Below are positions 1 to 64,000 of a DNA stretch of 64,000 nucleotides, piece after piece. The number at the start of each line of letters is the position of its first letter. Within the stretch, counting starts at the first letter, position 1. The translations under genes and the position numbers were made by a program. The notes under the pieces are model-generated. The model worked only from the letters and a program-made list of their open reading frames with translations, was not told the DNA's origin and did not search any database. The stretch covers positions 62,001-126,000 of the IMG/VR virus record IMGVR_UViG_3300038424_000251. The stretch is one strand, 5' to 3'.

Positions 1-153
1 TTCAACACCATTACAACCGATAAGAAAAGACAGTTGACGTTAAGAGAACTATTTTATATAATGTATGGAAAAGATGCACAATTTATTGATGTTGAGAATG
101 TTATGGAGATTGCTAGAACCATCAATAAACTTTTTTTATTGAGAGAAGTATAA
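1..153 (+). CDS. 3' end of a gene truncated by the window edge (…MYGKDAQFIDVENVMEIARTINKLFLLREV*), possibly a vWA/CobT-like C-terminus
   Basis: Frame 1 is open from base 1 to TAA at 151-153; the product guess is weak. Confidence 0.55.
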   Translation, partial: FNTITTDKKRQLTLRELFYIMYGKDAQFIDVENVMEIARTINKLFLLREV

Positions 154-160
154 ATAGATG

Positions 161-189
161 TTGACAAAACAAAGAATTTATGATATAGT
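161..189 (+). promoter_or_regulatory. sigma70-like promoter TTGACA-17-TATAGT with extended -10 TG
   Basis: Direct motif match upstream of ORF 241. Confidence 0.75.
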
Positions 190-240
190 GATTATAATAT
201 AAGTTCTATATTTAATAGAGCACAACAAGAAGGTATAGTT

Positions 241-642
241 ATGAGTATTAGAAAAACACAACGTAAAAATAAAACAAAGCAAGTTATTTCTTGGCCACCA
301 CACGATTCATATTTTACTATTGATAGTTTGGTAGAAATAAATCCTCATATGCTTACATCATCAGGTTCAGATATCACTCTGAGAGTTCGATTGAACAAAG
401 CAACAGATGAAGAAGGATTGGTAGCAGTAATAGGCCAAAAAAATTGTGGTAAAGGAAGACCGCAAAAAGTTTGGGCTATGCGACCTGTTAAACAATCTGC
501 TATTGACAAAGCAAAAGCTGATGGCATTTCTTTAGATATACCAAAAATTATGACCGTTATGGAAATTTCCACACAAACAGCTACTCCTGCCGTAACACCC
601 GTTACAAATATAGCGTCAACCGCCAAGACAGTAAATGCTTAA
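241..642 (+). CDS. putative winged-helix DNA-binding protein
   Basis: ITLRVRL helix followed by GKGRPQKVW wing-like motif; low-complexity Thr/Ala tail. Confidence 0.5.
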   Translation: MSIRKTQRKNKTKQVISWPPHDSYFTIDSLVEINPHMLTSSGSDITLRVRLNKATDEEGLVAVIGQKNCGKGRPQKVWAMRPVKQSAIDKAKADGISLDIPKIMTVMEISTQTATPAVTPVTNIASTAKTVNA

Positions 643-665
643 TCATATTAAAAAATATCATACAT

Positions 666-860
666 ATGAAAAGAAAAAAGATTGCGAAAAAGAAATCGCA
701 TTTGATTGACTTACATATGTATGGTATTTTTGATGTCAAGAGAAATACAATAATCAAAATTAGCCTTGACCCAACAGAAATACAAATGGAAATAGCCCTT
801 TCAGGTGGGTTAAATGAAAATCTTACAGAATGTGAATTTAACGTTAAACTAGCTATTTAA
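666..860 (+). CDS. hypothetical protein
   Basis: 64 aa ORF in operon position. Confidence 0.55.
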   Translation: MKRKKIAKKKSHLIDLHMYGIFDVKRNTIIKISLDPTEIQMEIALSGGLNENLTECEFNVKLAI

Positions 861-1369
861 CTTTTTCCTTTGTAAGTCATAAAAAGTTTGAAGGAATTTT
901 TAACTGCAATGTCTTCTTTATAGTAAAAAATAGTTGATGTTTTACTAATTTTATTTATTACTGCTTGAATTCTTTGATTAGACCCATAGGCCAAAGGCAT
1001 ACCAAATTCATCGTCAAATATCACCGATAAAACAGGACTGATTTTGAAATGATGATAGAAGAATTTATTAGGGTCCAGATAATGATATCTTAATGGTGGT
1101 TTTTGATGTAAGCCTTCTCCTTTGATTTCTATATATTTATTTGGTCCTTTTTCAAAAAACATTTGAGAATTCAATTCATAGTAAAACACAAAAGAATTTG
1201 GAGGAAGTTTGGTAGATTTTATAATAGCTATTGAACCTATCACAATAGGCATATCCATTTTAGCATCAAACAAAGCATCATTAGTCTCACTAAGTTTAAA
1301 ACAATGATAATATTTTGGTTTCGGTTGTTTTTTTATAACTTCTTTATCATTGACTTTATTTGTTGGCAT
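857..1369 (-). CDS. hypothetical protein with internal duplication (YHCFKLS…FDAKMDMPIVIGS / YHHFKIS…FDDEFGMPLAYGS)
   Basis: 170 aa ORF with two similar ~80 aa halves. Confidence 0.7.
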   Translation of the reverse strand: MPTNKVNDKEVIKKQPKPKYYHCFKLSETNDALFDAKMDMPIVIGSIAIIKSTKLPPNSFVFYYELNSQMFFEKGPNKYIEIKGEGLHQKPPLRYHYLDPNKFFYHHFKISPVLSVIFDDEFGMPLAYGSNQRIQAVINKISKTSTIFYYKEDIAVKNSFKLFMTYKGKS

Positions 1370-1377
1370 AATACAAT
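1350..1377 (+). promoter_or_regulatory. sigma70-like promoter TTGACT-16-TACAAT, 6 nt before the ATG at 1384 (leaderless)
   Basis: Motif match; lies inside the start of the divergent gene. Confidence 0.6.
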
Positions 1378-1383
1378 ATAAGT

Positions 1384-2724
1384 ATGAGTGAAGAATCTTT
1401 TTTCAATTTTGAACCACGGTCTGATGATATCAAGAAGAAAATATCAGAAGAAAGAAAAAAGATGAATGAGCCATTGGGGAAATATGCAAACAATGACATC
1501 GTTAAATCTACAACGGGAGAAGATATTTTTAATTTTGAAAAAAATAAGCAGAAACTTATAGATGATTTGAATTGGTTAAAATCTCTCAAAGTTGAAGAAT
1601 TTACATTTCGTAAAAAATTTGAAGAAATTCAATTGGTAAATGATTTTATTAAAAAATATGATACTAGAGCAAAAGCTAGAATATGGGAACCGACAAATAT
1701 CAATGATGAAGAACTTACCATTAAGGAAATCAACATTCTTCAACCGAAAGTAATTGTTGTTGTTGATGAATTTCAAGAACGGCTTTGGACTACTTTGAGA
1801 ATTTATTGCAGCACAGCAGAATATAACCAAGCACCCGGACGATTCATAAAATTCCTAATGATAGATAATATATCAAATCAAGTGTTGGGTATAGCTTCTA
1901 TTGCTAGTGATGTTATTTCTATATCTGCCAGAGATAAATTTATTGGTTGGACATCAGAAGATAAATTACAACACAAAATGTTGAAATATTCTGCTATAGG
2001 AACTACTATTGTTCCTACACAGCCACTTGGAATAAATTTTTTAGGTGGAAAACTTATAGCAGCATTGGTGACTTCTGATGTAGTTAGAAATGAATGGGAA
2101 AATGAAGATTTAGATAAAACAAAATCTAAACCCTGTAAGTTAGTTGGAATGACAACTACCAGCTTATATGGTCGTCCCTCTATGTATGATGCCATGAAAT
2201 GGTGGAAAGGTGTTGGACTTTCAAAGGGTAAAATACCCATTAAACCCTATGAAGATGTTTATAAAGATTGGCATGATTGGTTAAAGCAATATAAAAAAGA
2301 AAAGTATGATGAAGCTATGAAACAGAAAGAAGGCGTATCTGGCCCAGTTACAGGCGCAAAAATGAGAGTATTGTCGATGATATTTGATGCTTGCGACATT
2401 AAGCAATCAGAATATTGCCATGGATATGAAAGAGGTGTTTATTATTCGTGTTTTTATGAAAATACAAAAGAATTTCTCTGTAGAAAAATTACAGAGAATA
2501 AATTAGTTATGAAACCACTATTTAAAGATGGGGTAAAAGCTATTTTGGAATGGTGGCGACCAAAAGCTATACAAAGATATAAAAAATTGAAAGCAGAAGG
2601 AAGATTGAATCCGAACAAACTGTTTTATAATGAAATGGATAGAAATATAGTTTATCCTTCCATGACGGATAAAGAGGCATATAATGAAGTAAAGAAAAAA
2701 TTCTTCATTGATGTAGGCCGATAA
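1384..2724 (+). CDS. DUF4338/DruA-like protein (GNAT/Mom-related fold), long form
   Basis: PGRFIKFL…LGIASIASD…RDKFIGW…IVPTQPLG.NFLGGKLIA…TTSLYG motifs typical of DUF4338. Confidence 0.8.
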   Translation: MSEESFFNFEPRSDDIKKKISEERKKMNEPLGKYANNDIVKSTTGEDIFNFEKNKQKLIDDLNWLKSLKVEEFTFRKKFEEIQLVNDFIKKYDTRAKARIWEPTNINDEELTIKEINILQPKVIVVVDEFQERLWTTLRIYCSTAEYNQAPGRFIKFLMIDNISNQVLGIASIASDVISISARDKFIGWTSEDKLQHKMLKYSAIGTTIVPTQPLGINFLGGKLIAALVTSDVVRNEWENEDLDKTKSKPCKLVGMTTTSLYGRPSMYDAMKWWKGVGLSKGKIPIKPYEDVYKDWHDWLKQYKKEKYDEAMKQKEGVSGPVTGAKMRVLSMIFDACDIKQSEYCHGYERGVYYSCFYENTKEFLCRKITENKLVMKPLFKDGVKAILEWWRPKAIQRYKKLKAEGRLNPNKLFYNEMDRNIVYPSMTDKEAYNEVKKKFFIDVGR

Positions 2725-2735
2725 TAATAAACCCT

Positions 2736-2909
2736 ATGGGAAGAACATACAGAAAAAATGACAGGTGGAAGAAGGACCGAAGGGACCAAAACTTCAAGAA
2801 AAGTAAAAAATTCAAAAAATTTAAAAATGGTAAATTTAAACCATCTAAATTAAATCTGCCAAAAGTAGAAAATGAACTAACCGATACAGATGATTCTATT
2901 GATTCTTAA
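2736..2909 (+). CDS. small highly basic protein (57 aa, MGRTYRKNDRWKKDRR…), not on the ORF track
   Basis: ATG 2736 to TAA 2909 fills the intergenic gap; K/R-rich with acidic tail. Confidence 0.6.
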   Translation: MGRTYRKNDRWKKDRRDQNFKKSKKFKKFKNGKFKPSKLNLPKVENELTDTDDSIDS

Positions 2910-3258
2910 AATTTTAATTTGGATATTACTTTGCGGAATAATATATTATCTACTGTTGCGTATCCAAAAACTAAAAATACGTTTGGATGCGTTCACATAT
3001 GCTACATTGATATCCAATGGAAAAGATTTGAAAAGTATTTGTGACAAATGTAAAAAATATGGATTAACTAGAGATGAAATAGAATCAGTTGTTAGTGTAT
3101 ATAACTTACATACCAATATAAATTCTTTACATAAGAGTCAAAAAGTGTTAGTGTCATCTATTAAAGAGTTATACAGAGTATTAAGAAGGTATGATAAAAA
3201 TTTCAGACGACAAATCAAAATCGACATTGGTAAAGAAACGAGGACGGAAGAAACTTGA
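2890..3258 (+). CDS. hypothetical membrane-anchored protein
   Basis: N-terminal hydrophobic helix. Confidence 0.6.
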   Translation: MILLILKILIWILLCGIIYYLLLRIQKLKIRLDAFTYATLISNGKDLKSICDKCKKYGLTRDEIESVVSVYNLHTNINSLHKSQKVLVSSIKELYRVLRRYDKNFRRQIKIDIGKETRTEET

Positions 3259-3727
3259 AAACCCGACAATAAAAGGAATAGGGTTGTTTGACCATGTTAA
3301 ACATATTCGTTCTATTCAAAACTCCGATTACTTTAAAAGTTTGACTGAATTAGACGTGAAATCGTTTAATCATTTTATGATACTTAAAGCATTAAGTATG
3401 AATCCCGCTCTTTTAGAAGATATTTCTACTTTATTCAGATATTTTGATAAAATACCATCACCACAATTTTATCAACTTCTTATCGGTTTAATTCCTCCAG
3501 ATAAAAGATTTTATCCTTGGGTTAAAGCTAAAAAAGTTCCGTTCAATGTAAAATTGATTGAATTGATATCAATGTATTTTGAAATTTCTCAAAAAGAAGC
3601 TGCAGAATACGCAACGTTGTTATTCTCAACTGATAAAGGTAAAAAAGAATTGGAAAACCTTTGTAGAGCTTATGGATTGACGGATAAGGAAGTTGAAGAA
3701 ATTATGAAAGGATATGATGATGAATAA
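3191..3727 (+). CDS. clamp loader small subunit, T4 gp62-like
   Basis: FNHFMILKALS…QFYQLLIGLIPPDKRFYPWVKAK…LISMYFEISQKEAAEY pattern matches the gp62 family. Confidence 0.75.
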   Translation: MIKISDDKSKSTLVKKRGRKKLENPTIKGIGLFDHVKHIRSIQNSDYFKSLTELDVKSFNHFMILKALSMNPALLEDISTLFRYFDKIPSPQFYQLLIGLIPPDKRFYPWVKAKKVPFNVKLIELISMYFEISQKEAAEYATLLFSTDKGKKELENLCRAYGLTDKEVEEIMKGYDDE

Positions 3728-4133
3728 AAGTATTATAACTAAGAAAATAATAACAGATTCTAAACCAAGTTTTGTAATTAAAGATTCGGGTAATAGGCAA
3801 AAATATATTACTGGTGCTCAAAGAGATACGCAAGAAGGAAAAGGTAGATTTGACCTTCTTCCTGTTCATGCTATAACTAGGCTTGCCCAACATTTTGAAA
3901 ATGGTGCAAAAAAATATGATGCAGATAATTGGAGAAGAGGAATACCTCTTAATCGTTATTTAGATTCTGCTCTTAGACATTTGTTTGAATTTGCTGATGG
4001 CGAAAAGGATGAAGACCATGCTATTGCTGCTGCGTGGAATATTCTTTGTCTTGTAGAAACGGAATATATGATTAAAAAAGGTATTCTCCCAAAAGAATTG
4101 AATACTCTTAGAAAATTACCAAAAGAAAATTAA
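3714..4133 (+). CDS. dATP/dGTP diphosphohydrolase-domain protein (DUF5664)
   Basis: GKGRFDLLP…GAKKYDADNWRRGI…DSALRHL…EDHAIAAAWN. Confidence 0.85.
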   Translation: MMMNKSIITKKIITDSKPSFVIKDSGNRQKYITGAQRDTQEGKGRFDLLPVHAITRLAQHFENGAKKYDADNWRRGIPLNRYLDSALRHLFEFADGEKDEDHAIAAAWNILCLVETEYMIKKGILPKELNTLRKLPKEN

Positions 4134-4136
4134 ATC

Positions 4137-4877
4137 ATGTCTGTTGAAGTTTCTTTTTTTGATATCAAAGTAAAACCTAATTCTCCTGTATATTTGGTGG
4201 AATGTGATTCACCAGAACAAAACAAGATTTTCAGAAATACCATTGATAATTTTCACAGTTATGTAAAATATACCGATTCTCCTACACGAAATCTTAGATG
4301 GTTAGTCTATGAAACAGAGTCAGGCAATCAAATAGGCGCAATTGGGCTATCTTCTGCTACTATTGCTGTATCAATCAGAGATAAATTTATAGGTTGGGAT
4401 AATAAAACCAAAATAAAAAACTTATGTAACTTAGCAAATAATTCACGATTTTGTTTAGCTCAACCTAGGATTTCCATAAAGAATGCTGCATCTTCAACTC
4501 TTAAACAATTGAGGATTGAGGGAGCTAAACGGTGGAAAGAAAAATATGGAGATGAACTTATTTTATTAGAAACTTTTGTTCAACCTGAAAGAGATGAAGA
4601 ATATCAAGGAAACAAAACTCGTCGTGGTTCATGTTATCGTGCTGATAATTGGATGGAGTTAGGTCTTACCAGTGGAAGTTCTTTCAAAAAATGTCCATTA
4701 TTACTATGGCAAAAGGAAACTGGAGAAAGAGGAAGAATTGCAAGAGAGAATCCTAAACTTGCTATGGAAACGTATGGAAATTATGGTGGTAAACAATATA
4801 TTGTAACTCAATCTAAGCAAAAACTAATGTTTATAAAACCCCTAGTTAAAAATTGGAAAAAAAGACTAACCCAATAG
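4137..4877 (+). CDS. DUF4338/DruA-like protein, short form
   Basis: HSY…RNLRWLV…IGAIGLSS…RDKFIGW…ANNSRFC…LETFV…GSCYRADNW. Confidence 0.85.
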   Translation: MSVEVSFFDIKVKPNSPVYLVECDSPEQNKIFRNTIDNFHSYVKYTDSPTRNLRWLVYETESGNQIGAIGLSSATIAVSIRDKFIGWDNKTKIKNLCNLANNSRFCLAQPRISIKNAASSTLKQLRIEGAKRWKEKYGDELILLETFVQPERDEEYQGNKTRRGSCYRADNWMELGLTSGSSFKKCPLLLWQKETGERGRIARENPKLAMETYGNYGGKQYIVTQSKQKLMFIKPLVKNWKKRLTQ

Positions 4878-4881
4878 AAGA

Positions 4882-5169
4882 TTATCGTGAAAGTGTAGAA
4901 ATTATCTGATTGTTGAGATAAAATTGTATTCTATTGTCATTAGTTTTGGATAATAATGTATAAGCAAAATTTTGTGACCTACATGCAAAAGCAGTATAAT
5001 GCCGTTTACATTGGTTGTATCTATCTTGTTTTGCTTGTGGTGGTTCACAGGCACACATACGGACTAATATATCCATACATGTAACTAGATTTTGAGATTC
5101 AGGACACATTCCTGCTAATCCATTTCTTATTAGGAAATTATATAAATCATTGGGACCGTTTATATTCAT
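4882..5169 (-). CDS. hypothetical Cys-rich protein
   Basis: 95 aa ORF, coupled to the upstream gene. Confidence 0.6.
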   Translation of the reverse strand: MNINGPNDLYNFLIRNGLAGMCPESQNLVTCMDILVRMCACEPPQAKQDRYNQCKRHYTAFACRSQNFAYTLLSKTNDNRIQFYLNNQIISTLSR

Positions 5170-5540
5170 GTTGAAAATTTAATTAATCCATTAATAATTC
5201 CGTATGTTATAAGTGATAAAATACATACTGTAGGGATTAATACCAAAATGTAGAAATCTAACAAGGTAATAGAGATTATTGAGCATAATATTATTGATAA
5301 CCATACTGATAAGCATAATGGACATGATAACATTTTAGTAATGAAATTATGATATTTTATGTCAAGAAAATGTGGATAATCAATCATTAATGAATTTTCT
5401 TCACGCTTCATTGAGTAAAACTCATTTACTTTTAACAATTTTGATAAACCTAGCAATGAACCCCATTCAATTATTGCATCGGATTTTAGCCATACTAACA
5501 TTATGAGTGTTATTAGATTTACTAAGTAAAATAATTCCAT
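5166..5540 (-). CDS. membrane protein with CPLCLSVW motif (DUF1360-like)
   Basis: Three hydrophobic segments, CxxC; preceded by TATTTAT motif. Confidence 0.6.
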   Translation of the reverse strand: MELFYLVNLITLIMLVWLKSDAIIEWGSLLGLSKLLKVNEFYSMKREENSLMIDYPHFLDIKYHNFITKMLSCPLCLSVWLSIILCSIISITLLDFYILVLIPTVCILSLITYGIINGLIKFST

Positions 5541-5576
5541 TGTATCAATAAATAGATTATGTGCAATTAAAAAAAC

Positions 5577-5604
5577 TTGTAACGTGAAAAGTTTGTGTTA
5601 AAAT
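5577..5604 (+). promoter_or_regulatory. sigma70-like promoter TTGTAA-16-TAAAAT for the rfbH/epimerase pair
   Basis: Motif match with TG extension. Confidence 0.45.
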
Positions 5605-5617
5605 TATAATTTAAAAT

Positions 5618-6916
5618 ATGAATCAACGTTCTCCGAAAGACAAAATAAGGGATTTAATATCAGATTTAAAAAAAGATGCATCTATACCTCAATTTTGTTA
5701 TAATATAAATAGCAAAAATGATTCTGTGTATTATGGTGGCCCATTATATGATGACGAAGAATTGACAGAAGCTATATACACATTATTATTTGGAAAGTGG
5801 TTAGTATCAGGTGAAAATGTGAACAAATTTGAGAAAGAGTTTTCTGTTTATATAAATTTAAAATATTCTCTCATGGTAAATTCTGGAAGTTCTGCTAACT
5901 TACTTATTGTTTTAACTCTTAAAAAATATCTCGGATGGAAAGACAATGATGAAATAATAGTATCATCTGTTGGATTTCCTACTACTGTAAATCCAATTAT
6001 TCAATCTAATTTAAAACCTGTCTTTTGTGATATAGAATTAGATACATTGAATTTTGACATAAATGAGATAAAGAAAAAAATAAACAAAAAAACAAAGGCT
6101 ATCATAGTCTCCCCTGTATTGGGAAATCCACCCAATATGACAGAATTGAAATCTTTGTGTAAAAATCATGATATCATAATGATAATGGATGGGTGTGACT
6201 CTTTGGGAAGTAAGTGGGATGATAAACATTTGGCTGAGTATGGTATAATGTCCAGTTGTTCTTTTTATCCAGCACACCATATCACGACAGGAGAAGGAGG
6301 TATGATATCAACCAATAATGAAGAGTTGATTAATTTATCAAGAAGTTTAGCTTGGTGGGGAAGAGGATGTCATTGTGTTGGTCCTGCTAATTTATTAAAA
6401 AATGGAAGTTGTGGAAGTAGATTTTCAAATTGGATACCAGAATTAGACTTTATAACAGACCATAGATATTTTTATCCCAATATAGGATACAATCTAAAAC
6501 CATTAGATTTACAGGGTGCAATTGGATTAGCTCAATTGAAAAAACTAAATTATATACACTCCAAAAGAACAGAATATAAGAATAGAATTCAAAAAATTTT
6601 ATCAAGGGTAAAAAAATTATCATTTCCAAAGCAATATAATAATGCATATGTATCTTGGTTTGGAGTTCCAATAATTTGTGAATCGTCAGGTGTAAAAGAA
6701 AGATTTGTGAAGTATTTGGAATCTAATAGAATACAGACTAGAAATTATTTTGCAGGTAATTTACTTTTGCATCCTGCATATAAGCATTTAGATAACTGGA
6801 AATTGTATCCGAATGCTAATATGGTATTGGAAAAAATATTTTTCATAGGATGTTCTCCAACTATGACAGACAAAAATATAGATTACATTGAAGAAGTAAT
6901 ATCAAAATATGAATAA
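5618..6916 (+). CDS. rfbH: CDP-4-keto-6-deoxyglucose 3-dehydratase (E1, DegT/DnrJ family)
   Basis: VNSGSSAN, SFYPAHHITTGEGG (His in place of the PLP Lys), GRGCHC…SCG Fe-S cysteines, GYNLKPLDLQGA. Confidence 0.85.
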   Translation: MNQRSPKDKIRDLISDLKKDASIPQFCYNINSKNDSVYYGGPLYDDEELTEAIYTLLFGKWLVSGENVNKFEKEFSVYINLKYSLMVNSGSSANLLIVLTLKKYLGWKDNDEIIVSSVGFPTTVNPIIQSNLKPVFCDIELDTLNFDINEIKKKINKKTKAIIVSPVLGNPPNMTELKSLCKNHDIIMIMDGCDSLGSKWDDKHLAEYGIMSSCSFYPAHHITTGEGGMISTNNEELINLSRSLAWWGRGCHCVGPANLLKNGSCGSRFSNWIPELDFITDHRYFYPNIGYNLKPLDLQGAIGLAQLKKLNYIHSKRTEYKNRIQKILSRVKKLSFPKQYNNAYVSWFGVPIICESSGVKERFVKYLESNRIQTRNYFAGNLLLHPAYKHLDNWKLYPNANMVLEKIFFIGCSPTMTDKNIDYIEEVISKYE

Positions 6917-7751
6917 AATAGATTTATTTGGTGGAACAGGTTTTATAGGTTCTCATTTTAAGAAGTTATATGGTGATGATGTGTATGTTCATCCAAGAAA
7001 TTCTGCCAAACCAGTTACAGACAACGTGTTATACATGATAAGTACCACCGACAATTATAATGTATATAGCGACTTGATGGTGGATATTGATACAAATTTG
7101 ACTCACTTATTAAGAGTTTTGGATTATTATAGAGATGATGAATCATTAAGAAAAAATTCTATTTTTAATTTTGTAAGTTCGTGGTTTGTGTATGGAAAAA
7201 TTTATGATTTACCTGCTAAAGAAACGTCTATTTGTAATCCCAAAGGATTTTATTCCATAACTAAAAAATGCGCAGAAGATTTATTAATATCTTTTTGTGA
7301 AACATATGATTTGAAGTACAGAATTTTTAGATTATGTAATGTCTATGGTATAGGTGATAAAGACGTATCGAAAAGAAAAAATGCTTTACAATACTTAATA
7401 AATGAAATAAAAAATAATAGACCTATACAATTATATTATGGTGGGAATTTTATCAGGGATTATATGGATGGAGATGATATTTGTAGAGCTATTAATTTGT
7501 GTATGAACGTTTCTAATGTCAATCAAATCATAAACATAGGAAGCGGAATACCACAAAATTTTGGAGAAATTATACATTCTGTAGTTAAAGAAACCGGTTC
7601 GACCAGTTTAATAACTGCTATAGACCCTTCTGATTTCCACAAGCATGTTCAAGTGAAAGATATGTATTTAGATATTACTAAACTTAAAAATTTGGGATTT
7701 ATACAACAGGTCAAAATATTTGATGGCATTAAAAAGATTTTAAATTCGTAA
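6909..7751 (+). CDS. NAD-dependent epimerase/reductase (nucleotide-sugar SDR)
   Basis: GGTGFIG, YSITK (YxxxK), RLCNVYG, RDY. Confidence 0.85.
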   Translation: MNKIDLFGGTGFIGSHFKKLYGDDVYVHPRNSAKPVTDNVLYMISTTDNYNVYSDLMVDIDTNLTHLLRVLDYYRDDESLRKNSIFNFVSSWFVYGKIYDLPAKETSICNPKGFYSITKKCAEDLLISFCETYDLKYRIFRLCNVYGIGDKDVSKRKNALQYLINEIKNNRPIQLYYGGNFIRDYMDGDDICRAINLCMNVSNVNQIINIGSGIPQNFGEIIHSVVKETGSTSLITAIDPSDFHKHVQVKDMYLDITKLKNLGFIQQVKIFDGIKKILNS

Positions 7752-8496
7752 CAGGGTCATGTTTTGGATAACTACCCCATTTATATTTGAAATACTCAAA
7801 TCCTTCTACTTCTTTTTTTCTTGTATTTTCTGCTTGTTCAGATGACCTAGTTCCAATACTGACAAAATGGTAAAAATTACAGTTGTAATTTCTATTCAAA
7901 TTCATTTTACATAAATTACATTTTAAGAAAAAGTCCCAATCAACAACGTTTCCACTAGGATATGTTTCATCCCAACCACCAACTTTTAGATAATTGGTTT
8001 TGGACATTAAAAACGGCAATGTTGACCCGCAAGAATCAACTTTATTTTGTCGCATTGTAGATTCCAATCTATAAAAATTATTCAAGTCAAATGTTTTTGC
8101 ATTTGTTCCAAAATCATATTTTATGAACTGCTTGAACATACTGTCATAAGGCTCTATTTGATTTGGACTTACAACATCGGTTTCCTTGTTGAAATTCTCT
8201 AGCAAAATTTTATCCCATTCTTTAGGGAATACGTTATCATCGTTGACAACTAAAATATTTTCAAAAGATGCATTATATACTCCAAAATTGGTTGACTTTG
8301 ATTGTCCATAATTACTTTCAAATATAATTGGAATTATTTGACTCTCATACTTTTTCAATATAGAATTGTTTATATCCAACGTTCCATCTATAACTACAAT
8401 TATCTCATTCTTGTAAATTTGGCTGCTTAATGCAGACCTGATGCACAAATCAAGATAATCGGGTTCTTTGTATGTTGGAATTATTACAGAAATCAT
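7729..8496 (-). CDS. glycosyltransferase family 2
   Basis: ISVIIPTY, VVIDG, NDDN, VGGWDE…DWDF. Confidence 0.85.
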   Translation of the reverse strand: MISVIIPTYKEPDYLDLCIRSALSSQIYKNEIIVVIDGTLDINNSILKKYESQIIPIIFESNYGQSKSTNFGVYNASFENILVVNDDNVFPKEWDKILLENFNKETDVVSPNQIEPYDSMFKQFIKYDFGTNAKTFDLNNFYRLESTMRQNKVDSCGSTLPFLMSKTNYLKVGGWDETYPSGNVVDWDFFLKCNLCKMNLNRNYNCNFYHFVSIGTRSSEQAENTRKKEVEGFEYFKYKWGSYPKHDPVTNLKSF

Positions 8497-9200
8497 AAAA
8501 TCTCATTGTCCCAATTTATTAGTGGCGCTAACCAAGGCAAATCGCCATGTGTGGAATAACTTGGAATCGGTGTTATCAATGTTCTTCCTTTGTCTCTTAA
8601 TTTCAAGAACATTCTGAAATCTTCGGGATAAGAACCAACTGTCCATTTTCTAAGTATAGGTTCATCTTCTCGTAATGTCTTTAATTTAGCTGCAAATGTC
8701 ATTGTTGTGGAATTGGTAAGTTTCCAATGACAGGATTTGCTTAGAAATACTTTGGTTATTTCACCACCATTTTCAATAAAAGGATTTCCACCTTTATCAC
8801 CATTCAAATATTTGTCAGGATGGTCATATAAGGAAATATAATCTGTACCTATATCAAATCCTTCTTCCATTATTGACTTTGAATTTTTACGGTGGATATA
8901 ATCATTTTCAACAAAATAGATTATTTCATCATCATTTTTTTGTTTTAATGCTAAATCTAACACTCTGTTGAAAGTCTGTGCGCTACTGCCCAAATTTGAT
9001 GAAATAATTGTATCTGCTGAAACTATATCTTGGACCATTTTATAAGTCTCATCGCAAACTCTATCAACTAAAATAAAAAAATTGTTGAGTTTATTATTGA
9101 GGAAATTTCGCTTAAAATTTTCGAGACAATTTTTATTGTTTATAAGGGGATGTTTTATTTTCTTATAACCAGCATCACTTAATCTGTAAAATATTATCAT
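8493..9200 (-). CDS. putative GT-A fold glycosyltransferase
   Basis: IIYFVENDYIH (DxD-like); cluster context. Confidence 0.6.
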   Translation of the reverse strand: MIIFYRLSDAGYKKIKHPLINNKNCLENFKRNFLNNKLNNFFILVDRVCDETYKMVQDIVSADTIISSNLGSSAQTFNRVLDLALKQKNDDEIIYFVENDYIHRKNSKSIMEEGFDIGTDYISLYDHPDKYLNGDKGGNPFIENGGEITKVFLSKSCHWKLTNSTTMTFAAKLKTLREDEPILRKWTVGSYPEDFRMFLKLRDKGRTLITPIPSYSTHGDLPWLAPLINWDNEIL

Positions 9201-9837
9201 AACTTTTATTTTTAAATATCAAATCTTCCTGTAATAGTTCACCATTCAAATAATGAGAATAAGGACTATCAACTACTATAAAATTTATATATTTCAAATA
9301 ATTTACAACCTCATCTTTTAATGGAGCGCCTTCGTTACAACTTTTTAAGGAAACTTCCAACAATAGATATTTTGATTTTTTTATGGTGTTTATTCCACCT
9401 TTTATGATATCTAATTCAGAACCTTGAGTATCTATTTTTATCAAATCGTATGTATCAGTTACAAGATTATCTAATATATTCATTGGAAGATATATAATTT
9501 CACAATTTTTATCATTAAAAAATTCTGATATTTCTCTATAAATTGAATTTCCTGTTGAACCTCTTTCTGTTTTATTGATATAGAATTTAACACTTGATTT
9601 CTCTTTATCTCCTAATAATGCTATTATGTAATGAATGCCCATACTCTTTAAAGCGTTTTCAAAAAAAGGATTAGCTTCAATCATTGTAAAACTAGCAGCC
9701 GGCCATACAGTTTTACATAAATTTGTAAACCATCCATTACTAGCACCAATATCCAAAATAGTATTTGGTGTAAAATTGAATTTATTTTTTATACCGTGTA
9801 AAGCACTTAAATCCATATTATACTTTTGTTTTATCAA
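9175..9837 (-). CDS. FkbM-family SAM methyltransferase
   Basis: LDIGASNG, EANP, LIKIDTQGSELDIIKG. Confidence 0.9.
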   Translation of the reverse strand: MIKQKYNMDLSALHGIKNKFNFTPNTILDIGASNGWFTNLCKTVWPAASFTMIEANPFFENALKSMGIHYIIALLGDKEKSSVKFYINKTERGSTGNSIYREISEFFNDKNCEIIYLPMNILDNLVTDTYDLIKIDTQGSELDIIKGGINTIKKSKYLLLEVSLKSCNEGAPLKDEVVNYLKYINFIVVDSPYSHYLNGELLQEDLIFKNKSYDNILQIK

Positions 9838-10765
9838 TCACATATTTTACTATATGTTCTGTTGTTAAATTATTTGTTAAATATGTATGTAGTTTATCAT
9901 TGATTTCGTGATATTTGTCATAATCAATTTCTATATCATTGAAAGTATTCAAGTCAAAATTTGTTATAGCATTTTTATCATTATATATGAATTTATTTTC
10001 TAATACAGTTTTATCAAATCCTTTGAATATATTAAAAACTTCTTCCAATGTTTTCTTAGGAAGCTTTTGTAAACTTTGTTTTGGACAATGTTTTATGTCT
10101 ATAAACAGTGGAATACATTTATTCATTATTATTTCATAATGACGAAGAGAATCCCAAGATGCTTTCTTCCAAGTATATCCAAACATAGATTGTTGGTAAT
10201 CTTCATAATAAGATTTTTCATCATTAAATACTAATGTTTCTATTATTCCCGGAATATTAGTTCCTATTAATTTATTTTTCTGTAATTCTCCTATATATAT
10301 TTTTTCTTTTGGTATTGAAAAATTTATAGGAATGACATCTTTTGTCTCATTTTCTATAAATGTTTTAAAATACAAACCTTTATTTAGTAGAGAATAATTC
10401 ACATCTGATGTATCACTACCATCTATAAAAACTATTTTATTTTTATCATAACAAGAAAATACTAAATCAATCAAATCCAAATTTCTATAAATTGCTCCAT
10501 AAATAACCAAGTCAAAATATTTATTTTTTATTTTATTTTCTATGTCTGTCCTATCTATGTTGTCGGATTTTTTCACAGTTCCACATAAAGTAAAACCTCT
10601 TCCATGAAAAGTATTAATTAGTGAAGATTTATTTATGTCATCATACATATACCATTGCGGATATAAGTCTATTATATCATCACCAAATAGAGATTTCAAT
10701 CCATGAAACAGAGAATCTGCCATGAAATCACTCATATGAAATTTAAAGATGTATAATATTTTCAT
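9818..10765 (-). CDS. putative glycosyltransferase (GT-B/exostosin-like)
   Basis: YYEDYQQSMFG…KKASWDSLRHYEIIMNKCIP; cluster context. Confidence 0.55.
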   Translation of the reverse strand: MKILYIFKFHMSDFMADSLFHGLKSLFGDDIIDLYPQWYMYDDINKSSLINTFHGRGFTLCGTVKKSDNIDRTDIENKIKNKYFDLVIYGAIYRNLDLIDLVFSCYDKNKIVFIDGSDTSDVNYSLLNKGLYFKTFIENETKDVIPINFSIPKEKIYIGELQKNKLIGTNIPGIIETLVFNDEKSYYEDYQQSMFGYTWKKASWDSLRHYEIIMNKCIPLFIDIKHCPKQSLQKLPKKTLEEVFNIFKGFDKTVLENKFIYNDKNAITNFDLNTFNDIEIDYDKYHEINDKLHTYLTNNLTTEHIVKYVIDKTKV

Positions 10766-10791
10766 TATAATTTACATTATATAGCATATTT

Positions 10792-11529
10792 TTATTTCCT
10801 GTATAGTTTAAATTCTGTTATACTTTGCCATTCTGTTAAGTCACCGTAATATTTTTTGAACATATCTGTTGGCACATGTTTATAACTTGAGTCGTTAAAT
10901 GGGATAGTGTATGTATAGTTTCCCCACTTTTTTGTAACATATTCAGCATTGTATGTTCTGGTTTCTGATGGAATCGGTGAGTTAAGATAAGTGGATGAAT
11001 TTCCGTTAAAGTAATGGGGTATGTTTAAACTGATTACTTTTACATCATTTAATTTACAACGGTATTTATAATCATTATCCTCACATCCAGCAAATAAAAA
11101 ATTTTCATCAAATCTTCCTACGGTGTTCCATGTATCTTTGTGTATTCCATATAAAGAGAATTCAAAAGAATTATCATAGGTTCCACATAATACTTTAGGA
11201 GATGTTTGTATGGTTATTTCATTTAAAATTTCTTCTGAAAATCTAGCATCTTCTTCTCCTATTATTATCTTATCTAACTTCATTGTATTAAATGCTATAT
11301 CACAGATTAAATTCCAACCAGCAGAACAGCAAATTTTCTTTGTGGTAAGATAGATGACATTATTTTTAATGTAATCAGGTATTTTTTGTTGGCCATTATC
11401 TATGAAGTACATTTTTGTATTTGGATTATCTTCATGTTTATACCATTCACAAAAATAGTCCACGGCATTATATCCTAATATGAATAAATTATTTTTTATA
11501 TTAAATTCTCTCATAACATGCCCAAGCAA
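10792..11529 (-). CDS. GT2-like glycosyltransferase
   Basis: FIDNG, SAGWN, EED, VGRFDENF..AGCEDNDY. Confidence 0.75.
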   Translation of the reverse strand: MLGHVMREFNIKNNLFILGYNAVDYFCEWYKHEDNPNTKMYFIDNGQQKIPDYIKNNVIYLTTKKICCSAGWNLICDIAFNTMKLDKIIIGEEDARFSEEILNEITIQTSPKVLCGTYDNSFEFSLYGIHKDTWNTVGRFDENFLFAGCEDNDYKYRCKLNDVKVISLNIPHYFNGNSSTYLNSPIPSETRTYNAEYVTKKWGNYTYTIPFNDSSYKHVPTDMFKKYYGDLTEWQSITEFKLYRK

Positions 11530-12133
11530 CTTGCTTAAAATCTGTTTTTGTATATTCTTTCAGATTATTTTTGGTTATAATATCTTTTATATTCTCATAT
11601 CTTATTTCTATCCAACCCCAACCTGAATATGGACCATAATCATGAGCCATTATAACATCTTGTGACTTTAGGAAATCTGCAAAATGATTAAATTCTTTTG
11701 GTTTGTCGCCACCGTCACACAATAAGCATACTTTTTTATTTGATGCTAGTATATCTTTTATGTATTTAATCGATGCTTCGGAAAAACAATCGTCATAAAT
11801 GCCTTTTATATTATTTTTATCAAAATATTCACGCAATCTATCTGAATATTCTTTACTCATATCTGTCATTTTTGTGGTATCATATAAATGGATATCAAAT
11901 GTATGAATATTATACGAAAGATTATGCTTTCTCTTTATTTCATTTAATATTATCGTAAGACCGCCTTTATTGGTTCCAATTTCTATTACTTCATCAAATT
12001 TCTTATCTATCATCAATTTCTCAAAATAATCAATTACAATAAACATTTGAGAAGCAATCCATTCTTCTTTGGAGTTTTTGATTGTAAAACCAAATCCTCC
12101 TCCAGTTCCCCATTTACTAATAATTTCTTCCAT
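11501..12133 (-). CDS. class I SAM-dependent methyltransferase (CmcI/Methyltransf_24-like)
   Basis: VIEIGTNKGG, TFDI, CDGG, AHDY. Confidence 0.75.
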   Translation of the reverse strand: MEEIISKWGTGGGFGFTIKNSKEEWIASQMFIVIDYFEKLMIDKKFDEVIEIGTNKGGLTIILNEIKRKHNLSYNIHTFDIHLYDTTKMTDMSKEYSDRLREYFDKNNIKGIYDDCFSEASIKYIKDILASNKKVCLLCDGGDKPKEFNHFADFLKSQDVIMAHDYGPYSGWGWIEIRYENIKDIITKNNLKEYTKTDFKQVAWACYERI

Positions 12134-12143
12134 AAAATATATT

Positions 12144-13037
12144 TTATTTCATTATTTTTTTAATTTCATCAATAACTTCATCGTCTGTTAAATACGGGTC
12201 CAATACTATATGCCTTTTATCTTTAAAATAATAAATAGGTCCAAGTTTCGGTTCTTTTATTTTTTTTATCACTCCATTCCATCCGTATAGTTGAAGGACA
12301 AAATCGCCCGTTGTAATAGTTCTGCATCCAACGCCACAAGCCATATTACACAGACCGCCTTCTGCTCCAAGGAAAACATCACAATGCTTCATCAAAGAGC
12401 ACTCAAATAAAAGAGATTTCTGATTGCCATCTGTAATGGAAATAGTAGATACTTGTGGTGTTTTTGGGGGAAACCCTATTTCAACAAAATTGAATGTGTC
12501 AGATAAACAAGATAAAATATAGTTTGTATTTCTGTGTTTTCCACCATAACCGAAATCAGGAACATCAATTCCTAATTCATATTCTTTTTTTGTGAATAGA
12601 AAACTTCTTTCAGACCAATTGGCAGCATGTGCTACCACTTTTTTACCATTCTTTCTTAGTTCATCTATAATGTTTTTTGCTACTTCATCATAGGATGAGT
12701 CTGTATAGACAGTAAATTCTGTATCTGGATTTTTTACACTAGCCCATTTTTGGCACTCTAATGGTGGTGGTTCTAAGAAAGAAAACGGTTTCATGTTTAT
12801 TACTTCATCATAATTTTCTAATATGTCTTCGGGAACAGTTGGATATGGCGTTGGAAAAGGAAGTAATCTTACTTTGTCTATGTATGGATTATTAGATAAG
12901 AGTCTGTAAATTTGAGGGAAGGCTATCACATACTCTATTTCATCAAATTTCTTTTCTTCTTTTAATTTTTTAGCAATTGAACTCTGGAAAAAGATATCTC
13001 CAAAATATCCAAAAGTTATTATCAAACATTTATGCAT
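12144..13037 (-). CDS. GT9 (heptosyltransferase-like) glycosyltransferase
   Basis: FGDIF, LSNNPYIDKV, CDVFLGAEGGLCNMACGVG. Confidence 0.75.
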   Translation of the reverse strand: MHKCLIITFGYFGDIFFQSSIAKKLKEEKKFDEIEYVIAFPQIYRLLSNNPYIDKVRLLPFPTPYPTVPEDILENYDEVINMKPFSFLEPPPLECQKWASVKNPDTEFTVYTDSSYDEVAKNIIDELRKNGKKVVAHAANWSERSFLFTKKEYELGIDVPDFGYGGKHRNTNYILSCLSDTFNFVEIGFPPKTPQVSTISITDGNQKSLLFECSLMKHCDVFLGAEGGLCNMACGVGCRTITTGDFVLQLYGWNGVIKKIKEPKLGPIYYFKDKRHIVLDPYLTDDEVIDEIKKIMK

Positions 13038-13395
13038 ATGACTTTTCTTCTATTAGATTAGAATTGGTTTTTTCGTTGATTACTCTTTTTATCCATGATC
13101 TTGCATCATTATTGATATAAATTGTTCTAGCTATTTCAATAAATTCTTTATCAAATAATTGTTGGTCTTCCTTATATCGTATTTTATCTTCGGCATCCCA
13201 TAATATTTTGTTTACTGTTTTTAACGAAACTAAGAAAGAATTAATAGTAGGGTCTTCTAAATTAAAAATGGATTTTAATTGTTCTAGTTCTTTCAATACA
13301 TTTTTTCGTTTTTCTTCGTCGGTTATATTCTCTAATTTAATCATTAAAATAGATATTTTGTCAAGTATTTCTCCATTTGATACTTCAATCTTCAT
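13030..13395 (-). CDS. DUF6165-family protein
   Basis: EVSNGEILDKISIL.IK…LWDAEDKIR…IYINNDAR..IKR.IN…EEKSY. Confidence 0.8.
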   Translation of the reverse strand: MKIEVSNGEILDKISILMIKLENITDEEKRKNVLKELEQLKSIFNLEDPTINSFLVSLKTVNKILWDAEDKIRYKEDQQLFDKEFIEIARTIYINNDARSWIKRVINEKTNSNLIEEKSYA

Positions 13396-13399
13396 AAAA

Positions 13400-14119
13400 T
13401 TAAAATTTTATATTTATATTGTTTATTTTTAACCACTTAACGTTTTCCAAATCTGATTCAAATTTAGAAACATTACAAGAAGAATCATTAATGCCTTTCT
13501 TCCGTGAATATTCTCTATTTGCAAGAATAGCTCTATTTCGTAATTCATCGGGGTCATTTTGTGGTGGTTCGCTATTTGGATGATATAGAGAGTAAAACAA
13601 ACCTTCCTTGTTTCTATGCCATGCGTAACCATTTTCTATCAGTCTGTCTCTTGTATCCATATCGGAACATCCCCAACCAATAAAACATGGATTTAATCCA
13701 TTCATCTTATAGAATACTTTTCTACTAAATATGAATACCCCACCATAATGTTGACTAGCATCGTATTTAAAATGTTTATATCCACCGGGTATTTTAGATT
13801 CATCTAGTTCTTCACCATTTTCATTTAAAAAAATTACCTGCCTCACGGGTGACATGGGCGTATCTTCGTTTGGTAAATCATAACTTACATTATCAGAAGG
13901 AACATAATCTACATCGTGGAATATTAATGTATCACCAGTGGCAAAAGAGGCACCTGTATTATATAACGCATGCTTCTTGAATATTTCTTTGTCATCTTGT
14001 TCACATATGATTATTTCATAATTTTTATCTTTAAACTTAGTCTGAAATACAGGTAGAATAGTTTGTAAATGTGATTCCCTGTCCCTATATGAAATTATTA
14101 TTGAATATTTGTTATTCAT
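13400..14119 (-). CDS. GT7-like galactosyltransferase
   Basis: SYRDRESHL, EQDD, FHDVD, GGV, MNG…GWG..D. Confidence 0.8.
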   Translation of the reverse strand: MNNKYSIIISYRDRESHLQTILPVFQTKFKDKNYEIIICEQDDKEIFKKHALYNTGASFATGDTLIFHDVDYVPSDNVSYDLPNEDTPMSPVRQVIFLNENGEELDESKIPGGYKHFKYDASQHYGGVFIFSRKVFYKMNGLNPCFIGWGCSDMDTRDRLIENGYAWHRNKEGLFYSLYHPNSEPPQNDPDELRNRAILANREYSRKKGINDSSCNVSKFESDLENVKWLKINNINIKF

Positions 14120-14969
14120 ACTTCTTGTTTATCATTTTATTCAATTCTTCCACTCTATCATATTGGTGAATAATACAATATGGTTCATTATTATTTCGAC
14201 AATAAATTATACCATCTTTGATTTCAGATATGTTGGACAACTGATTGATTTTTGTTCCTATTTGTAACGCCCAAGAGTCTTTAAAATTAACGACTTGGCA
14301 ATTATCTTTCAAAATACCTCTTGTTAAAATATTAAAAGATGGCTGATCACAATGACCAACCCCAACCGACATCAAATACATTATTAAGCAAAAATCAGGC
14401 ATTAATTTGGCATCACAAGCAAAAGTTCCTACATTACATGCTTCTTCATATTTGAGAAAATATTCATAAAGATATATCCCAAAATTTTTAATTAGGTTAT
14501 CTTTATTCCACGGTTCTGATTCATAAGTTATTCCTTCGGATGGAACCAATATAGGTTTATTACAATTTTTAGTTAACCAATCGCTGGGATTAATTTGAAA
14601 TATTATATCTCTACTATCGGTGTTTATGACATATCTATACAAAATTTGGCACTCTTTCAAATATTGCCATATATGGAACAAACGAACGTTGTGTATCAAC
14701 AAATGTGAATTTTGAGGCGTCACCAAACCACTATGCCATATGAAGTTTGTACCAATTTCATTACCTCTCATATCAGATGTAGGTATTAAGATATTTTTTA
14801 CATTCAATTCCTGTAGTTTCTGAATATATTCGTGATTATTGTTTTCAAAATTGTATGCAAGAATAAGAATATCTCCTGAATAGCTTGTATCTATTAAAGA
14901 GCGAATCCAATTTCGAATTTCACTCCATTGATAATTTTGGCTTATTGTAGTTATTACCAAATCCTTCAT
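14112..14969 (-). CDS. putative GT-A glycosyltransferase
   Basis: TDSRDIIFQINP, NVGT, DQPSFN, IIHQYDR. Confidence 0.65.
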   Translation of the reverse strand: MKDLVITTISQNYQWSEIRNWIRSLIDTSYSGDILILAYNFENNNHEYIQKLQELNVKNILIPTSDMRGNEIGTNFIWHSGLVTPQNSHLLIHNVRLFHIWQYLKECQILYRYVINTDSRDIIFQINPSDWLTKNCNKPILVPSEGITYESEPWNKDNLIKNFGIYLYEYFLKYEEACNVGTFACDAKLMPDFCLIMYLMSVGVGHCDQPSFNILTRGILKDNCQVVNFKDSWALQIGTKINQLSNISEIKDGIIYCRNNNEPYCIIHQYDRVEELNKMINKKYE

Positions 14970-16705
14970 AAACCTAACGATTTTATTATATTGTTTGTAA
15001 TATTTGGATATGATAGATTTTTAATATACCACTCTCTAGCATTTTTAGCAATATAATCTAAAAATTCATTATCCTTGATAACTTTCTTATATTTTTCACA
15101 AATATCTGATGCAAGTTTTTCTGGATTTTTATATCTAAATTTTTCATCAAGTTCTGCATCGACAGAAATATAATGGTAATCAGGTATCAATGGGTCAAAG
15201 TTTTTTGTTATATATTTTGGCCGTATTGTAGGGATACCAATTCCATATAGTTCAATATCTCTGAGGCAATGGTCCCCGCATGTATAACCACCACCAACTC
15301 CCGAACAAAGTATTAATTTGAAACCCAAACATTCATTAATATAACTGTCAAATGGCGTAGGAAAATTTCCAAAATGAAATTCGTGTTTTAATATTTGTGA
15401 TATGATTTTTATATATTCTCTACATTTATATTCTACTTGAGAAGGATTTTCATATATTGACCCTCGCCAACACAAATTATTATTCAAATCGGTTGATTTT
15501 CTATATTGTTGTATTGCTTCATAATTTGTTATTCCAAATTGCCAGAAAGTTTCAGGATACGGACCCGGATTTATATTTTTTCTTAGATTACTATCTTTTA
15601 TTGTTTCATCCCATAATGTTTCATTATATTGTCCTATTGAAGCTCCTATAAAATTTTTTGATTTAGAAAGTTTAACAGATAATGTTGGAGCATCCCCAAA
15701 ATCATAGGTTTTGAAATGCTTTGTATCATTAAATTCAATAATAGATATTGACCCTTGATTTATTAAAACTTCACAGTCATTTTTATAAGTAAACTTATCG
15801 ATTCCGTCCAAATTTTGCCAGTTTACTTTATACCCCTTTTCTTCCAGATGTTCTATAAACTTTCTAGTAGAATATTGGTCAAATCTTTCATCTATTATGC
15901 TTCTATGAAAGGTATATAAGTTTATAATATTAGTTTTTTGATTGTATCTCCTTAATACCTTTTTCCATGTATCTGTTGCTTTTTTTGTTGGGTTATAAAC
16001 AGCCCAAGGCCTACTAAAACCGCAATGTTTACAAAATACAGAGAATGATTCAATCATTTTTTCAAGAGTTACATCCTTCAATTCAGTAGCAACTGGAGGG
16101 AAATTAAATACACGAGATGCAGCTGCAGCATTTGTACACACAAAAAATCCCTCAGAGTTTAAAGCTTGTCCACAATCAACAGGACTATTACATCCGAGGG
16201 TATATGGTTCATCCATATCTTCTGGGCTATAAAGATGTGGTAAATGTTTAATACTCTTTGCTATATATGGTGTCTTATTCACTGTAAAAATTTCGAAGTT
16301 AAATTCTTTAACAATTTCTATTCCTTTTTTTACTTCATCGCCATATCCGCCTGTACACAAAATTAATTTTACATTAGGATTTGATTCTGCTTTATAGTCT
16401 GACAGTATTTTGCATATTTCTCTTAATCGAGGATGTAAAGCAGATTCTCCACCGTGAAGAACCAACCATTCCCATTTCCAATTTAATTTTTTGGAATCAT
16501 CCACTAATTTTTGTATTTGTTCCACGGTCATTTCTTTGTTGGTTGGAGCTTGCCACGTTAAACTTATACAATTTGGACATTTTAGTGTACACCTATAGGT
16601 AAGATGAATTTCTAAACGATTTAGTGTTGGAACACAATTTAATCTAGCAGTTGGTCCCATATAGAAATTGTTTGGTTTCGTTGGGTCATTTGGAATAGCT
16701 GGCAT
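14966..16705 (-). CDS. radical SAM domain fused to a C-terminal glycosyltransferase-like domain
   Basis: CTLKCPNC, GGES, extra Cys cluster (C…C…C…CKHC); C-terminal WRGS…LRDIELYGIG…PLIPDYHY…IAKNAREWY. Confidence 0.7.
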   Translation of the reverse strand: MPAIPNDPTKPNNFYMGPTARLNCVPTLNRLEIHLTYRCTLKCPNCISLTWQAPTNKEMTVEQIQKLVDDSKKLNWKWEWLVLHGGESALHPRLREICKILSDYKAESNPNVKLILCTGGYGDEVKKGIEIVKEFNFEIFTVNKTPYIAKSIKHLPHLYSPEDMDEPYTLGCNSPVDCGQALNSEGFFVCTNAAAASRVFNFPPVATELKDVTLEKMIESFSVFCKHCGFSRPWAVYNPTKKATDTWKKVLRRYNQKTNIINLYTFHRSIIDERFDQYSTRKFIEHLEEKGYKVNWQNLDGIDKFTYKNDCEVLINQGSISIIEFNDTKHFKTYDFGDAPTLSVKLSKSKNFIGASIGQYNETLWDETIKDSNLRKNINPGPYPETFWQFGITNYEAIQQYRKSTDLNNNLCWRGSIYENPSQVEYKCREYIKIISQILKHEFHFGNFPTPFDSYINECLGFKLILCSGVGGGYTCGDHCLRDIELYGIGIPTIRPKYITKNFDPLIPDYHYISVDAELDEKFRYKNPEKLASDICEKYKKVIKDNEFLDYIAKNAREWYIKNLSYPNITNNIIKSLGL

Positions 16706-16725
16706 ATATTTTTTATGTTAAATTT

Positions 16726-17715
16726 TTATGTTAAAAAGATTTCTTTGTATTTATTAATGACATTTTTTTCATTAAATCTATTTGAATACATATCCCAATT
16801 ATTGTTTTCAATAAAGGATTTATTTATACTATATAGTGTATCCATTAGTTCTTGCTCATCTTTATATAAAATTGCTTTCTCTCCTAATATTTCTATATGA
16901 TTTTTATCATATGTTGGGTCGCCCTCTCCTGTCCAAGTAATGACAGGTTTATTAGCAGCAGAAAATTCTCCACATGCAAGTCCAAATGTTTCTCCACCAA
17001 TTCTTCCATGTAACATAACATCACATGAATGAATAAAATTAAATATTTTTTCCTCTGTTCCTTCCCACGGTAAATAAATTATTCTTTCGTGTTCATAAAA
17101 TTTATTTGTAGCTAAAAATATAAAATATATGTCCTTACGAAAATTAAGTATTTGTTTAACACAATTTTGAACAAATGGTACATTAAAACTATCATATCCT
17201 CCATGACGACCAACAATAAGAGAATCGTCTGATATATTAAGTTCCTTTCTCAAATTTTTTGTTGGATTATAATTTTTAACAATATGAGGAACATATAGTG
17301 TTTGCCCAAATTTTCTAGCAAGATATTCTGACACACCAGCATATACAGTACCATGTGGTTCATGCATAAGAAAAACACAATGAACTCCTGATTTGCAATT
17401 GAAAGGAACTATATTGTCATATTGCCCGGATTTTATTAGATGAATAAAATCTATGTTATTTTCTTCTATAATTTTTTCTATTAGATAATTGGTTTCTATT
17501 TGACCTTGTTGAGATTGATTGTGTATTGGTGGTCTGTCATAAACAATAACTTCAAATTGAGATTTGAGTTTGTCTAGCCCCTCATTTTTGTTTTGAAGTG
17601 ATGTGACAAAAATAATATCATGTTTTAGAAGGTTTCTTAATCCTATACCATAATCGTATGAAAGTCTTGTAGAACCTCTACCATCAAATTGATTACAATG
17701 TATTACTATTTTCAT
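16726..17715 (-). CDS. GT4-like glycosyltransferase
   Basis: VGRHGG, FIHSCDVMLHGRIGGETFGLACGEF…KPVIT. Confidence 0.8.
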   Translation of the reverse strand: MKIVIHCNQFDGRGSTRLSYDYGIGLRNLLKHDIIFVTSLQNKNEGLDKLKSQFEVIVYDRPPIHNQSQQGQIETNYLIEKIIEENNIDFIHLIKSGQYDNIVPFNCKSGVHCVFLMHEPHGTVYAGVSEYLARKFGQTLYVPHIVKNYNPTKNLRKELNISDDSLIVGRHGGYDSFNVPFVQNCVKQILNFRKDIYFIFLATNKFYEHERIIYLPWEGTEEKIFNFIHSCDVMLHGRIGGETFGLACGEFSAANKPVITWTGEGDPTYDKNHIEILGEKAILYKDEQELMDTLYSINKSFIENNNWDMYSNRFNEKNVINKYKEIFLT

Positions 17716-17718
17716 ACT

Positions 17719-19149
17719 TTACCTCAAAACTGAACCTATTACATTATTAAATTTAACTCTAGTGTTGGTTATATTAACATTATTTGTAATATCTAATTTA
17801 AATTTTACTTCCTGCTCAACAATATCCCTACATTTTACTATTTCTTCTGAATTTATAAAATCTGTAAATACATAAGACTTATAATTTCTCGGTATTCCTT
17901 TATAAAATTGTGAAGTTTTTGAATAATCTATATTTATAGAATACAATTTATCTTTTGTTTTCATTGCTTCATATTCCCATACATCATCATATTTGTGCGT
18001 TGATAAATCATAATAATGACTTCCGGGATATGGAGTTATTATAGACAAGTCCATATCTTCTACTTTATTGGTTATTAACCAATCTTTAATATCTAATATT
18101 GATTTTTTTGTTTCACCGGGATGACCACAAGACATCAATGCTTTTATTTTGATATTGTATTTTTTGCATAGACGCACAACATTCTCATTATCTTCTTTAT
18201 TTGATTTTTTGTTTATATTTACCAAAATTCTATCATTGGCAGATTCAAATCCACATAATAACCATCTGAATCCACAAATTTCCATTAAAGAAGCTTGTTC
18301 CTCATTAAAAAGTTCAGATTTTATAAATCCTCTAAAAGTAAATTTTATATTTAATGTATTTTGAAATTCTATAAGTTTTTTTAACAGTAATGGTAGATTC
18401 TTATTGACATTTAATTCATCATCATAAAACATAAATGATTTATAACCATACGTCTTGTATAAGAATTCTACCTCTTTAACTACAGAATCTACTGACCTAT
18501 TTCTGATTTTTCTTAGGTTATTGCTAAATCTTCCACAACAAAAAGCACAATTAAACGGACATCCTAGTTGAGATATTATGCTAGTACAAGGTTCTTCATC
18601 TATAAAAAAATGATATGATTTTAAATCAACCAAATTCCTATTTGAAAATGGTAATTTATCTAATTGAACATTAGTTAAAAACAATCGTTTATCTGTATTA
18701 GCGTCTATAATTTTGTTATCAAACAACTTATTATTTAAATAATTAAGTATTGATAATTCTCCATCTCCAATAAAAATCGTATCAAAATTATTTAACATAT
18801 GATTCTTATTAGTTTCTATTCGTTGATTTTGATTCTGTGGTGAAAAACACGATGTAGCATGTGGACCACCCAATATTTTTTTAACTTCTTGAGGAATATG
18901 TTTAATTAGTTCTATAACGTGTGGATATTGTGGAGTGCTGGATGTAAATCCGATTATATCAAACTTTTTATGATTTAATACAATAGAAAATGTTTCTTCA
19001 TAATTTTCTATTCCTGACAAATCTAAAACATTAATAGGATATTCTGTATAAGTTTTTGTAACATTAGCTACACTAAGTATTCCAAGATGTGGCAGTGACT
19101 TTTCATCAATTAAGAATGGTGACGGTGGTATTACAAATAAGATGTTCAT
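17719..19149 (-). CDS. cobalamin-binding radical SAM protein (class B methyltransferase-like)
   Basis: PHLG, ILGGPHAT, GDGE, GCPFNCAFC, YDDE, GFESAN, PGET, PYPGS. Confidence 0.9.
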   Translation of the reverse strand: MNILFVIPPSPFLIDEKSLPHLGILSVANVTKTYTEYPINVLDLSGIENYEETFSIVLNHKKFDIIGFTSSTPQYPHVIELIKHIPQEVKKILGGPHATSCFSPQNQNQRIETNKNHMLNNFDTIFIGDGELSILNYLNNKLFDNKIIDANTDKRLFLTNVQLDKLPFSNRNLVDLKSYHFFIDEEPCTSIISQLGCPFNCAFCCGRFSNNLRKIRNRSVDSVVKEVEFLYKTYGYKSFMFYDDELNVNKNLPLLLKKLIEFQNTLNIKFTFRGFIKSELFNEEQASLMEICGFRWLLCGFESANDRILVNINKKSNKEDNENVVRLCKKYNIKIKALMSCGHPGETKKSILDIKDWLITNKVEDMDLSIITPYPGSHYYDLSTHKYDDVWEYEAMKTKDKLYSINIDYSKTSQFYKGIPRNYKSYVFTDFINSEEIVKCRDIVEQEVKFKLDITNNVNITNTRVKFNNVIGSVLR

Positions 19150-19160
19150 TATTGGATATC

Positions 19161-19832
19161 CTATATTACATTATGACCTTTATTATCTTCAACACTAAAC
19201 AGTTGATTATATCTTAGATTGGTTTGTATTTGTTTTTCTATTGTTTTGTCATGATAAAGAGCTAAATCTTCATCTGCTGGTAGAAAAGCATATTGGTCAT
19301 GGCCAACAATTTTCTCGTGTAATTTTCTATCCCATTTGATTTTTTCTGGAATTCTTTTGTAAATACGACTTTGAAAATCAGGCCAATTAACTATATATCT
19401 GTTTTCACAAAATGGAGAAAATGTTAATCTCCATCCCCATTGTTTAGCATGTTCAGTTGTAACGCCTCTAAAATCATTAATTCTTGGAACGTATATCAAT
19501 TCCACATTTAAATTAGTAGAAATGATGTCCCTCACGTTGAAAATTAATGTTTCAGATGGTAGTTCATCTCCGTCAATTTGGAAAACCCAATCACCAGAAC
19601 ATTTTTCATTTCCATAATTTTTATGTGACCCATAATCATTATTTAGTAAATGCTGAAATACGGTTATTTTTCCCTTAGCTTTGTTTATAATTTTTTTGGT
19701 TTCTTCATTATCTGAAAAATCATCCAATACAACAATTTCATCATCATCAAACTTATTATTTATTAATCGTTCCAAAAGTTTGATTAAAGTATCGGTTTCA
19801 TTATGAATAGTAACTAGGTAAGATATTTTCAT
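19161..19832 (-). CDS. glycosyltransferase family 2
   Basis: ISYLVTIHNE, VLDDFS, FQIDGDE, WPDFQSR, LHE. Confidence 0.85.
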   Translation of the reverse strand: MKISYLVTIHNETDTLIKLLERLINNKFDDDEIVVLDDFSDNEETKKIINKAKGKITVFQHLLNNDYGSHKNYGNEKCSGDWVFQIDGDELPSETLIFNVRDIISTNLNVELIYVPRINDFRGVTTEHAKQWGWRLTFSPFCENRYIVNWPDFQSRIYKRIPEKIKWDRKLHEKIVGHDQYAFLPADEDLALYHDKTIEKQIQTNLRYNQLFSVEDNKGHNVI

Positions 19833-21217
19833 AGTACCGAGCTAGTTACTGAATTGGTTGCTTCAGAACTTGAACTTGTTATTGGTGAAGGTGGATTTAT
19901 AGGTTTTAATTTCGGTAATTCTATCTTTTTCAATTTTGGTAAAATTAGCTTTTGTTCTGTAGCAAATTTAGGAACGTATTTTTCCAGAAGTTCGTAAAAT
20001 CTTTTATCCATAGCTTGAATAGAAAATTCTTCAACATTTTTTTTGCGAAGTTGTTCAGCTTTTTCAAGGAATGCTTTATAAAAATTAAAACAATTTCTCA
20101 TAGATTCCATTGCTTTAGGATAATCAACTGTAAACCATGATGATTCTTTAATCAGCCATTCATTTGCGCAATCTTCTGGAATTTTTTTTATTTCACCATG
20201 TAATAATTTACAAAATTTTGAGTCAAGAAAATCCAAATGACCGCTCCAATTAGAAGCTAATACAGGTTTACCACTTAAAGTAGAAAGCAATAATGGAAGA
20301 CCAAATCCTTCACCATGAGTGAAAGAAATATGTGCTTTAATCTTTGGATGATTATAGAGAGCATTCATTTCTGATTCCGTTAATTCGCCATATAGAATAT
20401 AAACGTTGGGAAGGTCTTTGGTATTTTTTTCCTGTTCAACTATGGACCTAACGGATTTTAATCGGTTAATCATATCGTGTTTATCCATGTTACATATTGC
20501 TGCTCCATTAGTCTTAATAACCAGAGCTGGTTTTCTTTTAGGTCCCATATTGGAAAATGTTATTAAGAAGGTTTTAATCAAATTACCAATATCTTTTCTG
20601 TCATTAAACAAACCACCACTTGTCCATTGACCAACAAAAAGAAAACAAAAATCTTCTTTAATAACAGACAATTCTTCTTCAATTCTTGGTTCAAATGATT
20701 TGTCATTTCCGTAAATTGATGTATCTGCTCCCCAAAATAACACTTCTATTGGTTTTATAGATTTTAATATTATAGGTGATTGGTTTGGTGCGGCTGGTTT
20801 TTGATATAATGGTTCTTCAAATACACTTTTAGCATGATTTGAAGTAACAATATTAAAATTCATTCTATTCAATCCTTCAATCCAATCTGTTCTGGCTAAG
20901 GTCGTCTCAATACCAGCAGTTATACCAATATTATATTTTGCTGGTGGTTGAAATTCATTAGGAATAGAACACTGAATAAATAATTCTGGTTGTTTAGACA
21001 ATGGTTGTCTAACAATTCTTTTGTATAATTCTTGCTCTGCAGAATCAGTTACATCTGAAAATAAATATTTTCTACTGCAATTACCCCAACGAGTAGGAAC
21101 TATCATCAAGTCATATTTGTCATATCTGAGCAAGCTTTTAGCTAAGGCTAATCCCAGATCACCATAGCCTGACCTAGTCCAAACCGGGGATTGAAAAATA
21201 CATATTGGTTTGTTCAT
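19829..21217 (-). CDS. GT4 glycosyltransferase
   Basis: SGYG, FLFVGQW…RKD, HGEGFGLP…KPVLASNWSGHLDF. Confidence 0.85.
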   Translation of the reverse strand: MNKPICIFQSPVWTRSGYGDLGLALAKSLLRYDKYDLMIVPTRWGNCSRKYLFSDVTDSAEQELYKRIVRQPLSKQPELFIQCSIPNEFQPPAKYNIGITAGIETTLARTDWIEGLNRMNFNIVTSNHAKSVFEEPLYQKPAAPNQSPIILKSIKPIEVLFWGADTSIYGNDKSFEPRIEEELSVIKEDFCFLFVGQWTSGGLFNDRKDIGNLIKTFLITFSNMGPKRKPALVIKTNGAAICNMDKHDMINRLKSVRSIVEQEKNTKDLPNVYILYGELTESEMNALYNHPKIKAHISFTHGEGFGLPLLLSTLSGKPVLASNWSGHLDFLDSKFCKLLHGEIKKIPEDCANEWLIKESSWFTVDYPKAMESMRNCFNFYKAFLEKAEQLRKKNVEEFSIQAMDKRFYELLEKYVPKFATEQKLILPKLKKIELPKLKPINPPSPITSSSSEATNSVTSSVL

Positions 21218-21227
21218 ATTATGATAC

Positions 21228-21926
21228 TCATTTCTCTCTTTCTTTTATCATGGTTTCATATTTTTTTGGAGCGGGGATTTCTGATGCTCCTGTTTTCTTC
21301 CATCTATCCATTAAATTATTAGCTTCTTTAGGAGATTCAATTTTTTTTTCTGTAATATGAATAGTATTGGTACCACTGCTGCCAAATCCACCAGAACCAC
21401 GTTCGGTAGTTGTCAAGTCAGCAACTACAACCCAATCAATGGGGTTTGTTACTTCTGACACAAGTTGACCGATTTTGTCGCCTTTTTTGTAGATTTTTTC
21501 CATATTGATTTTACCTCTTAAAGTTTTTCTTCCCCAACCAAATTCTTTTGTATTTACAGTTTCATTAATTGGAACAACACAAGAAAACATGTCATCCGGT
21601 TGCCAGATATATTTAAAACAAAGAAGTAATTCGCCTCTATAATCATTATCAATTAACCCAATACTGTTTGCTAGAATCAAATTATATTTTCTCAAGCTTG
21701 AACGTGGAAAAATAAGCGTATGATAATTTTGATTGTATGTGTCTGTTTGTGGAGAAATGAATAACCCTGTTTTATATTCAATATAATCTATTGATTTCCA
21801 ATCATCTCCGTCTTGTTTTCCAATAATTTTGGGGTCTTCCAATGCTATAACGTCATAGCCAGAAGATTGTGAAGTAGCTGCTTGAGGTATAACTAAACCA
21901 TCTGAATTTTTAACGTGTATTTTCAT
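21228..21926 (-). CDS. dut: trimeric dUTPase
   Basis: SSGYD, PRSS, GLIDNDYRGEL, GDKIGQL, RGSGGFGSSG. Confidence 0.95.
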   Translation of the reverse strand: MKIHVKNSDGLVIPQAATSQSSGYDVIALEDPKIIGKQDGDDWKSIDYIEYKTGLFISPQTDTYNQNYHTLIFPRSSLRKYNLILANSIGLIDNDYRGELLLCFKYIWQPDDMFSCVVPINETVNTKEFGWGRKTLRGKINMEKIYKKGDKIGQLVSEVTNPIDWVVVADLTTTERGSGGFGSSGTNTIHITEKKIESPKEANNLMDRWKKTGASEIPAPKKYETMIKEREK

Positions 21927-21933
21927 GTAACCA

Positions 21934-21961
21934 ATTATATCGTAAAAATTGGATTATTCAA
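21934..21961 (-). promoter_or_regulatory. sigma70-like promoter TTGAAT-16-TATAAT, 7 nt before the dut ATG
   Basis: Motif match on the minus strand. Confidence 0.65.
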
Positions 21962-21965
21962 GTTT

Positions 21966-22172
21966 CTATAATTTTATTTCTAAAAGGTCTATGGTTGTAG
22001 ATGATTTATCATATATGATAATAGGTAATTTTTTGTTACTAATTCCTATTTCTTTTGACATTTCATCACCTATTTTATTGGCATATTTTTTATAATCTTC
22101 CTGTTTTCCGAAACGATTACTATCAAGACCTATCAATAAAACCGTCTTAGTTTTGGGTTTTATTTTTTTCAT
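21966..22172 (-). CDS. hypothetical protein
   Basis: 68 aa ORF coupled to the upstream GT. Confidence 0.55.
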   Translation of the reverse strand: MKKIKPKTKTVLLIGLDSNRFGKQEDYKKYANKIGDEMSKEIGISNKKLPIIIYDKSSTTIDLLEIKL

Positions 22173-23671
22173 ATATTTGCACTTTCTATTTGTTGTTTAA
22201 TTTTTTCTTGGTCAAATTTGGGAATTTCAAATCCCATTCCACCCGGCATCAAATTACCTACATAATCATTTTCGGTAAAAATACTAAAAGGTTTTACGGA
22301 CTTGAAATTATTCAAAGTATAATCCATACATTTGATAAATTCATTACACATGTTTTCAGAATTGATACCACCTTCATTCATTGCCCATCTTCTTCCTTCT
22401 TCACCACATTTTGTTCTTTTTTCATCTCCCATCAAATACCAGTACATTAATCCTTCAGCCGCATCTTCCCAACGTGTCATATCATCAAAAATATATGGTG
22501 TTGGAATAGAACCCTGAATGCATTGAACGAGTGGATATACAGGATACGCCCATATACCATGTTTCTTATATTTACCTATATTATTAGAACCAAAATGTAA
22601 ATCAAATTCTATGGGTGAACCATCATCCTTGGTTTGCCCTATTTGGTCTTGAAGTCCACCAGTTACAGCTGTAATAATAGGTGTGCCAGCCATAAGTGAT
22701 TCTGCAGTTGAAAGACCAAATCCTTCATTTGATGACAGATTAATAGTGACATCAGCAATGTTATATAATAAGTTTAAATCTTCTGGTGGATATTTTGCTG
22801 TTGAAAACATAACATCATAGTTTGGACAGAAGGCTTCTTTAACGGCCAGCAAATCTGTTCCAGCTTCTTGACGAACTTCTGTATGTAATATCAATATACA
22901 TTTTTCTGATTCTTCTTTTGGAAGATTGTCACAAAATGCTTTATAGGCTAACATGATATTACTTGTTCTCTTTCTTTGAACATTTCGTGAATTGTAAAAG
23001 ATTATGAAGTTATAATCCTTATTATGAAACATATCTTTGCGTCGTTTTTGTAAATTGGTATCATCTTTTGGAAGAGGATGGAATATTTTACTATTAATTC
23101 CATGAGGAACATAATGTAATACAGTCTTATTATCTGTATCTTTAGAATCGATGGTGGAAACTTTATCTGGTCCTAACACCCATTTGTTTATGTTATACGT
23201 TTGTTTGCTGATTGACATTAATAAATCACATGATTCGTAGTATGGTCTGTTGTACATTGGAAATGGGATATCATCCCAAATATTCAAGTAAGTTAAGGGC
23301 ATTTTAGAACGAATTTGCCTTTCTATAGCATATAACCATCCCCAGAATCTTGGATCTGTAAAATGAAGAAGTGCATCAGGTTTTTCTCTCTCAACAATAC
23401 TAAATAAAATTTCTTCATTTCCATAACCATCAACAGGATATAAAGTTACTTTTGCATCTTTAATGCCTGAAATTTGTGCGGTAGCTGCATCCATGTTGAC
23501 TATTTTACCTTTTTCAGGATGTTGAATTGCACCGGCAATCTGAACCCAATCATAATGTTTGACGGTCCCTAAAACGACTTCTCTTGTCATAGTAGCCACA
23601 CCTGAATGCATCCTCAAGTCATCGGACAAACATATTATTTTTGGTTTAGCCATAATGATTTTAAGAACCAA
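22169..23671 (-). CDS. GT4 glycosyltransferase
   Basis: HSGVA, VPHG, SRNVQRK, YNIADVTINLSSNEGFGLSTAESLMAGTP. Confidence 0.9.
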   Translation of the reverse strand: MVLKIIMAKPKIICLSDDLRMHSGVATMTREVVLGTVKHYDWVQIAGAIQHPEKGKIVNMDAATAQISGIKDAKVTLYPVDGYGNEEILFSIVEREKPDALLHFTDPRFWGWLYAIERQIRSKMPLTYLNIWDDIPFPMYNRPYYESCDLLMSISKQTYNINKWVLGPDKVSTIDSKDTDNKTVLHYVPHGINSKIFHPLPKDDTNLQKRRKDMFHNKDYNFIIFYNSRNVQRKRTSNIMLAYKAFCDNLPKEESEKCILILHTEVRQEAGTDLLAVKEAFCPNYDVMFSTAKYPPEDLNLLYNIADVTINLSSNEGFGLSTAESLMAGTPIITAVTGGLQDQIGQTKDDGSPIEFDLHFGSNNIGKYKKHGIWAYPVYPLVQCIQGSIPTPYIFDDMTRWEDAAEGLMYWYLMGDEKRTKCGEEGRRWAMNEGGINSENMCNEFIKCMDYTLNNFKSVKPFSIFTENDYVGNLMPGGMGFEIPKFDQEKIKQQIESANI

Positions 23672-23876
23672 ATGAACCAGTAGAACTTAGAACAGGAACA
23701 ATATAATTGTTTATAAGTGTTCTGAATGATGAAGAAGAGGAAGTATCGCCTACATAAAGGTGTACACATTTCTCAACGAATGTTTGAAGGGTAAGATTAT
23801 TTTGAATACCTAATATCTTAAAAGAATCATAAAGGCTCTTTTCAATCTTTACCGTAGTAGCTGTTTTTGTTTTCAT
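23661..23876 (-). CDS. putative ribbon-helix-helix regulator (start reassigned to MKTKTATTVKI)
   Basis: TTVKIEKSLYDSFK…LTLQTFVEKCV beta-alpha-alpha pattern; upstream inverted repeat. Confidence 0.55.
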   Translation of the reverse strand: MKTKTATTVKIEKSLYDSFKILGIQNNLTLQTFVEKCVHLYVGDTSSSSSFRTLINNYIVPVLSSTGSFGS

Positions 23877-23935
23877 ATGTATGTAAACGTTTTTACGTTT
23901 GACTATACATATTAGTAATTTTTGGATATGATAAT

Positions 23936-24466
23936 TTATATTTTGGGAATGTGTTTCCACATTCGGCCTTTAGCAATCTTACATACTAATCCTCTGGAAA
24001 TATTGAATTTTTGACCTATTTGGGAATAAGAAAAATTGTTCTTTTTTATAAGTTTATTGATTTGAATAACTTTTTTATCATTTAATTTTTTAACAGATGA
24101 TTTCTGTTTTTTAGAAGTAGATTTTTCTATATTTTCTTTATGTGTTATGTATTCAAGATTTTTATAGAAATTATTTCTTGAATTTTCATCTTTGTGATTT
24201 ATATCAAATGAATTTTTACATAAAGGACAATATGAATTGCCTGAAAGAAATGCATCGGCAACAAGTTTGTGGACATTATAAGTTTTACTTTGACCATCTT
24301 TACATAAAGTGATAAGAGCGTAATTACCTTTTGAAGATTGTTTTAACATTTTAGGTTTTTTGTTGGCCACGAGTCTGTGAATATAAGAAATTCTTTTTAT
24401 GTTTCCTATAGAGGAAACTTGATACAGACCCTCATATCCCTTTACATCTTTCCAAATCTCATTCAT
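23936..24466 (-). CDS. NUMOD4-HNH homing endonuclease with C-terminal HTH
   Basis: EIWKDVKGYEGLYQVSSIG (NUMOD4), VHKLVADAF, INHKDENSRNN..NLEY. Confidence 0.9.
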   Translation of the reverse strand: MNEIWKDVKGYEGLYQVSSIGNIKRISYIHRLVANKKPKMLKQSSKGNYALITLCKDGQSKTYNVHKLVADAFLSGNSYCPLCKNSFDINHKDENSRNNFYKNLEYITHKENIEKSTSKKQKSSVKKLNDKKVIQINKLIKKNNFSYSQIGQKFNISRGLVCKIAKGRMWKHIPKI

Positions 24467-24473
24467 AATACTA

Positions 24474-24503
24474 ACATTACAGCATTATTTATTCGATTGT
24501 CAA
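24474..24503 (-). promoter_or_regulatory. sigma70-like promoter TTGACA-18-TAATGT, 7 nt before the NUMOD4-HNH ATG
   Basis: Motif match on the minus strand. Confidence 0.45.
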
Positions 24504-24531
24504 TTTTATATTCGTCAAATTGAAAAATTGC

Positions 24532-25077
24532 TTATTTTATTCTTTTCGGATAAAGCTTTGGTGGCAACTTATTTCTGAGAGCTTTTATATTACCACGAAG
24601 AATATAAGCGTATTTATGAAATCCTGTTTTGGATTTACCAAGATATATTGCGTTGGTGGCTTGATAAACTGTTCCAATATGACCAGCTTTTTCATTGGCA
24701 TTTGTTATCACCACTTTTACGTTGGGTTCGTCTTGTTTTAGGAGTTTTAGTGTTTGTGCGATAACATAAGATTCCAGATTAGGAATACCAACGTCAGCAA
24801 GATATAATCTTTTCAAATCCAACACTTCTCCCGACATAGCTTCTGGGCTTAGAAATTTTGAAGCAGAATACATTGGAAGTCCATATATAGCCATCCCAAT
24901 TGCCATCTTTTGTTGGCCATGAGGATATTTGTATCTCACGACATATATTCTTTTGACGCGAGCTGGTATAGTATGAAGATAATGTTTCTTAGCTAGTTGT
25001 ATTATTGCTTCCCTTGTAGCAGGAACAACCTCTACTTCATCTTGTAATCCTTCAATAATAAGCTTTTTAAGATTCAT
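24532..25077 (-). CDS. Mom-like (GNAT fold) DNA modification protein
   Basis: KHYL, IGMAIYG.P, LKRLY…PNLES..IAQTLK, GHIGTVYQATN..YLG. Confidence 0.75.
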   Translation of the reverse strand: MNLKKLIIEGLQDEVEVVPATREAIIQLAKKHYLHTIPARVKRIYVVRYKYPHGQQKMAIGMAIYGLPMYSASKFLSPEAMSGEVLDLKRLYLADVGIPNLESYVIAQTLKLLKQDEPNVKVVITNANEKAGHIGTVYQATNAIYLGKSKTGFHKYAYILRGNIKALRNKLPPKLYPKRIK

Positions 25078-26425
25078 ACCCTTTCATCTGTTGTTCAGAA
25101 GTTTGAATAAGTTTTTTGATAATATCTTCTGCTTTACCACCACCCAATAAAACCTCTTTTATATGTGGTATGGATAATCTGTAAAAAAGTTTTTTAACAA
25201 TAGGGAGATATTCTATTTTATCTGCTGGTATCAATTGTCGGAGTCTATTATCCAAACCCGGACCTGCTAGAAATTGTTTTAATTCATCACTCAATGGTTC
25301 CACATCCAATTCTTTTTGAGAAGCAATATCCATAGAAAGATACTCACCTATACCTTTAACTAATTCATGAATCAATAATACAAAATTTCTTCCTCTAACT
25401 TTAATAGTATATTTGTCACCTGTAGGAATTATTTCTTCACTTCCAACCGCAGCAGTATCTACAAACATTCTAGTAAATCGTATTTTGGGTAATCTATAAT
25501 TGAGAACCAGAGATACAGCCGATACAAGTCCATATTTTTGTGGTAAGGTTCGGTCTATTTTTTGTAATTCCTCATTTACTTCATTAAAAAGGAAAAATTT
25601 GTTAAGAGCATCTCCTTGAGTGATATAATTTGCCAAAGTTCTTCTTAATTTACTTTCAATGTCTCCCGATAATGCTGAATAAATTTGAGCATTAAGATTT
25701 TCAGCAACAGTCAGTTCATTACCCATCATTTGGTTCATTTCATCTTCAGCAATAGCATTTGTCAAATCAGCAGAAGCTAGTTTAACGTCTATAATGATTT
25801 CTCCCGACTGAACAAGTTGTTTTATGAATTTATACTCTCGAAGATTTAGAACCAAATTGACGGCAAGTTTTTCAAGTTGTGATTTTCTATTTCTTTCTAT
25901 ATCTTCAATTTGGATTGCTGTTGTCATAAGTAATTCCAACATAGATGGTAGAGTTGGAAACAATCTTTGAAGATTTGCTACAGGTTGTTCGACATAATGA
26001 GCAAGTCTATCTACTGCTTTACGATAACCTTCACTTGTAATAATTTCAAGGTATTTATCTGCATTACTTCCAAGATTTGGAAATATTGCTTCAACATAAT
26101 CAGTTTCATTTTCTATTGCTGCTCTTTTTTCAGGATGAATGAAATCTGGGTAGTCTCCAATATTTATGGTTTCTTTTATACCTTTTCTTGCGTTTATGAA
26201 TAATTGAACATCGTGTGATAAAGCTTTTGGTTTAGGACGAATGCCCGGTCTTGTTGGTTGAAGTGGATGGGGTGTTTTTGGAGTAGGCGGCTGAATAGGA
26301 GTAGGTTGTCTAACTGGAGATGGAGCAGGTTTAGTTGGTGGTGGTGGTGCAGTTGTTTGTTCGTTGGGTGATAAAGTCTCTTCAACTACTAACTTGATTA
26401 TATTCCTCAACTGACTTCTTTTCAT
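25067..26425 (-). CDS. putative internal virion protein (start reassigned to MKRSQLRNIIKLVVEE)
   Basis: K..L..II..V.EE leader, Pro-rich linker, VLLIHELVKG motif; ATG at 26425 avoids overlap with the divergent gene. Confidence 0.6.
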   Translation of the reverse strand: MKRSQLRNIIKLVVEETLSPNEQTTAPPPPTKPAPSPVRQPTPIQPPTPKTPHPLQPTRPGIRPKPKALSHDVQLFINARKGIKETINIGDYPDFIHPEKRAAIENETDYVEAIFPNLGSNADKYLEIITSEGYRKAVDRLAHYVEQPVANLQRLFPTLPSMLELLMTTAIQIEDIERNRKSQLEKLAVNLVLNLREYKFIKQLVQSGEIIIDVKLASADLTNAIAEDEMNQMMGNELTVAENLNAQIYSALSGDIESKLRRTLANYITQGDALNKFFLFNEVNEELQKIDRTLPQKYGLVSAVSLVLNYRLPKIRFTRMFVDTAAVGSEEIIPTGDKYTIKVRGRNFVLLIHELVKGIGEYLSMDIASQKELDVEPLSDELKQFLAGPGLDNRLRQLIPADKIEYLPIVKKLFYRLSIPHIKEVLLGGGKAEDIIKKLIQTSEQQMKGYES

Positions 26426-26441
26426 AATATGTACATATAAC

Positions 26442-27959
26442 ATGAAATTGTTTGAGTTAAAGTCATTGATAGAAAGCATCGTTTCTGAGGAAATAAATAA
26501 AGAACAGTTAAACTCTGTAGCTAAAACTTTACATATTCCTGTTGGTAAATTGAACGCATGGGTAAAAGGTGTTGACCCTACTTCAAGGCAATCTTTTTCT
26601 GTATGGATACTTCGGATGCTAAAAAATCAACAAATAAGATTTGAAGACAGTCTTAGAGTAGGAAGTGCTATAAACCGATTTATTCAACTTAGAAATGCTA
26701 ATAGGATAGAAGACATAATGAGATTTCCAACAATTCATGAATTGGAAACAAGAATGGACCAACTAGAAGGTCAGGGTTCAAAAAGACAGGGATTTGCTGG
26801 GGTAAATCCATTAACTCTTCCGGGAGTTGAAATATTGGAAAAGAGACCTGATATAACATTCTATAAGGTAACTAATCCAAGTTCATTGGCAAAAATGGGA
26901 GAGGGAACAAAATGGTGTACTAGATTTTCTTTTAATAAAAGTATAAGTACTGCAAAAGGATATATAGATAGATACGGATATTTGGTAATTGGATATAAAG
27001 ATGGAAAACCTTATGTTCAATACAACCCCGATTACAGTCAAGTAATGGATGTTAATGATGTAAGTTTTCATCATGTTAGTAGAGAAATAGCAAAACAATT
27101 AAATCTTCCACCACCAGAAATTATTAAAAGACCTCTGCCTAAAATAGACCCAAGTAAATATCCACCACTTCGTACTACAAAAAAAAGAGAATTTAAACCT
27201 GAAACTCCTGCTCAAACTAAATTAAGAAGTTGGTTAAAATTTACGACTCAACGAAAACCAGAATGGGAAAAATTTATTAAATCTAAATCTGACCGCAAGA
27301 GTACAAAAGGAAAAGATATAGATTATGAACAAAGGGTTGCTAGAGCAATTACAAGAAGTACTCATCCATTTCATATTGACCGAGTAATGTATTATTTTGT
27401 AGATTATGCTAAAAAGGAAATTCCCGGAGAACGTTCTCCTGTAATAGAAAAAGCAATATTGGAAAAAGACTTTAAACCAACTATGGTGGCAGGAAAAGGA
27501 GGACGTGGTTCTGGTTCAAGAACTCGAATACCCGGTATTGATGGCATAATATTTTATGTTAAAAATAATATTAAATCAAATTGGCCTGAATTTGAACAAA
27601 AAATACAAAATGATGCAGCCAATTCTGTAAAATATTATACGAATACTGGATTAAATCCAGATAATATACCTGATGGAATAGTAAAAGATATGGTATTATT
27701 TGTAAAATTTATCAAGGATAAACACATTACACCATCAAAAGAAAAATTTGAAGCATCTATAGTAGATTTCATTTCAAGAGCAAGAAATCAGTTTAAATAT
27801 GGTCAATTTTCTCCTATTTTATATAATGTTATTATTCCATACATGGAATTGGTTAAAAAACCATTAATAAGAATTGTTGGTTCTAAATTATACAACATTC
27901 TTACACGTAGTAATGCAACATTTAGGGGTGTTGTAAAAAGAACGGAAAATGGATTTTAG
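26442..27959 (+). CDS. putative internal virion protein with GTKWC motif
   Basis: MKLFELKSLIESIVSEE leader; MGEGTKWCT motif of the kind seen in large-phage proteins. Confidence 0.6.
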   Translation: MKLFELKSLIESIVSEEINKEQLNSVAKTLHIPVGKLNAWVKGVDPTSRQSFSVWILRMLKNQQIRFEDSLRVGSAINRFIQLRNANRIEDIMRFPTIHELETRMDQLEGQGSKRQGFAGVNPLTLPGVEILEKRPDITFYKVTNPSSLAKMGEGTKWCTRFSFNKSISTAKGYIDRYGYLVIGYKDGKPYVQYNPDYSQVMDVNDVSFHHVSREIAKQLNLPPPEIIKRPLPKIDPSKYPPLRTTKKREFKPETPAQTKLRSWLKFTTQRKPEWEKFIKSKSDRKSTKGKDIDYEQRVARAITRSTHPFHIDRVMYYFVDYAKKEIPGERSPVIEKAILEKDFKPTMVAGKGGRGSGSRTRIPGIDGIIFYVKNNIKSNWPEFEQKIQNDAANSVKYYTNTGLNPDNIPDGIVKDMVLFVKFIKDKHITPSKEKFEASIVDFISRARNQFKYGQFSPILYNVIIPYMELVKKPLIRIVGSKLYNILTRSNATFRGVVKRTENGF

Positions 27960-27961
27960 AG

Positions 27962-28873
27962 TTAATCACGTTCTTCTTTTGGAATATCTGAAATTGCGTT
28001 ACAATTTATACCCTTATGGGGACAATAACGGCAATTCTTTTTTCCTTTTCCGGGATTTTTTAAGTAAATTTTGGAATCCTCTATAAAATTACCCTCGGGT
28101 GTAAAACATTCCGCAACAAATTCAGCAAATCTATTCAATGCTTTAGCTACAGATTGTTGATTATTTTTTGGAATGAATGTTTGAATACGACTTTGAGGAA
28201 ATGCATAATTTTCCCAAAGTTTTCTTCTGAGGATGAAAAATTCAACGTCAATCATATTAATATCAACATTATATTTCCTACTGAAAAATGCTTTGTATAA
28301 AAGAATTTGAGAAATTTTAGCTTCATCATCTCTTTGATAATGATTCCATCCACTTGTGGAAGTTTTAATATCAATAATTTTGTATCTACCTGTTGCTTTT
28401 TCTTTTAGAACAACATCAATGTAACAAATAAATTCCACATTGTTTTTAATTGGCATTATAATTTCATCTTCAATGGCAATAAATTCATATTTACCTGACG
28501 GGAAATGTTTAATACGGTTAGTAATATTAGTAAATGCAATAATGATATTATCACCGTCTTCATAATATTCTTTCTTGATTGCCGGTTCGACCACAACTTT
28601 TGTTTTTTCTAATTCTCTATCAAAAGCAATTTTGAATATTTCATAAAGGTTATGTGCATCAGCATCTTTTGCAGATTTTTTATATAAAGTTTTAATGTAT
28701 AATTGAGTAGCTTCGTGCATCGCTGTGCCGAAACAAGTATTTACATTATCTTCAAATTCACGCAATCCTTTTACGTGGTCGAGATACCATCTGTGTCGGC
28801 AATTAAACCAGTTAGAAAATTGAGAGAAACTGACGCGCTTTTTTCCATTGGTTGGTGTAGAATTTCTTTCCAT
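27962..28873 (-). CDS. PD-(D/E)XK exonuclease, Cas4/RecB-like (start reassigned to MERNS)
   Basis: SFSQ…C, FGTAMHE, YIDVV…IIDIKT, QILLY, C-terminal CRYCP….C. Confidence 0.85.
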   Translation of the reverse strand: MERNSTPTNGKKRVSFSQFSNWFNCRHRWYLDHVKGLREFEDNVNTCFGTAMHEATQLYIKTLYKKSAKDADAHNLYEIFKIAFDRELEKTKVVVEPAIKKEYYEDGDNIIIAFTNITNRIKHFPSGKYEFIAIEDEIIMPIKNNVEFICYIDVVLKEKATGRYKIIDIKTSTSGWNHYQRDDEAKISQILLYKAFFSRKYNVDINMIDVEFFILRRKLWENYAFPQSRIQTFIPKNNQQSVAKALNRFAEFVAECFTPEGNFIEDSKIYLKNPGKGKKNCRYCPHKGINCNAISDIPKEERD

Positions 28874-28880
28874 TGATGTT

Positions 28881-28909
28881 ACTTTATCAATATTAGAGAT
28901 ACTTGTCAA
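28881..28909 (-). promoter_or_regulatory. sigma70-like promoter TTGACA-17-TAAAGT, 7 nt before the ATG at 28873
   Basis: The TTG start on the ORF track is the -35 box. Confidence 0.7.
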
Positions 28910-28959
28910 ATATTTATACTATATGAAAACCATGTTATTTTATATGGTATTATAATACA

Positions 28960-28987
28960 TTGACTTTTCCTTAAAACGTGATATAAT
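28960..28987 (+). promoter_or_regulatory. sigma70-like promoter TTGACT-16-TATAAT (TG-extended) for the polymerase operon
   Basis: Motif match, 9 nt before the ATG at 28997. Confidence 0.7.
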
Positions 28988-28996
28988 TTATCTATA

Positions 28997-29299
28997 ATGA
29001 GAATTAGTCAACTCCAATCACTGACACAAGAAGAACTTCAACTTCTTTTTTACATAATAAACGTAATAGAACCATTGACTTCTCCTAAAATAGAAATAGG
29101 TTCTAAAGAAATTTTATGGTTTAAACATGATACGTTAGTTTGGAAACTTTCTAAACAAGAATCAAAATTAACTCCCGAAGGAAAAACTATATTTCAGGGG
29201 TTAATGACTAAACTAAACAAAATAGCAACACAAGAAGCGAAAGAATATTATGAATGTGCCTCAAATTCAACATCTACACAGCCAGAATTTCAATTCTGA
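28997..29299 (+). CDS. hypothetical protein
   Basis: 100 aa ORF at the head of the polymerase operon. Confidence 0.65.
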   Translation: MRISQLQSLTQEELQLLFYIINVIEPLTSPKIEIGSKEILWFKHDTLVWKLSKQESKLTPEGKTIFQGLMTKLNKIATQEAKEYYECASNSTSTQPEFQF

Positions 29300-29588
29300 A
29301 TTCGTAGAATTTGTTTGGCAGTTTCCTGCCAGAGAAGATTTACAAGAACAAGTAATCTTACAAGTTTATAAAAATGGTACCCTATATATCGAAGGCGGTA
29401 TTATCAATGCTGATGGAAATTATACATCAGAACATGCGGAGAGTGATTATGCCGTTTCTGAAATTACTGTAGATTGGCTTAAAAGTACTCAATTTAATTC
29501 ACTCATCAACTATATCAAGAAATTTTTCTCTCTTGAAAAAGAACTTGCCGAATTGGTTGAAGAAACTGTAAAATATTTAAAAGAATAA
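29250..29588 (+). CDS. hypothetical protein
   Basis: 112 aa ORF; TAATG coupling to the polymerase. Confidence 0.65.
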   Translation: MNVPQIQHLHSQNFNSEFVEFVWQFPAREDLQEQVILQVYKNGTLYIEGGIINADGNYTSEHAESDYAVSEITVDWLKSTQFNSLINYIKKFFSLEKELAELVEETVKYLKE

Positions 29589-32185
29589 TGTATCAAAATA
29601 TATACATCAACAGGAAAGATTGGATTGTTCATCTTTGGGATGATATTAAAGGTTATTCATCATTCCCGTATCCAAAATACGCTTATAAAAGACAAGTAGG
29701 TGGACCTGAAAAGTCAATATATGGTGATGAATTAGTAAAAGTATTTGATTATAAAGACAATGACACAGAGTTATTTGAGTCAGATGTTCCAGCAGAAACA
29801 AGAGTTCTTATGGATACTTACTCCGATTCAGATGAACCATCAATAGGTCATAGGGTGGGTGTAATTGATATTGAAGTATCAACAGAGGGTGGATTTCCAA
29901 ATATAGAAACTGCTGATAAAAAGATTACTGCTATTTCATTGTTTGATTATTTAACTAAAACTTGTTGTATATTTGTTCTTGATAAAGACCATAAAATTGA
30001 CAATAAAGAAGAGGAAGTTGACCCGTGGTTGCCAAAAGATTGGAAAATTACAACAGAAGAAATACAAAAAATAAAAATTGTTGTACGGTCATATGACGAT
30101 GAAGACAATCTTTTAATAGATTTCGTGGATAAATGGCAAGAATGTGCATTTACCATTGTTACAGGTTGGAATGTAGATTATTTTGACCTCCCTTATTTGT
30201 ATCTCCGATTAAAAAATTGTCTTGGTATAAAAGCAGCTAAATGTTTATCGCCCACTGGTGCAGCATATGTAAATGGTTTTACCAAAAAACTAACGCTTGG
30301 TGGTATATCGGTTCTTGATTATATCCTACTATATAAGAAGTTTTCTGGAAAGATGGAACCAACTTATGCTTTAGGTCCTATTGGTTTAAAAACTGTTGGT
30401 ATCGGTAAAATTCAATATCACGGTAATTTAGACGATTTATACAAATCAGATATAAACAAATTTTTAGAATATAACATGACCGATGTTAAAATTATTGTTG
30501 CATTGGATAAAAAACTTAAATTTATTGATTTAGCTAGAAATATTTGTCATGTAGGCCACGTTCCATATGATAATTTTCATATGTCATCACGATATCTTGA
30601 TGGAGCTACATTGATTTATTTGAAACGAAATGGCGGTCTTATTTCTCCAAATAAACCAGCAGAGGGAAAAGAAGAATATACTGAAAGGTTGGAAGAAGGA
30701 GAAGAAGGATTTTCTGGTGCATTTGTCAAGGAGCCCGTGCCGGGAAGATATAATTGGGTTTTTGACCTTGATTTAACTTCAATGTATCCCAATATTATTA
30801 TTTCCCTGAATATATCTCCAGAAACGAAAGTAGGTAAAATAGAAAATTATTCACTCGAAAAGCGTATAAAAGGAGAGACTACAATGTATGAAATTGGTCA
30901 AACAAATTATACACCTGATGAGTTTGAAGAGTTGGTTGAAAAATCAAATTATTCTATTAGTTCTAACGGTATATTATATCGTACAGATAAAGCCGGTGTA
31001 ATTCCTACTCTTTTGTCGTTATGGTTTCAACAGCGCAAGAATATGAGGAAAAAAGCTGCTGAATTCAAAAAAGCTGGTGATATGGAACAATATAATTTCT
31101 ACAACCAACGTCAAGCGGTTTGGAAAATTTTACTCAATTCATTTTACGGAGTATTAGGGTTGCCTTTATTCCGATTTTATGATGTGGATAATGCTGAAGC
31201 AGTAACTACTACAGGTGTAGATATTATTCAAACTACTGCCAAGGCAATTAACATCTATTACAAACAAGCATTGGAAACTGATGAAGATGGTGATTGGGTT
31301 ATTTATAGTGATACCGATTCGTGTTTTGTTGATTCAATTCCCATTATTAAAAAGAGATTTCCAGATATAGATTTGAATAATGAAGATGAAATGACTAAAG
31401 CCATTATGAGCGTGACTACGGAAGTTCAGAGTTATGTGAATCAATTTTATCATGTGATGGCTAAAAAATTCTTCAATTTAAATAAACACACATTTGATGC
31501 TAAGCAGGAAGTAATTAGTAAATCATCGTTTTGGCTTGCTAAGAAACGATATGCGCAATGGATTATTCATGAAGAAGGTGCCTTATTAAAACAACCAAGA
31601 TTGGAAGTAAAAGGTATCGACGTTGTCCGAACATCATTTCCAGCTTCATTTCGGACATTTATGGATTCTTTCTTGAGAAAATTATTGACTGCAGCTCCAA
31701 AAAAGGAACTTGATGATATGATTCTCAAATTCAGAGAAGATATAAAAACACTTGATGTTCTTGATATTGCAAAAAATACTTCTGTAAAATTTGTAAGTCA
31801 GGACGGTGTTCATAACTATAATCCAGATAATAGAAGGCCTCTTCAATTTGTCAAAGGAACGCCGGCACAAGTAAAAGCATGCTTAGCTTACAATGATTTG
31901 TTAATTAAAATGAAGTTAGAAAAACAATTTGAACCAATTCATCATGGTCAGAAAATCAAATGGGTATATTTACAAGATAATCAATATAACTTAGATGCTT
32001 TAGCTTTAAAAGGTGATGGAAATGACCCCGATGAAATATTGGAAATAGTTAATCGGTTAGTTGATAGGAAGAAAATGTTCGAACAGGAATTAAAGAGTAA
32101 ACTAATAGATTTTTACAATGTATTTAAGTGGACATTTCCAAATTCGTCAATGGAAACTGCAAGCCAATTTTTTGATTTTTCTTAA
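29588..32185 (+). CDS. family B DNA polymerase (T4 gp43-like)
   Basis: ExoI DIEV, ExoII GWNVDYFD, ExoIII YNMTD; DLTSMYP, KILLNSFYG, YSDTDS, KKRY. Confidence 0.97.
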   Translation: MYQNIYINRKDWIVHLWDDIKGYSSFPYPKYAYKRQVGGPEKSIYGDELVKVFDYKDNDTELFESDVPAETRVLMDTYSDSDEPSIGHRVGVIDIEVSTEGGFPNIETADKKITAISLFDYLTKTCCIFVLDKDHKIDNKEEEVDPWLPKDWKITTEEIQKIKIVVRSYDDEDNLLIDFVDKWQECAFTIVTGWNVDYFDLPYLYLRLKNCLGIKAAKCLSPTGAAYVNGFTKKLTLGGISVLDYILLYKKFSGKMEPTYALGPIGLKTVGIGKIQYHGNLDDLYKSDINKFLEYNMTDVKIIVALDKKLKFIDLARNICHVGHVPYDNFHMSSRYLDGATLIYLKRNGGLISPNKPAEGKEEYTERLEEGEEGFSGAFVKEPVPGRYNWVFDLDLTSMYPNIIISLNISPETKVGKIENYSLEKRIKGETTMYEIGQTNYTPDEFEELVEKSNYSISSNGILYRTDKAGVIPTLLSLWFQQRKNMRKKAAEFKKAGDMEQYNFYNQRQAVWKILLNSFYGVLGLPLFRFYDVDNAEAVTTTGVDIIQTTAKAINIYYKQALETDEDGDWVIYSDTDSCFVDSIPIIKKRFPDIDLNNEDEMTKAIMSVTTEVQSYVNQFYHVMAKKFFNLNKHTFDAKQEVISKSSFWLAKKRYAQWIIHEEGALLKQPRLEVKGIDVVRTSFPASFRTFMDSFLRKLLTAAPKKELDDMILKFREDIKTLDVLDIAKNTSVKFVSQDGVHNYNPDNRRPLQFVKGTPAQVKACLAYNDLLIKMKLEKQFEPIHHGQKIKWVYLQDNQYNLDALALKGDGNDPDEILEIVNRLVDRKKMFEQELKSKLIDFYNVFKWTFPNSSMETASQFFDFS

Positions 32186-32224
32186 CATTCTATATTATGA
32201 TGGAATGAATAATCTATTATAATA

Positions 32225-32253
32225 TTGACGTAACTTTGAAAAGAAGTTACAAT
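32225..32253 (+). promoter_or_regulatory. sigma70-like promoter TTGACG-17-TACAAT with overlapping inverted repeat GTAACTT-N7-AAGTTAC
   Basis: Direct sequence; precedes the R-M pair. Confidence 0.7.
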
Positions 32254-32289
32254 AATACGATGTTGAAAATAAAACAAAGTATATAAATT

Positions 32290-33012
32290 ATGAATTATCC
32301 AACTGAAAAAGAACTCAAAGACTTACTAGAATCAGACCTAGAACTTAATGCTATTGCTCAATCAGGCCCTTCTCTTGAAAAGGGACATCATGTTGCTCCA
32401 GAGGTTGAAAGAATTGTCCGTGAAAAATTGTATAATGCTTATGGGGGCAAATATGAAGAATTTATTGACATATATAAAATAGGTCCCAATAAAGGCCAAC
32501 CAAAACCTAAGAAGCAAGGAAAGGGAGTTAGAAAGGAACCAGATTACAAACTAAAAGATTTTCCTGACCAACCGGGTAATGTAAAAGCAGCATGTGTGTC
32601 TGAAAAAGATGGTGGACCTAATCTTTCATCTCTCTCTAAATACGCTACCCAATATATCGATGGTCAAATAAAAGCTTATTGGTTTCTTATTGTCAATTTA
32701 ATAGATGGTAAAGTTTCTGTCAACTTTCATGAATTGTTTAGTGAACTTCTTCCAGTTTGCCGATTTGATTTTGGTCATGGACAATTAATGCTTGATAAAA
32801 GTAGATATTACAAATGGTTAAAAGAACCAAATCATACAAAACTTTCGCCAACAGAATCTATTGATTATTTATTGGAACTTATATCCAAACCAAAAAGAGA
32901 AAAATTTTACGAAAAAAGAGAAAAGAAATATTCCAAACTTGAAGAGAATTTACTTAAGAAAAAATTGGCGTTGAAACCTTCTTATGAGAACACGGAAGCA
33001 CCAAAGGAATAA
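32290..33012 (+). CDS. putative type II restriction endonuclease
   Basis: EPDY…GNVK PD-(D/E)XK-like pattern; overlaps the MTase gene. Confidence 0.55.
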   Translation: MNYPTEKELKDLLESDLELNAIAQSGPSLEKGHHVAPEVERIVREKLYNAYGGKYEEFIDIYKIGPNKGQPKPKKQGKGVRKEPDYKLKDFPDQPGNVKAACVSEKDGGPNLSSLSKYATQYIDGQIKAYWFLIVNLIDGKVSVNFHELFSELLPVCRFDFGHGQLMLDKSRYYKWLKEPNHTKLSPTESIDYLLELISKPKREKFYEKREKKYSKLEENLLKKKLALKPSYENTEAPKE

Positions 33013-34594
33013 TAAACGTCAAATGGGTCAATTTATGACCCCCAGATTATTGGCACAGAAAGTAATAGGAAATGACATTAAGAAAGAAGAGAATATTTTA
33101 GAGCCATCTTTCGGTGATGGCTCTTTTATTATAGAGATAGCAAAAAAATTGATGCCCATATATGACTATAATCTGGATAATGTATTTGACCACATATACG
33201 GCATAGAATTAGACCCAATTCTTTATAACAAGTGTTTACTGAATATAAAAAAAGAATTTGGTAAAATACCTGAAAAACACCATCTTATTAATGAGGATTT
33301 TTTACTGCATAATTTTGATGGAATATTTTTCAAACATATTTTGGGAAATCCACCGTTTGGGGGAACTATACCAATTAAATATCAAAATAAATTAGAAGAA
33401 TTATATGGTAAAAGATATGGAAAAACTATAAAAAGAGAAAGTTATTCATATTTTTTAGTAAAAAGTGTAGGAATGTTGGAAGTAGAAGGAAAATTATCAT
33501 TTATATGTAGTGATACTTTTCTTACAATAAAAACCATGTGCGGATTACGGAATTTTTTAATGCAAGAAGGACTTGTGTCAATCAAAGAATTGCCTGAATT
33601 TTCAGAGGAAACCAATTATGGCATGGTAATTATTGATTTCATAAAATCAAATAAAAAAGAATCTAACTATATTGAAGTCTTTGGACAAAAAATCTTCAAA
33701 AAGGATATGGAAAAAATAGGGAATTTGTCTTGGGGAAATGTTAATGAATACATGAAATATTTTATAGGCCCTCATTTATCAACTTATATTATTTGTAGTA
33801 GTGGGATGACTATAGGAAAAAATGAATATTTTGTCAGAGAAATAGTTGATGATAAAATAATAGAGCCATACAACTTTACATTTTATAATAAACCGATTAC
33901 ATTAAAAGATGAATTGAATAGAGCACATTTTAATAAGTTATCAGAATCACAAAAAGTAAAAATCACACACAAAGAACAAATGGGAGAAACAAAAAAAGAT
34001 GTCAAAATTGAACCTTTAACAGTACCTGAATCAATAATGATTCCAAATGATTACTATAAATATTATAATAAAATGGTCCCCGGTGATGTATATGTAGAAC
34101 CAAAATATGTAATTTATTGGAGAAATGATGGTGAAGCGGTTAAAATGTTTAAAAAAAATGGAAATTGGTATCTTCATGGTATAGGGGGATTGCCCTTCTT
34201 TGGAAGAGAAGGAATTACATGGAATCTAATAGGTTCTAAAATCAACCCAAGATATTTGCCAAAAGGTTATATTTTGGATAGTGGGTGCCCATGTGGATTT
34301 CTGAAAAATGGTGTTGAAAAAGACGAATTATTCTTTATTATGGGGTGGCTTTTAACTTCCATGGCAAATGATATTCTCAAAAATGTTATAAATCATACCA
34401 GAAATATTCAGGGAAAAGATGTTGAAAAACTTCCATATCCTATATGGGTTTCAGATTCTACAAAACATAAAATAATAGATTATGTTAAGTCGATTATTGA
34501 TTTAAAGAAAAATGGAACTCCGTTGGAAAATAGTTATGTTGAAGTTCTAACAGAGTTATTTGATTTTCAGATTGAAAAAAGTGGTGTTGACTAA
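32984..34594 (+). CDS. amino (N6-adenine-type) DNA methyltransferase, gamma class (TaqI/Eco57I-like)
   Basis: GQFMTP, LEPSFGDGSF, YGIELD, GNPPF, C-terminal TRD. Confidence 0.9.
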   Translation: MRTRKHQRNNKRQMGQFMTPRLLAQKVIGNDIKKEENILEPSFGDGSFIIEIAKKLMPIYDYNLDNVFDHIYGIELDPILYNKCLLNIKKEFGKIPEKHHLINEDFLLHNFDGIFFKHILGNPPFGGTIPIKYQNKLEELYGKRYGKTIKRESYSYFLVKSVGMLEVEGKLSFICSDTFLTIKTMCGLRNFLMQEGLVSIKELPEFSEETNYGMVIIDFIKSNKKESNYIEVFGQKIFKKDMEKIGNLSWGNVNEYMKYFIGPHLSTYIICSSGMTIGKNEYFVREIVDDKIIEPYNFTFYNKPITLKDELNRAHFNKLSESQKVKITHKEQMGETKKDVKIEPLTVPESIMIPNDYYKYYNKMVPGDVYVEPKYVIYWRNDGEAVKMFKKNGNWYLHGIGGLPFFGREGITWNLIGSKINPRYLPKGYILDSGCPCGFLKNGVEKDELFFIMGWLLTSMANDILKNVINHTRNIQGKDVEKLPYPIWVSDSTKHKIIDYVKSIIDLKKNGTPLENSYVEVLTELFDFQIEKSGVD

Positions 34595-34615
34595 ATACAT
34601 TATTTGTGATATAAT
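34587..34615 (+). promoter_or_regulatory. strong sigma70-like promoter TTGACT-17-TATAAT (TG-extended), 8 nt before the ATG at 34624
   Basis: Near-consensus motif. Confidence 0.8.
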
Positions 34616-34623
34616 GTACTATT

Positions 34624-34812
34624 ATGAATATGACACCTTTAATCAATCGACAAGCGATTAAACGAATGGCTCTTAAATTGAGTAAATCAATCAGAGCAGG
34701 TAGATTTACTAGAGTTGGTAGTGAATTTTTTATTCGCGTGAATTCACGGTTGGATGCAATTATTCGTGAAGAAGTTCACAAACATCCAAGCATTGGAAAG
34801 ACATTGAAATGA
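34624..34812 (+). CDS. small basic protein with histone-fold-like pattern
   Basis: LINRQAIKRMA (a1) … RVGSEF (L1) … long a2 … GKTL (L2); 62 aa. Confidence 0.55.
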   Translation: MNMTPLINRQAIKRMALKLSKSIRAGRFTRVGSEFFIRVNSRLDAIIREEVHKHPSIGKTLK

Positions 34813-35150
34813 AAAAACATGGGAAAACATATAAGCCTGTAGGTAGGTTAAAAATTCCTACAACGATTCCTATCTTGATTTCAGGAGTAGGTATGATTAA
34901 TACAAATAAAAATATGAAAATAACAATTGAATGTGAAATGAAAGATAAGTGGGTTCCTCATTTTTTGGGAATGCTTTATCATATGGAAAAATTGGGTAAA
35001 CTGGGAAGTTCAAGAAGAATATCAATATATGCAGATGGTGATGGCGATTTTAGACCAAGATTTAAGTGTATTCAATCAAGTGAACCACTTCCTTTGCCTG
35101 CTAAACCTGTTGAGGAAATTGATGGCAATACGATATTTGATGCTGGTTAA
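34809..35150 (+). CDS. hypothetical protein (YADGDGDFRP motif)
   Basis: ORF in operon; the true start may be downstream (MKITIEC). Confidence 0.6.
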   Translation: MKKHGKTYKPVGRLKIPTTIPILISGVGMINTNKNMKITIECEMKDKWVPHFLGMLYHMEKLGKLGSSRRISIYADGDGDFRPRFKCIQSSEPLPLPAKPVEEIDGNTIFDAG

Positions 35151-35152
35151 TT

Positions 35153-35638
35153 ATGTCAGATAAAATTTTCAATTTTGATGACCAATTAAAAATCGGTAAC
35201 AATGGAGAAACCGATTTTATGAGGATTTATGAAAAGCTTGAACCTAAAAAAAGTTTAGATAATTTTCGTATTGACTTTCTTCTTAATAATGGTAAGACTA
35301 TAGAATTAAAGACTGATAATTATGACATGAATAAAACCCCAAATTTTTTCATGGAACAATATACAGTTTCAGGAAATAAAAGTGATTTGGGTGGTCCTTG
35401 GCGTTCAAAAGAACATAACGTTGATTATTTTGTTTATTATTTTATTAAAAATAAAGTATTCTTTTGGTTTGACCCTGTTTCATTGTGTGAATGTTTGGAT
35501 AAGTTCATAAGAGAAAATGAACTCAAACAAATTTCAATACCAAATGTAGATAAGAATGGTGGATGTTATAAAGCGTTGGGATTTAAGATTCCAAGAGATA
35601 GTTTAAAATCTGTTCTTCTTAAAGAACATAAAATATGA
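35153..35638 (+). CDS. PD-(D/E)XK nuclease-like protein
   Basis: GE..F, IDF…TIELKTD…NFFME, GGPW, DYFVYYF. Confidence 0.7.
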   Translation: MSDKIFNFDDQLKIGNNGETDFMRIYEKLEPKKSLDNFRIDFLLNNGKTIELKTDNYDMNKTPNFFMEQYTVSGNKSDLGGPWRSKEHNVDYFVYYFIKNKVFFWFDPVSLCECLDKFIRENELKQISIPNVDKNGGCYKALGFKIPRDSLKSVLLKEHKI

Positions 35639-35868
35639 AAATAAAAAGTAAAAAATTAAGTAAAATTGAAAAAGAAATTGGTAAATGTATGGAAAAGTAT
35701 ATAGGAGAGCCTATAGATGATATCACTTTGTCAAAAATTGAAAAATCAGTCCAAAAATTAATAAATAATTGTTTTCCAAATCAATATAAAGTTATAATGG
35801 ACAGGTCAAATAATTCTCCAAAAAATATAGACAATCAAATTTTAAATATTGACCTAATTTTAAAATGA
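35635..35868 (+). CDS. mini-protein resembling the contractile tail sheath C-terminal domain
   Basis: IGEPIDDIT…YKVIMDRSNNSPKNIDNQILNIDLILK compared with the sheath consensus FEPND..T…V.CDE.NNTP..ID.N.L..DI. Confidence 0.55.
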   Translation: MKIKSKKLSKIEKEIGKCMEKYIGEPIDDITLSKIEKSVQKLINNCFPNQYKVIMDRSNNSPKNIDNQILNIDLILK

Positions 35869-36662
35869 AGTTTGATTACACAATCAAAGAAGTAAATAAA
35901 TTTACCGCAGCTAAATTAGTTCAACAACATCACTATTCCAAGGTAATGCCTAAACTTACCAAGCATTATCTTGGTGTATTTATTGGTGATAAGATGGTTG
36001 GTGTACTAACTCTTGGATGGGGAACGCAACCCCGCCAAACTATCAATAAACTTTTTCCCGGTCTTACAACCAAGGACTATTATGAAATTGGTAAGATGTG
36101 TATGCTTCCTGAAATGCCCAAAAATTCTGAATCACAAATGTTATCTGCAATTATCAAATGGATAAAAATACATTTGCCAGAAAAGCTATTTCTATATACA
36201 TGGGCTGATGGTATTGTTGGTAAAGTTGGTTATGTGTATCAATCAGCAAATTTCTATTATGGTGGTTTCATTTGGACGGATATTTATATTAGCCCTGATG
36301 GGGAGAAAATTCATCCAAGAACCTCACATAATCTTTGTATAGAGAATGCTAAGTTTTGTAATAAAGAAAAGATATTCTGGTTGACCCGAGATTTTATGAA
36401 ATTGAAAGGAATCACTAGAATAAGAGGAAAACAATTCAGATATATTATGCCTTTATCTAAAATGGCTAGAAAAATGCTTGACAAATCTACTGTTAGATGG
36501 ACAATAGATTATCCTAAAGAAGAAGATTTAGAATGGAAAAAACAAATTGATGGTGGTTATGAACTAATTAAAGAATTGCCAAAAATTGATTTGGGAATGG
36601 TCAATATAAATAAAAAGAATGTCAATTCTTATAAAAGGGAAGAAAATCAATTTTTTGGATAA
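35865..36662 (+). CDS. Mom-like (GNAT fold) DNA modification protein
   Basis: HHYS, VGVLTLG, EIGKMC…PKNSESQMLS, TWAD….GYVYQSANFYYGG. Confidence 0.8.
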   Translation: MKFDYTIKEVNKFTAAKLVQQHHYSKVMPKLTKHYLGVFIGDKMVGVLTLGWGTQPRQTINKLFPGLTTKDYYEIGKMCMLPEMPKNSESQMLSAIIKWIKIHLPEKLFLYTWADGIVGKVGYVYQSANFYYGGFIWTDIYISPDGEKIHPRTSHNLCIENAKFCNKEKIFWLTRDFMKLKGITRIRGKQFRYIMPLSKMARKMLDKSTVRWTIDYPKEEDLEWKKQIDGGYELIKELPKIDLGMVNINKKNVNSYKREENQFFG

Positions 36663-36673
36663 TAAAAGGAAAT

Positions 36674-36991
36674 ATGCATTATAAAGATGGAACAGAAGCA
36701 ATGGTTGGAGATATAGCTCGTGGTAAAGGATTTAATATTCCTTATGAAATTGTAGCTCCAGTGACAAAATTAAAACCTGAAGGTGGTAAATGCAATCTTG
36801 AACTTAAAGTTGTTAAAGCTACACTGATACCGGGATACAATGATGGTGATGGTGGAATCGGATGGATTCCCGAACAATGGACTTTTGATATGATTGACGA
36901 ATATGGTGACGTTTCTGAATTTGAATTGATTTACCGAAAAGGTTGGAAGAGAGTTCAATCCCGTAATCTTGTTTGGGAAAAAAGCTGTTAA
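36674..36991 (+). CDS. hypothetical protein (MHYKDG.EA.VGD motif)
   Basis: SD-like AAGGA upstream; 105 aa ORF. Confidence 0.65.
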   Translation: MHYKDGTEAMVGDIARGKGFNIPYEIVAPVTKLKPEGGKCNLELKVVKATLIPGYNDGDGGIGWIPEQWTFDMIDEYGDVSEFELIYRKGWKRVQSRNLVWEKSC

Positions 36992-37002
36992 TTATAGTTT
37001 TA

Positions 37003-37548
37003 ATGAGTGAAAAATTTACAATAGGTTATAAATCCATTTTTGATACACCTGCTGATGCTTATGTCAATACCATTAACTGTGTGGGTATAATGGGCGCTGG
37101 TATTGCTTTGGAGTTTAAGAAACGTTATCCTTTGATGTTTGAACATTATAAAGAACTATGCTCTAAACATGCAATTCGTCCCGGTGATTGTTACACTTAT
37201 TTTGACCACGAACATCAGATTTATCTTCTTGGATTAGCAGTAAAAAATGATTGGCATTATTGGAGTACTCTTGAATGGATTGAATCATCAATTAAATCGT
37301 TAAAACTTGCTATATTGGAGAATGACATTAAATCAGTAAATATGCCTTTACTCGGAGGAAAGAATGGAAGAAGAGGCCCATATGGAAAAGTGGAGGGATT
37401 TACACCGCCGCCAGACAGAATTGAATTGAAAAAATTGATTGAAGAAGAACTTAAACCATTCGCTGAAAAATTTCAGATAATTATCAATTTGTGTTTACCT
37501 GATGAACAACCAAAAAAACAAGAAGTTACATTGGATTCATTTATATGA
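37003..37548 (+). CDS. macro domain ADP-ribose hydrolase (DarG/Poa1p-like)
   Basis: VNTINCVGIMGAGIALEFKKRYP, K..W…S.LEWI, MPLLG. Confidence 0.85.
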   Translation: MSEKFTIGYKSIFDTPADAYVNTINCVGIMGAGIALEFKKRYPLMFEHYKELCSKHAIRPGDCYTYFDHEHQIYLLGLAVKNDWHYWSTLEWIESSIKSLKLAILENDIKSVNMPLLGGKNGRRGPYGKVEGFTPPPDRIELKKLIEEELKPFAEKFQIIINLCLPDEQPKKQEVTLDSFI

Positions 37549-37967
37549 ACAGAGAAATAAAATTTAGAGTTTGGGATGATGTTGAAAAGAAAATGCTTTA
37601 TCCAAAGGATATTTTTAATGAACAGAGTATTTTTTATGAAGATGATGAAAATGGTAATCTTTTGATAAATAGAGTTATTGATAGTTATGGTGTAAGGCGA
37701 AGTCTGGCCATCCAACAATATACCGGTCTTAAAGATAAACATAGCAAAGAAATTTATGAAGGAGATATCATAGAAACTATATACCAATCCAAAGGTTCAA
37801 TAATTTACTTAAACGAATTTGGTGGATTTAGAATTATAGTCAATGAAATATGTCTTCCTATTGTGACGGTTAGATTTATTGATGAAAAACCAAATGGATT
37901 ATTATTAGTTGTTGATAAAATAATAGGTAACATTTTTGAAACACCAGAATTACTAAATAAAATATAA
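37545..37967 (+). CDS. YopX family protein
   Basis: REIKFRVWD…QYTGLKDK..KEIYEGDI…IGNIFETPELL. Confidence 0.9.
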   Translation: MNREIKFRVWDDVEKKMLYPKDIFNEQSIFYEDDENGNLLINRVIDSYGVRRSLAIQQYTGLKDKHSKEIYEGDIIETIYQSKGSIIYLNEFGGFRIIVNEICLPIVTVRFIDEKPNGLLLVVDKIIGNIFETPELLNKI

Positions 37968-37971
37968 AAAA

Positions 37972-38007
37972 TAGACAAAGAATAAAACGTATGGTAATAT
38001 ATTACCA
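37972..38007 (+). promoter_or_regulatory. promoter TAGACA-17-TAATAT overlapped by the perfect 16-bp palindrome TGGTAATATATTACCA
   Basis: Direct sequence; upstream of the clamp/clamp-loader genes. Confidence 0.6.
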
Positions 38008-38025
38008 AAATTGGAGAATATAAAT

Positions 38026-38778
38026 ATGGAAAAGAAACACATTGAAACATTTATTAAAAAATATAATTTGGGCGGTACCATCGAGGGCGTTCTTTGGTCT
38101 AATAATAACAACGATTTGTCAGTAACCGCGATGACTTCTGATAGGAAGTTGTTCACTTCTGTTCAGTTGGAAAAAGCGGCTACATTCTTTAGCGGTATAG
38201 AAATAGGTATATCAGACACCAACAAACTTAAAAAAATGTTGTCGCCTCTCGCAGATAATATTGCCTTATCGTTGGATATTGATGAAAACGATGTGACAAG
38301 AGTTCGTCAACTAATTGCCGAAGATGGAAAAATCGGAATCAACTATGTAACAGCTGGCGTTGATGTTATTGACCCTGTTCCAACTATGAAGAATGTTCCA
38401 CCATTTACGGTAGAAATTGTTTTTACACCTGAATTTATTGATGCTTTTAATAAATCATTTGGTGCTATTGATGATAAGGATGCCTTATTTACCCTTATTA
38501 TGAGTAAAAAGAAACAGAAATTGGAAATGGTATTAGGTTATAAACAAAAAAATTTGTCAGATAGAATTGCTATGGAAGTCACTGCTACTGCTGGTAAAGA
38601 TATAGTGAAAAATCCAATAAGTTTTAGTGCCAAGCATCTTAAAGAAATTTTATCTGCTAATGGTGAAGTGAATAATCCAGTTCTAAACGTGTCAGAAGCT
38701 GGATTGGCTAGTATAGCTTTTAATGATAGTGGATTTAAGAGTCAATATTATTTAGTTAAAATTGATGTAGAAGATTAA
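38026..38778 (+). CDS. DNA sliding clamp (gp45/PCNA-like)
   Basis: ~250 aa, two-domain beta-rich pattern, IGISD..KLKKML, F.AKHLKEIL, YYLV C-terminus; adjacent to the clamp loader. Confidence 0.75.
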   Translation: MEKKHIETFIKKYNLGGTIEGVLWSNNNNDLSVTAMTSDRKLFTSVQLEKAATFFSGIEIGISDTNKLKKMLSPLADNIALSLDIDENDVTRVRQLIAEDGKIGINYVTAGVDVIDPVPTMKNVPPFTVEIVFTPEFIDAFNKSFGAIDDKDALFTLIMSKKKQKLEMVLGYKQKNLSDRIAMEVTATAGKDIVKNPISFSAKHLKEILSANGEVNNPVLNVSEAGLASIAFNDSGFKSQYYLVKIDVED

Positions 38779-38792
38779 AAAATGGAATAAAT

Positions 38793-38969
38793 ATGAAAAT
38801 AAATAAAAATACACAAAAATACTATGGTTTGTTTTACAAGAGTCACGGTGAGTGGATTGGCCCGTGGTTTCAAGAAATTCTTACAAAGAAACAAATAAGA
38901 GAAGAACTACCCGGACTCAGACGTGTTCTGAAATCCAAAGTCATTGCTAAAAAAGTTAAGTTCGTGTAA
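38793..38969 (+). CDS. small hypothetical protein (58 aa, YGLFYKSHGEWIGPW), not on the ORF track
   Basis: ATG to TAA exactly fills the gap between clamp and clamp loader. Confidence 0.65.
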   Translation: MKINKNTQKYYGLFYKSHGEWIGPWFQEILTKKQIREELPGLRRVLKSKVIAKKVKFV

Positions 38970-38971
38970 TT

Positions 38972-39955
38972 ATGGATTTCTTGGTTGAATATAGTAAACC
39001 CCTCAAAAAAGACCATTCATTGTGGGTGGAAAAATATAGACCATCCACAATGGATGAATATATTGGGAATGAAAGTGTTAAAGAGAAAATCAATCAATAT
39101 ATTCAGAAGAATGACATTCCGCATATTCTTTTATTTGGCCCTGCTGGAACAGGTAAAACTTCACTGGCTAAGCTTCTAACAAAAAATATTAATTGTGATT
39201 ATCTTTATATTAATGCTTCAGACCAAAATGGAGTTGAAGATGTAAGAATCCAAATGAAGAATTATGCTTCTTCAGCAGGGTTTAAGCCTCTTAAAGTTAT
39301 TATTCTTGATGAAGCTGATAGATTAACTGCTGATGCTCAAGGTGTTCTTAGAAATATGCTGGAGGCTTATTCAGCTCATACAAGATTTATTCTCACATGT
39401 AATTTTGTGGAAAAAATGATTGCTCCAATTTCTTCTAGGGTTCAATCATTTGAAATTAAACCAATATCAAAAAAAGATGTAGCTTTAAGGTTGGTGGAAA
39501 TTTTACAAAGTGAAAATATATCGTTTACACAAGAAGATATTATTTTTATAATAAATACTTATTATCCTGATATTAGAAAAATAATTAACTTTGCTCAACA
39601 ATCAACAGTAGAAACAAAAGATGAAAATGGAAATGTTTCTCTCAAAATTAAGATTTCTAAAGAAAATGCTGTAGAGATGGATATGTTGAATAAATTAGTA
39701 GATTTATTGAAAAACCCCAATAAAGCTGGGGTATTTAATGAAATTCGTCAAATGACTACGGAATTTGATGCAGGTTCGTTAGAAACAGTATATAGATATT
39801 TATTTGATAAAGTAGAAGAATATGCTAAAGGAAAAGAAGCATTGATTATATATGAGTTAGCTGATTCTATATATCAAGCAGAGTTAGTTATACCAAAAGC
39901 TAGAGATATAACATTTTTAGCATGTATATATAAAATACTTAAACATTTAAAATAA
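38972..39955 (+). CDS. clamp loader AAA+ subunit (gp44/RFC small subunit-like)
   Basis: LWVEKYRP, GPAGTGKT, INASD, ILDEAD, FILTCN, SR. Confidence 0.95.
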   Translation: MDFLVEYSKPLKKDHSLWVEKYRPSTMDEYIGNESVKEKINQYIQKNDIPHILLFGPAGTGKTSLAKLLTKNINCDYLYINASDQNGVEDVRIQMKNYASSAGFKPLKVIILDEADRLTADAQGVLRNMLEAYSAHTRFILTCNFVEKMIAPISSRVQSFEIKPISKKDVALRLVEILQSENISFTQEDIIFIINTYYPDIRKIINFAQQSTVETKDENGNVSLKIKISKENAVEMDMLNKLVDLLKNPNKAGVFNEIRQMTTEFDAGSLETVYRYLFDKVEEYAKGKEALIIYELADSIYQAELVIPKARDITFLACIYKILKHLK

Positions 39956-39963
39956 AGGAAAAT

Positions 39964-40212
39964 ATGGAATTACCACGCACATTACCAAAAGGTAGAGAAC
40001 AAAAAAGAATTCTTGGTGAATTTTATGACCTCTATAAAGATAGAAAATGGTTATCTAGAGCTGAATTAATTGAAATGCATCCTGTACATTTGAAACCGAC
40101 ACTCCAAATTTATTGTGAATATGAACCCGCATTAGAAAGAAGAGAATTAGTTCAATTTTCTGCTCTCTATAATTTAGCATTGGAAATTTTTATTCGTTCA
40201 AATCAAGCATAA
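39964..40212 (+). CDS. hypothetical protein, paralog A
   Basis: Shares LGEFYD…W..RAE.IE.HP.H.KPTL.IYC.Y.P.LE…LALEI..RS with the next ORF. Confidence 0.75.
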   Translation: MELPRTLPKGREQKRILGEFYDLYKDRKWLSRAELIEMHPVHLKPTLQIYCEYEPALERRELVQFSALYNLALEIFIRSNQA

Positions 40213-40239
40213 CATTGTCAATTTAAAATAAGAAAAATT

Positions 40240-40521
40240 ATGGATAATCAACCAGAACAAACAACCCAAATAGAATTACCACACTATTACAAACAGTTAC
40301 CAGATAGATTTAGATTAGCCTTAGGCGAATTTTACGATAATTCCAAAACTAAACAGTGGTTTCGCAGGGCAGAAATTATTGAAAATCATCCTACACATAT
40401 GAAACCTACTCTTGAAATTTACTGTGATTATAATCCGGTATTGGAAATGAAGGACATACTTCAATTTATTGACAAGTATGGTTTAGCGTTGGAAATTATT
40501 GCTCGTTCACACCAAGGGTAA
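40240..40521 (+). CDS. hypothetical protein, paralog B
   Basis: Tandem paralog of 39964..40212. Confidence 0.75.
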   Translation: MDNQPEQTTQIELPHYYKQLPDRFRLALGEFYDNSKTKQWFRRAEIIENHPTHMKPTLEIYCDYNPVLEMKDILQFIDKYGLALEIIARSHQG

Positions 40522-40552
40522 AAATAAGTTTTAGTAAATATTTAGCATAATT

Positions 40553-41092
40553 GTGAAAAATCTATTATACAGAACAAAAACGTACTTAGTAGGTCCAATG
40601 CAATATAAGAACGGGGAAGATTGGAGAAATAAAATTACGGTTATATTGAAAAAAATGGGGGTTGTAGTTTTCAATCCTTATCACAAACCATTCTTAAAAG
40701 ACATAAAAGAAGACGATAATACAAGAAAACATATTAGTGAATTGATGGAAGAAGAAAAATACGATGAAGTTCAAGAGAGAATGAGAGAAGTTCGTGCGTA
40801 TGATTTAAACTTGGTTGATAGGTCAGATTTTATTATAGCATATATTGACCCAAAAACTCCCACTTTTGGTGCAGTAGAAGAATTGGTCACTGCTGTAAGA
40901 ATGAAGCGGCCAACTTTCATTGCTGTTGAAGGGGGTAAAAAACTTTGCCCTTATTGGTTACTTGGGATGTTTCCACACAAATACATCTATGATAGCGTAG
41001 ATAATATATCAAAGATGTTGATTAAAATTGATAATGGTAAAAAAGAAATTGACTCTGATAGATGGCGTTTATTAAAAAAAGAATATAGATAA
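40553..41092 (+). CDS. nucleoside 2-deoxyribosyltransferase-like / nucleotide N-glycosidase
   Basis: YLVGPM, WR, VFNP, DL..VDRSD.IIA, T.G…EL..A. Confidence 0.8.
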   Translation: MKNLLYRTKTYLVGPMQYKNGEDWRNKITVILKKMGVVVFNPYHKPFLKDIKEDDNTRKHISELMEEEKYDEVQERMREVRAYDLNLVDRSDFIIAYIDPKTPTFGAVEELVTAVRMKRPTFIAVEGGKKLCPYWLLGMFPHKYIYDSVDNISKMLIKIDNGKKEIDSDRWRLLKKEYR

Positions 41093-41094
41093 TT

Positions 41095-41187
41095 ATGATA
41101 ATAAAAATTTTATTAGCGTGTGGAATATTGCTTTTTCTTACTTGGTTGTTAAATAGAAAACCAAATTCTCCATCAGAAGGAATATGA
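41095..41187 (+). CDS. 30-aa single-TM peptide (MIIKILLACGILLFLTWLLNRKPNSPSEGI)
   Basis: Fills the gap between two genes; hydrophobic helix. Confidence 0.45.
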   Translation: MIIKILLACGILLFLTWLLNRKPNSPSEGI

Positions 41188-41190
41188 GGA

Positions 41191-41499
41191 ATGAAAACCG
41201 GAGTCCAGATAATAGAAGAAGAACGCCAACGACAAATTTTAGTTGAGGGTTGGACTCCAGAACATGATGATACACATACATTAGCAAGCATGACAATGGC
41301 TGCTATTTCTTATGCTGTTATTGCTGCCTCCAAATCTGGTCGTTCAATTACTGGAGATTGGAATGGACTTTCTGAAATAATGTGGCCAGTAGAATGGGAT
41401 AAAAAATGGTGGAAACCAACTGATAACCCAATCCGAAATCTTGCTAAAGCTGGCGCTCTCATTGCTGCAGAAATTGATAGACTTCAAAGATTACATTAA
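41191..41499 (+). CDS. conserved phage hypothetical protein (ERQRQ…EGWTPEHDD…KAGALIAAEIDRL)
   Basis: Recognisable widespread phage domain; GAGGA SD. Confidence 0.75.
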   Translation: MKTGVQIIEEERQRQILVEGWTPEHDDTHTLASMTMAAISYAVIAASKSGRSITGDWNGLSEIMWPVEWDKKWWKPTDNPIRNLAKAGALIAAEIDRLQRLH

Positions 41500-41543
41500 G
41501 TAATTCTTACCTTAAATAGACAAAGTTTTAGACAATGCCATAC

Positions 41544-41551
41544 TATTTATA
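41544..41551 (+). promoter_or_regulatory. putative late-promoter motif TATTTATA immediately before the ATG
   Basis: Same motif recurs at 42346, 52938, 53566, 5548-5554(-) and 49780-49786(-). Confidence 0.6.
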
Positions 41552-41554
41552 TGC

Positions 41555-42304
41555 ATGGCAAAAAAAGTCATTAAAAGAGTTATTAAGGAAAATACCTTTG
41601 AAGCAGGACCATCAGGGGGAACGGGCGCAACAAACTACCAAACTCCCTACGGTACTCCAAGCGGTGGAAATACCACACAAGGTCCATCTCATTTTTCTTC
41701 TTCCGATAAAGCAGACCATTTTTATCCTAATACTCCTTCTGGTTCTGCTATGCCTTCTTCATCTGATGAAACAGGTAATAGAAGCAAAATAAAAACAGGA
41801 TATCCAGATGGTAAAATAGTTGATATGGACAAAAGTGAAACTGATGATGGTGAAGGAATAGCTGGGAAAAATATGGGAACTCAGATTATGAGTCCTGCTG
41901 GAGCAGCTGGCAATAAACAAGCAGACAGACCTTTAAATCCAGACCAACGTTTTGACCCACAGGTTGACAAACTATTTCAAGGAAAAAGACATACTCCATC
42001 TCCCGATGAAATAATGTCAGCACTTCAATACGAATTAAGTCAGATGGTTAAGAAAGATAAATCTATAGCTAAACAAACAGTATTGAAAAATCTTAAAACC
42101 GACCCACATTACTACAGTAGGCTACTTATGTTAAATATTGATGATAAAAAAATGAAAGTTGATGAAACCACTTTTTCTAAAACTAAAGCAGTTCTTGATG
42201 AAATGATTGCTGCTAAAAAGAAAAATAGAGCAGTAGAAAATTCTCCTGAAATAACCGAAATCTTTAAGGATTTATACGATAAAAGAAATGCCTTAAGAAA
42301 ATAA
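41555..42304 (+). CDS. putative internal head protein with DUF5661-like helical domain
   Basis: MAKKVIKRVIKE leader, G/S/T-rich region, AKQTVLKNLKTDPHYYSRL. Confidence 0.6.
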   Translation: MAKKVIKRVIKENTFEAGPSGGTGATNYQTPYGTPSGGNTTQGPSHFSSSDKADHFYPNTPSGSAMPSSSDETGNRSKIKTGYPDGKIVDMDKSETDDGEGIAGKNMGTQIMSPAGAAGNKQADRPLNPDQRFDPQVDKLFQGKRHTPSPDEIMSALQYELSQMVKKDKSIAKQTVLKNLKTDPHYYSRLLMLNIDDKKMKVDETTFSKTKAVLDEMIAAKKKNRAVENSPEITEIFKDLYDKRNALRK

Positions 42305-42330
42305 ACCAACCTTAATATTTTGTTGGTTTT
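42303..42330 (+). terminator. possible intrinsic terminator AAACCAAC…GTTGGTTT
   Basis: 8-bp stem directly after the stop codon. Confidence 0.4.
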
Positions 42331-42359
42331 AACAAAACAAATGAATATTTATATACATT

Positions 42360-44207
42360 ATGGAATATCGAGATTTCTTCAAAAATAAAAAGGCAACTGT
42401 GAAAGACATTGAACAACTTCTACCAGAAGGTGTTGACCCAAAAGAATTTCAAAAAGGCATCATTGCTGAATTTAAGCATACCGAAGATGAATTTACCGCT
42501 GCAAAAATTGCAAGTAAAAATCTACAAGAGGATGCAAATTACTATTCTAAAATTCAAGAATCAATCGAAGATGAAGAAGAATGCGTAGGAGAAGGTTGTG
42601 AAGAAGAAGAAGAATGCGCAGAATGTATAGATGATAATGGTGGACTTCCTCTTATGGGTGGTGCTCTAAATATTCCCCATCATGGCCAACCTATTCGCCT
42701 TGGTAAAATTATTCAAGTGGGTAAAGAATTTGGTGGTCCAGCTAGTGGTGAATTATCAGGTATGACTAAAACAGGAGTAACTAAAGACAGGGGTGGTGTT
42801 CCAGCCATTGAACCCGGTGATAAAGAACCTATAACAGCTGCAGGTAAAGGAACTAATAAGAGTTCTATTGCTTCTAAATCTGTTGGTGGTACTGTAGTAC
42901 CGGGAGAAGGTCAGAAACAAGGCGGTCTAAATACTAAAGGAACTATTGCTAGCACACCTAGATTAGATGAAAATAAAAAACAAGTTCGTGAAATTGTCAA
43001 GGAAGTTTTAAAAGAAGTTAGATTTGATGAAAATTCAGGTAAATGGGTAAAAATTGATGAAGGCAAACACAAACCCGGATGTAAATGTGCATTTTGTATG
43101 AATAAAGGAAAATTTGGTAAGAAATCTAAAACGGATAATGAAAAAGAAGATGTTGATGAAAGTACAGTTGATATGAAAATGGGACCATCTTACAAAGTTG
43201 TTCAACCTACATTAGCAAAAACTTCTGAACCAGACTTCTTTGCAAGAACTAATCAGTATGACCCAGAAATAAGTGAAATGTATGATGAAGAAGAAGAATG
43301 CAAGATGAATAATCGTTATGTTGAATTGGCAAATGCACAACGTAATCTTAATGAAAATGAATTATCCGAATTAAAGTCTCTTCGTGAAAAAATTGATAGA
43401 CTGGAAGAAAAGAAAAGAAAAAAAAGATTTCTCAAACAAGCAATCAAAAAATCCCATAAGGGATATTGCACGCCTATGACCAAGCCAACTTGTACCCCAC
43501 ATAGAAAAGCGCTAGCAAAACGATTGAAACCGGGCGGGGACCTTTATCAAAAAGCTCATGGTAAAGAAGAACAGCAAGAAACTTTTAAAAAAACAATGGA
43601 ACCACATTTTGGTTCTGATTGGGCAGAAGAAGAAGAAGAAGAAGGATATGAAGAAGATGAAGGACTTTCTCTTGAAGAAATAGTCAATATGAAGATGGGT
43701 CCAGCCTATAAAGTGGTTCAACCTACATTAGCAAAAACATCTGAACCGGATTTCTTTGCTAGAACAAATGAATACGACCCAGAAGTAAGTGAAGCTATAG
43801 GGGAAGAAGGTGGTGTTGAAAAAGGTCATAAAGGACAAGCTGGATTTAATTTATGGCTATGTCGTGACCCTAAATGTCGCCAAGAAGTAACAGCAAAAGA
43901 AAAACCAGAAGATATTAAATGGAATGATGGTCATGTATGCCGTTTTGAAAAAATAGAAGAAGAATCGGTAGAAGAAGTTGGTGGACAAGCTGTTCAACAT
44001 AGTTCTTATAGAACCGTTGGTCATGGTAATCTTCCACAAAGCGGAAAACAAAGATGGGCTGATGATTTAGATGAAGCAAAAAAAAGAAGTAAAGTAGTTA
44101 AGACCATCCAAAAAGGTATGAAATCAAAAACAGCTACATTTGCTCAAAAATTAAAACACCAACCACCTAAAAAAACAACCAGTGGTGTTCATAAAAGAAA
44201 GCCGTAA
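42360..44207 (+). CDS. putative internal head polyprotein: DUF5661-like N-terminus, acidic linkers, repeated peptide
   Basis: GIIAEFKHT…AAKIASKNLQEDANYYSKI; many (L/V/I)xE sites; preceded by TATTTATA. Confidence 0.65.
   Translation: MEYRDFFKNKKATVKDIEQLLPEGVDPKEFQKGIIAEFKHTEDEFTAAKIASKNLQEDANYYSKIQESIEDEEECVGEGCEEEEECAECIDDNGGLPLMGGALNIPHHGQPIRLGKIIQVGKEFGGPASGELSGMTKTGVTKDRGGVPAIEPGDKEPITAAGKGTNKSSIASKSVGGTVVPGEGQKQGGLNTKGTIASTPRLDENKKQVREIVKEVLKEVRFDENSGKWVKIDEGKHKPGCKCAFCMNKGKFGKKSKTDNEKEDVDESTVDMKMGPSYKVVQPTLAKTSEPDFFARTNQYDPEISEMYDEEEECKMNNRYVELANAQRNLNENELSELKSLREKIDRLEEKKRKKRFLKQAIKKSHKGYCTPMTKPTCTPHRKALAKRLKPGGDLYQKAHGKEEQQETFKKTMEPHFGSDWAEEEEEEGYEEDEGLSLEEIVNMKMGPAYKVVQPTLAKTSEPDFFARTNEYDPEVSEAIGEEGGVEKGHKGQAGFNLWLCRDPKCRQEVTAKEKPEDIKWNDGHVCRFEKIEEESVEEVGGQAVQHSSYRTVGHGNLPQSGKQRWADDLDEAKKRSKVVKTIQKGMKSKTATFAQKLKHQPPKKTTSGVHKRKP
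43167..43793 (+). repeat. two copies of a 37-codon repeat (43167-43277 and 43683-43793)
   Basis: VDMKMGPSYKVVQPTLAKTSEPDFFARTNQYDPEISE vs VNMKMGPAYKVVQPTLAKTSEPDFFARTNEYDPEVSE. Confidence 0.9.
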
Positions 44208-44215
44208 TTTTCAAT

Positions 44216-45844
44216 GTGGGTCTTAAAAAATCACAAAAAAATGTAAGTGCTTATCGCTCTCATATGGAGATGCGAGAAGGTCTTAGTTTTAGTGATTATT
44301 TTGATGATTCTGTTCCTTACGAAGTAAAACCTCTTCCTCCGGTTACTCCAACTATGGAAGAAGATGATAATAAGTTTGTTGGACATTCTGATTTTCCTAC
44401 TCAAGCCAAAGATTTATTTAAAGGTCTTTGGGAAACCGAAAATTTATTAAACAGTAAATATGACTCTTTTTGGTTAGATAAAATAGGGAAATTTTATTCT
44501 GCTGGTAGTTCACATTTCCACTGGGCCCAAATGTATTTAAGACAAAATAATGTTGTGCATGGCGAATATACAGTGTCAGAAAAAATGTTTGAGTTGGGAT
44601 TTATTAAAGTTTCATTGTTTAGATTATACAAAAAGCTTAATTTTGAATATGATAGAAAAATAGGTCCTCCAAATTATCGTCAAATGGCAAAATTAAAAAA
44701 TGCAGCAATAGAGTTAGGATATACTTTACATGATACTATAACAAATAAATCAATAGAACTTACAGAGTCACTTTTACTTAAAAATATCTTAAATTGTCCA
44801 AAAACCAATAAATTGATTTTGAAAGAAGCAGCAAGAATTCTATCTCCAAATACACACTACTTTTTGGATCCCCAAGGAGAATTTCACAACGTTGACATAG
44901 AAGGCAGTCATATGAACTGGACTAAAAAATATATGGCTTCTAAAGGACTTACGTATCATAGTGAAGGAAATCCATACGCAGCAGCATTCAAATTAGGATT
45001 AATTAGAATAGTAACTGATGAAAATATGATGGTTATTGACCATTCAAAAGAAGTATTGCCCACCGAACTTCAATTAAAGATATTAAAAGATACGGCTAAA
45101 AAATCTGGGTTAATTCTGTTTGATAATACTCTTAATAAGACTATAAACCTTACAGAATCATCAAATTTACTTGATAATAGAAGGATTAAAGACCTATTTA
45201 TAGAAGGTATGATGCCCGATGACATAGATACATTTAAATCGCACTTGGTACAGTTATTTGCTCATTTACAAAAAGAGTTAAAATTCAAAATTGTTCCAAA
45301 AGTAAAACTGTTGTCAAATGACAAGAATGCTGCAAAAGTTTTAGGCAAAACAGCTTATTATGACCCTGATACTAGAACAATTAATTTATATGTAACCGAT
45401 AGACATCAAAAGGATATTCTTCGTTCTTTTTCCCATGAAACAGTTCATCATTGGCAACATGAGAATGAAAAATTTCAAACGAGTAGAACCGGAGGTAAGG
45501 CTGGTGAAGACCCCCAATATGCTCAACACAATCCTTGGTTGCGACAGATGGAAAAACAAGCATACTTACTTGGTAATATAATCTTTCGTGATTGGGAAGA
45601 CCAGAAAAAAGCTAAAGACCGAAAAAGTGGTAAAAAAATGGTTGAACTGCATGGGAAGAATAATGTATCCAAAGATTCTCATACTCCTATAATGAAAAAA
45701 TATTATCGTCCATCTCACCCCTATAGAAAGCATACAGAAGGTCCGTATCCTAATCCTGAAGGAGATGATGGCGAATGTATTAGTGAAAAAACATATTTAC
45801 TTGGTAAGGAATATCCACGGAAAAAAATGGATTATAGTGGATAA
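44216..45844 (+). CDS. multidomain protein: duplicated ~100-aa domain plus C-terminal HExxH metallopeptidase-like domain
   Basis: Repeats ending NK.I.LTES; TAYYDP…LRSFSHETVHHWQ…MEKQAY. Confidence 0.7.
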   Translation: MGLKKSQKNVSAYRSHMEMREGLSFSDYFDDSVPYEVKPLPPVTPTMEEDDNKFVGHSDFPTQAKDLFKGLWETENLLNSKYDSFWLDKIGKFYSAGSSHFHWAQMYLRQNNVVHGEYTVSEKMFELGFIKVSLFRLYKKLNFEYDRKIGPPNYRQMAKLKNAAIELGYTLHDTITNKSIELTESLLLKNILNCPKTNKLILKEAARILSPNTHYFLDPQGEFHNVDIEGSHMNWTKKYMASKGLTYHSEGNPYAAAFKLGLIRIVTDENMMVIDHSKEVLPTELQLKILKDTAKKSGLILFDNTLNKTINLTESSNLLDNRRIKDLFIEGMMPDDIDTFKSHLVQLFAHLQKELKFKIVPKVKLLSNDKNAAKVLGKTAYYDPDTRTINLYVTDRHQKDILRSFSHETVHHWQHENEKFQTSRTGGKAGEDPQYAQHNPWLRQMEKQAYLLGNIIFRDWEDQKKAKDRKSGKKMVELHGKNNVSKDSHTPIMKKYYRPSHPYRKHTEGPYPNPEGDDGECISEKTYLLGKEYPRKKMDYSG

Positions 45845-45857
45845 AAAAATTGATAAT

Positions 45858-46322
45858 ATGCTTCTTAATGAAATAGTAAAAGGAGTGATATTGGAAAGAA
45901 AAGCAAGTTCCTTCCTTAAATTTTATCACGAATTGGAAAAAGGATATGACCCTGATGATGCTATTTTGTTTGACTGTTTGATGACTTTAAAAGAATACTA
46001 TGAAGATTATATTGATTGGTATGATAAATATCCAGACAAAAGAAAAACAGATATGGAAGTATATCCACATTTTAAAAAACGACTGGAAGAAATAAATGTG
46101 GCTTTGGAATCAGATGATATAAAGAAAAAAATAATAGCTATTGATAATGGAATTAACCAATGGCATTTAGATTTTCCCGTAGTTTGGCATTTATGGATGG
46201 ATGCTGGTGGTGAGAATGAAGAAGGAAACGAATGGGAACAAGTTAGGGATTTATTAATAAATCTGGATAAATTGCCAAGTGAAAGTCCATATGAAAGAAT
46301 TTATGAACCAACGGCTGTTTAG
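45858..46322 (+). CDS. hypothetical protein with MLLNEIVKGVILE leader (start reassigned)
   Basis: ATG at 45858 avoids overlap; leader resembles the other putative head proteins. Confidence 0.6.
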   Translation: MLLNEIVKGVILERKASSFLKFYHELEKGYDPDDAILFDCLMTLKEYYEDYIDWYDKYPDKRKTDMEVYPHFKKRLEEINVALESDDIKKKIIAIDNGINQWHLDFPVVWHLWMDAGGENEEGNEWEQVRDLLINLDKLPSESPYERIYEPTAV

Positions 46323-46333
46323 GAAATTATTTT

Positions 46334-46756
46334 ATGACCGACTTCAATCAAAGTGAAAATCAGTTGAGTTTGGGATTTGAAGAATATCCAGATTTAAAGA
46401 CTAGCATTATTCCCGACTTTAATCAAGTAATCACCAAGAAAATAGAGACAATCAAAAGTAAGTTTGACCCTTACCAAATAATGATTCAGAAAAAGAAAAT
46501 AAATGATGGTGAAACTGAATATACCACCCCGAAGCAAACTTGGCTTGAAAAAGATATAAAAGTATTAGAAGACTTTTGCGAGCAACATGGGATTATTGGA
46601 TTCAATTGTGGTAGAATGTCACCTATTGCTGCTTTAGCATTTCTTAAGCAAGAACTTGGTATTGTTGATACTCCGTTGAAAGAAAAAATAAACGGTAATA
46701 ATCCAAATTATCCATATACAAATGCAATAAAGAAAAAGATGATTTTGAATAGTTAA
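46334..46756 (+). CDS. hypothetical protein with N-terminal QLSLGF motif
   Basis: 140 aa ORF. Confidence 0.65.
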   Translation: MTDFNQSENQLSLGFEEYPDLKTSIIPDFNQVITKKIETIKSKFDPYQIMIQKKKINDGETEYTTPKQTWLEKDIKVLEDFCEQHGIIGFNCGRMSPIAALAFLKQELGIVDTPLKEKINGNNPNYPYTNAIKKKMILNS

Positions 46757-47649
46757 TCGGATAACACAAATTTTTCCATATCACTGTAGTAATTTTTAAC
46801 CCACTCTTCTCCAACTTTTATTTGCTTATCAGAAAATTTTGCTAAAGAAAAATTTTCTTTTACAGTTGGATTTATACTCAAATAATTTTTTCCAAAAATT
46901 TGTTTCAATTGATAATCGGTTTCTTGTGAACCACTTTCAAACATTACCGAAACAGTTCTAATAATATTCATCAATGCTCCACAATGTATAAAACGAAGAG
47001 GATTCCACCGTTGAGGATATTGGCCGCAATGAAGTGTTAAAATCCTCATATTTTTTACTTTATATTTTAACTTAATAGCATCAGCGTATGTACACATACC
47101 CGGATTATTTGAGTTGGTGTCTCCGCCATCCCAAAATACATTATTACCATCCCTGAATGCTGGAAAATAAAATTGAGCAGAAGATGAAGCTCTAACTGCT
47201 TTCCATAATAAAGTATTATCTCCCTCATACGATTTAAAGAAGAATGGTTCATCGGTTGTCAGATTAAACGCTGGAATTAATATTTCAGTTTTACAATCTT
47301 TGAGAGTTTTATTATCAAATTTTTCTTTCAATAGTTTTTCTATCACTTTATCTGAATACATTGGATAGAAGAATCCAAAAGGATTCCACCATTTTTGATT
47401 ATACCATTTTCTTTTAAAGATTATGGGAGCATCTTCTATAAAAAAATTCATACATTCTTGAGCTGTTTTATCACTTGCTAATAATGCAGCTACTATAGCT
47501 CCAATAGATGTGCCTCCTATCAAATCGAAAATTTCATGGCATTTTTTCCCTGTTTTCTTTTCTAATTTGGCTAATAAACAGCAATACATGTATCCTTTGC
47601 ATCCGCCGCCTTCCAAATTCAAAATCCTTAATATTTTTTTATCTTTCAT
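46753..47649 (-). CDS. patatin-like phospholipase
   Basis: GGGCKG, GTSIG, RASSSA..YF, DGG. Confidence 0.9.
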   Translation of the reverse strand: MKDKKILRILNLEGGGCKGYMYCCLLAKLEKKTGKKCHEIFDLIGGTSIGAIVAALLASDKTAQECMNFFIEDAPIIFKRKWYNQKWWNPFGFFYPMYSDKVIEKLLKEKFDNKTLKDCKTEILIPAFNLTTDEPFFFKSYEGDNTLLWKAVRASSSAQFYFPAFRDGNNVFWDGGDTNSNNPGMCTYADAIKLKYKVKNMRILTLHCGQYPQRWNPLRFIHCGALMNIIRTVSVMFESGSQETDYQLKQIFGKNYLSINPTVKENFSLAKFSDKQIKVGEEWVKNYYSDMEKFVLSD

Positions 47650-47672
47650 TTTAGAAATTTTTGTAATTAAAT

Positions 47673-47708
47673 AACCAAAAAACGGATAGAATAATTATTC
47701 TATCCGTT
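47673..47708 (-). terminator. intrinsic terminator: perfect 28-bp palindrome AACGGATAGAATAATTATTCTATCCGTT followed by a U tract on the minus strand
   Basis: Direct sequence. Confidence 0.75.
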
Positions 47709-47733
47709 ATTGATTGTTCATTTATTGTTATTA

Positions 47734-48243
47734 TTAGTGTTTTATAATAGATGGTCTTCCTACATATGGTTTTGCAATTCTTAACATAGAAACCGTATTT
47801 GTATTATTACTTGTTCCCAAAGCTTCATCAAAACCAGTTGTAATAGCATCTAAAAATGTTACCGCAACAGCATTACTATTGACCTGACTGATTACATATT
47901 GACTGTAAAATCCATCATAAACTACAATCGTTGAATCTATAGCCAATTGTATCCATTGATTTTTTAAGTTAGGACTAATCGCATTTAAGTCTGATTCAAA
48001 TGTTGAGGGACTTAAATCTTTACCTGTAGCAAAAGTTTTGATAGCCGAATCAGCTAAAGAAAACCACACAACATTATTTGTATTTTGTTGAATAGCATAT
48101 TCAGCCCCCATATAGGCTGCTTGTTGAATTACTACGGCTGCAGCATTGATTTGAGATTGATTGTCCGTGGTTACGCAACCAGTGAAGGTAAATAATCCTA
48201 GAACCATTGCTACTAAACTTATATAAGTTGACATTTTTTTCAT
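47734..48243 (-). CDS. lipoprotein
   Basis: MKK-hydrophobic-FTGC lipobox. Confidence 0.75.
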   Translation of the reverse strand: MKKMSTYISLVAMVLGLFTFTGCVTTDNQSQINAAAVVIQQAAYMGAEYAIQQNTNNVVWFSLADSAIKTFATGKDLSPSTFESDLNAISPNLKNQWIQLAIDSTIVVYDGFYSQYVISQVNSNAVAVTFLDAITTGFDEALGTSNNTNTVSMLRIAKPYVGRPSIIKH

Positions 48244-48285
48244 TTATTTTCCTTTTATTTGTTTGTTTGTTTTTCCTCACCGTTG

Positions 48286-49074
48286 TTATATATCTTTCAC
48301 AACAGTCCAAAAATCAGATGCTAAGTTTTGATTTGTAATATAACTATAAGGCATCATAAAATATCCATTATCATTTAATCCCCAACCAGTTCCCCACGAA
48401 TTTCTAATAAGAAATGTTTGTTGAGTATCATCATATCCGACAGCCATTACAGCATGACCACCAATTGCTTGTTCATTAGGTTGAGGCATCTTTAATATTC
48501 CCGTTGATGCCATTTCCGAAGATTCAAAATAGTCATAAACGTTGAATCCGAACACAAAACATTGACCATTGGCCAAACACGTTTTCATATCAGTTATGGT
48601 ATTTAGAGAATAATAACTGTGAATAACATTTGGTAAAGCATCGGTATAACATTGACTTGAAGGCATCTGAGTAAAATTGGCTTCTATATAAGGCCATTCA
48701 CTTTCAATACAAACGCCTTGGTCGGCTAAAGCTTTTGCTCCATCTCTTAATTCAGCACCAGAATCTTGACTAACAGTTCCTTCAATTACCCTTTCATTGT
48801 AATAAATAAATAGGCGACTTAAATCATTGTATGACCCACTACCATTTTGGTTGTTTTTATTCTCATTATATTGAAGTAATCCTGCCCAAGCATTAGATGT
48901 ACAAGACCCTAATTGTCCTTGGTCTTCAACTGGAGAACACCATTGTATATTACTGACAACAGGCGGTAAATCACGAAACAAAAGTTTTTTTAAACTAACC
49001 ATTCTTCCGAAATGATAATCCCTAACATCATCTTTGGATTTCTTCCAACCATATTTTCTTTGTGTTGTTTTCAT
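48286..49074 (-). CDS. papain-like C1 cysteine peptidase
   Basis: DQGQLGSC, LSRLFIYY, GGHAV.AVGY, RNSWG..WG..GYF. Confidence 0.92.
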   Translation of the reverse strand: MKTTQRKYGWKKSKDDVRDYHFGRMVSLKKLLFRDLPPVVSNIQWCSPVEDQGQLGSCTSNAWAGLLQYNENKNNQNGSGSYNDLSRLFIYYNERVIEGTVSQDSGAELRDGAKALADQGVCIESEWPYIEANFTQMPSSQCYTDALPNVIHSYYSLNTITDMKTCLANGQCFVFGFNVYDYFESSEMASTGILKMPQPNEQAIGGHAVMAVGYDDTQQTFLIRNSWGTGWGLNDNGYFMMPYSYITNQNLASDFWTVVKDI

Positions 49075-49110
49075 TTTTATTTTTAACTGATAGTTGTTAT
49101 CATAACTTTA

Positions 49111-49776
49111 TTAGTCTAAATCTAATCTTGTAGCATATGTTTTATATCTGTTTTGACTGCCAAACATGCCAAGGAATCCAGAACCATTACCATATTTGAG
49201 TCCAATATGCGCACCACCTAAGATATCAATTCCAGCTCGGTCAGATGTATTGCATATAGCATATCCAACCCCAGCTTCAAATCTTGACCCTATCACCCAA
49301 TTTTTTTCTTGTCCAGTAAAAGAAAAATTGGCTACTTCACTTCTAGTAAAATTCCATGCTGCACCATCTCCTACAAACGTTCTTACAATTCCTATAAATG
49401 GAATATGATTAGTTATTCCAAATTGCAAGTTTGCATTTGCATCAGCCCAATCTGAACCAATATGATATCCGCCAAAACCAACTGCGGTATGAGTACTGGT
49501 TGGAATGGATAGTAATACTGCTTCAATAGGCTCTTTTGTTTGTGTATTAATACCTCCACCGAATTGAAGATGAGCTTCTCCATTAGTTGTAAATGGTTGA
49601 ATAGTTAAAAATGATTCAACCAAATCAGTACCAAATTTTGACAAATCTGACCCTAACATTTTACTTTTCATCACAACTTTTACTGGTGGAGTATTTGTTT
49701 GCTGTTGAGCATAACCTGAAAATCCTAACGTCAACAATATTGTCGTTACTATAACTAATTTTAGAATCATATACAT
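49111..49776 (-). CDS. secreted / outer-membrane beta-rich protein
   Basis: Signal peptide (…GYA|QQQTNTPP); alternating Gly/aromatic beta strands. Confidence 0.6.
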   Translation of the reverse strand: MYMILKLVIVTTILLTLGFSGYAQQQTNTPPVKVVMKSKMLGSDLSKFGTDLVESFLTIQPFTTNGEAHLQFGGGINTQTKEPIEAVLLSIPTSTHTAVGFGGYHIGSDWADANANLQFGITNHIPFIGIVRTFVGDGAAWNFTRSEVANFSFTGQEKNWVIGSRFEAGVGYAICNTSDRAGIDILGGAHIGLKYGNGSGFLGMFGSQNRYKTYATRLDLD

Positions 49777-49915
49777 GAAATAAATATCAGCACCATAAAA
49801 GAAAACAATTTATTTGTTGATTATATAATATAAATGATGCTTTTCCAATATAAAAACTTGTAATATACACAATCTTAATACATAATGCCAATATTGACAC
49901 TACATATAGTGTGAT

Positions 49916-50212
49916 ATGAATAGATTCTATATACAGGATTCAACGATAGGTAAGTTTGTCACCTTCCCAACGGTGCCTGAACTTGTTAAATATTTGAGTG
50001 ATATGATTCCTCGAGCATTTCATATACCAAGGGAGCAATATGTTCAAAATCTTATAGATTTAGGATATGGTTATGATGACCCTGATGGTGCTATGCTTAC
50101 TCGTGCAATATCTGAAGAATTTAATATTGGAGTTATTAGTAAAGACAACATCTACGTAAAAACTGACGTTCACACAGCCGCTGCCTTCCAAAAAGAAGAA
50201 TACGGTGATTAA
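49916..50212 (+). CDS. hypothetical protein
   Basis: 98 aa ORF. Confidence 0.65.
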   Translation: MNRFYIQDSTIGKFVTFPTVPELVKYLSDMIPRAFHIPREQYVQNLIDLGYGYDDPDGAMLTRAISEEFNIGVISKDNIYVKTDVHTAAAFQKEEYGD

Positions 50213-50236
50213 CAAGTGTAGGTCATTTGTTAAAGA

Positions 50237-51892
50237 ATGATAAACTTGGATATTCAGTGGAGCGATCCTTATCAATGGGAAAATAAAGACGGTGAACTTG
50301 TGTGGCGCCGTGTTTGGAAAATTCCTGTAGAATACCGTCCACCGTTTTTTGCTTTTTGGAACAAAGCTAAATATAAATTGTGGGGTGAAGGTTTCTCTGT
50401 TGCCAAAGTTGATGACGATTGGTGTCTTTATGAAACCAAAGTTTGTATAGAAAATTTTAGTGAGCTTGATGGCCAGAAGCCACCCTCCCCCCCTTTAGAG
50501 GCTGAAGATTTCTGGCTACCCCCCTACAAGGTTGAAAATGAGAAAGGTCTTAGGTCTTGGCAGATAGAATCTGTGAGTAAGCTAGTTACTGCTATTAATA
50601 AAACCGGTTGTGCAATAGATGGTTCTGATACAGGTGTTGGTAAGACTTATGTAGCTTGTGCTGTTGCCAGAGAACTTAAAATGAAAATGCTTGTAGTATG
50701 TCCAAAAGCTGTAATGGAACCTTGGAAACGAGTAATAGTTAATCATTTTAAGATGAAGGATTTATTGATTGGTATTATTAATTATGAACAAATACGAATA
50801 GGTAAAATAGATTCTCCATTTGCTTCATATATTGAAAGCAAAAAAACTCATAAACGAAAATTTATATGGAAAATTCCAAAAGATACGTTGATTATTTGGG
50901 ATGAATCACAAAAACTTAAAAATTGGAAAACTAAAAATTCGAAGACGTGCATTGAAGCACTCAAGCAAAACTATAAGATGTTATTCTGTTCAGCTACTAA
51001 TGCAACCAATCCCCTCGAACTTAGAACAGTGGGCACTTGTTTAAAATTATTTAAGGGCGCAACAGCCTATTATCAGTGGTGTTATGAACATGGAGTTTAT
51101 AAAGGTCGTTTTGGTTTAGAGTTTACTTCTGATATGAAACTTAGGCAAAAAGTTTTAAAAAAATTACATACAGATATTTTCATTAATAGGGGAGTTCGGT
51201 TGACCCGTGATACAATTCCTAATTTTCCTGAATCTGAAATTATTGCTGAATGTTATAACATGGATGACGAAGATGTTAAGAAAATTAACAAGTGTCATGA
51301 GGAAATGCAGAAAGAATTAAAAGAATTAGCCAAGTTGACCAAGGCTGATAAGGCTAGTGAATTGACTGCAATCCTGCGCGCGCGTCAAGGTATAGAATTA
51401 GTGAAAGTTCCTCTATTTATGGACATGATTGAAGAGGGGTTAGAAGATGGAATGTCTGTAGTGGTCTTTGTCAATTTTACTGAAACTCTTCGAGCTATAG
51501 CGAAAAGATTAAATACTCTATGTATTTTTGATGGTAAAACCAAGGATGAAGTTCGTCAACAAAGTGTAGATGATTTTCAATCTGGCAAAGAAAAGGTGAT
51601 TTTGGTGAATATAGCTAGTGGGGGTGCGGGCTTGTCTCTTCATGATATAAATGGTATGAATCCACGTTTAACCTTGATATCACCAAGTTATTCTGCTGTA
51701 TTGATGAGGCAAGCTACTGGTAGAGTGTGGAGAGAAAATGCAAAAAGTAAAAGTGTTCAAAAAATAGTATTTGTAGCTGGAACAGTTGAAGAGCAAGTTT
51801 GTGACAATGTTAGAGAAAAACTTAAAAATCTTGACCTTCTAAATGATGGAGATTTAAAATATGAAAAAAGATATGAAAGCGTCAGCGCTTAA
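50237..51892 (+). CDS. SF2 (SNF2-like) helicase
   Basis: SDTGVGKT, WDESQ, SAT, GGAGLSL, QATGRVWR. Confidence 0.9.
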   Translation: MINLDIQWSDPYQWENKDGELVWRRVWKIPVEYRPPFFAFWNKAKYKLWGEGFSVAKVDDDWCLYETKVCIENFSELDGQKPPSPPLEAEDFWLPPYKVENEKGLRSWQIESVSKLVTAINKTGCAIDGSDTGVGKTYVACAVARELKMKMLVVCPKAVMEPWKRVIVNHFKMKDLLIGIINYEQIRIGKIDSPFASYIESKKTHKRKFIWKIPKDTLIIWDESQKLKNWKTKNSKTCIEALKQNYKMLFCSATNATNPLELRTVGTCLKLFKGATAYYQWCYEHGVYKGRFGLEFTSDMKLRQKVLKKLHTDIFINRGVRLTRDTIPNFPESEIIAECYNMDDEDVKKINKCHEEMQKELKELAKLTKADKASELTAILRARQGIELVKVPLFMDMIEEGLEDGMSVVVFVNFTETLRAIAKRLNTLCIFDGKTKDEVRQQSVDDFQSGKEKVILVNIASGGAGLSLHDINGMNPRLTLISPSYSAVLMRQATGRVWRENAKSKSVQKIVFVAGTVEEQVCDNVREKLKNLDLLNDGDLKYEKRYESVSA

Positions 51893-52250
51893 AAAAATAG
51901 TAGTAAAATGTGCAGATTTCTGGGTGGATGAATTTGAAATCGATTCAGAAATCTTTGATGACGTTTACGTTGAAGCTGCTACTCGTGCTATTGAAAAAAG
52001 GAAAGATTTGCCGGGATTCAGAGTGACTGTTGTTATTGAATGTTGGGAAAAAAAAGATTTTAAAAAACCCGAAAAACATTTTTGTTATAATACCTATCGT
52101 GTTTTAATCAATGCTGGATTACATGGAAAAGCTGAAATGCTTCGTCTTAACTTTATGAGATTACATAATATTGACCTTCAAAAAGAAAGTTTGAGAGGAG
52201 AAAATGGAAACACAACAAACCAATCAAGTACCGGTGACAATGGAAAATAA
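51861..52250 (+). CDS. hypothetical protein
   Basis: 129 aa ORF in operon. Confidence 0.65.
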   Translation: MKKDMKASALKKIVVKCADFWVDEFEIDSEIFDDVYVEAATRAIEKRKDLPGFRVTVVIECWEKKDFKKPEKHFCYNTYRVLINAGLHGKAEMLRLNFMRLHNIDLQKESLRGENGNTTNQSSTGDNGK

Positions 52251-52929
52251 AGTTCTGGATATTGTAGTGAAGGAATTACAAGAAGTTAAAAAAAAGGTTG
52301 CTAACATTGAAAATAAAACTGTTTTAGAAGAATTACAACTTCCAGAAGAAGATTTAAAAGCTCTTGGTGTTATTAAAGATAATCCTAGAAGACTTAGAAG
52401 AGGTAGAGGCGCTAGACCACTTCTTGAATCAGAAATAAAAGAAGCTCAAGAACATTGTGATAATGCTATGGCTTGTGCTAGATATCTTAATGTAGGATAT
52501 AATTGTTATAAAAAGTGGGCAAAAACTTATAACTTGTTTAAAACAAATCCTTGGGGTAAAAATGCTAAAAAAAGATATTGGGCTCCCAATAAAGGCAAAT
52601 ATCCACTTAATCAAATACTTGAGGGCAAATTTCCAAATTATCCCATTTATAGGCTTAAAGACCTTCTTATAAGAAGTGGAATAAAAAAAGCAGAATGTGA
52701 AAACTGTGGATTTGATGAACACCGATTAACCGATAATAAAATGCCACTTCTGATAAGTTTTAAAGATGGTAATGAAAAAAATCATCTGTTAGAAAATATA
52801 GAAATATTGTGCTATAATTGTATGTTTCTTACTGGACGGGGATACATACGAAAAGGTAAAGTAGAATTTAATTTTTTAGATCCCGATAGAATTCAAGGTT
52901 CTTCCCGAAAAATCGAAGCTCGATTCTAA
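52204..52929 (+). CDS. HTH plus degenerate HNH/zinc-finger protein
   Basis: ACARYLNVGYNCYKKWAK (HTH); CENCG…DGNEKNHLLENIEILCYNC lacking the catalytic His. Confidence 0.7.
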   Translation: METQQTNQVPVTMENKVLDIVVKELQEVKKKVANIENKTVLEELQLPEEDLKALGVIKDNPRRLRRGRGARPLLESEIKEAQEHCDNAMACARYLNVGYNCYKKWAKTYNLFKTNPWGKNAKKRYWAPNKGKYPLNQILEGKFPNYPIYRLKDLLIRSGIKKAECENCGFDEHRLTDNKMPLLISFKDGNEKNHLLENIEILCYNCMFLTGRGYIRKGKVEFNFLDPDRIQGSSRKIEARF

Positions 52930-52952
52930 ATGCGTTCTATTTATAGTATAGA

Positions 52953-53393
52953 ATGCAAACAGCAAATCACATATTAGCAAAAGAAGGTATCTTAACCACA
53001 TTCTCCATAGCTAAGAAAGTTACCGCGAAGGATGTAAAAAAACTTCGTGAAAAACTGAAAACTGCTAATTTGGATTCTGATAAATTAAAAGAACTATTGA
53101 GAAACACTGTCATCAAGGAAACACAAGCTGACATTGAAGCTCATAAGATTCCGGGATTAATAATCTCTGGTTTTGAAGAAAACGAAGAGAAAAAAAGGAT
53201 AATGGAATTGACCTACTTTGCTTCTGTTATAGCTAAAAAACTATCAGAAAAGAATATAGGAAAATATCATTCCTGTTATATCATTAATGCAATTGTAAAT
53301 GTGTTAGGATTAACGGAGGAAGATTTTGATGAGTTTCACAGGAAGTTTTCAAAATTCAGAGACGGCATCAATGGCAACGATGAATTGGATTAA
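52953..53393 (+). CDS. hypothetical protein
   Basis: Preceded by TATTTATA. Confidence 0.7.
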   Translation: MQTANHILAKEGILTTFSIAKKVTAKDVKKLREKLKTANLDSDKLKELLRNTVIKETQADIEAHKIPGLIISGFEENEEKKRIMELTYFASVIAKKLSEKNIGKYHSCYIINAIVNVLGLTEEDFDEFHRKFSKFRDGINGNDELD

Positions 53394-53511
53394 CTCTGAT
53401 TGGATGAAAGAGTGGTTGCGATTAACGTTTCAGGACAAAATCAATAGGAAACGTGATGGTTACTGGTATTACGATAGCGCCGATAAAACATACAAATATG
53501 TTAGAATATGA
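53380..53511 (+). CDS. possible 43-aa aromatic-rich peptide (MNWINSDW…)
   Basis: Fills a gap; weak support. Confidence 0.35.
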   Translation: MNWINSDWMKEWLRLTFQDKINRKRDGYWYYDSADKTYKYVRI

Positions 53512-53584
53512 TAAAAAAGAACGAATCAAAACTATTTTTCTTTCTCTGTTCCAATTACTTAACTATATTTATCCAAACCCAAAT

Positions 53585-54631
53585 ATGTCTAGAAAAAATA
53601 ACAAAAATTTAGATGATGTAAGTCTGGCTATCTTTTTTAAAGATTTTGCTCACTGGATAAGGTCTAGCTGTGTAGGATTAAATGTAGCTGGATTTACCAC
53701 TGCTAAATATCTTAATAAATGCGGTATAAATGCTTCTGCATTTCCCGTTCGTCATAATGTGGATATAGTTTATACTATAGACCATTACAATGAAACACAT
53801 AAAAAACGATTGACTCATGTAGTTATTTCAGCTCCTTGGTTAAGTGTTTATGATATGAAACACTTAATAAAAAACTTTTCTGATATTCAATTTGTCATAT
53901 TATCCCATTCTAACGTTGGGTTTTTACAAGCAGACCCACATGGAGTGGAACTTTTTAGAAAATATGCTGAATTATCTAAAATACATAAAAATTTGAAAGT
54001 GGGTGGTAACTCTCCACAGTTTGTTAATTGGTTTAGAACATCATATAATGAAGAATGTGTTTGTCTTCCAAATTTATATCCTGTCTCACATATTAGTAGC
54101 AAAGTTTGGAATGGATCCTATCCAATAAAAATAGGAATATTTGGAGCTATACGGCCAGAAAAAAATTTTATGACTGCCGCTGCGGCTGCGCTGGCCATGC
54201 ATTCAATATTAAGTATTCCAGTTGAAATACACATGTCAACTGGTGGAGAAGAATGTAAATCCACTACATTGTCATCTATCATAGAGATGACAGAACATAT
54301 TAAAGGCATAACTTTAATAAAAGAAAATTGGGAAACATGGGACAAATTTATTGAACTTGTAAAACAAATGGATTTACTGATACAAGTGTCATACACAGAA
54401 TCATTCAATATGATAACCGCTGATGGAATTTCTGTTGGAGTCCCATCTGTTGTATCACCGGTCATTCGTTGGGCACCCAATTCTTGGAAAGCTGATGCAG
54501 ATGATGCTCTAGATGTTTCTAAAGTGGGTATCAAATTACTTACCACTAATCAACATCATATTGGTAGTGATACTTTGCATAAAAGTAATGAACGCAATTT
54601 AAAATATTGGTTGAACTTCTTAAGAAATTAA
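53585..54631 (+). CDS. GT4-like glycosyltransferase (start reassigned to MSRKNNK)
   Basis: IGIFGAIRPEKN, MDLLIQVSYTESFNMITAD…GVPSV; TATTTAT upstream. Confidence 0.75.
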   Translation: MSRKNNKNLDDVSLAIFFKDFAHWIRSSCVGLNVAGFTTAKYLNKCGINASAFPVRHNVDIVYTIDHYNETHKKRLTHVVISAPWLSVYDMKHLIKNFSDIQFVILSHSNVGFLQADPHGVELFRKYAELSKIHKNLKVGGNSPQFVNWFRTSYNEECVCLPNLYPVSHISSKVWNGSYPIKIGIFGAIRPEKNFMTAAAAALAMHSILSIPVEIHMSTGGEECKSTTLSSIIEMTEHIKGITLIKENWETWDKFIELVKQMDLLIQVSYTESFNMITADGISVGVPSVVSPVIRWAPNSWKADADDALDVSKVGIKLLTTNQHHIGSDTLHKSNERNLKYWLNFLRN

Positions 54632-54691
54632 AAAAAGACAAATAAAATTTTACTAAGCATGTTATAAAATTAATAATACAATTAAAAAATC

Positions 54692-54720
54692 TTTACATAT
54701 AATTTGATTCATGGTAATAT
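54692..54720 (+). promoter_or_regulatory. sigma70-like promoter TTTACA-17-TAATAT, 9 nt before gmd
   Basis: Motif match. Confidence 0.55.
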
Positions 54721-54729
54721 TTTTTATAA

Positions 54730-55878
54730 ATGAAAATAAATAAAATTCAAGATATTAAACATTCCGAAGGAACAGTAATATTTGTTACAGGTGTTACAGG
54801 TCAAGATGGTTCTTATATGGTTGATTATCTTCTTAGGGAAACAAGTGCTTTAATTGTTGGTGGTGCTCGTCGTTTAAGTGTAGAAAATCATGACAATATT
54901 AAACATCTTGAGAACGAACCAAGATTTCAATTGGTTAATTTTGATTTAACCGATTCACATTCTATATACAAAATTATAGAATATGTTAAACCAGACTATT
55001 TTATAAATTTTGCTGCTCAAAGTTTTGTGGCTTCTTCATGGGATTTTGCTCGTCAAACATGGGAATGTAATTCTACAGCAGTATTAGATTGTTTGGAGGC
55101 TATCAGGCAACTTCGACCTTCTTGTAGATTCTATAATGCTGGTTCATCCGAAGAATTTGGTAATGTAGTATATGAACCACAAGACGAAAATCATCCATTA
55201 AGACCAAGAAGCCCTTATGGCGCATCAAAAGCGGCTGCCAGAACGTTAGTGAAGGTTTATAGAGAGTCTTATGGACTTTATGCTGTCCAAGGATGGTTAT
55301 TTAATCATGAAGGACCAAGGCGTGGTGAGGAATTTGTTACAAGAAAGATTACAAAGGGTGTTGCCAATATATTTGATGCAATAATCAATAATAAGCCAAT
55401 AATTCCAATAGAATTAGGAAATCTTGATACTAAACGGGACTGGTCTGATGCAGAAGATATGATGGATGCAGTTTGGAAAATGTTAAATCAAGATAAATAT
55501 AATATGGCTTTTTTCTGTAGGTCTGATTGTTCTATGTTTCCATCACAAATAGGAAAGCACATTAAAGATTATGTTGTTGGTAGTGGAGAAAATCATACTA
55601 TTCGTGAATTTATTGAAAAGGGATTTGACTTGGTGGGAATAAAAGGATATTGGAATTATATTCCTGACAAACCAGAAAGTGAACATTTTTCACAGATAGA
55701 CTACCCTGATAGAATACTTGTTAAGATAAATCCAAAATTCTACCGTCCTGCTGAAGTAGATATATTGAGAGCTAATTCTGATAAAATTAAAAAAGAATTA
55801 GGATGGCAACCGAAAATTACATTTGACGGTATGATTGAAAAAATGATAACCAATGACCTTAAAAAATTTGATACGTGA
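54730..55878 (+). CDS. gmd: GDP-mannose 4,6-dehydratase
   Basis: TGVTGQDGSY, AAQSFV, SSEEFG, PRSPYGASK, FNHE..RRG..FVTRKI, RPAEVD. Confidence 0.95.
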   Translation: MKINKIQDIKHSEGTVIFVTGVTGQDGSYMVDYLLRETSALIVGGARRLSVENHDNIKHLENEPRFQLVNFDLTDSHSIYKIIEYVKPDYFINFAAQSFVASSWDFARQTWECNSTAVLDCLEAIRQLRPSCRFYNAGSSEEFGNVVYEPQDENHPLRPRSPYGASKAAARTLVKVYRESYGLYAVQGWLFNHEGPRRGEEFVTRKITKGVANIFDAIINNKPIIPIELGNLDTKRDWSDAEDMMDAVWKMLNQDKYNMAFFCRSDCSMFPSQIGKHIKDYVVGSGENHTIREFIEKGFDLVGIKGYWNYIPDKPESEHFSQIDYPDRILVKINPKFYRPAEVDILRANSDKIKKELGWQPKITFDGMIEKMITNDLKKFDT

Positions 55879-56867
55879 AATATAAAAAATTACTTTCTAC
55901 AATAGTTTGTTTTCTATGTTGCCTTTTCTTTGGAGAAATTTCTTTACAAGCAACACAAAATGTGACTCTTGCGTGGAATCCAAGTACTGACTCAACTGTT
56001 GCGGGATATAAAATTTATTACGGGTCAGCTAGTGGTAATTACACTAATGTAGTTGATGTTGGTAATGTAACAAATGCTACTATTAGTGGATTAGTTGAAG
56101 GTGTCACTTATTATTTTGCAGCTACCTGCTATAATAGTTCTGGTATTCAAAGTCCATTTTCAAATGAAGTCTCTTATACCGTACCAAATTTGTGTCCTAC
56201 AATAAATTCTGTAAGTAATATTTTTATTAATGAGAATGCTGGTCAACAAGTAGTTAATCTGTCCGGTATTACTGGAGGATTTGGTACATATTCAACTATT
56301 ACTATCACTGCATCTTCAGGTAATACCAATTTAATACCTAATATTACAGTAATTTATACAAGTCCAAATACAAATGGGACTTTGGTTTTTACACCGCTAA
56401 CATATGCTTATGGTGTAATTACTAATACAGTGACCGTTAAGACTGATAAAACTAATACTAATTATAATACTACTGCAACAAGTTTTATAATTACAATAAG
56501 TGCTGTTAACCAATGGCCAACATTGACTCTTCCAATTACTAATTTAACTATCAATGAGAACAACGGGTCAACAAATGTAAGCTTTTCCAATGTTACTTCT
56601 GGTGCTCCGAATGAAAGTCAAATACTTACTGTTACTAATTCATCCAGTAATACTAATTTAATTCCAAATCCAATTGTTAATTATACTAACCCATTCACAA
56701 TAGGATCCTTGACTCTTACACCAAAAACTAATATCAGTGGTTTATCTACTATTTTTGTGACTGTAAATGATGGTGGTATTACTAATAATGCTACAACAAA
56801 TAAATTTACAACAACAGTTTTACCATTGCCACCACCAAACTTTCATATTATTAGCGCAACTCAATAA
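55875..56867 (+). CDS. secreted fibronectin type III plus Ig/cadherin-like repeat protein
   Basis: Signal peptide; VTLAWNPS….AGYKIYYG…GL.EG.TYYFAAT.Y; two Thr/Asn-rich INEN…SSGNTNLIPN repeats. Confidence 0.85.
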   Translation: MKYKKLLSTIVCFLCCLFFGEISLQATQNVTLAWNPSTDSTVAGYKIYYGSASGNYTNVVDVGNVTNATISGLVEGVTYYFAATCYNSSGIQSPFSNEVSYTVPNLCPTINSVSNIFINENAGQQVVNLSGITGGFGTYSTITITASSGNTNLIPNITVIYTSPNTNGTLVFTPLTYAYGVITNTVTVKTDKTNTNYNTTATSFIITISAVNQWPTLTLPITNLTINENNGSTNVSFSNVTSGAPNESQILTVTNSSSNTNLIPNPIVNYTNPFTIGSLTLTPKTNISGLSTIFVTVNDGGITNNATTNKFTTTVLPLPPPNFHIISATQ

Positions 56868-56872
56868 TTTTA

Positions 56873-56901
56873 TTGACATCATTGTTAGATTATAGTATCC
56901 T
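56873..56901 (+). promoter_or_regulatory. sigma70-like promoter TTGACA-17-TATCCT, 6 nt before the ATG at 56908
   Basis: Motif match. Confidence 0.65.
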
Positions 56902-56907
56902 TATAAT

Positions 56908-57618
56908 ATGAAAAGTGGACTTACATATATTATATTTGTCATTGACCGTTCAGGTTCAATGCACATAATTTGCAACGACATGATTGGTGGATTTAATTCA
57001 TTCATCAAGACACAACAGGAAGCTAAACTCGGTGATTGCCGTGTTTTTGCTTATAAATTTGATACCGAATATGAAACAATGTTCGAAAATATTGACTTGA
57101 ATCAAGTTCCTCTTTTGGATAGAAATAATTATATTCCAAGAGGCAATACTGCTCTCTATGATTCCCTTGGCAAAACCATTAACGATATTGGAGTTCGTTT
57201 AACTGCTATGCCCGAAGAGGAAAGACCTGAAAAAGTTTTAATAGTCACTATCACTGACGGTGAAGATAATGACCATTTGGAAAAACCCGAAGATGCTATT
57301 AAATACGATTCCGATAGTGTAAAGGAAATGGTTGAACATCAAAGAAATAAATACAATTGGGATTTTGCTTATATTGGTGCTAATCAGGATTCTTGGGCGG
57401 TAGGGTCAAGCATGGGATACATGAAAGGTACTACGCTTAACTATGTAGCAGATTCGGAAGGGACTGCTGTAGCTTTTGATACTTTAGATAGAAGTGTTAC
57501 AAGCTATCGTGCTGCTGCTAAGGGTACAAGATTTAGTTTTTCACCCAAAGATGCAGACACACAGCTTAAAACGTCTGTAAAAACTTCCAAGAAGACTACT
57601 GCAAACAAAACAATTTAA
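56908..57618 (+). CDS. vWA domain protein
   Basis: MIDAS DRSGSM, TALYD, ITDGEDN, YIGANQD. Confidence 0.9.
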   Translation: MKSGLTYIIFVIDRSGSMHIICNDMIGGFNSFIKTQQEAKLGDCRVFAYKFDTEYETMFENIDLNQVPLLDRNNYIPRGNTALYDSLGKTINDIGVRLTAMPEEERPEKVLIVTITDGEDNDHLEKPEDAIKYDSDSVKEMVEHQRNKYNWDFAYIGANQDSWAVGSSMGYMKGTTLNYVADSEGTAVAFDTLDRSVTSYRAAAKGTRFSFSPKDADTQLKTSVKTSKKTTANKTI

Positions 57619-57640
57619 GATTGTTTATACACAAAAAATC

Positions 57641-57667
57641 AAAACCCCCGTTTTCACGGGGGTTTTT
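57641..57667. terminator. bidirectional intrinsic terminator AAAACCCCCG-TTTTCA-CGGGGGTTTT
   Basis: GC stem with A/T tracts between convergent genes. Confidence 0.9.
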
Positions 57668-57677
57668 GTTTATTATT

Positions 57678-58340
57678 TTAATCTTCAACCAAATGCGGAA
57701 GATGTGGCTTCCAATCTGGGTGTTTCACTTCTCTAATTAAATTAGATAAAGGAATAGGTCGTGGAGCTTTCGGTTCACGAATTAATTTCAAACCAATTTC
57801 ATTATTAAGCTTATTACCTTTCTTGGAATTAATTTCCTTAGCTGTTAAGGCAAGATTTTCCCAAGTGTGTTGACCACCCCTAGATTGAGGAATAACGTGG
57901 TCAATGGTAGCTTCATCACGTCTTAATTTTTTACCAGTGTATTGGTCAATACCACCATCACGAATCCAAATAGCATCCTTGGATGGTTTGCCTTTGAAAG
58001 TTTTCTTTGGCATCCTAGCAAAGTTTTTAGCAATAATGACTGTGGGAGCTCTTATAGTTTTTTCACCATTTCTACCATAATGAATAGCATCATCAAAAGG
58101 ACGAACAGGCAATGTAATCCATTCTTCCCAAGTCACAGGACGAGGCCATGATTGACCAGACGGCCAATCATTTTCATCAAGAATGTATTCGCCCCTTTCA
58201 TTCTTTTCATATTCAATGTCAAGCGCCAAAGCGCATTTACCCGCAGCCAAGTCAACCAAAGCTTTACCAACGGTGGATTGACCCACAGCTTGCCAAGCTT
58301 TATTTAACTTTAAGACCTGCGTTCTGTTAATGATGCTCAT
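57678..58340 (-). CDS. HNH endonuclease (McrA/HNH_5-like)
   Basis: VLKLN, RDGGIDQYTG, TIDHVIPQSRGG..TWENL….N..KGN. Confidence 0.9.
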   Translation of the reverse strand: MSIINRTQVLKLNKAWQAVGQSTVGKALVDLAAGKCALALDIEYEKNERGEYILDENDWPSGQSWPRPVTWEEWITLPVRPFDDAIHYGRNGEKTIRAPTVIIAKNFARMPKKTFKGKPSKDAIWIRDGGIDQYTGKKLRRDEATIDHVIPQSRGGQHTWENLALTAKEINSKKGNKLNNEIGLKLIREPKAPRPIPLSNLIREVKHPDWKPHLPHLVED

Positions 58341-58399
58341 ATTATCTTTGTTGTTCTATTTCATATGGTTATATATTTTAGTTTTAATGTTACATTATA

Positions 58400-58427
58400 A
58401 TTATACTACTTCTAAAAGAAATGTCAA
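58400..58427 (-). promoter_or_regulatory. sigma70-like promoter TTGACA-16-TATAAT upstream of the HNH gene
   Basis: Consensus boxes on the minus strand. Confidence 0.7.
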
Positions 58428-58461
58428 TACCAAAAATATAAAAACCCGCACGGCATTAATA

Positions 58462-59082
58462 TTAATTCAATATTCTTAAATTTAATGGGGGGAAGAGTAA
58501 AGAATTTGTTAATCCGGGAATAGAAATTACCGTCAAATTTAAACGTGTCCCCCTCCAAGGAGGGTCAATAATGAAGTAAGAGCTATTAGTGGTAAGAGTT
58601 GACATTCGTAAATTAAGAAAGTTATGGCCAGCATTAATTGCGGATTGCACTGCAGAAGTCAAATCTAAAGTGTGAATACCATAATCATCCCCAAAACTTT
58701 GATAAAATATTCCTTCATTCCAATCATTTGTCTGAATCGTTGATTCATCATAAAAAGTAAATATATCTATAATTGATTTTTCACCATTTTGCTGATTTTG
58801 AATAAAAAATGTTAATGTCGCGTTTGAAACAGATGTAGCTGAAATACTACTCAGGTCAAAATCAATAATTGTCCTATCTTCCATCGGATAAGACGATGAG
58901 TTAATAACACCACCATACCCCCAACCACAAGCAAAAGGTGCTATTCCATATATAGTCCTAAGATTATCTTCTTGTATAGGAGTAAGAATCACTGTTTGTC
59001 CTCCTATTATTAAACAATACAAAAAAGATATAACAAATAAAATTAAATATTTATATCTTTTCGTGTATATCGTCTGCTTCAT
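58462..59082 (-). CDS. secreted beta-sandwich protein (DNRLRE/CBM96-like)
   Basis: Hydrophobic N-terminus; RTIIDFDLSSI….VSNATLTF, LDLTSAVQ; C-terminal PPLNLRI. Confidence 0.55.
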   Translation of the reverse strand: MKQTIYTKRYKYLILFVISFLYCLIIGGQTVILTPIQEDNLRTIYGIAPFACGWGYGGVINSSSYPMEDRTIIDFDLSSISATSVSNATLTFFIQNQQNGEKSIIDIFTFYDESTIQTNDWNEGIFYQSFGDDYGIHTLDLTSAVQSAINAGHNFLNLRMSTLTTNSSYFIIDPPWRGTRLNLTVISIPGLTNSLLFPPLNLRILN

Positions 59083-59878
59083 GTATTGTAAGTTGTTTAT
59101 TTTCATAAATAGCATAATATTTGGAGCCGGGATGAAAATCCAAACATAAATTGTAAGAATTTTTATCCGTTAATATTGGATTAGACACTTCTTCTAAAGA
59201 AAGAGTCTTGAAGCTACTTTCATTTTCATCAACAATATGCCAAGTAAGTTTAAAATCAGGAGTATGACCTACTATTTGATGAATACCACGAATAGGATGA
59301 AATTCATTATTCCAATCGCACCATGTGATACCACCATAATAAGGACAACTAGACCTAGAAAATCCCGGCATAGCAAACCAATGCATACTGTTTGCATAAA
59401 ATAATTTTTTCGCTTCAGCAGATTCACCGATTAATCTCCGATTGATAGCACGAAGAGAATATTCACTTATTACATTTGGCTTAAATTTTGATGATTCTAT
59501 CCAACTTGGATGAACACCTGCATGACTTAATAACCATCGGTTATCAAGAATATAGAAAAATTTTAACTTTTCCCAGTCCTGTTTAGTAACAAAATCATTA
59601 ATAGTTACAGATTTGAATTGTTCGTAACCAGAACAACGCATGTTCTTATTATCTTTGAACCAATAATGAAGGTCGTGATTTCCGCAAACATGAACACGGT
59701 CTTTTTGGTTCACAGAATGATGAAACCAATCGGCCACATCTGCAATGATATGCGGATTATCCCCGAAATCGTCAAAATAATCGCCAAGAAAAATCGTCTT
59801 ATCGGGCTTTACTGATTTGATGATTTTCTCTACTTTTTCCCAACGATTGTGGACATCTGGTAATATTAGATACTTCAT
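59051..59878 (-). CDS. calcineurin-like metallophosphoesterase
   Basis: DVH, LGDYFD, GNHD, SHAG, QIVGHT. Confidence 0.9.
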   Translation of the reverse strand: MKYLILPDVHNRWEKVEKIIKSVKPDKTIFLGDYFDDFGDNPHIIADVADWFHHSVNQKDRVHVCGNHDLHYWFKDNKNMRCSGYEQFKSVTINDFVTKQDWEKLKFFYILDNRWLLSHAGVHPSWIESSKFKPNVISEYSLRAINRRLIGESAEAKKLFYANSMHWFAMPGFSRSSCPYYGGITWCDWNNEFHPIRGIHQIVGHTPDFKLTWHIVDENESSFKTLSLEEVSNPILTDKNSYNLCLDFHPGSKYYAIYENKQLTIHEADDIHEKI

Positions 59879-59884
59879 TCTATA

Positions 59885-59912
59885 ATGATAACACAGTAAT
59901 TATAAAAGTCAA
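59885..59912 (-). promoter_or_regulatory. sigma70-like promoter TTGACT-16-TATCAT, 6 nt before the phosphoesterase ATG
   Basis: Motif match on the minus strand. Confidence 0.6.
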
Positions 59913-60121
59913 GCGTCAACAAATTCAGCTATTAGTTTGTCCATTTCTTCGTATGTTTTTTCGTCTAAAATAAAATTATTTTCCTTTTTACAATAAAAAC
60001 ATCTTTGTATCTGATTAATATAAATAATTATTTTTCCATCTTCTATGGATTGTGAGATAAGAACATTTTCTGCGCCACAGTGTTCACAATATCTTTTAAC
60101 AGTTTTAATAATTTTAGTCAT
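59909..60121 (-). CDS. small zinc-ribbon protein
   Basis: CEHC…CFYC. Confidence 0.65.
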   Translation of the reverse strand: MTKIIKTVKRYCEHCGAENVLISQSIEDGKIIIYINQIQRCFYCKKENNFILDEKTYEEMDKLIAEFVDA

Positions 60122-60612
60122 TATGAGAGAGTAATGATTCTACTAGGTTCTTTTTTAACCCATCCTGCTCTTTCCATATCTTCTTCGGGCATTATTGAAA
60201 TGTCATCATCAGATTGCATAAACAAAATACAAACATGTTTTTCTTTTAATTTTTCTATTCTTGGTTCAAAAACCTGTTTAGTAATAATGCGCTGCATCAT
60301 CTGAATACGAAATGGGTCATCAATTTTTAATTTAACCAATACCACAGCATTTTGTGGAATATTGTCAAAATTCAATGTATTACCCCATTTGACTATATCC
60401 CCTAATAGGGGAGGGGGGTTTGGTGGGGATGGTACTGCTGGTAAATCGGATAGTGGATGCCAACATATTCCACCCACTTCTTTAACATAAATCCATTCTC
60501 CACTATCGTTGGAAACTTTTTCATTAAGTTCATCAATGAGTTTTAACGTTTTATCTGTAGGTTCATTTTCTGGTATTACTGCTGCTTCTATATCAATTAC
60601 TTCATTTTCCAT
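60121..60612 (-). CDS. hypothetical protein
   Basis: 163 aa ORF. Confidence 0.65.
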   Translation of the reverse strand: MENEVIDIEAAVIPENEPTDKTLKLIDELNEKVSNDSGEWIYVKEVGGICWHPLSDLPAVPSPPNPPPLLGDIVKWGNTLNFDNIPQNAVVLVKLKIDDPFRIQMMQRIITKQVFEPRIEKLKEKHVCILFMQSDDDISIMPEEDMERAGWVKKEPSRIITLS

Positions 60613-60630
60613 ATTTTTTACTTTTTGTTA

Positions 60631-62883
60631 CTACATAAAATCTGTTAAGTCTAATCGTTGTTTCCCATCCCACATATAACCAACTTTTTTCCAACCTGAA
60701 TGGTTGGGGTCTAAAGCATCTGCGCAAATTATATTATGATTTAAGATATCCCATATTTCTTTATCAGATTTTCCTAGTGATAACCGGTGTTTACATTCCT
60801 CAATATTTGTTTCATTTATATCAACTCCATATATTGTTTGAAGAGCATCTAAATGAGTTATTCCATTTAACATTTTTCTTTGAAGAACTTCAAGAAGAAA
60901 ATTTCCATTACCACATGAGATATCGCTATCTATTTTAGAATCTATTACATTCGACGTATCCATTATTTTTCTAACAAACGATATGGGTGTAAATACTTCC
61001 CCATTTTTCTTTATATTTTCTATAGTGTGATATTTGTGACCATTTTCATTACTTTCTTGATTATTACATAATCTTTTATCCATCGTGGAAAAATAATTGT
61101 CTATAAATTTTTCTTCTTCATTGGTTAATTGAAAATCTTTTGATATTCGTGGAAGATTTTTCCAAGTGTACATTGAAATCTGATAATTAGAATAAAGACA
61201 TATTTTTAACAAAAATTGAATGATTTTAGAATTTAAAATATCAATCAGTGTTTTGGCTTCATTTTCGTCTTTAACTACTATATAAGGAAAATGACTTGTA
61301 GTTCCTATATTTTCTGCGTAAAATGGTTCAATGGATAAACTATCGGAAACTATTACTTTTTTCTTATCAAAATCTTTAGATTTTTTCTGTAAAAATATTC
61401 TTTTCTTATTAGTAAATATGTGTTCAAATTTATATTTATTATCCTTTACATTTATGTGGTCTTTATAACCAAGGTTATCTCTTTTAAATTCTAATTTATC
61501 ATATTTTTCTAATCTGCTTAATAACGATTTAACACACTCATTATAAACATTAGGAAGAAATTTTATATTATTAGATATTAAACAATTGGCTATAGTCCCA
61601 TCTTCTGATTTTATAATCGTTGGTGTTTTTAATTTAGTCTTTTGACAAATATACCAGTCAATTTTTGTACCTACAGAAGACCCATTAGGATATTTAAATT
61701 TTTTTCTATATTCTGAATTTAACTCTAGATAAATAAAATTATAATTTTTTAAATATAACTCTAAAATTTTATTTGGTTTTTCCCTCCAATTCATAGGATG
61801 AATCATGTATAAAACTCCATTATCTTCTAAATATTTATCTGCTTGAATAATAAATTCTTTCCACAATTCATTTCCTTTACCACCCGTATTGTCTTCTTTA
61901 AATTTTTGATAGGGTGGATTGCTGTAAATTCTTGTAGCTTTCAATTTTTTTCTCCATTTTGAAAAATCTTTAATAACTATCATTTTCCCATTACATATTT
62001 CATTATTAAATTTTTCAGCTAATTTCCGTTTTCTATAATTTTTGGAAATAAAACCTATAGTATTATTAGTAAAATCATATCCATATAAATAAAACCACTC
62101 TAAAAGCTCAAAAGTATCACTTATAATAAGTGTTTCATTTTGCGGTAATCCTCTATATTTTAAATCGGTTTCTATTATTTGTTTGCATAAGTCTGATGGT
62201 GTATGAACATTTTGAATAGATGTTTCTTTTCCATTATTGACTCCATTTACCATTTCATAACTACTAATATACAACTCTCTTTTAGAATGTAAAGAAAATT
62301 TATTAGTGTTTTTATCGTACTTTAAACTTTTTATATAGTCATCATCATTGTCACACTCAAAATATGGAGAATTACAATTTTCATTGTTCATCAAAAACAA
62401 ATTTTTGTTTATAGCTTCTTCTATAGTTTCTAACATTAAGTTACTATGAATATTTAAAATAATGATGTAATCTCTTATCTTTTTGTCTTTTAATAAATCA
62501 TTCATCAATAATTTGTCTTTATAAGCAGACGAAGATGAAATACTCCAATTATACGGACCGTTTAAATAATTTAATACTACAATTGATGGTAATAAAAAGC
62601 AATAAAACTTTGTTCCTCCGAAAAGCATTGTAGGTAATTTTTTATATTTATCTTGATACTCCTTTTTTAAATAATGAATTTGTTGAGCAATAATTTTGTG
62701 ATAATTTCTTTCAAGATATTTATATTCACACATTATCTCATTGTTTTTATATTCAAAATTATTATCTTTTTTGCCTTTAGCGTGAATACAAATTTTTAAT
62801 TTTTTTTCAAAAGCAATTGCATAGGCAAATTTAACTTCATCTTCATTAGAGGCAATTTTAAGTTTTTTATAAAAATTTAGCAT
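60631..62883 (-). CDS. fused restriction-modification-like protein (nuclease-like N-terminus, NPPY MTase region, TRD, C-terminal SAM-binding module)
   Basis: NEDEVK…D…CEYK…AQ..HY; SNPPYQ; GEVFTP, DISCGNGNFL, IYGVDI, NIICADAL. Confidence 0.75.
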   Translation of the reverse strand: MLNFYKKLKIASNEDEVKFAYAIAFEKKLKICIHAKGKKDNNFEYKNNEIMCEYKYLERNYHKIIAQQIHYLKKEYQDKYKKLPTMLFGGTKFYCFLLPSIVVLNYLNGPYNWSISSSSAYKDKLLMNDLLKDKKIRDYIIILNIHSNLMLETIEEAINKNLFLMNNENCNSPYFECDNDDDYIKSLKYDKNTNKFSLHSKRELYISSYEMVNGVNNGKETSIQNVHTPSDLCKQIIETDLKYRGLPQNETLIISDTFELLEWFYLYGYDFTNNTIGFISKNYRKRKLAEKFNNEICNGKMIVIKDFSKWRKKLKATRIYSNPPYQKFKEDNTGGKGNELWKEFIIQADKYLEDNGVLYMIHPMNWREKPNKILELYLKNYNFIYLELNSEYRKKFKYPNGSSVGTKIDWYICQKTKLKTPTIIKSEDGTIANCLISNNIKFLPNVYNECVKSLLSRLEKYDKLEFKRDNLGYKDHINVKDNKYKFEHIFTNKKRIFLQKKSKDFDKKKVIVSDSLSIEPFYAENIGTTSHFPYIVVKDENEAKTLIDILNSKIIQFLLKICLYSNYQISMYTWKNLPRISKDFQLTNEEEKFIDNYFSTMDKRLCNNQESNENGHKYHTIENIKKNGEVFTPISFVRKIMDTSNVIDSKIDSDISCGNGNFLLEVLQRKMLNGITHLDALQTIYGVDINETNIEECKHRLSLGKSDKEIWDILNHNIICADALDPNHSGWKKVGYMWDGKQRLDLTDFM

Positions 62884-62910
62884 TGCTTTTGATTTTTGTT
62901 TGACTTACTT

Positions 62911-63381
62911 TTACTTAATTATCACTTTGTCAACTTCATCTTTTGTTGGACGTTCGTATTTATTTAAAAATTTATCAATAATTTCTGGCCCAACATGGCG
63001 TTCACGTTTAGCATCTCTTCTCAAAAGTTCATCTCTTGGAACTTCAAATGTAACAGCTATAATGAATGCTCCGTGACTTTTTCCTAAGTTAATCCAATCT
63101 CTTCTAGCTTTTCTACTGACACTAGTAGCATCAATCATTACACTTTTATCTGCACTCAATGCTGATGAAACTCTTTGTCTGGCTATTCCGAAGGCTGCAG
63201 CTGAAACAGTCTGGTCATCTTCTCCTGAGCCAATCTCACTCCTTATTTTGTCGGTAGAAACATAAACAATACCATTATCTAAAGCAAATTTTTTCCCCCA
63301 AGTTGATTTACCACTTGCAGGTGGTCCAACAAGAATAATCAAAGCTTTTTCTTCATCATCAATGTCAATTAATTTATTCAC
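62911..63381 (-). CDS. AAA_33 / polynucleotide kinase-like P-loop kinase
   Basis: GPPASGKST, STDKIR, IDAT, R..KR. Confidence 0.85.
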   Translation of the reverse strand: MNKLIDIDDEEKALIILVGPPASGKSTWGKKFALDNGIVYVSTDKIRSEIGSGEDDQTVSAAAFGIARQRVSSALSADKSVMIDATSVSRKARRDWINLGKSHGAFIIAVTFEVPRDELLRRDAKRERHVGPEIIDKFLNKYERPTKDEVDKVIIK

Positions 63382-63736
63382 AAATTTCTTCTTTATCTCT
63401 GTAAGTGGATAAAATCATATTTATATTAGCTCTACCTACGGGGTTAAACGAATGAACTCTCCATTCTGGTAATGGCTTACCTAATTTCATACAATGTTCA
63501 ATCAACCATTTAGCACAATCATATCCCGTTTTTTCTTTATAGTTTTCATAATCGACAGGCTGATTATAATGTTCTTCATCTAAATCATGGTCAAATGATA
63601 TTAAGTCAGGCAAACCTTTTTCAATAATTGTTTCTATAAATTGTTCATAATTGCGAACTACATACCATTCACCTAATTCAGCGTTAAGAAATGAAACAGG
63701 TTCGCGGTTGTCATCAAGGAATAAATTATAGCTCAT
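63374..63736 (-). CDS. cyclic-phosphate processing receiver-domain protein
   Basis: LFLDDNR, VRNY, ISFDHDL, TGYDCAKWL, HSFNPVGR. Confidence 0.85.
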   Translation of the reverse strand: MSYNLFLDDNREPVSFLNAELGEWYVVRNYEQFIETIIEKGLPDLISFDHDLDEEHYNQPVDYENYKEKTGYDCAKWLIEHCMKLGKPLPEWRVHSFNPVGRANINMILSTYRDKEEICE

Positions 63737-63971
63737 TGCCTTCTATTATATCTATAAAGCCAGCATTTGTCAATTCTTTTAATGCTTCTTCATGCGTTCC
63801 ACCATATTCATAAAGCACCGTCAAAGGAACGTTAAGAAATGATCGTGGTATTAAATTATCAAAATCATAATCATCTTGACCCATGAATTCATACCAATAA
63901 ATGAGTTTTCCATTATAAAACTTTTTTCTAGAATGGAAAATTACCGTAATATCTGATGCTTTCTTGTCCAT
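63726..63971 (-). CDS. hypothetical protein
   Basis: 81 aa ORF with AAGGA SD. Confidence 0.6.
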   Translation of the reverse strand: MDKKASDITVIFHSRKKFYNGKLIYWYEFMGQDDYDFDNLIPRSFLNVPLTVLYEYGGTHEEALKELTNAGFIDIIEGNEL

Positions 63972-64000
63972 ATTATCCTTCTCATAATTAGGTGCGTCAT

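What the first reader, a model, noticed from the sequence alone, without database searches (positions are those of the whole stretch)
24532..25077. Mom-like acyltransferase with a putative capsid-targeting leader: possibly a virion-packaged modifier
Seen: unlike the other Mom-like gene, this one starts MNLKKLIIEGLQDE, resembling the leaders of the putative head proteins (MKLFELKSLIE, MAKKVIKRVIKE, MLLNEIVKGVILE). It is translationally coupled to one of them, and the usual Mom Y/W-A-D position reads NAN. Established: T4 internal proteins carry a ~10-aa capsid-targeting leader removed by the prohead protease after (I/L)xE. Inference: a GNAT enzyme packaged in the head and ejected with the DNA, acting on incoming or packaged DNA or on a host target.
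Basis: inference. Interest (0 to 1): 0.7.

Follow-up and report, generated by a model that had tools for sequence, protein, structure and literature searches.

The report
Capsid-targeted mini-Mom enzyme, jumbo phage
A 365-kb T4-like phage from peat encodes a shortened Mom-type enzyme that starts with the 9-10-residue tag found on about 30 unrelated proteins of the phage, and this tag matches in length and key positions the one phage T4 uses to load proteins into its head and inject them with the DNA.

Summary
ORF 24532-25077(-) is a Mom-family GNAT (Pfam 84 bits; best structural match is Mu Mom, Z 19). Its first nine residues, MNLKKLIIE, fit an N-terminal motif (M-I-K-L-K-x-L-I-x-E). That motif occurs on 34 of 506 proteins of this genome but in only 3 of 1257 internal windows. 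The tagged proteins are otherwise unrelated to each other. The genome is T4-like: it has a gp21-type prohead protease and a gp23 capsid protein. The motif has the same register as the T4 capsid-targeting sequence MKTYQEFIAE: hydrophobic at positions 4, 7 and 8, and Glu at 10. Related phages with the same protease carry the same leader, also on their Mom homologues. Distant Moms and the two full-length Mom paralogues in this genome lack it. The enzyme is a "mini-Mom". It keeps the residues equivalent to Mu Mom R111, S124 and Y159. It lacks the helix-turn-helix-like insertion that Mu Mom needs to modify DNA, and it reads Asn at the catalytic Asp149 position (NAN). The best reading is a head-packaged, protease-trimmed, injected enzyme or binding protein whose target is probably not Mu-style DNA adenine. 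Packaging itself has not been shown.

The parts
24532..25077 (-). Pre-protein of the leader-tagged mini-Mom (181 aa)
   Evidence: ORF. Pfam Mom 84.2 bits and PHROG 1384. AF2 model pLDDT 85, with Mu Mom 8bv8 as best match at Z 19.3 and 165 aligned residues.
25051..25077 (-). Leader, codons 1-9 (MNLKKLIIE): putative capsid-targeting propeptide, with a predicted cut after Glu9 (I-I-E|G)
   Evidence: Scores 16.1 bits against the genome-wide leader matrix. P1 is Glu in 32/32 and P3 is Leu/Ile in 31/32 subfamily members. It lies N-terminal to the Pfam Mom match. The GNAT core starts at residues 13-15 in structural alignments, and residues 1-10 have pLDDT about 59.
24532..25050 (-). Predicted mature mini-Mom (G10-K181, pI 9.9) plus stop codon
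   Evidence: Keeps R90, S103, H32/Y33 and Y138, which correspond to Mu Mom R111, S124, H58/Y59 and Y159. Only 10 residues separate YQATNA from HKYAY, where Mu Mom has its HTH-like insertion. The C-terminal YPK is shared with Mu Mom.
24694..24702 (-). N126-A127-N128 at the Mom F/Y/W-A-D(149) position
   Evidence: Read directly from the sequence. Asp in 29/32 subfamily members; Asn only in the target, P0002 and P0003. Mapped to Mu Mom.
25067..25077 (-). 11-nt overlap between the stop of the upstream gene and the start of mini-Mom
25067..26425 (-). Upstream leader-bearing gene (452 aa from Met19: MKRSQLRNIIKLVVEE, then a Pro-rich linker), function unknown
   Evidence: Leader 13.5 bits at the internal Met. 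The orthologue in L016 starts MKRHNLREFITK at that position. No Pfam, PHROG or Atlas lead.
26442..27959 (+). Divergent leader-like gene (505 aa, MKLFELKSLIES), function unknown
   Evidence: 8.3 bits, weak. The orthologue in L016 reads MWLKSLIREE. No family hit.
23936..24466 (-). HNH/NUMOD4 homing endonuclease inserted just downstream; a neighbour, not part of the system
   Evidence: Pfam NUMOD4 and HNH_3, PHROG 59 at 2.8e-36. Absent at this position in the syntenic locus L016.
35865..36662 (+). Full-length Mom paralogue without a leader (265 aa, W-A-D, insertion present); used for comparison
   Evidence: Pfam Mom 184 bits, profile positions 2-194. Aligned to Mu Mom across the insertion.
41555..42304 (+). 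Another protein with a weak leader-like start (MAKKVIKRVIKE, 249 aa)
   Evidence: 9.4 bits.

Best explanation
The gene encodes a pre-protein with two parts.

**Leader.** Residues 1-9 (MNLKKLIIE) are a T4-type capsid-targeting propeptide. This phage lineage attaches the same kind of leader to roughly 30 unrelated cargo proteins. Inferred steps: the leader docks the protein into the scaffolding core of the prohead. The phage's gp21-type protease then cuts after Glu9 (Ile at P3, Glu at P1). The basic mature protein (G10-K181, pI 9.9) stays in the head with the DNA and is ejected into the host at infection, as T4 Alt and IPI-III are.

**Cargo.** The cargo is a 'mini-Mom'. It has the Mom-type GNAT fold and keeps the residues equivalent to Mu Mom R111, S124, H58/Y59 and Y159. 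It has lost the HTH-like insertion that Mu Mom needs to modify dsDNA. In this clade it also reads Asn for Asp149. It therefore most likely acts on something other than Mu-style DNA adenine, for example a charged tRNA or a host protein, or it works as a binding or decoy protein. It would do so before any phage gene is expressed.

**Shown versus inferred.** Shown: family membership, fold, motif statistics, presence of the protease, and conservation across relatives. Inferred: targeting, cleavage, packaging, ejection and substrate.
For: - **T4-like head machinery.** Peptidase_S77 scores 93.8 bits and PHROG 207 scores 1.8e-52 at G000 342792-343421. gp23 scores 198.7 bits. The capsid protein carries ..NQAKQLIEE|ATATG about 60 residues in.
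- **Motif enrichment.** 34/506 N-termini against 3/1257 internal windows score above 12 bits, p = 5e-16. The target scores 16.1 bits.
- **Cargo proteins are unrelated.** The 30 leader proteins share nothing beyond the leader; one weak blastp pair was found. Codons at the Leu/Ile positions follow genome usage, so selection acts on the peptide.
- **Same register as T4.** T4 IPII and IPIII start MKTYQEFIAE. Targeting depends on residues 4 and 7, and processing on residues 8 and 10 (PMC9026906). The consensus here is hydrophobic at 4, 7 and 8 with Glu at 10.
- **Leader sits on core-module genes.** Genes flanking the protease carry it, as do several enzymes: three GNATs, a CCA-adding enzyme, a lysozyme and a serine hydrolase.
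- **Relatives.** Three related records have the protease and the same leader on 17/362, 5/113 and 9/139 ORFs. Their Mom homologues start MIKLKELILE|GLKD and MITFKSLLIE|SLKD.
- **Leader follows the close clade.** Leader-like starts occur in 10/20 of the closest 50%-identity clusters against 3/100 of the distant ones. The two full-length paralogues in this genome lack it.
- **Leader lies outside the GNAT core**, and its residues have low pLDDT.
- **Cargo tends to be basic.** Median pI is 8.8 against 7.6, p = 0.025.
Against: - There are no virion proteome, N-terminal sequencing or expression data. No RNA run was listed.
- Most mini-Mom homologues start with only MVLLE|KLKDE. That is four residues before the invariant Glu, shorter than any proven CTS; T4 Alt loses 7 residues. 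The invariant E9/L11 could therefore also reflect a structural or functional N-terminal segment.
- Residues 7-13 of the model overlay the ordered pre-beta1 segment of Mu Mom. In Mu Mom, deleting 20 N-terminal residues lowers activity.
- The gene lies among replication, nucleotide and glycosyltransferase genes, not in the head module.
- TerL also scores 13.5 bits, so the matrix gives occasional false positives.
- The D149N change and the missing insertion may mean the protein is not an active transferase.
Confidence: 0.6

Rival explanations
1. The leader is a real shared N-terminal signal but serves another purpose, such as co-localisation, regulated turnover, or high translation initiation from Lys/Ile-rich codons. 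On this reading, mini-Mom is an ordinary cytoplasmic enzyme that acts on replicated phage DNA or another intracellular substrate and is not packaged.
For: The gene sits in a replication/glycosyltransferase region. Synteny with GT4 and dUTPase-like genes is conserved in L016. No direct evidence of packaging exists.
Against: - The motif has the length and key positions of the T4 CTS and of the gp21 cleavage rule.
- It occurs on genes flanking the prohead protease, and the capsid protein carries a similar ..LIEE|A sequence about 60 residues in.
- Synonymous codon use argues against a nucleotide-level signal.
- The leader occurs in every related record that has Peptidase_S77.
Confidence: 0.15
2. 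The N-terminal helix is an integral functional part of this Mom subfamily, for example for tRNA or substrate binding or for dimerisation. Its likeness to other N-termini would then be convergence on an amphipathic helix.
For: E9 and L11 are invariant even in homologues that start only four residues upstream. Model residues 7-13 align to Mu Mom residues from 20 onward. Mu Mom with the first 20 residues deleted loses activity.
Against: - The same nine-residue pattern heads about 30 unrelated proteins.
- Several homologues carry an extra CTS-like segment upstream (..KILKE-YVILE..), and others have the full MIKLK..LE.
- The first 10 residues have pLDDT about 59.
- The Pfam Mom model starts after the leader.
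Confidence: 0.08
3. The protein is targeted into the prohead but serves only as a core/scaffold-type filler that the protease degrades. Alternatively it stays in the capsid and is never delivered as an active enzyme.
For: In T4, many core proteins with the same cleavage motif are degraded. The Asp149-to-Asn change and the loss of the insertion suggest reduced catalysis.
Against: - The active-site-region motifs are conserved very strongly: GHxGxxYQATNAIYLG, R90, E102-S103 and HKYxY are invariant over 32 sequences of 46-81% identity. That argues for a maintained biochemical function.
- The protein is a compact folded domain, unlike the scaffold proteins.
Confidence: 0.1

Closest known systems
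T4 internal proteins IPI, IPII, IPIII and Alt (CTS-targeted, gp21-processed, ejected head proteins)
   Same: - A short N-terminal leader of about 10 residues, hydrophobic at 4, 7 and 8, with Glu at the cut site.
- A gp21-family protease in the same genome.
- The leader is the only feature shared among diverse, mostly basic cargo proteins.
- One T4 cargo (Alt) is also an enzyme that acts on the host at entry.
   Different: - The leader sequence is different (MIKLKxLIxE against MKTYQEFIAE).
- About 30 candidate cargo proteins against about 4-8 in T4.
- The cargo here is a Mom-type GNAT, which neither the T4 head-assembly papers read here nor three later full-text searches list as a CTS cargo.
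- Nothing has been shown experimentally.
Bacteriophage Mu Mom (PDB 8bv8; Gly-tRNA(Gly)-dependent adenine N6 modification of dsDNA)
   Same: - Same Pfam family.
- Best structural match: Z 19.3, rmsd 2.5 A over 165 residues.
- Equivalents of R111, S124, H58/Y59 and Y159 are conserved, as is the C-terminal YPK.
   Different: - It lacks the HTH-like insertion (residues 175-209) that Mu Mom needs for activity.
- Asp149 is Asn and Arg151 is Lys.
- It carries an N-terminal leader.
- Mu Mom is a late cytoplasmic enzyme and is not known to be packaged.
Ejection/inner-body proteins of giant phages phiKZ, 201phi2-1 and SPN3US
   Same: Many head-internal proteins are processed after Glu by a gp21-related protease, and their propeptides are thought to target them into the prohead.
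   Different: Those propeptides are mostly over 100 residues long and variable, with an A/S/G-x-E motif. Here the leader is a short, nearly uniform T4-style tag with L/I-x-E.
tRNA-acting GNAT toxins (TacT, AtaT) and injected polyvalent proteins with GNAT domains
   Same: They have the GNAT fold, and AtaT is among the Foldseek matches. The idea that injected GNAT domains act on host targets is already in the literature (PMC7824862).
   Different: No specific sequence relationship was found. Proposing a tRNA or protein as target is only a hypothesis, prompted by the loss of the DNA-binding insertion.

Membership tests
Mom family (Pfam PF25680) / GNAT superfamily | Significant match to the family model | tested here: met
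   84.2 bits against a cut-off of 27.1, E 1.3e-23. PHROG 1384 at 9.6e-25.
Mom family (Pfam PF25680) / GNAT superfamily | GNAT fold closest to Mu Mom | tested here: met
   AF2 pLDDT 85. 8bv8_A scores Z 19.3 against 11-13 for other GNATs.
Mom family (Pfam PF25680) / GNAT superfamily | Essential residues R111 and S124 of Mu Mom | tested here: met
   R90 and S103 align to them and are invariant in 32 subfamily members (residue roles from PMC13219725).
Mom family (Pfam PF25680) / GNAT superfamily | Asp149 (the F/Y/W-A-D motif) | tested here: not met
   The target reads N126-A127-N128. Asp is present in 29/32 relatives and in both paralogues of this genome.
Mom family (Pfam PF25680) / GNAT superfamily | Arg151 | tested here: not met
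   Lys130 in the target. The position is variable in the subfamily, and reads Ile or Glu in the full-length paralogues, so it is not a family-wide feature.
Mom family (Pfam PF25680) / GNAT superfamily | HTH-like insertion between beta6 and beta7 (Mu Mom 175-209), required for DNA modification | tested here: not met
   Only 10-13 residues lie between YQATN and HKYxY in the mini clade, against 49-64 in full-length relatives. The Pfam match stops at profile position 138 of 202.
Mom family (Pfam PF25680) / GNAT superfamily | Aminoacyl-tRNA-dependent modification of adenine in dsDNA | not testable with these tools
   Needs an enzyme assay.
T4-type CTS-bearing internal head protein | N-terminal leader of about 10 residues ending in (L/I)-x-E, hydrophobic at the targeting positions | tested here: met
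   MNLKKLIIE has Leu at -6, Leu at -3, Ile at -2 and Glu at 0 relative to the cut. This is the same register as MKTYQEFIAE.
T4-type CTS-bearing internal head protein | gp21-family prohead protease and gp23-type capsid protein in the same genome | tested here: met
T4-type CTS-bearing internal head protein | The leader is the only feature shared among otherwise unrelated proteins of the phage | tested here: met
   34/506 N-termini carry it, and there is no similarity beyond the leader.
T4-type CTS-bearing internal head protein | Leader removed by the protease | not testable with these tools
   The complex prediction of protease with pre-protein gave no verdict. Needs a cleavage assay or N-terminal sequencing.
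T4-type CTS-bearing internal head protein | Protein present in virions and ejected | not testable with these tools
   The phage is uncultured and comes from peat/wetland metagenomes. No proteome is available and no RNA run was listed.

The most novel reading that the evidence does not exclude
A lineage of far-T4 phages, some of them jumbo, uses one 10-residue capsid-targeting tag to load its heads with dozens of different enzymes. These include several GNATs, a CCA-adding enzyme, a lysozyme, a hydrolase and Mom-type transferases. The injected mini-Mom would be a Mom derivative that uses charged tRNA, or acts on it, in the first seconds of infection, before any phage gene is expressed. Its target would be a host component or the entering DNA ends, not replicated DNA.
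Probability: 0.2. Interest if true: 0.85.

Novelty: new variant of a known kind. Interest (0 to 1): 0.62.

Why it matters
T4's capsid-targeting sequence is the textbook way a phage smuggles proteins into its host, but only a handful of T4 cargo proteins are known.

Here the same logic appears on about 7% of the proteome of a 365-kb phage, and across related phages. The tagged proteins include enzymes no one has linked to virions: a Mom-type transferase, other GNATs and a CCA-adding enzyme.

If confirmed, three things follow:
- A sequence rule would predict the injected protein set of a large group of uncultured T4-like phages.
- Mom-family enzymes would be shown to have been recruited for roles at the moment of DNA entry.
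- A naturally minimised Mom without the DNA-binding insertion would help separate donor binding from acceptor binding in this newly understood tRNA-dependent enzyme family.

The short, uniform tag could also be used to load foreign proteins into Bacteroidota phages such as the cultured Flavobacterium phage immuto, which carries the same type of leader.

Tried and rejected
- **Complex prediction.** Prohead protease with pre-mini-Mom gave no verdict (score 0.01). It counts neither for nor against.
- **T4 late promoter TATAAATA.** It is not enriched in the genome (52 and 65 sites against about 55 expected). It lies upstream of 2/35 leader genes and 17/471 others. This gives no information on timing.
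- **Expression data.** The phage recurs in peat/wetland DNA runs. No RNA run was listed.
- **Megablast of the region against GenBank phages.** No match.
- **tblastn of mini-Mom and of the full-length leader-Mom P0033 against cultured phages.** All matches begin after the leader, so no cultured phage with a leader-Mom was found.
- **Pfam scan of the 90-390-aa C-terminal extensions in relatives.** No domains, so no functional hint.
- **Pfam, PHROG and Atlas on the two neighbouring leader genes.** Nothing useful.
- **Gut 'Jug' jumbo phage origin.** Considered because of the similar size and T4-like nature. Set aside because all holders are peat/wetland samples.
- **Leader similarity due to paralogy.** Rejected.
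- **Nucleotide-level motif.** Rejected.

Full report
**What is there**

The ORF at window 24532..25077 (minus strand) encodes 181 residues beginning MNLKKLIIEGLQDE. An in-frame stop lies three codons upstream of the ATG, so the start is not in doubt.

The protein matches Pfam Mom (PF25680) at 84.2 bits, E 1.3e-23, and PHROG 1384 'Mom-like DNA modification protein' at E 9.6e-25. The Pfam match covers only residues 22-155, which is profile positions 10-138 of 202.

The upstream gene ends in a TAA 11 nt inside the ORF, so coupled translation is plausible.

**The genome**

The window is bases 62001-126000 of a single 365,299-bp virus record with 33% G+C. The genome is T4-like:
- a gp21-type prohead protease (Pfam Peptidase_S77 93.8 bits; PHROG 207 at 1.8e-52) at G000 342792-343421;
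- a gp23 major capsid protein (198.7 bits) at 354066-355913;
- a large terminase.

By capsid protein, the nearest cultured relatives are Microcystis phage Mel-JY01, Flavobacterium phage immuto and Rhodothermus phage RM378. The sequence recurs in peat and wetland metagenomes from 2017-2021.

The genome holds three Mom-like genes: the target and two full-length ones. One is at window 35865-36662. The other is outside the window at G000 56423-57199.

**The leader is a genome-wide signal**

Listing all N-termini revealed a recurrent start of the form M-I-K-L-K-x-L-I-x-E. I trained a nine-column matrix on the genome and compared N-termini with internal windows:
- above 12 bits: 34 of 506 N-termini against 3 of 1257 internal 25-residue windows (Fisher p = 5e-16);
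- above 14 bits: 27 against 1.

The target scores 16.1 bits. It is one residue shorter than the consensus, but it keeps Leu at -6, Leu at -3, Ile at -2 and Glu at 0.

After the leader is removed, 30 leader proteins show no similarity to one another, apart from one weak pair. The motif is therefore not a relic of paralogy. The Leu and Ile positions use synonymous codons in genome-typical proportions, so selection acts on the peptide and not on the RNA.

Leader proteins fall into these groups:
- the genes on both sides of the prohead protease;
- a block of eleven adjacent genes at G000 3088-13199;
- among recognisable domains, three GNAT acetyltransferases, a CCA-adding/poly(A)-polymerase-type enzyme with an HD domain, a phage lysozyme, a serine hydrolase and a DUF3846 protein.

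The capsid protein carries ..NQAKQLIEE|ATATG about 60 residues in. The only leader hit on a protein with a clearly different role is the terminase, at 13.5 bits. About one false positive is expected at that threshold. Cargo proteins tend to be basic: median pI 8.8 against 7.6, p = 0.025. The mature target has pI 9.9.

**Comparison with T4**

T4 IPII and IPIII both begin MKTYQEFIAE. According to PMC9026906, the first ten residues of IPIII suffice for packaging. Targeting depends mainly on residues 4 and 7, and processing on residues 8 and 10. Alt loses only seven residues. PMC3012670 describes the T-even internal proteins as diverse proteins that share only the CTS.

The consensus found here is M1 I2 K3 L4 K5 x6 L7 I8 x9 E10. 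It is hydrophobic at 4, 7 and 8 and has Glu at 10, the same length and register as the T4 CTS. It also obeys the gp21 rule of L/I at P3 and Glu at P1.

**Relatives**

Homologues of the target form a tight subfamily. In an alignment of 32 members at 46-81% identity:
- the residue aligned to Glu9 is Glu in 32/32;
- P3 is Leu or Ile in 31/32.

N-terminal architectures vary:
- The target clade reads M(N/K)LKxLIxE|GLxDE.
- Many members start MVLLE|KLKDE.
- Several have an extra CTS-like segment in front, for example ..AKVKRILKE-YVILE|KLKDE.
- One group has a 140-residue N-terminal domain ahead of ..SLQE|GLKDE.

I then examined five related IMG/VR records. The three larger fractions (279, 131 and 134 kb) all encode Peptidase_S77. 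They carry the same leader on 17/362, 5/113 and 9/139 ORFs. Their Mom homologues begin MIKLKELILE|GLKD and MITFKSLLIE|SLKD. That clade (P0033, 249 aa) is full length: it keeps the insertion and an R-A-D motif. A leader-tagged Mom is therefore not peculiar to the shortened form.

Among the best 150 representatives at 50% identity from 1.84 billion proteins, a leader-like start is present in 10/20 of the closest clusters, 4/30 of the next, and 3/100 of the rest. Distant Moms and the two paralogues in this genome start directly at the GNAT core.

A Logan contig carrying an MVLLE-type mini-Mom is syntenic with the window. Its gene order is leader gene, leader gene, mini-Mom, small ORF, GT4 glycosyltransferase, dUTPase-like gene.

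The cultured Flavobacterium phage immuto has the same kind of leader (MKKSQLRQIIKE) and a similar capsid-protein sequence (..NQAKQIVSE|ANVTG). No cultured phage was found with a leader-tagged Mom.

**The enzyme**

AlphaFold2 with the subfamily alignment gives a confident GNAT fold, with mean pLDDT 85. Residues 3-11 form a helix of low confidence (about 59), and beta1 begins at residue 15.

Mu Mom (8bv8) is by far the best structural match: Foldseek E 4e-10, and VIA-align Z 19.3 against 11-13 for other GNATs. Generic GNATs align from model residues 13-15. Mu Mom aligns from residue 7.

Mapping onto Mu Mom, with residue roles taken from PMC13219725:

| Mu Mom | Target | Note |
|---|---|---|
| R111 | R90 | invariant in the subfamily |
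| S124 | S103 | invariant in the subfamily |
| H58/Y59 | H32/Y33 | kept; equivalence inferred from the conserved KHY motif, outside the aligned stretch |
| Y159 | Y138 | kept |
| C-terminal YPK | YPK | kept |
| D149 | N128 | Asn only in the target, P0002 and P0003 |
| R151 | K130 | variable in the family |
| HTH-like insertion 175-209 | absent | absent from the whole mini clade |

In the mini clade, 10-13 residues lie between YQATN and HKYxY, against 49-64 in full-length relatives. In Mu Mom, deleting that insertion abolishes activity and D149A greatly reduces it. A Mu-style reaction on dsDNA adenine is therefore unlikely. The strong conservation of the remaining active-site motifs argues that the protein still does something specific.

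**Best explanation and its limits**

The most economical reading is as follows. The gene makes a pre-protein whose nine-residue leader docks it into the prohead core. The leader is cut off after Glu9 by the gp21-type protease. The basic mini-Mom domain is left in the head to be ejected with the DNA, by analogy with T4 Alt and the IPs. I give this about 0.6.

What is shown: family, fold, motif statistics, the presence of the protease, and the evolutionary pattern. What is inferred: targeting, cleavage, packaging, ejection and substrate.

Points against:
- the very short MVLLE starts of many homologues;
- the overlay of residues 7-13 on an ordered N-terminal segment of Mu Mom, together with the reduced activity of Mu Mom lacking its first 20 residues;
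- the position of the gene outside the head module;
- the complete lack of proteomic or expression data.

The rivals are: a shared N-terminal signal with another purpose (0.15); a prohead-targeted protein that is degraded or never delivered as an active enzyme (0.10); and an integral N-terminal helix of the subfamily (0.08).

**Novelty**

CTS-directed packaging and the idea that T4-like phages use it to load varied proteins are established. Mom enzymes in jumbo phages have been noted, typically fused to nucleases (PMC7824862). The T4 head-assembly papers read here and three later full-text searches turned up no description of a Mom-type enzyme with a CTS, of an insertion-less mini-Mom, or of a T4-like phage with some thirty CTS-tagged proteins. 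That is absence in the held library, not proof of absence. I class the finding as a new variant of a known kind.

Noticed in passing
window 23936-24466 (-): An HNH/NUMOD4 homing endonuclease lies directly downstream of mini-Mom. The syntenic locus L016 has no gene there, so it looks like a recent mobile insertion.
   Followed up: partly
G000:C1 3088-13199 (outside the window; L008): Eleven adjacent genes all start with the MIKLKxLIxE-type leader. They include three GNAT acetyltransferases, a CCA-adding/poly(A)-polymerase-type enzyme with an HD domain, and a phage lysozyme. This looks like a dedicated 'cargo' island.
   Followed up: partly
window 35865-36662 (+) and G000:C1 56423-57199 (+): Two full-length Mom paralogues (W-A-D and Y-A-D motifs, insertion present) carry no leader. 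The phage therefore has three Mom-type genes of two architectures.
   Followed up: partly
window 19829-23671 (-) and locus L016 3432-13123: A block of GT4-type glycosyltransferase (Pfam GT4-conflict in L016), a long dUTPase-like protein and further sugar-nucleotide enzymes sits next to mini-Mom in both phages. It may be a glycosylation or DNA-modification module.
   Followed up: no
G000:C1 236023-236409 (+): This protein starts MKKAFTLIELMIVVAILGLLAAIV, a type IV pilin/pseudopilin-like prepilin N-terminus encoded by the phage.
   Followed up: no
G000:C1 140315-140536 (+): A short gp23-like fragment (22 bits) is interrupted by three stop codons. It may be a decayed capsid-gene remnant.
   Followed up: no
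proteins P0051-P0061, P0076 (relatives); G002 248836-250047: Many mini-Mom relatives carry C-terminal extensions of 90-390 residues with no Pfam match. One clade has a 140-residue N-terminal domain ahead of an internal ..SLQE|GLKDE junction, which could be an internal protease site.
   Followed up: partly
protein P0071: A separate leader-bearing Mom cluster reads Y-A-N, so the Asp149-to-Asn change has arisen more than once.
   Followed up: no
locus L110 (Flavobacterium phage immuto_3-5A, MW353176.1) 6248-7006 and 16415-16636: This cultured far-T4 phage has the same leader type (MKKSQLRQIIKE, MKKSQIVKAVQE) and a similar capsid-protein sequence. It is a possible experimental model for the leader.
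   Followed up: partly

What the first reader, a model, noticed from the sequence alone, without database searches (positions are those of the whole stretch)
34587..34812. Histone-fold-like mini-protein behind one of the strongest promoters
Seen: a 62-aa basic protein with a1 (LINRQAIKRMA), RV-G-S-E-F loop, long a2 and GKTL end. This parallels the RV(S) and (R)KT(I/V) DNA-contact loops of archaeal and bacterial histones but lacks a3. It is the first gene after a near-consensus promoter. Inference: a phage histone that coats phage DNA (protection from nucleases) or silences the host nucleoid.
Basis: inference. Interest (0 to 1): 0.7.

Follow-up and report, generated by a model that had tools for sequence, protein, structure and literature searches.

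The report
Minimal phage histone-fold DNA-binding protein
A 62-residue, very basic protein of an uncultured 365-kb peat-bog phage is a real but stripped-down histone (two helices, two loops, no third helix) from a large, unnamed, almost purely viral family; it most likely pairs up and binds DNA early in infection, though no experiment shows that yet.

Summary
ORF 34624-34812 (+) encodes a 62-aa protein (pI 11.8, net charge +10) directly behind TTGACT-17-TGaTATAAT.

It is a real gene. It has 247 cluster representatives in 1.84 billion proteins, nearly all viral or metagenomic, none named and none in Pfam or PHROGs.

It is a histone fold:
- The family profile hits one PDB sequence significantly, the alpha3-truncated archaeal histone HTkC (E 7.5e-5; hhalign 95.8%, E 7e-9).
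- The AF2 model (pLDDT 96) ranks HTkC, Leptospira HLp and Bdellovibrio HBb at the top of 48,161 chains.
- The homodimer prediction scores 0.88 against 0.00 for controls, with handshake contacts.
- A natural tandem member matches only single-chain histone doublets.

It differs from known histones. It has no alpha3 at all (82% of members stop within 2 residues of GxTL), no R-D clamp, and a basic 6-residue insert before L1.

DNA binding rests on conserved R30, K59/T60, N8/R9/K13, the charge and a WLM-protease fusion; it is inferred. Coating phage DNA or silencing the host is untested.

The gene heads an early operon in the replication and DNA-modification module.

Phage alpha3 histone-fold proteins were catalogued in 2024-25, so I file this as a new variant of a known kind.

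The parts
34587..34615 (+). Sigma-70-type promoter: -35 TTGACT (34587-34592, overlapping the stop codon of the upstream methylase gene), a 17-nt spacer with extended -10 TG (34607-34608), and -10 TATAAT (34610-34615).
   Evidence: scores it 11/12 plus TG, the best site in 30-40 kb. One search shows the motif TTGACTAA..TGATAKAAT conserved upstream of orthologues in L006-L014. One search gives the genome-wide ranking. Function as a promoter is inferred; there are no RNA data.
34616..34623 (+). An 8-nt gap between the -10 hexamer and the ATG, with no Shine-Dalgarno sequence. The mRNA is predicted to be leaderless or nearly so.
   Evidence: One search gives the sequence. One search shows the same 8-nt spacing in L006 and L009-L012. 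Searches show this is a genome-wide habit: 39 of 86 best sites have an ATG 6-11 nt after the -10, p 1.6e-14. This is an inference.
34624..34812 (+). Coding sequence of the 62-aa alpha3-less histone-fold protein (P0001), stop codon included. An alternative ATG lies at 34630.
34636..34692 (+). N-terminal strand PLIN (residues 5-8, which pairs with the partner chain) and helix alpha1 (residues 9-23). Conserved N8, R/K9 and K/R13 lie on the first turns, at the positions equivalent to the alpha1 DNA contacts of HBb.
   Evidence: DSSP; contacts 5-8 with 5-8' and alpha1 with alpha2'; conservation; HBb contacts T8, S9, K10, K12.
34693..34719 (+). Loop L1 (residues 24-32). It holds the family-specific basic insert R24-A-G-R27-F28 and then T29-R30-V31-G32, the homologue of the histone RVS motif.
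   Evidence: the hhalign gap of 6 residues against HTkC falls here, and R30-V31 align with HTkC R22-V23. R30 98%, F28 96%, V31 95%, R24 85%; residues 28, 30 and 31 touch residues 60 and 61 of the partner.
34720..34782 (+). Helix alpha2 (residues 33-53), which crosses its partner's alpha2 antiparallel at residue 43.
   Evidence: One search gives contacts 43:43, 39:47, 39:46 and 35:50.
34783..34809 (+). Loop L2 and the C-terminus (H54-P-S-I-G58-K59-T60-L61-K62). This is the KT motif of histones. The protein ends here, so there is no alpha3.
   Evidence: T60 100%, G58 99%, P55 96%, S56 93%, K/R59 80%; 133 of 162 members end 0-2 residues after GxT[LIV]. G58, K59, T60 and L61 align with HTkC G50, R51, T53 and L54.
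34809..35150 (+). Next gene (113 aa, phrog_10928, function unknown). Its ATG overlaps the histone gene's TGA (ATGA), so the two are probably co-transcribed and translationally coupled. It is the first of a tight run that continues through Mom, Macro and YopX.

Best explanation
P0001 is a minimal member of the alpha3-truncated histone superfamily, made of alpha1, L1, alpha2 and L2 with nothing after L2. Two copies interlock in the classic antiparallel handshake. That creates two L1-L2' sites, each presenting R30 (L1) beside K59/T60 (L2' of the partner), plus a central site formed by the first turns of the two alpha1 helices (N8, R9, K13) and the family-specific basic insert (R24, R27). With about +20 charge per dimer, it most likely binds the sugar-phosphate backbone of double-stranded DNA at minor grooves without sequence specificity and bends it. 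This is what the solved relatives HBb (dimer), HLp and HTkC (tetramers) do. The gene is transcribed by host RNA polymerase from a near-consensus sigma-70-type promoter, probably as a leaderless mRNA. It is the first gene of an operon inside the replication and DNA-modification module: PolB, N6-methylase, then this gene, then Mom, Macro, YopX and the clamp loader. It therefore acts on intracellular DNA early in infection and is not a virion component. What is shown: the gene is real, the family is conserved, it is homologous to histones, and the fold and dimer are predicted. What is inferred: DNA binding, timing of expression and leaderless translation. What remains open: whether it organises or protects phage DNA or compacts the host nucleoid, and whether dimers assemble further.
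For: Homology:
- The profile of 101 members against 177,635 PDB sequences gives one significant hit, the alpha3 histone HTkC (9f2c), at E 7.5e-5.
- hhalign of the family against the HTkC family gives 95.8% and E 7.2e-9 over 52 columns spanning alpha1 to L2.
- Among the 100 nearest ESM-Atlas clusters, the only named ones are PF00808 and PF09123 histone families.

Fold:
- The AF2 model has pLDDT 96.1.
- VIA-align against 48,161 chains ranks HTkC first (Z 5.5, 53 of 58 residues, rmsd 2.1), HLp third (5.2) and HBb fifth (5.1). Rows 1-32 are all histone-fold proteins.
- All 13 Foldseek PDB hits are histones.

Dimer:
- ipSAE is 0.88 against a best control of 0.00. In calibration the mark was reached by 20/30 solved homodimers and 1/23 single chains. 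The three runs agree in >=96% of contacts and pLDDT is >=88.
- The contacts are alpha2:alpha2' crossing at residue 43, L1 (28, 30, 31) with L2' (60, 61), and alpha1 against the C-terminal half of alpha2'.
- The natural tandem member P0011 models (pLDDT 83.8) as a pseudo-dimer. Its ten best PDB matches are all single-chain histone doublets: Melbournevirus Z 8.2, Spt3 7.5, fused H2A-H2B 6.5, 1wwi 6.2, SOS 5.8, HMk 5.3 and Aq328 5.1.

DNA binding (inferred):
- The most conserved positions are the L1/L2 residues and the alpha1 basic residues that contact DNA in HBb.
- The core net charge averages +7.9 across the family, range +3 to +14.
- One member is fused to a WLM metalloprotease domain at E 1.4e-18. 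To my knowledge Wss1/Spartan-type proteases are DNA-dependent.

Context:
- The gene lies in replication or recombination neighbourhoods in unrelated phages: PolB, PolA plus primase, ThyA, ligase, ERF.
- The promoter is conserved upstream of the orthologues.
- No HU-family or DUF1931 gene was found elsewhere in the 365-kb genome.
Against: - There is no experimental or transcript evidence; no RNA run could be listed.
- The structural scores are modest in absolute terms. Z is 5-5.5, and the tool warns that Z<8 can reflect a common helical arrangement. Foldseek E-values are 3-9.
- The complex predictor may score histone-like pairs from memory.
- The family lacks the R-T-D clamp and the alpha3 residue (R57 in HBb) that contributes DNA contacts.
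- K59 is replaced by V in 14% of members.
- No Pfam histone model detects any of the 101 members.
- Neighbourhoods outside the jumbo-phage clade are heterogeneous.
- Some histone-fold proteins, such as TAFs, do not bind DNA.
Confidence: 0.65

Rival explanations
1. It is a replisome accessory factor. A histone-fold dimer tethers the phage DNA polymerase to duplex DNA, in the manner of the Dpb3-Dpb4 histone-fold subunits of eukaryotic Pol epsilon. It would not be a general chromatin protein.
For: In every member of the jumbo-phage clade (L002-L015) the gene follows the family-B polymerase gene. It is directly adjacent or separated by one small ORF in L007-L015; the window's own clade has a 240-aa ORF and a methylase cassette inserted between them. 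In an unrelated lineage (L025, L033) longer family members lie immediately upstream of a family-A polymerase and a DUF5906 primase-helicase. The Dpb4-Dpb3 fold appears among the structural matches (5y27_B, Z 3.6).
Against: About a dozen other lineages have no polymerase within 4.5 kb. Adjacency within one clade counts as a single observation. No interaction was tested. The Dpb3/4 match ranks far below the free-standing prokaryotic histones.
Confidence: 0.12
2. It is a sequence-specific regulator. The dimer recognises particular sites, for example early promoters or the origin, and acts as a repressor or timing switch.
For: It is a small dimeric basic protein and the first gene behind a strong early promoter. 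The genome carries many near-identical early promoters that a repressor could target.
Against: All characterised single-domain prokaryotic histones bind non-specifically through backbone contacts. The conserved residues are backbone- or minor-groove-contact positions. No repeated operator-like motif was searched for or seen near the gene.
Confidence: 0.1
3. It is a protein-protein or RNA-binding module with a histone-like scaffold that does not bind dsDNA, as with TAF-type histone folds.
For: TAF4/TAF12 and other TFIID/SAGA folds score as well as true histones (Z 5.1-5.2). The R-D clamp and alpha3 are missing. The high positive charge would equally suit RNA.
Against: The L1 arginine and L2 KT motif, which TAF-type folds generally lack, are the most conserved residues. 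The only sequence-level relative is a DNA-wrapping histone. The WLM-protease fusion suggests a DNA-sensing role.
Confidence: 0.08
4. It is a chance open frame in AT-rich DNA and not a gene.
For: 62-codon frames are common at 30% GC, and one search lists many in this stretch.
Against: There are 247 homologous cluster representatives with an invariant motif. The model has pLDDT 96. Position and promoter are conserved in related phages.
Confidence: 0.01

Closest known systems
HTkC, the face-to-face (FtF) alpha3-truncated histone of Thermococcus kodakarensis (PDB 9F2C; Schwab et al. 2024, PMC11390915; bioRxiv 10.64898/2025.12.06.692711)
   Same: It is the only significant sequence relative with a solved structure (E 7.5e-5; hhalign 95.8%) and the best structural match (Z 5.5 over 53 of 58 residues). 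It is about the same size, at 59 against 62 aa. The RVS...KTL framework is the same: the L1 arginine to L2 threonine spacing is 30 residues here and 31 in HTkC. The position aligned with HTkC R45, which is critical for the tetramer, is K53 here and R in about half of the family.
   Different: HTkC keeps a one-turn alpha3 (5 residues after KTL) and the R of RKT; here the chain stops at KTL(K) and the R is replaced by G. The phage family has a 6-residue basic insert before L1. HTkC is cellular, is a toroidal tetramer and wraps DNA; the oligomeric state of the phage protein beyond the dimer was not tested.
Bacterial histones HBb/Bd0055 (8CMP) of Bdellovibrio and HLp (9QT0) of Leptospira
   Same: They are single histone-fold proteins of about 56-58 residues with a short alpha3, and they rank 5th and 3rd of 48,161 chains (Z 5.1, 5.2). 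DNA contact positions in HBb (first turn of alpha1, L1, and K52-T53 in L2) coincide with the conserved N8/R9/K13, T29-R30 and K59-T60 here. Both bind DNA non-specifically: HBb bends it as a dimer, and HLp wraps about 60 bp as a tetramer.
   Different: Their Pfam model DUF1931 (PF09123) detects neither P0001 nor any of the 101 family members. They keep the R51-D58 clamp and the alpha3 residue R57, which are absent here. They are major chromosomal proteins of cells and are not phage genes.
Phage-encoded alpha3 histone-fold proteins already catalogued: the 'phage histones' of Schwab et al. 2024 and the VTTH, VHHH, VFFH and BBVH clusters of Liu et al. (hLife 2025, PMC13681535)
   Same: They are alpha3-type histone folds encoded by tailed phages from metagenomes. 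They were predicted by AlphaFold to dimerise or tetramerise and were proposed to bend or bridge DNA. None of the phage alpha3 types has been tested experimentally. VFFH is described as FtF-like with basic N-terminal tails of 5-40 residues, which some members of this family also have.
   Different: Schwab's phage histones and VTTH carry a C-terminal tetramerisation helix and a logo with K10, G17, R30 and K49. This family ends at L2 and has a different signature, FTRVS...RHPSxGKTL. I could not check whether any member was included in those catalogues, because their sequence lists are not held. A narrow FtF HMM scores family members at only 12-26 bits, too low for a metagenome-scale cut-off, so most were probably missed.
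Single-chain histone doublets (Melbournevirus/Marseillevirus doublets, Methanopyrus HMk, Thermus 1WWI, Aquifex Aq328)
   Same: Natural tandem members of this family, such as P0011, model as the same pseudo-dimer. The top ten structural matches are all such doublets.
   Different: The window's protein is a singlet. The ~105-115-aa members appear from the alignment to be asymmetric: copy 1 keeps L1 and loses L2, while copy 2 loses alpha1 and keeps L2. This is an inference and was not modelled.

Membership tests
Histone fold, alpha3-truncated superfamily (Schwab et al. 2024) | Helix-loop-helix-loop core (alpha1-L1-alpha2-L2) with alpha3 reduced to 3-4 residues or fewer. | tested here: met
   The AF2 model has H9-23, a loop, H33-53 and a tail, at pLDDT 96. 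Alpha3 is wholly absent: 82% of members end 0-2 residues after GxT[LIV].
Histone fold, alpha3-truncated superfamily (Schwab et al. 2024) | Detectable sequence homology to an established member. | tested here: met
   The family profile against PDB hits HTkC at E 7.5e-5, the only hit below 0.09. hhalign gives 95.8% and E 7.2e-9.
Histone fold, alpha3-truncated superfamily (Schwab et al. 2024) | Shortened alpha2, 4-5 residues shorter than in nucleosomal histones. | tested here: met
   Alpha2 is 21 residues. The L1-Arg to L2-Thr spacing is 30, against 31 in the alpha3 histone HTkC. The comparison with nucleosomal histones rests and general knowledge.
Histone fold (general) | Antiparallel handshake dimer with paired L1-L2' loops. 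| tested here: met
   This is prediction only. ipSAE is 0.88 against a best control of 0.00 (20/30 solved homodimers and 1/23 single chains reach the mark). Contacts are 43:43, 39:47 and 30:60'. The tandem member matches histone doublets.
Histone fold (general) | R-T-D motif (RxTxxxxD; the R-D clamp between L2 and alpha3). | tested here: not met
   L2 is G58-K59-T60. There is no arginine two residues before T60, and no alpha3 and hence no aspartate. Schwab's phage histones also lack this motif.
Histone fold (general) | Recognition by the curated Pfam models PF00808 (CBFD_NFYB_HMF) or PF09123 (DUF1931). | tested here: not met
   There was no hit at E<=10 for P0001. None of the 101 members hit either model at E<=1. 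PF09123 found nothing in the genome.
Histone fold (general) | Binds double-stranded DNA. | not testable with these tools
   This is inferred only, from conserved contact positions, charge and the WLM fusion.
Face-to-face (FtF) histones | Toroidal tetramer held by a conserved arginine (HTkC R45) that salt-bridges to the partner's C-terminal carboxylate. | tested here: inconclusive
   The aligned position 53 is K in P0001 and R in 78 of 162 members. The C-terminus is tightly length-constrained. No tetramer was modelled.
'Phage histones' sensu Schwab et al. 2024, and VTTH of Liu et al. | Alpha3 histone fold followed by a C-terminal helix that forms a tetramerisation domain. | tested here: not met
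   The protein ends at L2. Their conserved logo positions K10, G17, R30 and K49 do not fit this family's spacing.
HU/IHF-type nucleoid proteins (the usual phage and bacterial 'histone-like' proteins) | Bac_DNA_binding fold (PF00216). | tested here: not met
   There is no Pfam hit and no PF00216 match anywhere in the genome. The model is all-helical.

The most novel reading that the evidence does not exclude
This is the founding example of a large, phage-specific lineage of 'two-helix' histones with at least 247 clusters at 50% identity. The lineage has shed alpha3 and the R-D clamp, yet still forms handshake dimers that package or shield replicating phage DNA. In this case the DNA is chemically modified (Mom, N6-methylase and glycosyltransferases lie nearby), which would amount to a viral chromatin in bacteria. 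Within phages the lineage has also re-run the singlet to tandem to asymmetric pseudo-dimer path known from eukaryotic and giant-virus histones.
Probability: 0.25. Interest if true: 0.75.

Novelty: new variant of a known kind. Interest (0 to 1): 0.58.

Why it matters
Histones in bacteria and their viruses have been recognised only since about 2023, and no phage-encoded alpha3-type histone has been characterised at the bench. This family is abundant in uncultured phages and invisible to Pfam and PHROGs. It is the smallest histone-fold unit I could find a comparison for, at 62 residues with no alpha3. If it binds DNA, three things follow. It would define the minimal histone. It would give a candidate explanation for how some large phages organise or protect their replicating genomes without HU. 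It would also offer a natural series of singlet, tandem and asymmetric doublet forms for studying how histone doublets evolve. At 7 kDa the protein is easy to make, and the solved relatives supply ready assays.

Tried and rejected
- Single-sequence searches gave nothing useful. Pfam and PHROGs at E<=10 returned no family. PDB phmmer returned only a chance NtrC match at E 0.68.
- Pfam on all 101 members gave only scattered chance hits.
- GenBank phage records (50,697) held no DNA match. There was no tblastn match with P0001 or three divergent members, so no cultured phage carrying the family was found.
- The search for related loci with the broad alignment failed because no stretch was conserved enough. 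A narrower alignment worked.
- Foldseek alone was inconclusive. E-values were 3-9 for the monomer and 0.14-3 for the tandem model, although the top hits were histones. The exhaustive VIA-align searches were needed.
- Expression could not be checked. 24 peat or wetland DNA runs hold the locus, but no RNA run was listed.
- Cluster look-ups gave no names or accessions beyond 'hypothetical protein'.
- Neighbourhoods of divergent members from the look-up of encoding contigs were mostly unannotated small ORFs.
- I considered identity with Schwab's 'phage histone' family and rejected it on architecture and logo. Inclusion in Liu et al.'s VFFH cluster could not be checked because no supplementary text is held.
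- I considered a virion or packaging role and set it aside. The gene sits in an early, sigma-70-driven replication module, and no structural genes are adjacent.
Full report
**The observation**

The window lies in a 365,299-bp virus record that CheckV rates 100% complete. It has about 33% GC and recurs in at least 24 peat and wetland metagenome runs from 2017-2021. It has pI 11.8 and net charge +10.

Upstream lies TTGACT, a 17-nt spacer and TATAAT with a TG extended -10, at 34587-34615. It scores 11/12 and is the best site in the surrounding 10 kb. Genome-wide it is one of 86 sites scoring at least 11/12. The -35 hexamer overlaps the stop codon of the upstream Eco57I-like N6-methylase gene.

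**It is a real, conserved gene**

Nine near-identical to 76%-identical proteins of 60-62 aa exist in metagenomes. An exhaustive phmmer search of 1.84 billion cluster representatives found 247 relatives at E<=1e-3.

An alignment of 101 short members gives the signature LINRxxVKxxAL...RxGKFTRVSxxF...VxRHPSxGKTLK. T60 is invariant, and L17, F28, R30, V31, P55, S56 and G58 are at least 90% conserved. No source names the family. UniProt representatives are 'uncharacterized', and neither Pfam nor PHROGs detects P0001 or any of the 101 members.

The family is essentially viral:
- 32 loci were found in IMG/VR.
- Only 3 MAGs among 185,579 species genomes matched by a pattern-limited scan.
- No GenBank phage record matched.

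**It is a histone fold**

- *Sequence.* The family profile searched against every PDB sequence gives one significant hit, chain 9f2c_A (E 7.5e-5; the next hit is at 0.09). This is HTkC, the face-to-face alpha3-truncated histone of Thermococcus kodakarensis. Profile-profile comparison with an alignment of HTkC orthologues gives 95.8% probability and E 7.2e-9 over 52 columns, from the start of alpha1 to KTL. R30-V31 align with the histone RVS motif, and G58, K59, T60 and L61 align with G50, R51, T53 and L54 of HTkC's GRKTL.
- *Structure.* AlphaFold2 with the family alignment gives pLDDT 96.1, with helices at 9-23 and 33-53. An exhaustive alignment to 48,161 PDB chains ranks HTkC first (Z 5.5, 53 of 58 residues, rmsd 2.1). 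The Leptospira histone HLp is third (Z 5.2) and Bdellovibrio HBb fifth (Z 5.1). Rows 1-32 are all histone-fold proteins. The absolute Z values are modest for so small a protein. The weight lies in the specificity of the ranking and its agreement with the sequence result.
- *Quaternary structure.* The homodimer prediction scored 0.88 against 0.00 for the best of three controls. In calibration the mark was reached by 20 of 30 solved homodimers and 1 of 23 single chains. Run agreement was at least 96% and pLDDT at least 88. The contacts are those of a handshake: alpha2 crosses alpha2' at its midpoint (43:43, 39:47, 35:50), L1 residues 28, 30 and 31 pair with L2' residues 60 and 61, and alpha1 packs on the C-terminal half of alpha2'. 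The tool notes that such a pass may reflect memory of solved histone dimers.
- *An independent check.* The family contains natural tandem duplications. The model of one (P0011, pLDDT 83.8) has L1-L2' bridges. Its ten best PDB matches are all single-chain histone doublets, from Melbournevirus at Z 8.2 down to Aq328 at 5.1, followed by a drop to unrelated folds.

**How it differs from known histones**

- The chain stops at L2. Of 162 members with the motif, 133 end within two residues after GxT[LIV], so alpha3 is absent and not merely short.
- The R-D clamp cannot exist. There is a glycine where the arginine would be, and no alpha3 aspartate.
- A 6-residue insert carrying conserved R24 and K/R27 precedes L1.
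- The position aligned with HTkC R45 is K53 here and arginine in 78 of 162 members. In HTkC this residue bridges to the partner's C-terminal carboxylate and is required for the tetramer. An FtF-like tetramer is therefore possible but untested.

**Is it the 'phage histone' already described?**

Schwab et al. defined phage histones as an alpha3 fold plus a C-terminal tetramerisation helix, with logo positions K10, G17, R30 and K49. That architecture and spacing do not fit this family.

Liu et al. catalogued further phage clusters (VTTH, VHHH, VFFH, BBVH) from the same HMMs. I could not see their sequences. A narrow FtF HMM scores members of this family at only 12-26 bits, so most were probably below a metagenome-scale threshold.

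Phage alpha3 histone-fold proteins are thus a known kind, none of them tested at the bench. This family is a distinct, more reduced variant.

**Function**

DNA binding is an inference. The residues that contact DNA in HBb are the first turn of alpha1, K12, the L1 residues T23-S24, and K52-T53 of L2. They correspond to the conserved N8, R/K9, K/R13, T29-R30 and K59-T60 here. The whole family is strongly basic, with a mean core charge of +7.9. One member is fused to a WLM metalloprotease domain; to my knowledge such proteases depend on DNA binding. The solved relatives all bind DNA non-specifically and bend or wrap it.

Context places the protein in DNA metabolism and not in the virion:
- In the jumbo-phage clade the gene always follows the family-B polymerase and precedes Mom, Macro, YopX and the clamp loader.
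- In unrelated phages it sits beside PolA plus primase, thymidylate synthase and ligase, or ERF recombinase.
- No HU or DUF1931 gene was found elsewhere in the genome.

Whether it organises or shields phage DNA, compacts the host nucleoid, or serves the replisome cannot be decided here. I give the Dpb3/Dpb4-like replisome idea about 0.12, because polymerase adjacency holds in only two lineages.

**Expression**

The promoter motif is conserved upstream of orthologues down to 61% identity. In most of them it ends exactly 8 nt before the ATG, with no Shine-Dalgarno sequence. Across the genome, 39 of the 86 best promoter-like sites have an ATG 6-11 nt downstream, where about 10 are expected (p 1.6e-14), and 34 of those open ORFs of at least 40 aa. 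The gene is therefore probably translated from a leaderless early mRNA. No RNA run could be listed to test this.

**Verdict**

The histone-fold reading is supported. The proposed biological role is plausible but untested. I file this as a new variant of a known kind, of moderate to high interest.

Noticed in passing
whole genome G000 (window = C1:62001-126000); examples in the window at 24466 (-), 28997 (+), 34624 (+) and 63736 (-): Leaderless gene starts look like a habit of this jumbo phage. Of 86 sigma-70-like sites with >=11/12 match, 39 have an ATG 6-11 nt after the -10 hexamer, where about 10 are expected (p 1.6e-14). 34 of these open ORFs of >=40 aa, with peaks at 6 and 9 nt.
   Followed up: partly
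window 32290-34594, compared with L007-L015: A cassette of a 240-aa ORF with no Pfam or PHROG hit plus an Eco57I-like N6-adenine methylase is inserted between the PolB gene and the histone-fold gene in this phage's own clade only. In relatives the histone gene follows PolB directly or after one small ORF.
   Followed up: partly
L006:2332-5954 and L008:1964-5787: In two related phages the family-B DNA polymerase gene is split into two ORFs. The inserted DNA carries an HNH/endonuclease-VII-type gene (phrog_3322, E 6e-26), presumably a homing endonuclease or intron-like insertion. The same endonuclease family occurs near the histone-fold gene in L023 and L026.
   Followed up: partly
proteins P0012, P0013, P0030, P0063 and about 20 others (alignments A4, A5): Members of ~105-115 aa look like asymmetric pseudo-dimers. 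The first half keeps alpha1 and L1 (FTRVS) but has lost L2. The second half has lost alpha1, keeps only a degenerate L1 (FxT), and retains RHPSxGKTL. Only one complete L1-L2 site would then remain per molecule. Three members (P0011, P0053, P0148) are full tandems.
   Followed up: partly
protein P0042 (191 aa) and its cluster mate P0165 (274 aa): A WLM-type metalloprotease domain (PF08325, E 1.4e-18; HExxH present) is fused N-terminal to the histone-fold domain.
   Followed up: no
proteins P0029, P0045, P0085, P0114, P0147; locus L025:5683-6300: A recurrent unannotated N-terminal domain of about 100 aa, with a conserved PPHNLTPxEAT stretch, is fused to the histone-fold domain. In L025 this gene lies directly upstream of a family-A polymerase and a DUF5906 primase-helicase.
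   Followed up: no
L037:5001-8179 (Verrucomicrobiae MAG, 1.9-Mb contig): One of the few chromosomal copies of the family sits next to a CDC48-like AAA+ ATPase gene and a TIR-domain gene, so it may lie in a defence island or an integrated element.
   Followed up: no
window 35865-37967, 40553-41092 and 22169-23671: The histone-fold gene lies among DNA-modification and counter-defence-type genes: a Mom-like protein (E 3.5e-54), a Macro domain, YopX, a nucleoside 2-deoxyribosyltransferase-like protein, and a GT4 glycosyltransferase of the 'conflict systems' type. This suggests the phage DNA is chemically modified.
   Followed up: no
window 35635-35868: A 77-aa ORF in the same operon gives weak PHROG matches (E 3e-5) to the C-terminal end of tail-sheath families. 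That is odd for a replication-module gene and is probably a chance or fragment match.
   Followed up: no

What the first reader, a model, noticed from the sequence alone, without database searches (positions are those of the whole stretch)
35635..35868. Stand-alone tail-sheath C-terminal domain in an early/replication operon
Seen: 77 aa carrying the GEP.D..T and V..D..NN.P..ID…L.ID motifs of contractile sheath C-termini, far from any tail genes and between a nuclease and a Mom-like gene. Inference: a decoy for defence sensors that detect tail proteins, a dominant-negative inhibitor of competitor phage or contractile-system sheath assembly, or an assembly regulator.
Basis: partly seen in the sequence, partly recalled or inferred. 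Interest (0 to 1): 0.6.

Follow-up and report, generated by a model that had tools for sequence, protein, structure and literature searches.

The report
Armless mini copy of tail-sheath core
A 77-residue gene in the replication and DNA-modification operon of a 365-kb phage is a real, stand-alone copy of the small inner module that links tail-sheath subunits together, and it belongs to an undescribed family of such mini-proteins whose function is unknown but probably involves holding the connecting arms of sheath subunits.

Summary
The ORF at 35635..35868 (+) exists and its start and stop overlap both neighbours as ATGA. It is homologous to the C-terminal core of contractile sheaths.

- **Homology:** two PHROG sheath families match at E about 4e-5. 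A profile built only from genuine sheath C-termini scores it 31.3 bits, against 8.3 for the best of 2000 shuffles.
- **Fold:** the AlphaFold model (pLDDT 79) superposes on T4 gp18 at 1.8 Å over 74 residues.
- **What is kept and lost:** it keeps two helices and the two-stranded hairpin that accepts the arms of neighbouring sheath subunits. It has no arms of its own and no sheath body.
- **Not a recent copy:** the phage's own 1065-aa sheath lies 75 kb away, and BLASTP finds no similarity to it.
- **Accessory gene:** the closest relatives lack the gene exactly.
- **Family:** about 45-50 clusters of similar 57-140-aa phage proteins exist in metagenomes, mostly in early or small-ORF regions. One subgroup has dN/dS of 0.27-0.46.
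- **Predicted binding:** a complex model puts the own sheath's C-terminal arm on the mini-protein's last strand (0.68 against 0.00 for controls).

Best reading: an arm-accepting, non-propagating mimic that modulates or inhibits sheath polymerisation. The biological role (brake on its own sheath, inhibitor of competitors, or decoy) is untested. I found no prior description.

The parts
35635..35868 (+). Gene for the 77-aa stand-alone sheath C-terminal ('handshake') module (P0001).
   Evidence: ORF and translation. PHROG sheath hits. Custom sheath profile 31.3 bits against 8.3 for shuffles. Fold match to T4 gp18.
35650..35694 (+). Helix 1 (residues 6-20). It aligns to the helix that follows the 'RINV.RL' stretch of sheath C-termini.
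   Evidence: AF2 model with alignment, pLDDT 79. Profile alignment of residues 6-77 to sheath profile positions 27-102.
35704..35727 (+). GEPIDDIT, the counterpart of the sheath 'FEPND..TR' turn between the two helices. In the complex model it touches the sheath.
   Evidence: Interface residues 19-28.
35719..35772 (+). Helix 2 (residues 29-46).
35785..35862 (+). Two-stranded beta-hairpin (strands 51-54 and 73-76) with the conserved loop V..D..NN.P..ID. In sheaths this is the sheet that accepts the arms of other subunits. The protein ends one residue after it.
   Evidence: Invariant columns V53, D56, N59, N60, P62, D66. Model. Role of the sheet in sheaths (PMC13433997). Residues 65-77 contact the sheath C-terminal arm in the model.
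35635..35638 (+). ATGA overlap. The start of P0001 overlaps the stop of the upstream 161-aa gene.
   Evidence: Sequence.
35865..35868 (+). ATGA overlap. The start of Mom overlaps the stop of P0001.
   Evidence: Sequence.
35153..35638 (+). Upstream neighbour, 161 aa, probably a PD-(D/E)XK-fold protein. In the relative L100 it overlaps Mom directly, with no gene between them.
35865..36662 (+). Downstream neighbour: a Mom-family DNA-modification enzyme.
   Evidence: Pfam Mom 3.5e-54, phrog_1384 1.7e-38.
34587..34615 (+). Sigma-70-like promoter (TTGACT, 17 nt, TATAAT, with TG). It lies in the only intergenic gap upstream of the tightly packed run 62aa-113aa-161aa-P0001-Mom-105aa-Macro-YopX.
   Evidence: Consensus scan, 11 of 12 matches. 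Gap sequence. This is a match to a consensus only, not shown to be active.

Best explanation
P0001 is an expressed, horizontally acquired accessory gene. Its product is the isolated 'handshake' module of a contractile sheath.

**What the module is.** It consists of two helices packed on a two-stranded beta-sheet. In a sheath this sheet is extended by the N- and C-terminal arms of subunits from the next disc, and that contact knits the sheath together. P0001 has the acceptor sheet but no arms and no outer domains.

**Proposed mechanism.** It binds a terminal arm of an unassembled sheath subunit by beta-strand addition, above all the C-terminal arm. Because it cannot pass an arm on, it acts as a dead end.

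**Proposed role.** It would be a competitive brake on sheath polymerisation. I commit to that role. It is made from a host-type promoter together with replication and DNA-modification genes. Its target would be either untemplated polymerisation of the phage's own sheath or the sheaths of co-resident contractile machines (co-infecting myophages, tailocins).

**Shown and inferred.**
- Shown: homology, fold, architecture, accessory status, and the existence of a family under purifying selection.
- Modelled only: binding of the sheath arm.
- Inferred: the effect on assembly, the target and the timing of expression.
For: **Homology and fold**
- PHROG sheath hits.
- Sheath-only profile 31.3 bits against 8.3 for shuffles.
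- Family profile hits T4 gp18 residues 558-653 at E 7.8e-14.
- AF2 pLDDT 79. Foldseek finds T4 gp18 at TM 0.79 and rmsd 1.8 Å over 74 residues, and 25 of the 26 best rows shown are sheaths.
- VIA-align gives sheaths Z 7.2-8.8. It also finds gp25-type sheath initiators at Z 5-7.1, which are the known stand-alone arm acceptors.

**Architecture**
- The alignment stops at the end of the hairpin, just before the sheath's C-terminal arm strand.
- The two-stranded sheet accepts the N- and C-termini of the next disc (PMC13433997).

**Complex model**
- Own sheath residues 1-145 plus 740-1065 plus P0001 gave ipSAE 0.68, 0.67 and 0.68. The best of three controls was 0.00.
- The mark was reached by 51 of 78 solved complexes and 2 of 108 mismatched pairs.
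- The three runs share at least 97% of contacts, and the partner's pLDDT is at least 79.
- The interface is sheath residues 1043-1059 (the C-terminal arm) against P0001 residues 65-77 and 19-28.

**A real gene**
- ATGA overlaps on both sides.
- It is a precise one-gene difference from the relative L100.
- About 45-50 clusters of the same helix-helix-hairpin design exist.
- dN/dS is 0.27-0.46 in one subgroup.

**Early or accessory setting, recurring**
- Next to PolB, a methyltransferase, Mom, the clamp loader.
- Relatives sit after DnaB, after RNA polymerase and a PIF1 helicase, beside a DNA methylase, or in arrays of tiny ORFs.
Against: - No experiment exists. No member of the family has been studied.
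- The complex pass may be memory of solved sheath-sheath contacts. The job also differed from the tool's calibration (three chains).
- A free acceptor sequesters monomers one to one. It would therefore need high expression to matter, unlike a true chain-end cap.
- If it binds the phage's own sheath, early expression could harm the phage.
- Its closest relatives do without it, so it is not needed for tail assembly.
- P0001 departs from the family motif (ICDETNNTPE in the family, IMDRSNNSPK here) and fails Pfam's sheath_1C threshold.
- Some relatives carry features that do not fit a cytoplasmic sheath partner, such as the Tat-like signal in L102.
- Expression timing is inferred from a consensus promoter only.
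Confidence: 0.35

Rival explanations
1. Exapted scaffold with another partner. The helix-helix-hairpin is a general beta-augmentation module, and the small family now binds something other than sheath. Candidates are the tail tube, a host protein or a DNA-metabolism factor. The sheath ancestry would then be history only.
For: - Structural neighbours also include POTRA domains at Z 5-6.9, which bind many partners by strand addition.
- The hairpin is fused to unrelated parts. Examples are an HTH_37 domain in Pseudomonas phage Lu11, long unrelated tails in P0082, P0100, P0023 and P0125, and a Tat-like signal in L102.
- The recurring neighbours are DNA or RNA enzymes, not tail genes.
- The sheath core also contacts the tube (PMC9230969).
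Against: - The loop motif is kept almost letter for letter as in T4-type sheaths. This is easiest to explain if the original contact is kept.
- The only partner tested in silico, the sheath arm, passed.
Confidence: 0.22
2. Neutral passenger or relic. It would be a fragment-derived ORF that rides in a hypervariable region, is translated because it sits in an operon, and does nothing useful.
For: - It is absent from the nearest relatives.
- All copies found are 100% identical, so selection on P0001 itself cannot be measured.
- Its GC content (21%) is the lowest in the region.
- It is the most divergent member of its family.
- One relative (P0038) lies right behind a sheath gene, as a fresh 3' duplicate would.
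Against: - The frame is intact and has its own start.
- Both junctions are translationally coupled.
- All core motif positions are kept, and the fold is predicted with confidence.
- A related subgroup has dN/dS of 0.27-0.46 and constant length across many contigs.
Confidence: 0.13
3. Immune decoy. The protein displays the most conserved sheath epitope early in infection. It would occupy or blunt a host sensor that recognises sheath protein.
For: - The family conserves the ICDETNNTPE loop more strictly than the rest of the module.
- It sits in an early or accessory setting and has a patchy distribution typical of arms-race genes.
- Sensors of conserved phage structural proteins exist, and sheath is named as a possible further target (PMC13581612).
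Against: - No sheath-sensing defence system is known.
- There is no PADLOC hit.
- A faithful epitope mimic could as easily trigger a sensor as block it.
- P0001 itself deviates from the conserved loop.
Confidence: 0.12
4. Minor virion part. It would be a second sheath-initiator-like or sheath-end protein built into the tail, encoded away from other tail genes as is common in jumbo phages.
For: - The fold resembles gp25-type initiators (6u5b_a Z 7.1, 2ia7 Z 6.0). There is a weak phrog_2669 'baseplate protein' hit at E 0.13.
- Tail genes of this genome are scattered: the sheath is at 20 kb and gp25 at 308 kb.
- P0028 lies two genes after a PAAR gene.
Against: - The genome already has a gp25 above Pfam's cut-off.
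- P0001 lacks the LysM-like half by which initiators dock to the wedge.
- Close relatives lack the gene, although their tails should be the same.
- All its neighbours are DNA enzymes.
Confidence: 0.08

Closest known systems
C-terminal domain of contractile tail sheath proteins (Pfam PF17482 Phage_sheath_1C; T4 gp18 residues about 558-653)
   Same: - Same fold and same order of elements: helix, FEPND-like turn, helix, hairpin with the D..NN.P..ID loop.
- Detectable sequence homology.
   Different: - Only 77 aa. The smallest sheaths modelled in a survey of sheath proteins are 321-341 aa (PMC9230969).
- No N-terminal arm, no PF04984 body and no C-terminal arm strand.
- Encoded alone in a replication operon.
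- Below Pfam's threshold.
gp25 / TssE / GPW sheath initiators (Pfam PF04965)
   Same: - Small stand-alone proteins.
- Their two-stranded handshake sheet accepts the N- and C-termini of sheath subunits (PMC13433997).
- Structurally similar at Z 5-7.
   Different: - Initiators carry a LysM-like domain, sit in the baseplate, are encoded with baseplate genes and are essential.
- P0001 has no PF04965 match, descends from the sheath C-terminus rather than from gp25, and is dispensable in relatives.
- The genome has its own gp25.
Undescribed metagenomic family of 57-140-aa phage proteins with the ICDETNNTPE hairpin (for example P0067, P0122, P0093, P0007, P0024)
   Same: - Same helix-helix-hairpin design ending at the hairpin.
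- Same kind of genomic setting.
- P0001 scores 59.5 bits against a profile of nine of them built without it.
   Different: - P0001 is the most divergent member: M for C, RS for ET, S for T and K for E in the loop.
- It has no close relatives other than identical copies.
Com, the small translational activator encoded just upstream of and overlapping mom in phage Mu (from my own knowledge)
   Same: A small gene directly upstream of, and overlapping, a mom gene.
   Different: - Com is a zinc-finger protein. P0001 has only two cysteines, a different fold and no sequence similarity.
- Relatives express Mom without it.
- The resemblance is positional only.

Membership tests
Phage_sheath_1C domain (PF17482) | Match to the Pfam model at or above the gathering score (26.9 bits). 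| tested here: not met
   No hit for P0001 at E up to 1, and none in the genome search with the model. Its relatives P0002, P0004 and P0005 and the L102 protein do pass, at 42, 29.7, 29.1 and 33.6 bits.
Phage_sheath_1C domain (PF17482) | Sequence homology to sheath C-termini by other profiles. | tested here: met
   phrog_23 at 3.1e-5 and phrog_10581 at 4.9e-5. A profile of 12 genuine sheath C-termini gives 31.3 bits against 8.3 for the best of 2000 shuffles. E is 4.4e-8 in a whole-genome six-frame search.
Phage_sheath_1C domain (PF17482) | Fold: two helices packed on the two-stranded handshake sheet. | tested here: met
   Predicted model only. pLDDT 79.2. T4 gp18 at TM 0.79 and rmsd 1.8 Å. Sheaths at Z 7.2-8.8. 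The nearest ESM Atlas shapes all carry PF17482.
Contractile sheath protein (functional sheath subunit) | N-terminal arm, PF04984 core and C-terminal arm strand, with a length of at least about 320 aa. | tested here: not met
   The protein is 77 aa. The alignment covers sheath profile positions 27-102 only and ends before the arm strand. There is no PF04984 hit. Minimal sheaths are 321-341 aa.
gp25 / TssE / GPW sheath initiator (PF04965) | PF04965 match, a LysM-like domain and baseplate gene context. | tested here: not met
   No Pfam hit. There is only structural likeness of the hairpin half. The neighbours are DNA enzymes. The real gp25 is at genome 308 kb.
Stand-alone sheath-hairpin mini-proteins (family defined here) | Own start, 57-140 aa, helix-helix-hairpin with the D..NN.P loop, no sheath body, significant score to the family profile. 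| tested here: met
   59.5 bits against a profile built without P0001. The architecture is shared. The loop is partly diverged.
Stand-alone sheath-hairpin mini-proteins (family defined here) | Binds sheath terminal arms. | tested here: inconclusive
   Model only: ipSAE 0.68 against a best control of 0.00, a mark reached by 51 of 78 solved complexes and 2 of 108 mismatched pairs. The pass may be memory of solved sheath contacts.
Com-like translational activator of mom | Zinc-finger with four cysteines, and a requirement for Mom translation. | tested here: not met
   P0001 has two cysteines only. The relatives L100 and L019 have Mom without this gene.
Known anti-phage defence or counter-defence component | Match to a PADLOC model. 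| tested here: not met
   No hit at E up to 0.1.

The most novel reading that the evidence does not exclude
Many phages carry early-expressed mimics of the sheath's arm-accepting hairpin as weapons or shields. In one version they poison the tail-sheath assembly of co-infecting myophages or host tailocins and T6SS. In the other they mask the most conserved sheath epitope from a not yet discovered host sensor. P0001 would be one such gene. The Tat-signal and HTH-fused variants would show the module being redeployed to other compartments and to regulation.
Probability: 0.2. Interest if true: 0.8.

Novelty: new variant of a known kind. Interest (0 to 1): 0.6.

Why it matters
Sheath subunits of all contractile injection machines (myophage tails, tailocins, eCIS, T6SS) are held together by the same arm-and-hairpin contact. 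A natural, minimal, armless copy of the acceptor half would be a ready-made tool and a natural experiment for controlling that contact. If it brakes or blocks sheath polymerisation, it would be the first phage-encoded regulator or inhibitor of sheath assembly. It would also give a function to a sizeable set of tiny early ORFs that are now all 'hypothetical'. If it does not, the family still shows how a structural gene's 3' end can be spun off and kept as an independent gene. Among 50,697 deposited phage genomes, my tblastn searches with four family members found the module outside a sheath gene only at the N-terminus of one Pseudomonas phage Lu11 protein. It has therefore escaped experimental attention.

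Tried and rejected
**Origin of the gene**
- Recent duplication of the phage's own sheath is rejected. BLASTP of P0001 against the own sheath finds nothing. P0001 is closer to the small family (31-32% identity) than to its own sheath C-terminus (25%).

**Searches that found nothing for P0001**
- Pfam scan.
- phmmer against PDB sequences. The only rows are MecA at E 0.7, taken as chance.
- tblastn against 50,697 phage records.
- PADLOC.
- The word-based homologue search with P0001 alone found only itself.
- IMG/VR holds only identical copies. dN/dS on P0001 itself is therefore impossible, and I used a related subgroup instead.

**Filtering of hits**
- Many 'small' hits of the profile searches are contig-end fragments of real sheaths. 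They give E below 1e-25 to the sheath profile and run through the arm strand. I set them aside.
- P0003 and P0006 are repeat proteins, treated as spurious.

**Co-occurrence with a sheath in complete genomes**
- This could not be tested. IMG/VR scans with P0122 and P0093 returned only full-length sheaths or contig-end pieces of them.
- The L102 record has no sheath but is only 26% complete.
- Contigs from other collections are not held.
- Prokaryote genomes yielded only full-length sheaths.

**Other checks**
- The Com-like role was rejected (see the membership test).
- A search for the T4 late-promoter motif was uninformative.
- There are no Rfam families or tRNAs in the window.
No read evidence for expression was obtained, and read laying was not used.

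Full report
**1. What is there**

The ORF at window 35635..35868 (+) encodes 77 residues. Its ATG overlaps the TGA of the upstream 161-aa gene, and its TGA overlaps the ATG of the downstream gene. Both junctions read ATGA. It therefore sits inside a tightly packed, co-directional run of genes. No ORF of 40 aa or more lies on the opposite strand under it.

The window is positions 62001-126000 of a 365,299-bp IMG/VR virus record. CheckV rates the record complete, and its GC content is 33%. The DNA polymerase is T4-type. The nearest cultured relative is Microcystis phage Mel-JY01 at 44% identity.

**2. Is the sheath likeness real?**

Yes.
- **PHROG profiles.** Two independent PHROG tail-sheath families match the same, C-terminal part of their profiles. 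phrog_23 matches at E 3.1e-5 (positions 378-445 of 496). phrog_10581 matches at E 4.9e-5 (822-894 of 915).
- **Pfam.** Pfam's PF17482 does not reach the protein, so I tested independently.
- **Independent profiles.** A profile built only from 12 genuine sheath C-termini scores P0001 31.3 bits, and the best of 2000 shuffles scores 8.3. A profile of nine small relatives built without P0001 scores it 59.5 bits against 12.0.
- **Genome-wide check.** Among all 5367 six-frame ORFs of the genome, only the sheath gene and this ORF match the sheath profile.
- **Family profile against solved structures.** It hits T4 gp18 residues 558-653 of 659 at E 7.8e-14.
- **Fold.**
  - The AlphaFold2 model made with 12 family sequences has pLDDT 79.2. 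Its elements are helices 6-20 and 29-46 and strands 51-54 and 73-76.
  - Foldseek places it on T4 gp18 at TM 0.79 and rmsd 1.8 Å over 74 residues, and 25 of the 26 best rows shown are contractile sheaths.
  - An aligner that does not depend on Foldseek gives sheaths Z 7.2-8.8.
  - The nearest shapes in the ESM Atlas all carry PF17482.
  - Caveat: the model is a prediction informed by sheath-like sequences.

**3. What part of a sheath it is**

The profile alignment covers P0001 residues 6-77 against sheath profile positions 27-102. That span is helix, FEPND-like turn, helix, and the hairpin with the D..NN.P..ID loop. P0001 ends exactly where sheaths continue into the 'KP..aEFIvLnF' strand, the C-terminal arm. 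It also has no N-terminal arm and none of the PF04984 body.

In sheaths, the two-stranded sheet of this inner domain accepts the N- and C-termini of subunits of the next disc. This is the 'handshake' that links successive discs. Baseplate sheath initiators use the same two-stranded sheet to accept the arms of the first disc (PMC13433997). Consistent with this, gp25-type initiators appear among the structural neighbours: 6u5b_a at Z 7.1, 2ia7 at Z 6.0 and 9f4a_AA at Z 5.2.

A survey of sheath proteins puts the smallest modelled ones at 321-341 aa (PMC9230969). P0001 therefore cannot be a sheath. It is the acceptor half of the handshake alone.

**4. Setting**

The neighbours, in order, are:
- PolB at 29588-32185.
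- A 240-aa protein of unknown function.
- A DNA methyltransferase.
- 62-aa and 113-aa proteins.
- The 161-aa protein. It has a PD-(D/E)XK-like motif seen by eye, and its protein-language-model neighbours lie in that clan.
- P0001.
- Mom (Pfam 3.5e-54).
- A 105-aa protein.
- A Macro-domain protein.
- YopX.
- A 255-aa protein, a 58-aa ORF and then the clamp loader.

The only gap upstream of the run that contains P0001 holds a near-consensus sigma-70 promoter with an extended -10 element, at 34587-34615. Similar promoters stand before the PolB operon and the 240-aa gene. This fits early transcription by the host polymerase but is a consensus match only.

The genome's single sheath gene (1065 aa, genome 19765-22962) lies 75 kb away, and its single gp25 is at 308 kb. 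None of the 20 largest ORFs of the window is a tail gene.

**5. Origin and status**

- **Not a recent copy.** P0001 shows no BLASTP similarity to the phage's own sheath.
- **Identical copies only.** All other copies found are 100% identical and come from the same phage in other samples.
- **Missing from close relatives.**
  - In L100 the 161-aa protein is 76% identical and Mom 86% identical, and the 161-aa gene overlaps Mom directly.
  - In L019 both the 161-aa gene and P0001 are missing.
  - The PolB-to-Mom interval differs in gene content among relatives.
- **Composition.** The gene has the lowest GC content of the region, 21%.

I conclude that it is a precisely inserted, lineage-specific accessory gene.

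**6. A family**

- **First relatives.** An exhaustive phmmer search of 1.84 billion representatives found small relatives of 124-143 aa at E 2.5e-4 to 9e-4. Three of them pass Pfam's PF17482 cut-off.
- **Extent.** Profile searches then gave 166 hits. After removing fragments of real sheaths, about 45-50 clusters remain. They are 57-140 aa long, have their own start and the same helix-helix-hairpin design, and most end at or shortly after the hairpin.
- **Conserved loop.** Their loop reads ICDETNNTPE almost without change, as in T4-type sheaths.
- **Selection.** Four members of one 79-83-aa subgroup give pairwise dN/dS of 0.27-0.46. The genes are short, so the values are noisy.
- **Contexts:**
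  - after a DnaB-type helicase;
  - after an RNA polymerase subunit and a PIF1 helicase;
  - between ribonucleotide reductase and DnaJ genes and a DNA methylase;
  - among NAD-salvage, RtcB and RNA-ligase genes;
  - in long arrays of tiny ORFs;
  - two genes after a PAAR gene;
  - once directly behind an 802-aa sheath gene, which suggests birth by duplication of the 3' end.
- **Variants.** One carries a Tat-like signal (L102). Another fuses the hairpin to an HTH_37 domain, in Pseudomonas phage Lu11.
- **Distribution.**
  - Among 50,697 deposited phage genomes, tblastn with four family members found only that Lu11 protein. One further hit, in Ralstonia phage RsoM2USA, is labelled 'hypothetical protein' and was not checked.
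  - One pattern scan of representative genomes of 185,579 prokaryote species gave only full-length sheaths.
- **Literature.** I found no paper describing such proteins.

**7. How it most likely works**

A module that can accept an arm but has none to give should bind the free arms of unassembled sheath subunits and stop there.

A complex model supports the contact. It used the own sheath's N-terminal 145 residues, its C-terminal 326 residues and P0001.
- **Score.** ipSAE was 0.68, 0.67 and 0.68, and the best of three controls was 0.00.
- **Calibration.** That mark was reached by 51 of 78 solved complexes and 2 of 108 mismatched pairs.
- **Consistency.** The three runs share at least 97% of contacts, and the partner's pLDDT is at least 79.
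- **Interface.** Sheath residues 1043-1059, which form the C-terminal arm strand, lie against the last strand of P0001 (residues 65-77) and the inter-helix turn (residues 19-28).
- **Limits.** The tool warns that a pass for a family with solved complexes may be memory. It shows the likeness, not that this copy binds. This three-chain job also differs from the tool's calibration.

I therefore rate the arm-acceptor mechanism as the best-supported explanation at 0.35.

Its biological purpose is open.
- **Brake on its own sheath.** It could limit untemplated polymerisation of the phage's own sheath. That is physically sensible, because partial sequestration strongly lowers spontaneous nucleation while templated growth on the baseplate can win. 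It is odd, however, for a gene that close relatives lack.
- **Inhibitor of foreign contractile machines.** This fits the early, accessory, patchy pattern. It needs high expression and some selectivity.

The rivals are a different partner (0.22), a neutral relic (0.13), an immune decoy (0.12) and a minor virion part (0.08).

**8. Verdict**

Two of the three are consistent with my modelling. The gene is a new variant of a known kind: a sheath-derived, armless handshake module that stands alone, one member of an undescribed family. Interest is moderate to high. The mechanism is directly testable with simple binding and polysheath assays, and the target contact is shared by all contractile injection systems.

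No read evidence for expression was obtained, and read laying was not used.

Noticed in passing
L102:3936-4373 (IMGVR_UViG_3300020037_002393): A 145-aa stand-alone sheath C-terminal protein (Pfam PF17482, 33.6 bits). Its N-terminus looks like a twin-arginine export signal (NRRTLLGF, a hydrophobic stretch, then VTA). It lies between ribonucleotide reductase and DnaJ genes and a DNA methylase. An exported sheath core domain is hard to explain.
   Followed up: partly
L112:5001-5501 (Pseudomonas phage Lu11, locus tag Lu11_0114): A 166-aa 'hypothetical protein' begins with the sheath hairpin motif (YEVICDETNNTPE...NVDITL) and ends in an HTH_37 DNA-binding domain. Among cultured phages it was the only carrier found with four family members as queries. 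The fusion hints at a regulator that reads out sheath protein.
   Followed up: partly
L110:3492-8029: In a T4-like tail module, a 93-aa sheath-C copy sits directly after the 802-aa sheath gene. A TROVE/Ro60 plus vWA gene follows it, inserted before the tail tube gene. This looks like a 3' duplication linked to a cassette insertion and may show how the small family arises.
   Followed up: no
window 32290-35150, compared with L100 and L019: The interval between PolB and Mom is hypervariable among relatives. The 240-aa gene, the 536-aa methyltransferase and P0001 occur only here. The relatives carry other small cysteine-rich ORFs instead.
   Followed up: partly
window 35153-35638 and 35865-36662: A PD-(D/E)XK-like 161-aa gene and Mom are adjacent, and in L100 they overlap. 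They resemble a split form of the restriction-fold-Mom fusions reported for jumbo phages (PMC7824862). P0001 is inserted between the two halves.
   Followed up: partly
window 28960-28987, 32225-32253, 34587-34615: Three intergenic sigma-70-like promoters, each directly upstream of a co-directional gene run. The first and third have an extended -10 (TG) and match 11 of 12 consensus positions. The second matches 10 of 12 without TG. The total number of promoter-like sites in the region is not above shuffles, but these three sit in the rare gaps.
   Followed up: partly
window 5618-26479: This stretch holds a large block with an aminotransferase, two nucleotide-sugar epimerase-like genes, two glycosyltransferases and many unassigned genes, mostly on the minus strand. 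The block looks like a sugar or polysaccharide modification cluster, which is unusual in size for a phage.
   Followed up: no
window 36973-37967: A Macro-domain protein (Pfam 1.8e-8) and a YopX protein lie directly downstream of Mom in the same run. The Macro domain may point to ADP-ribose-related counter-defence.
   Followed up: no
L012:597-1028 (P0002): This 143-aa relative keeps a sheath-like N-terminal 'PGLY' stretch, the C-terminal module and the arm strand. It looks like a miniature sheath made of both arms and the handshake core without any body.
   Followed up: no
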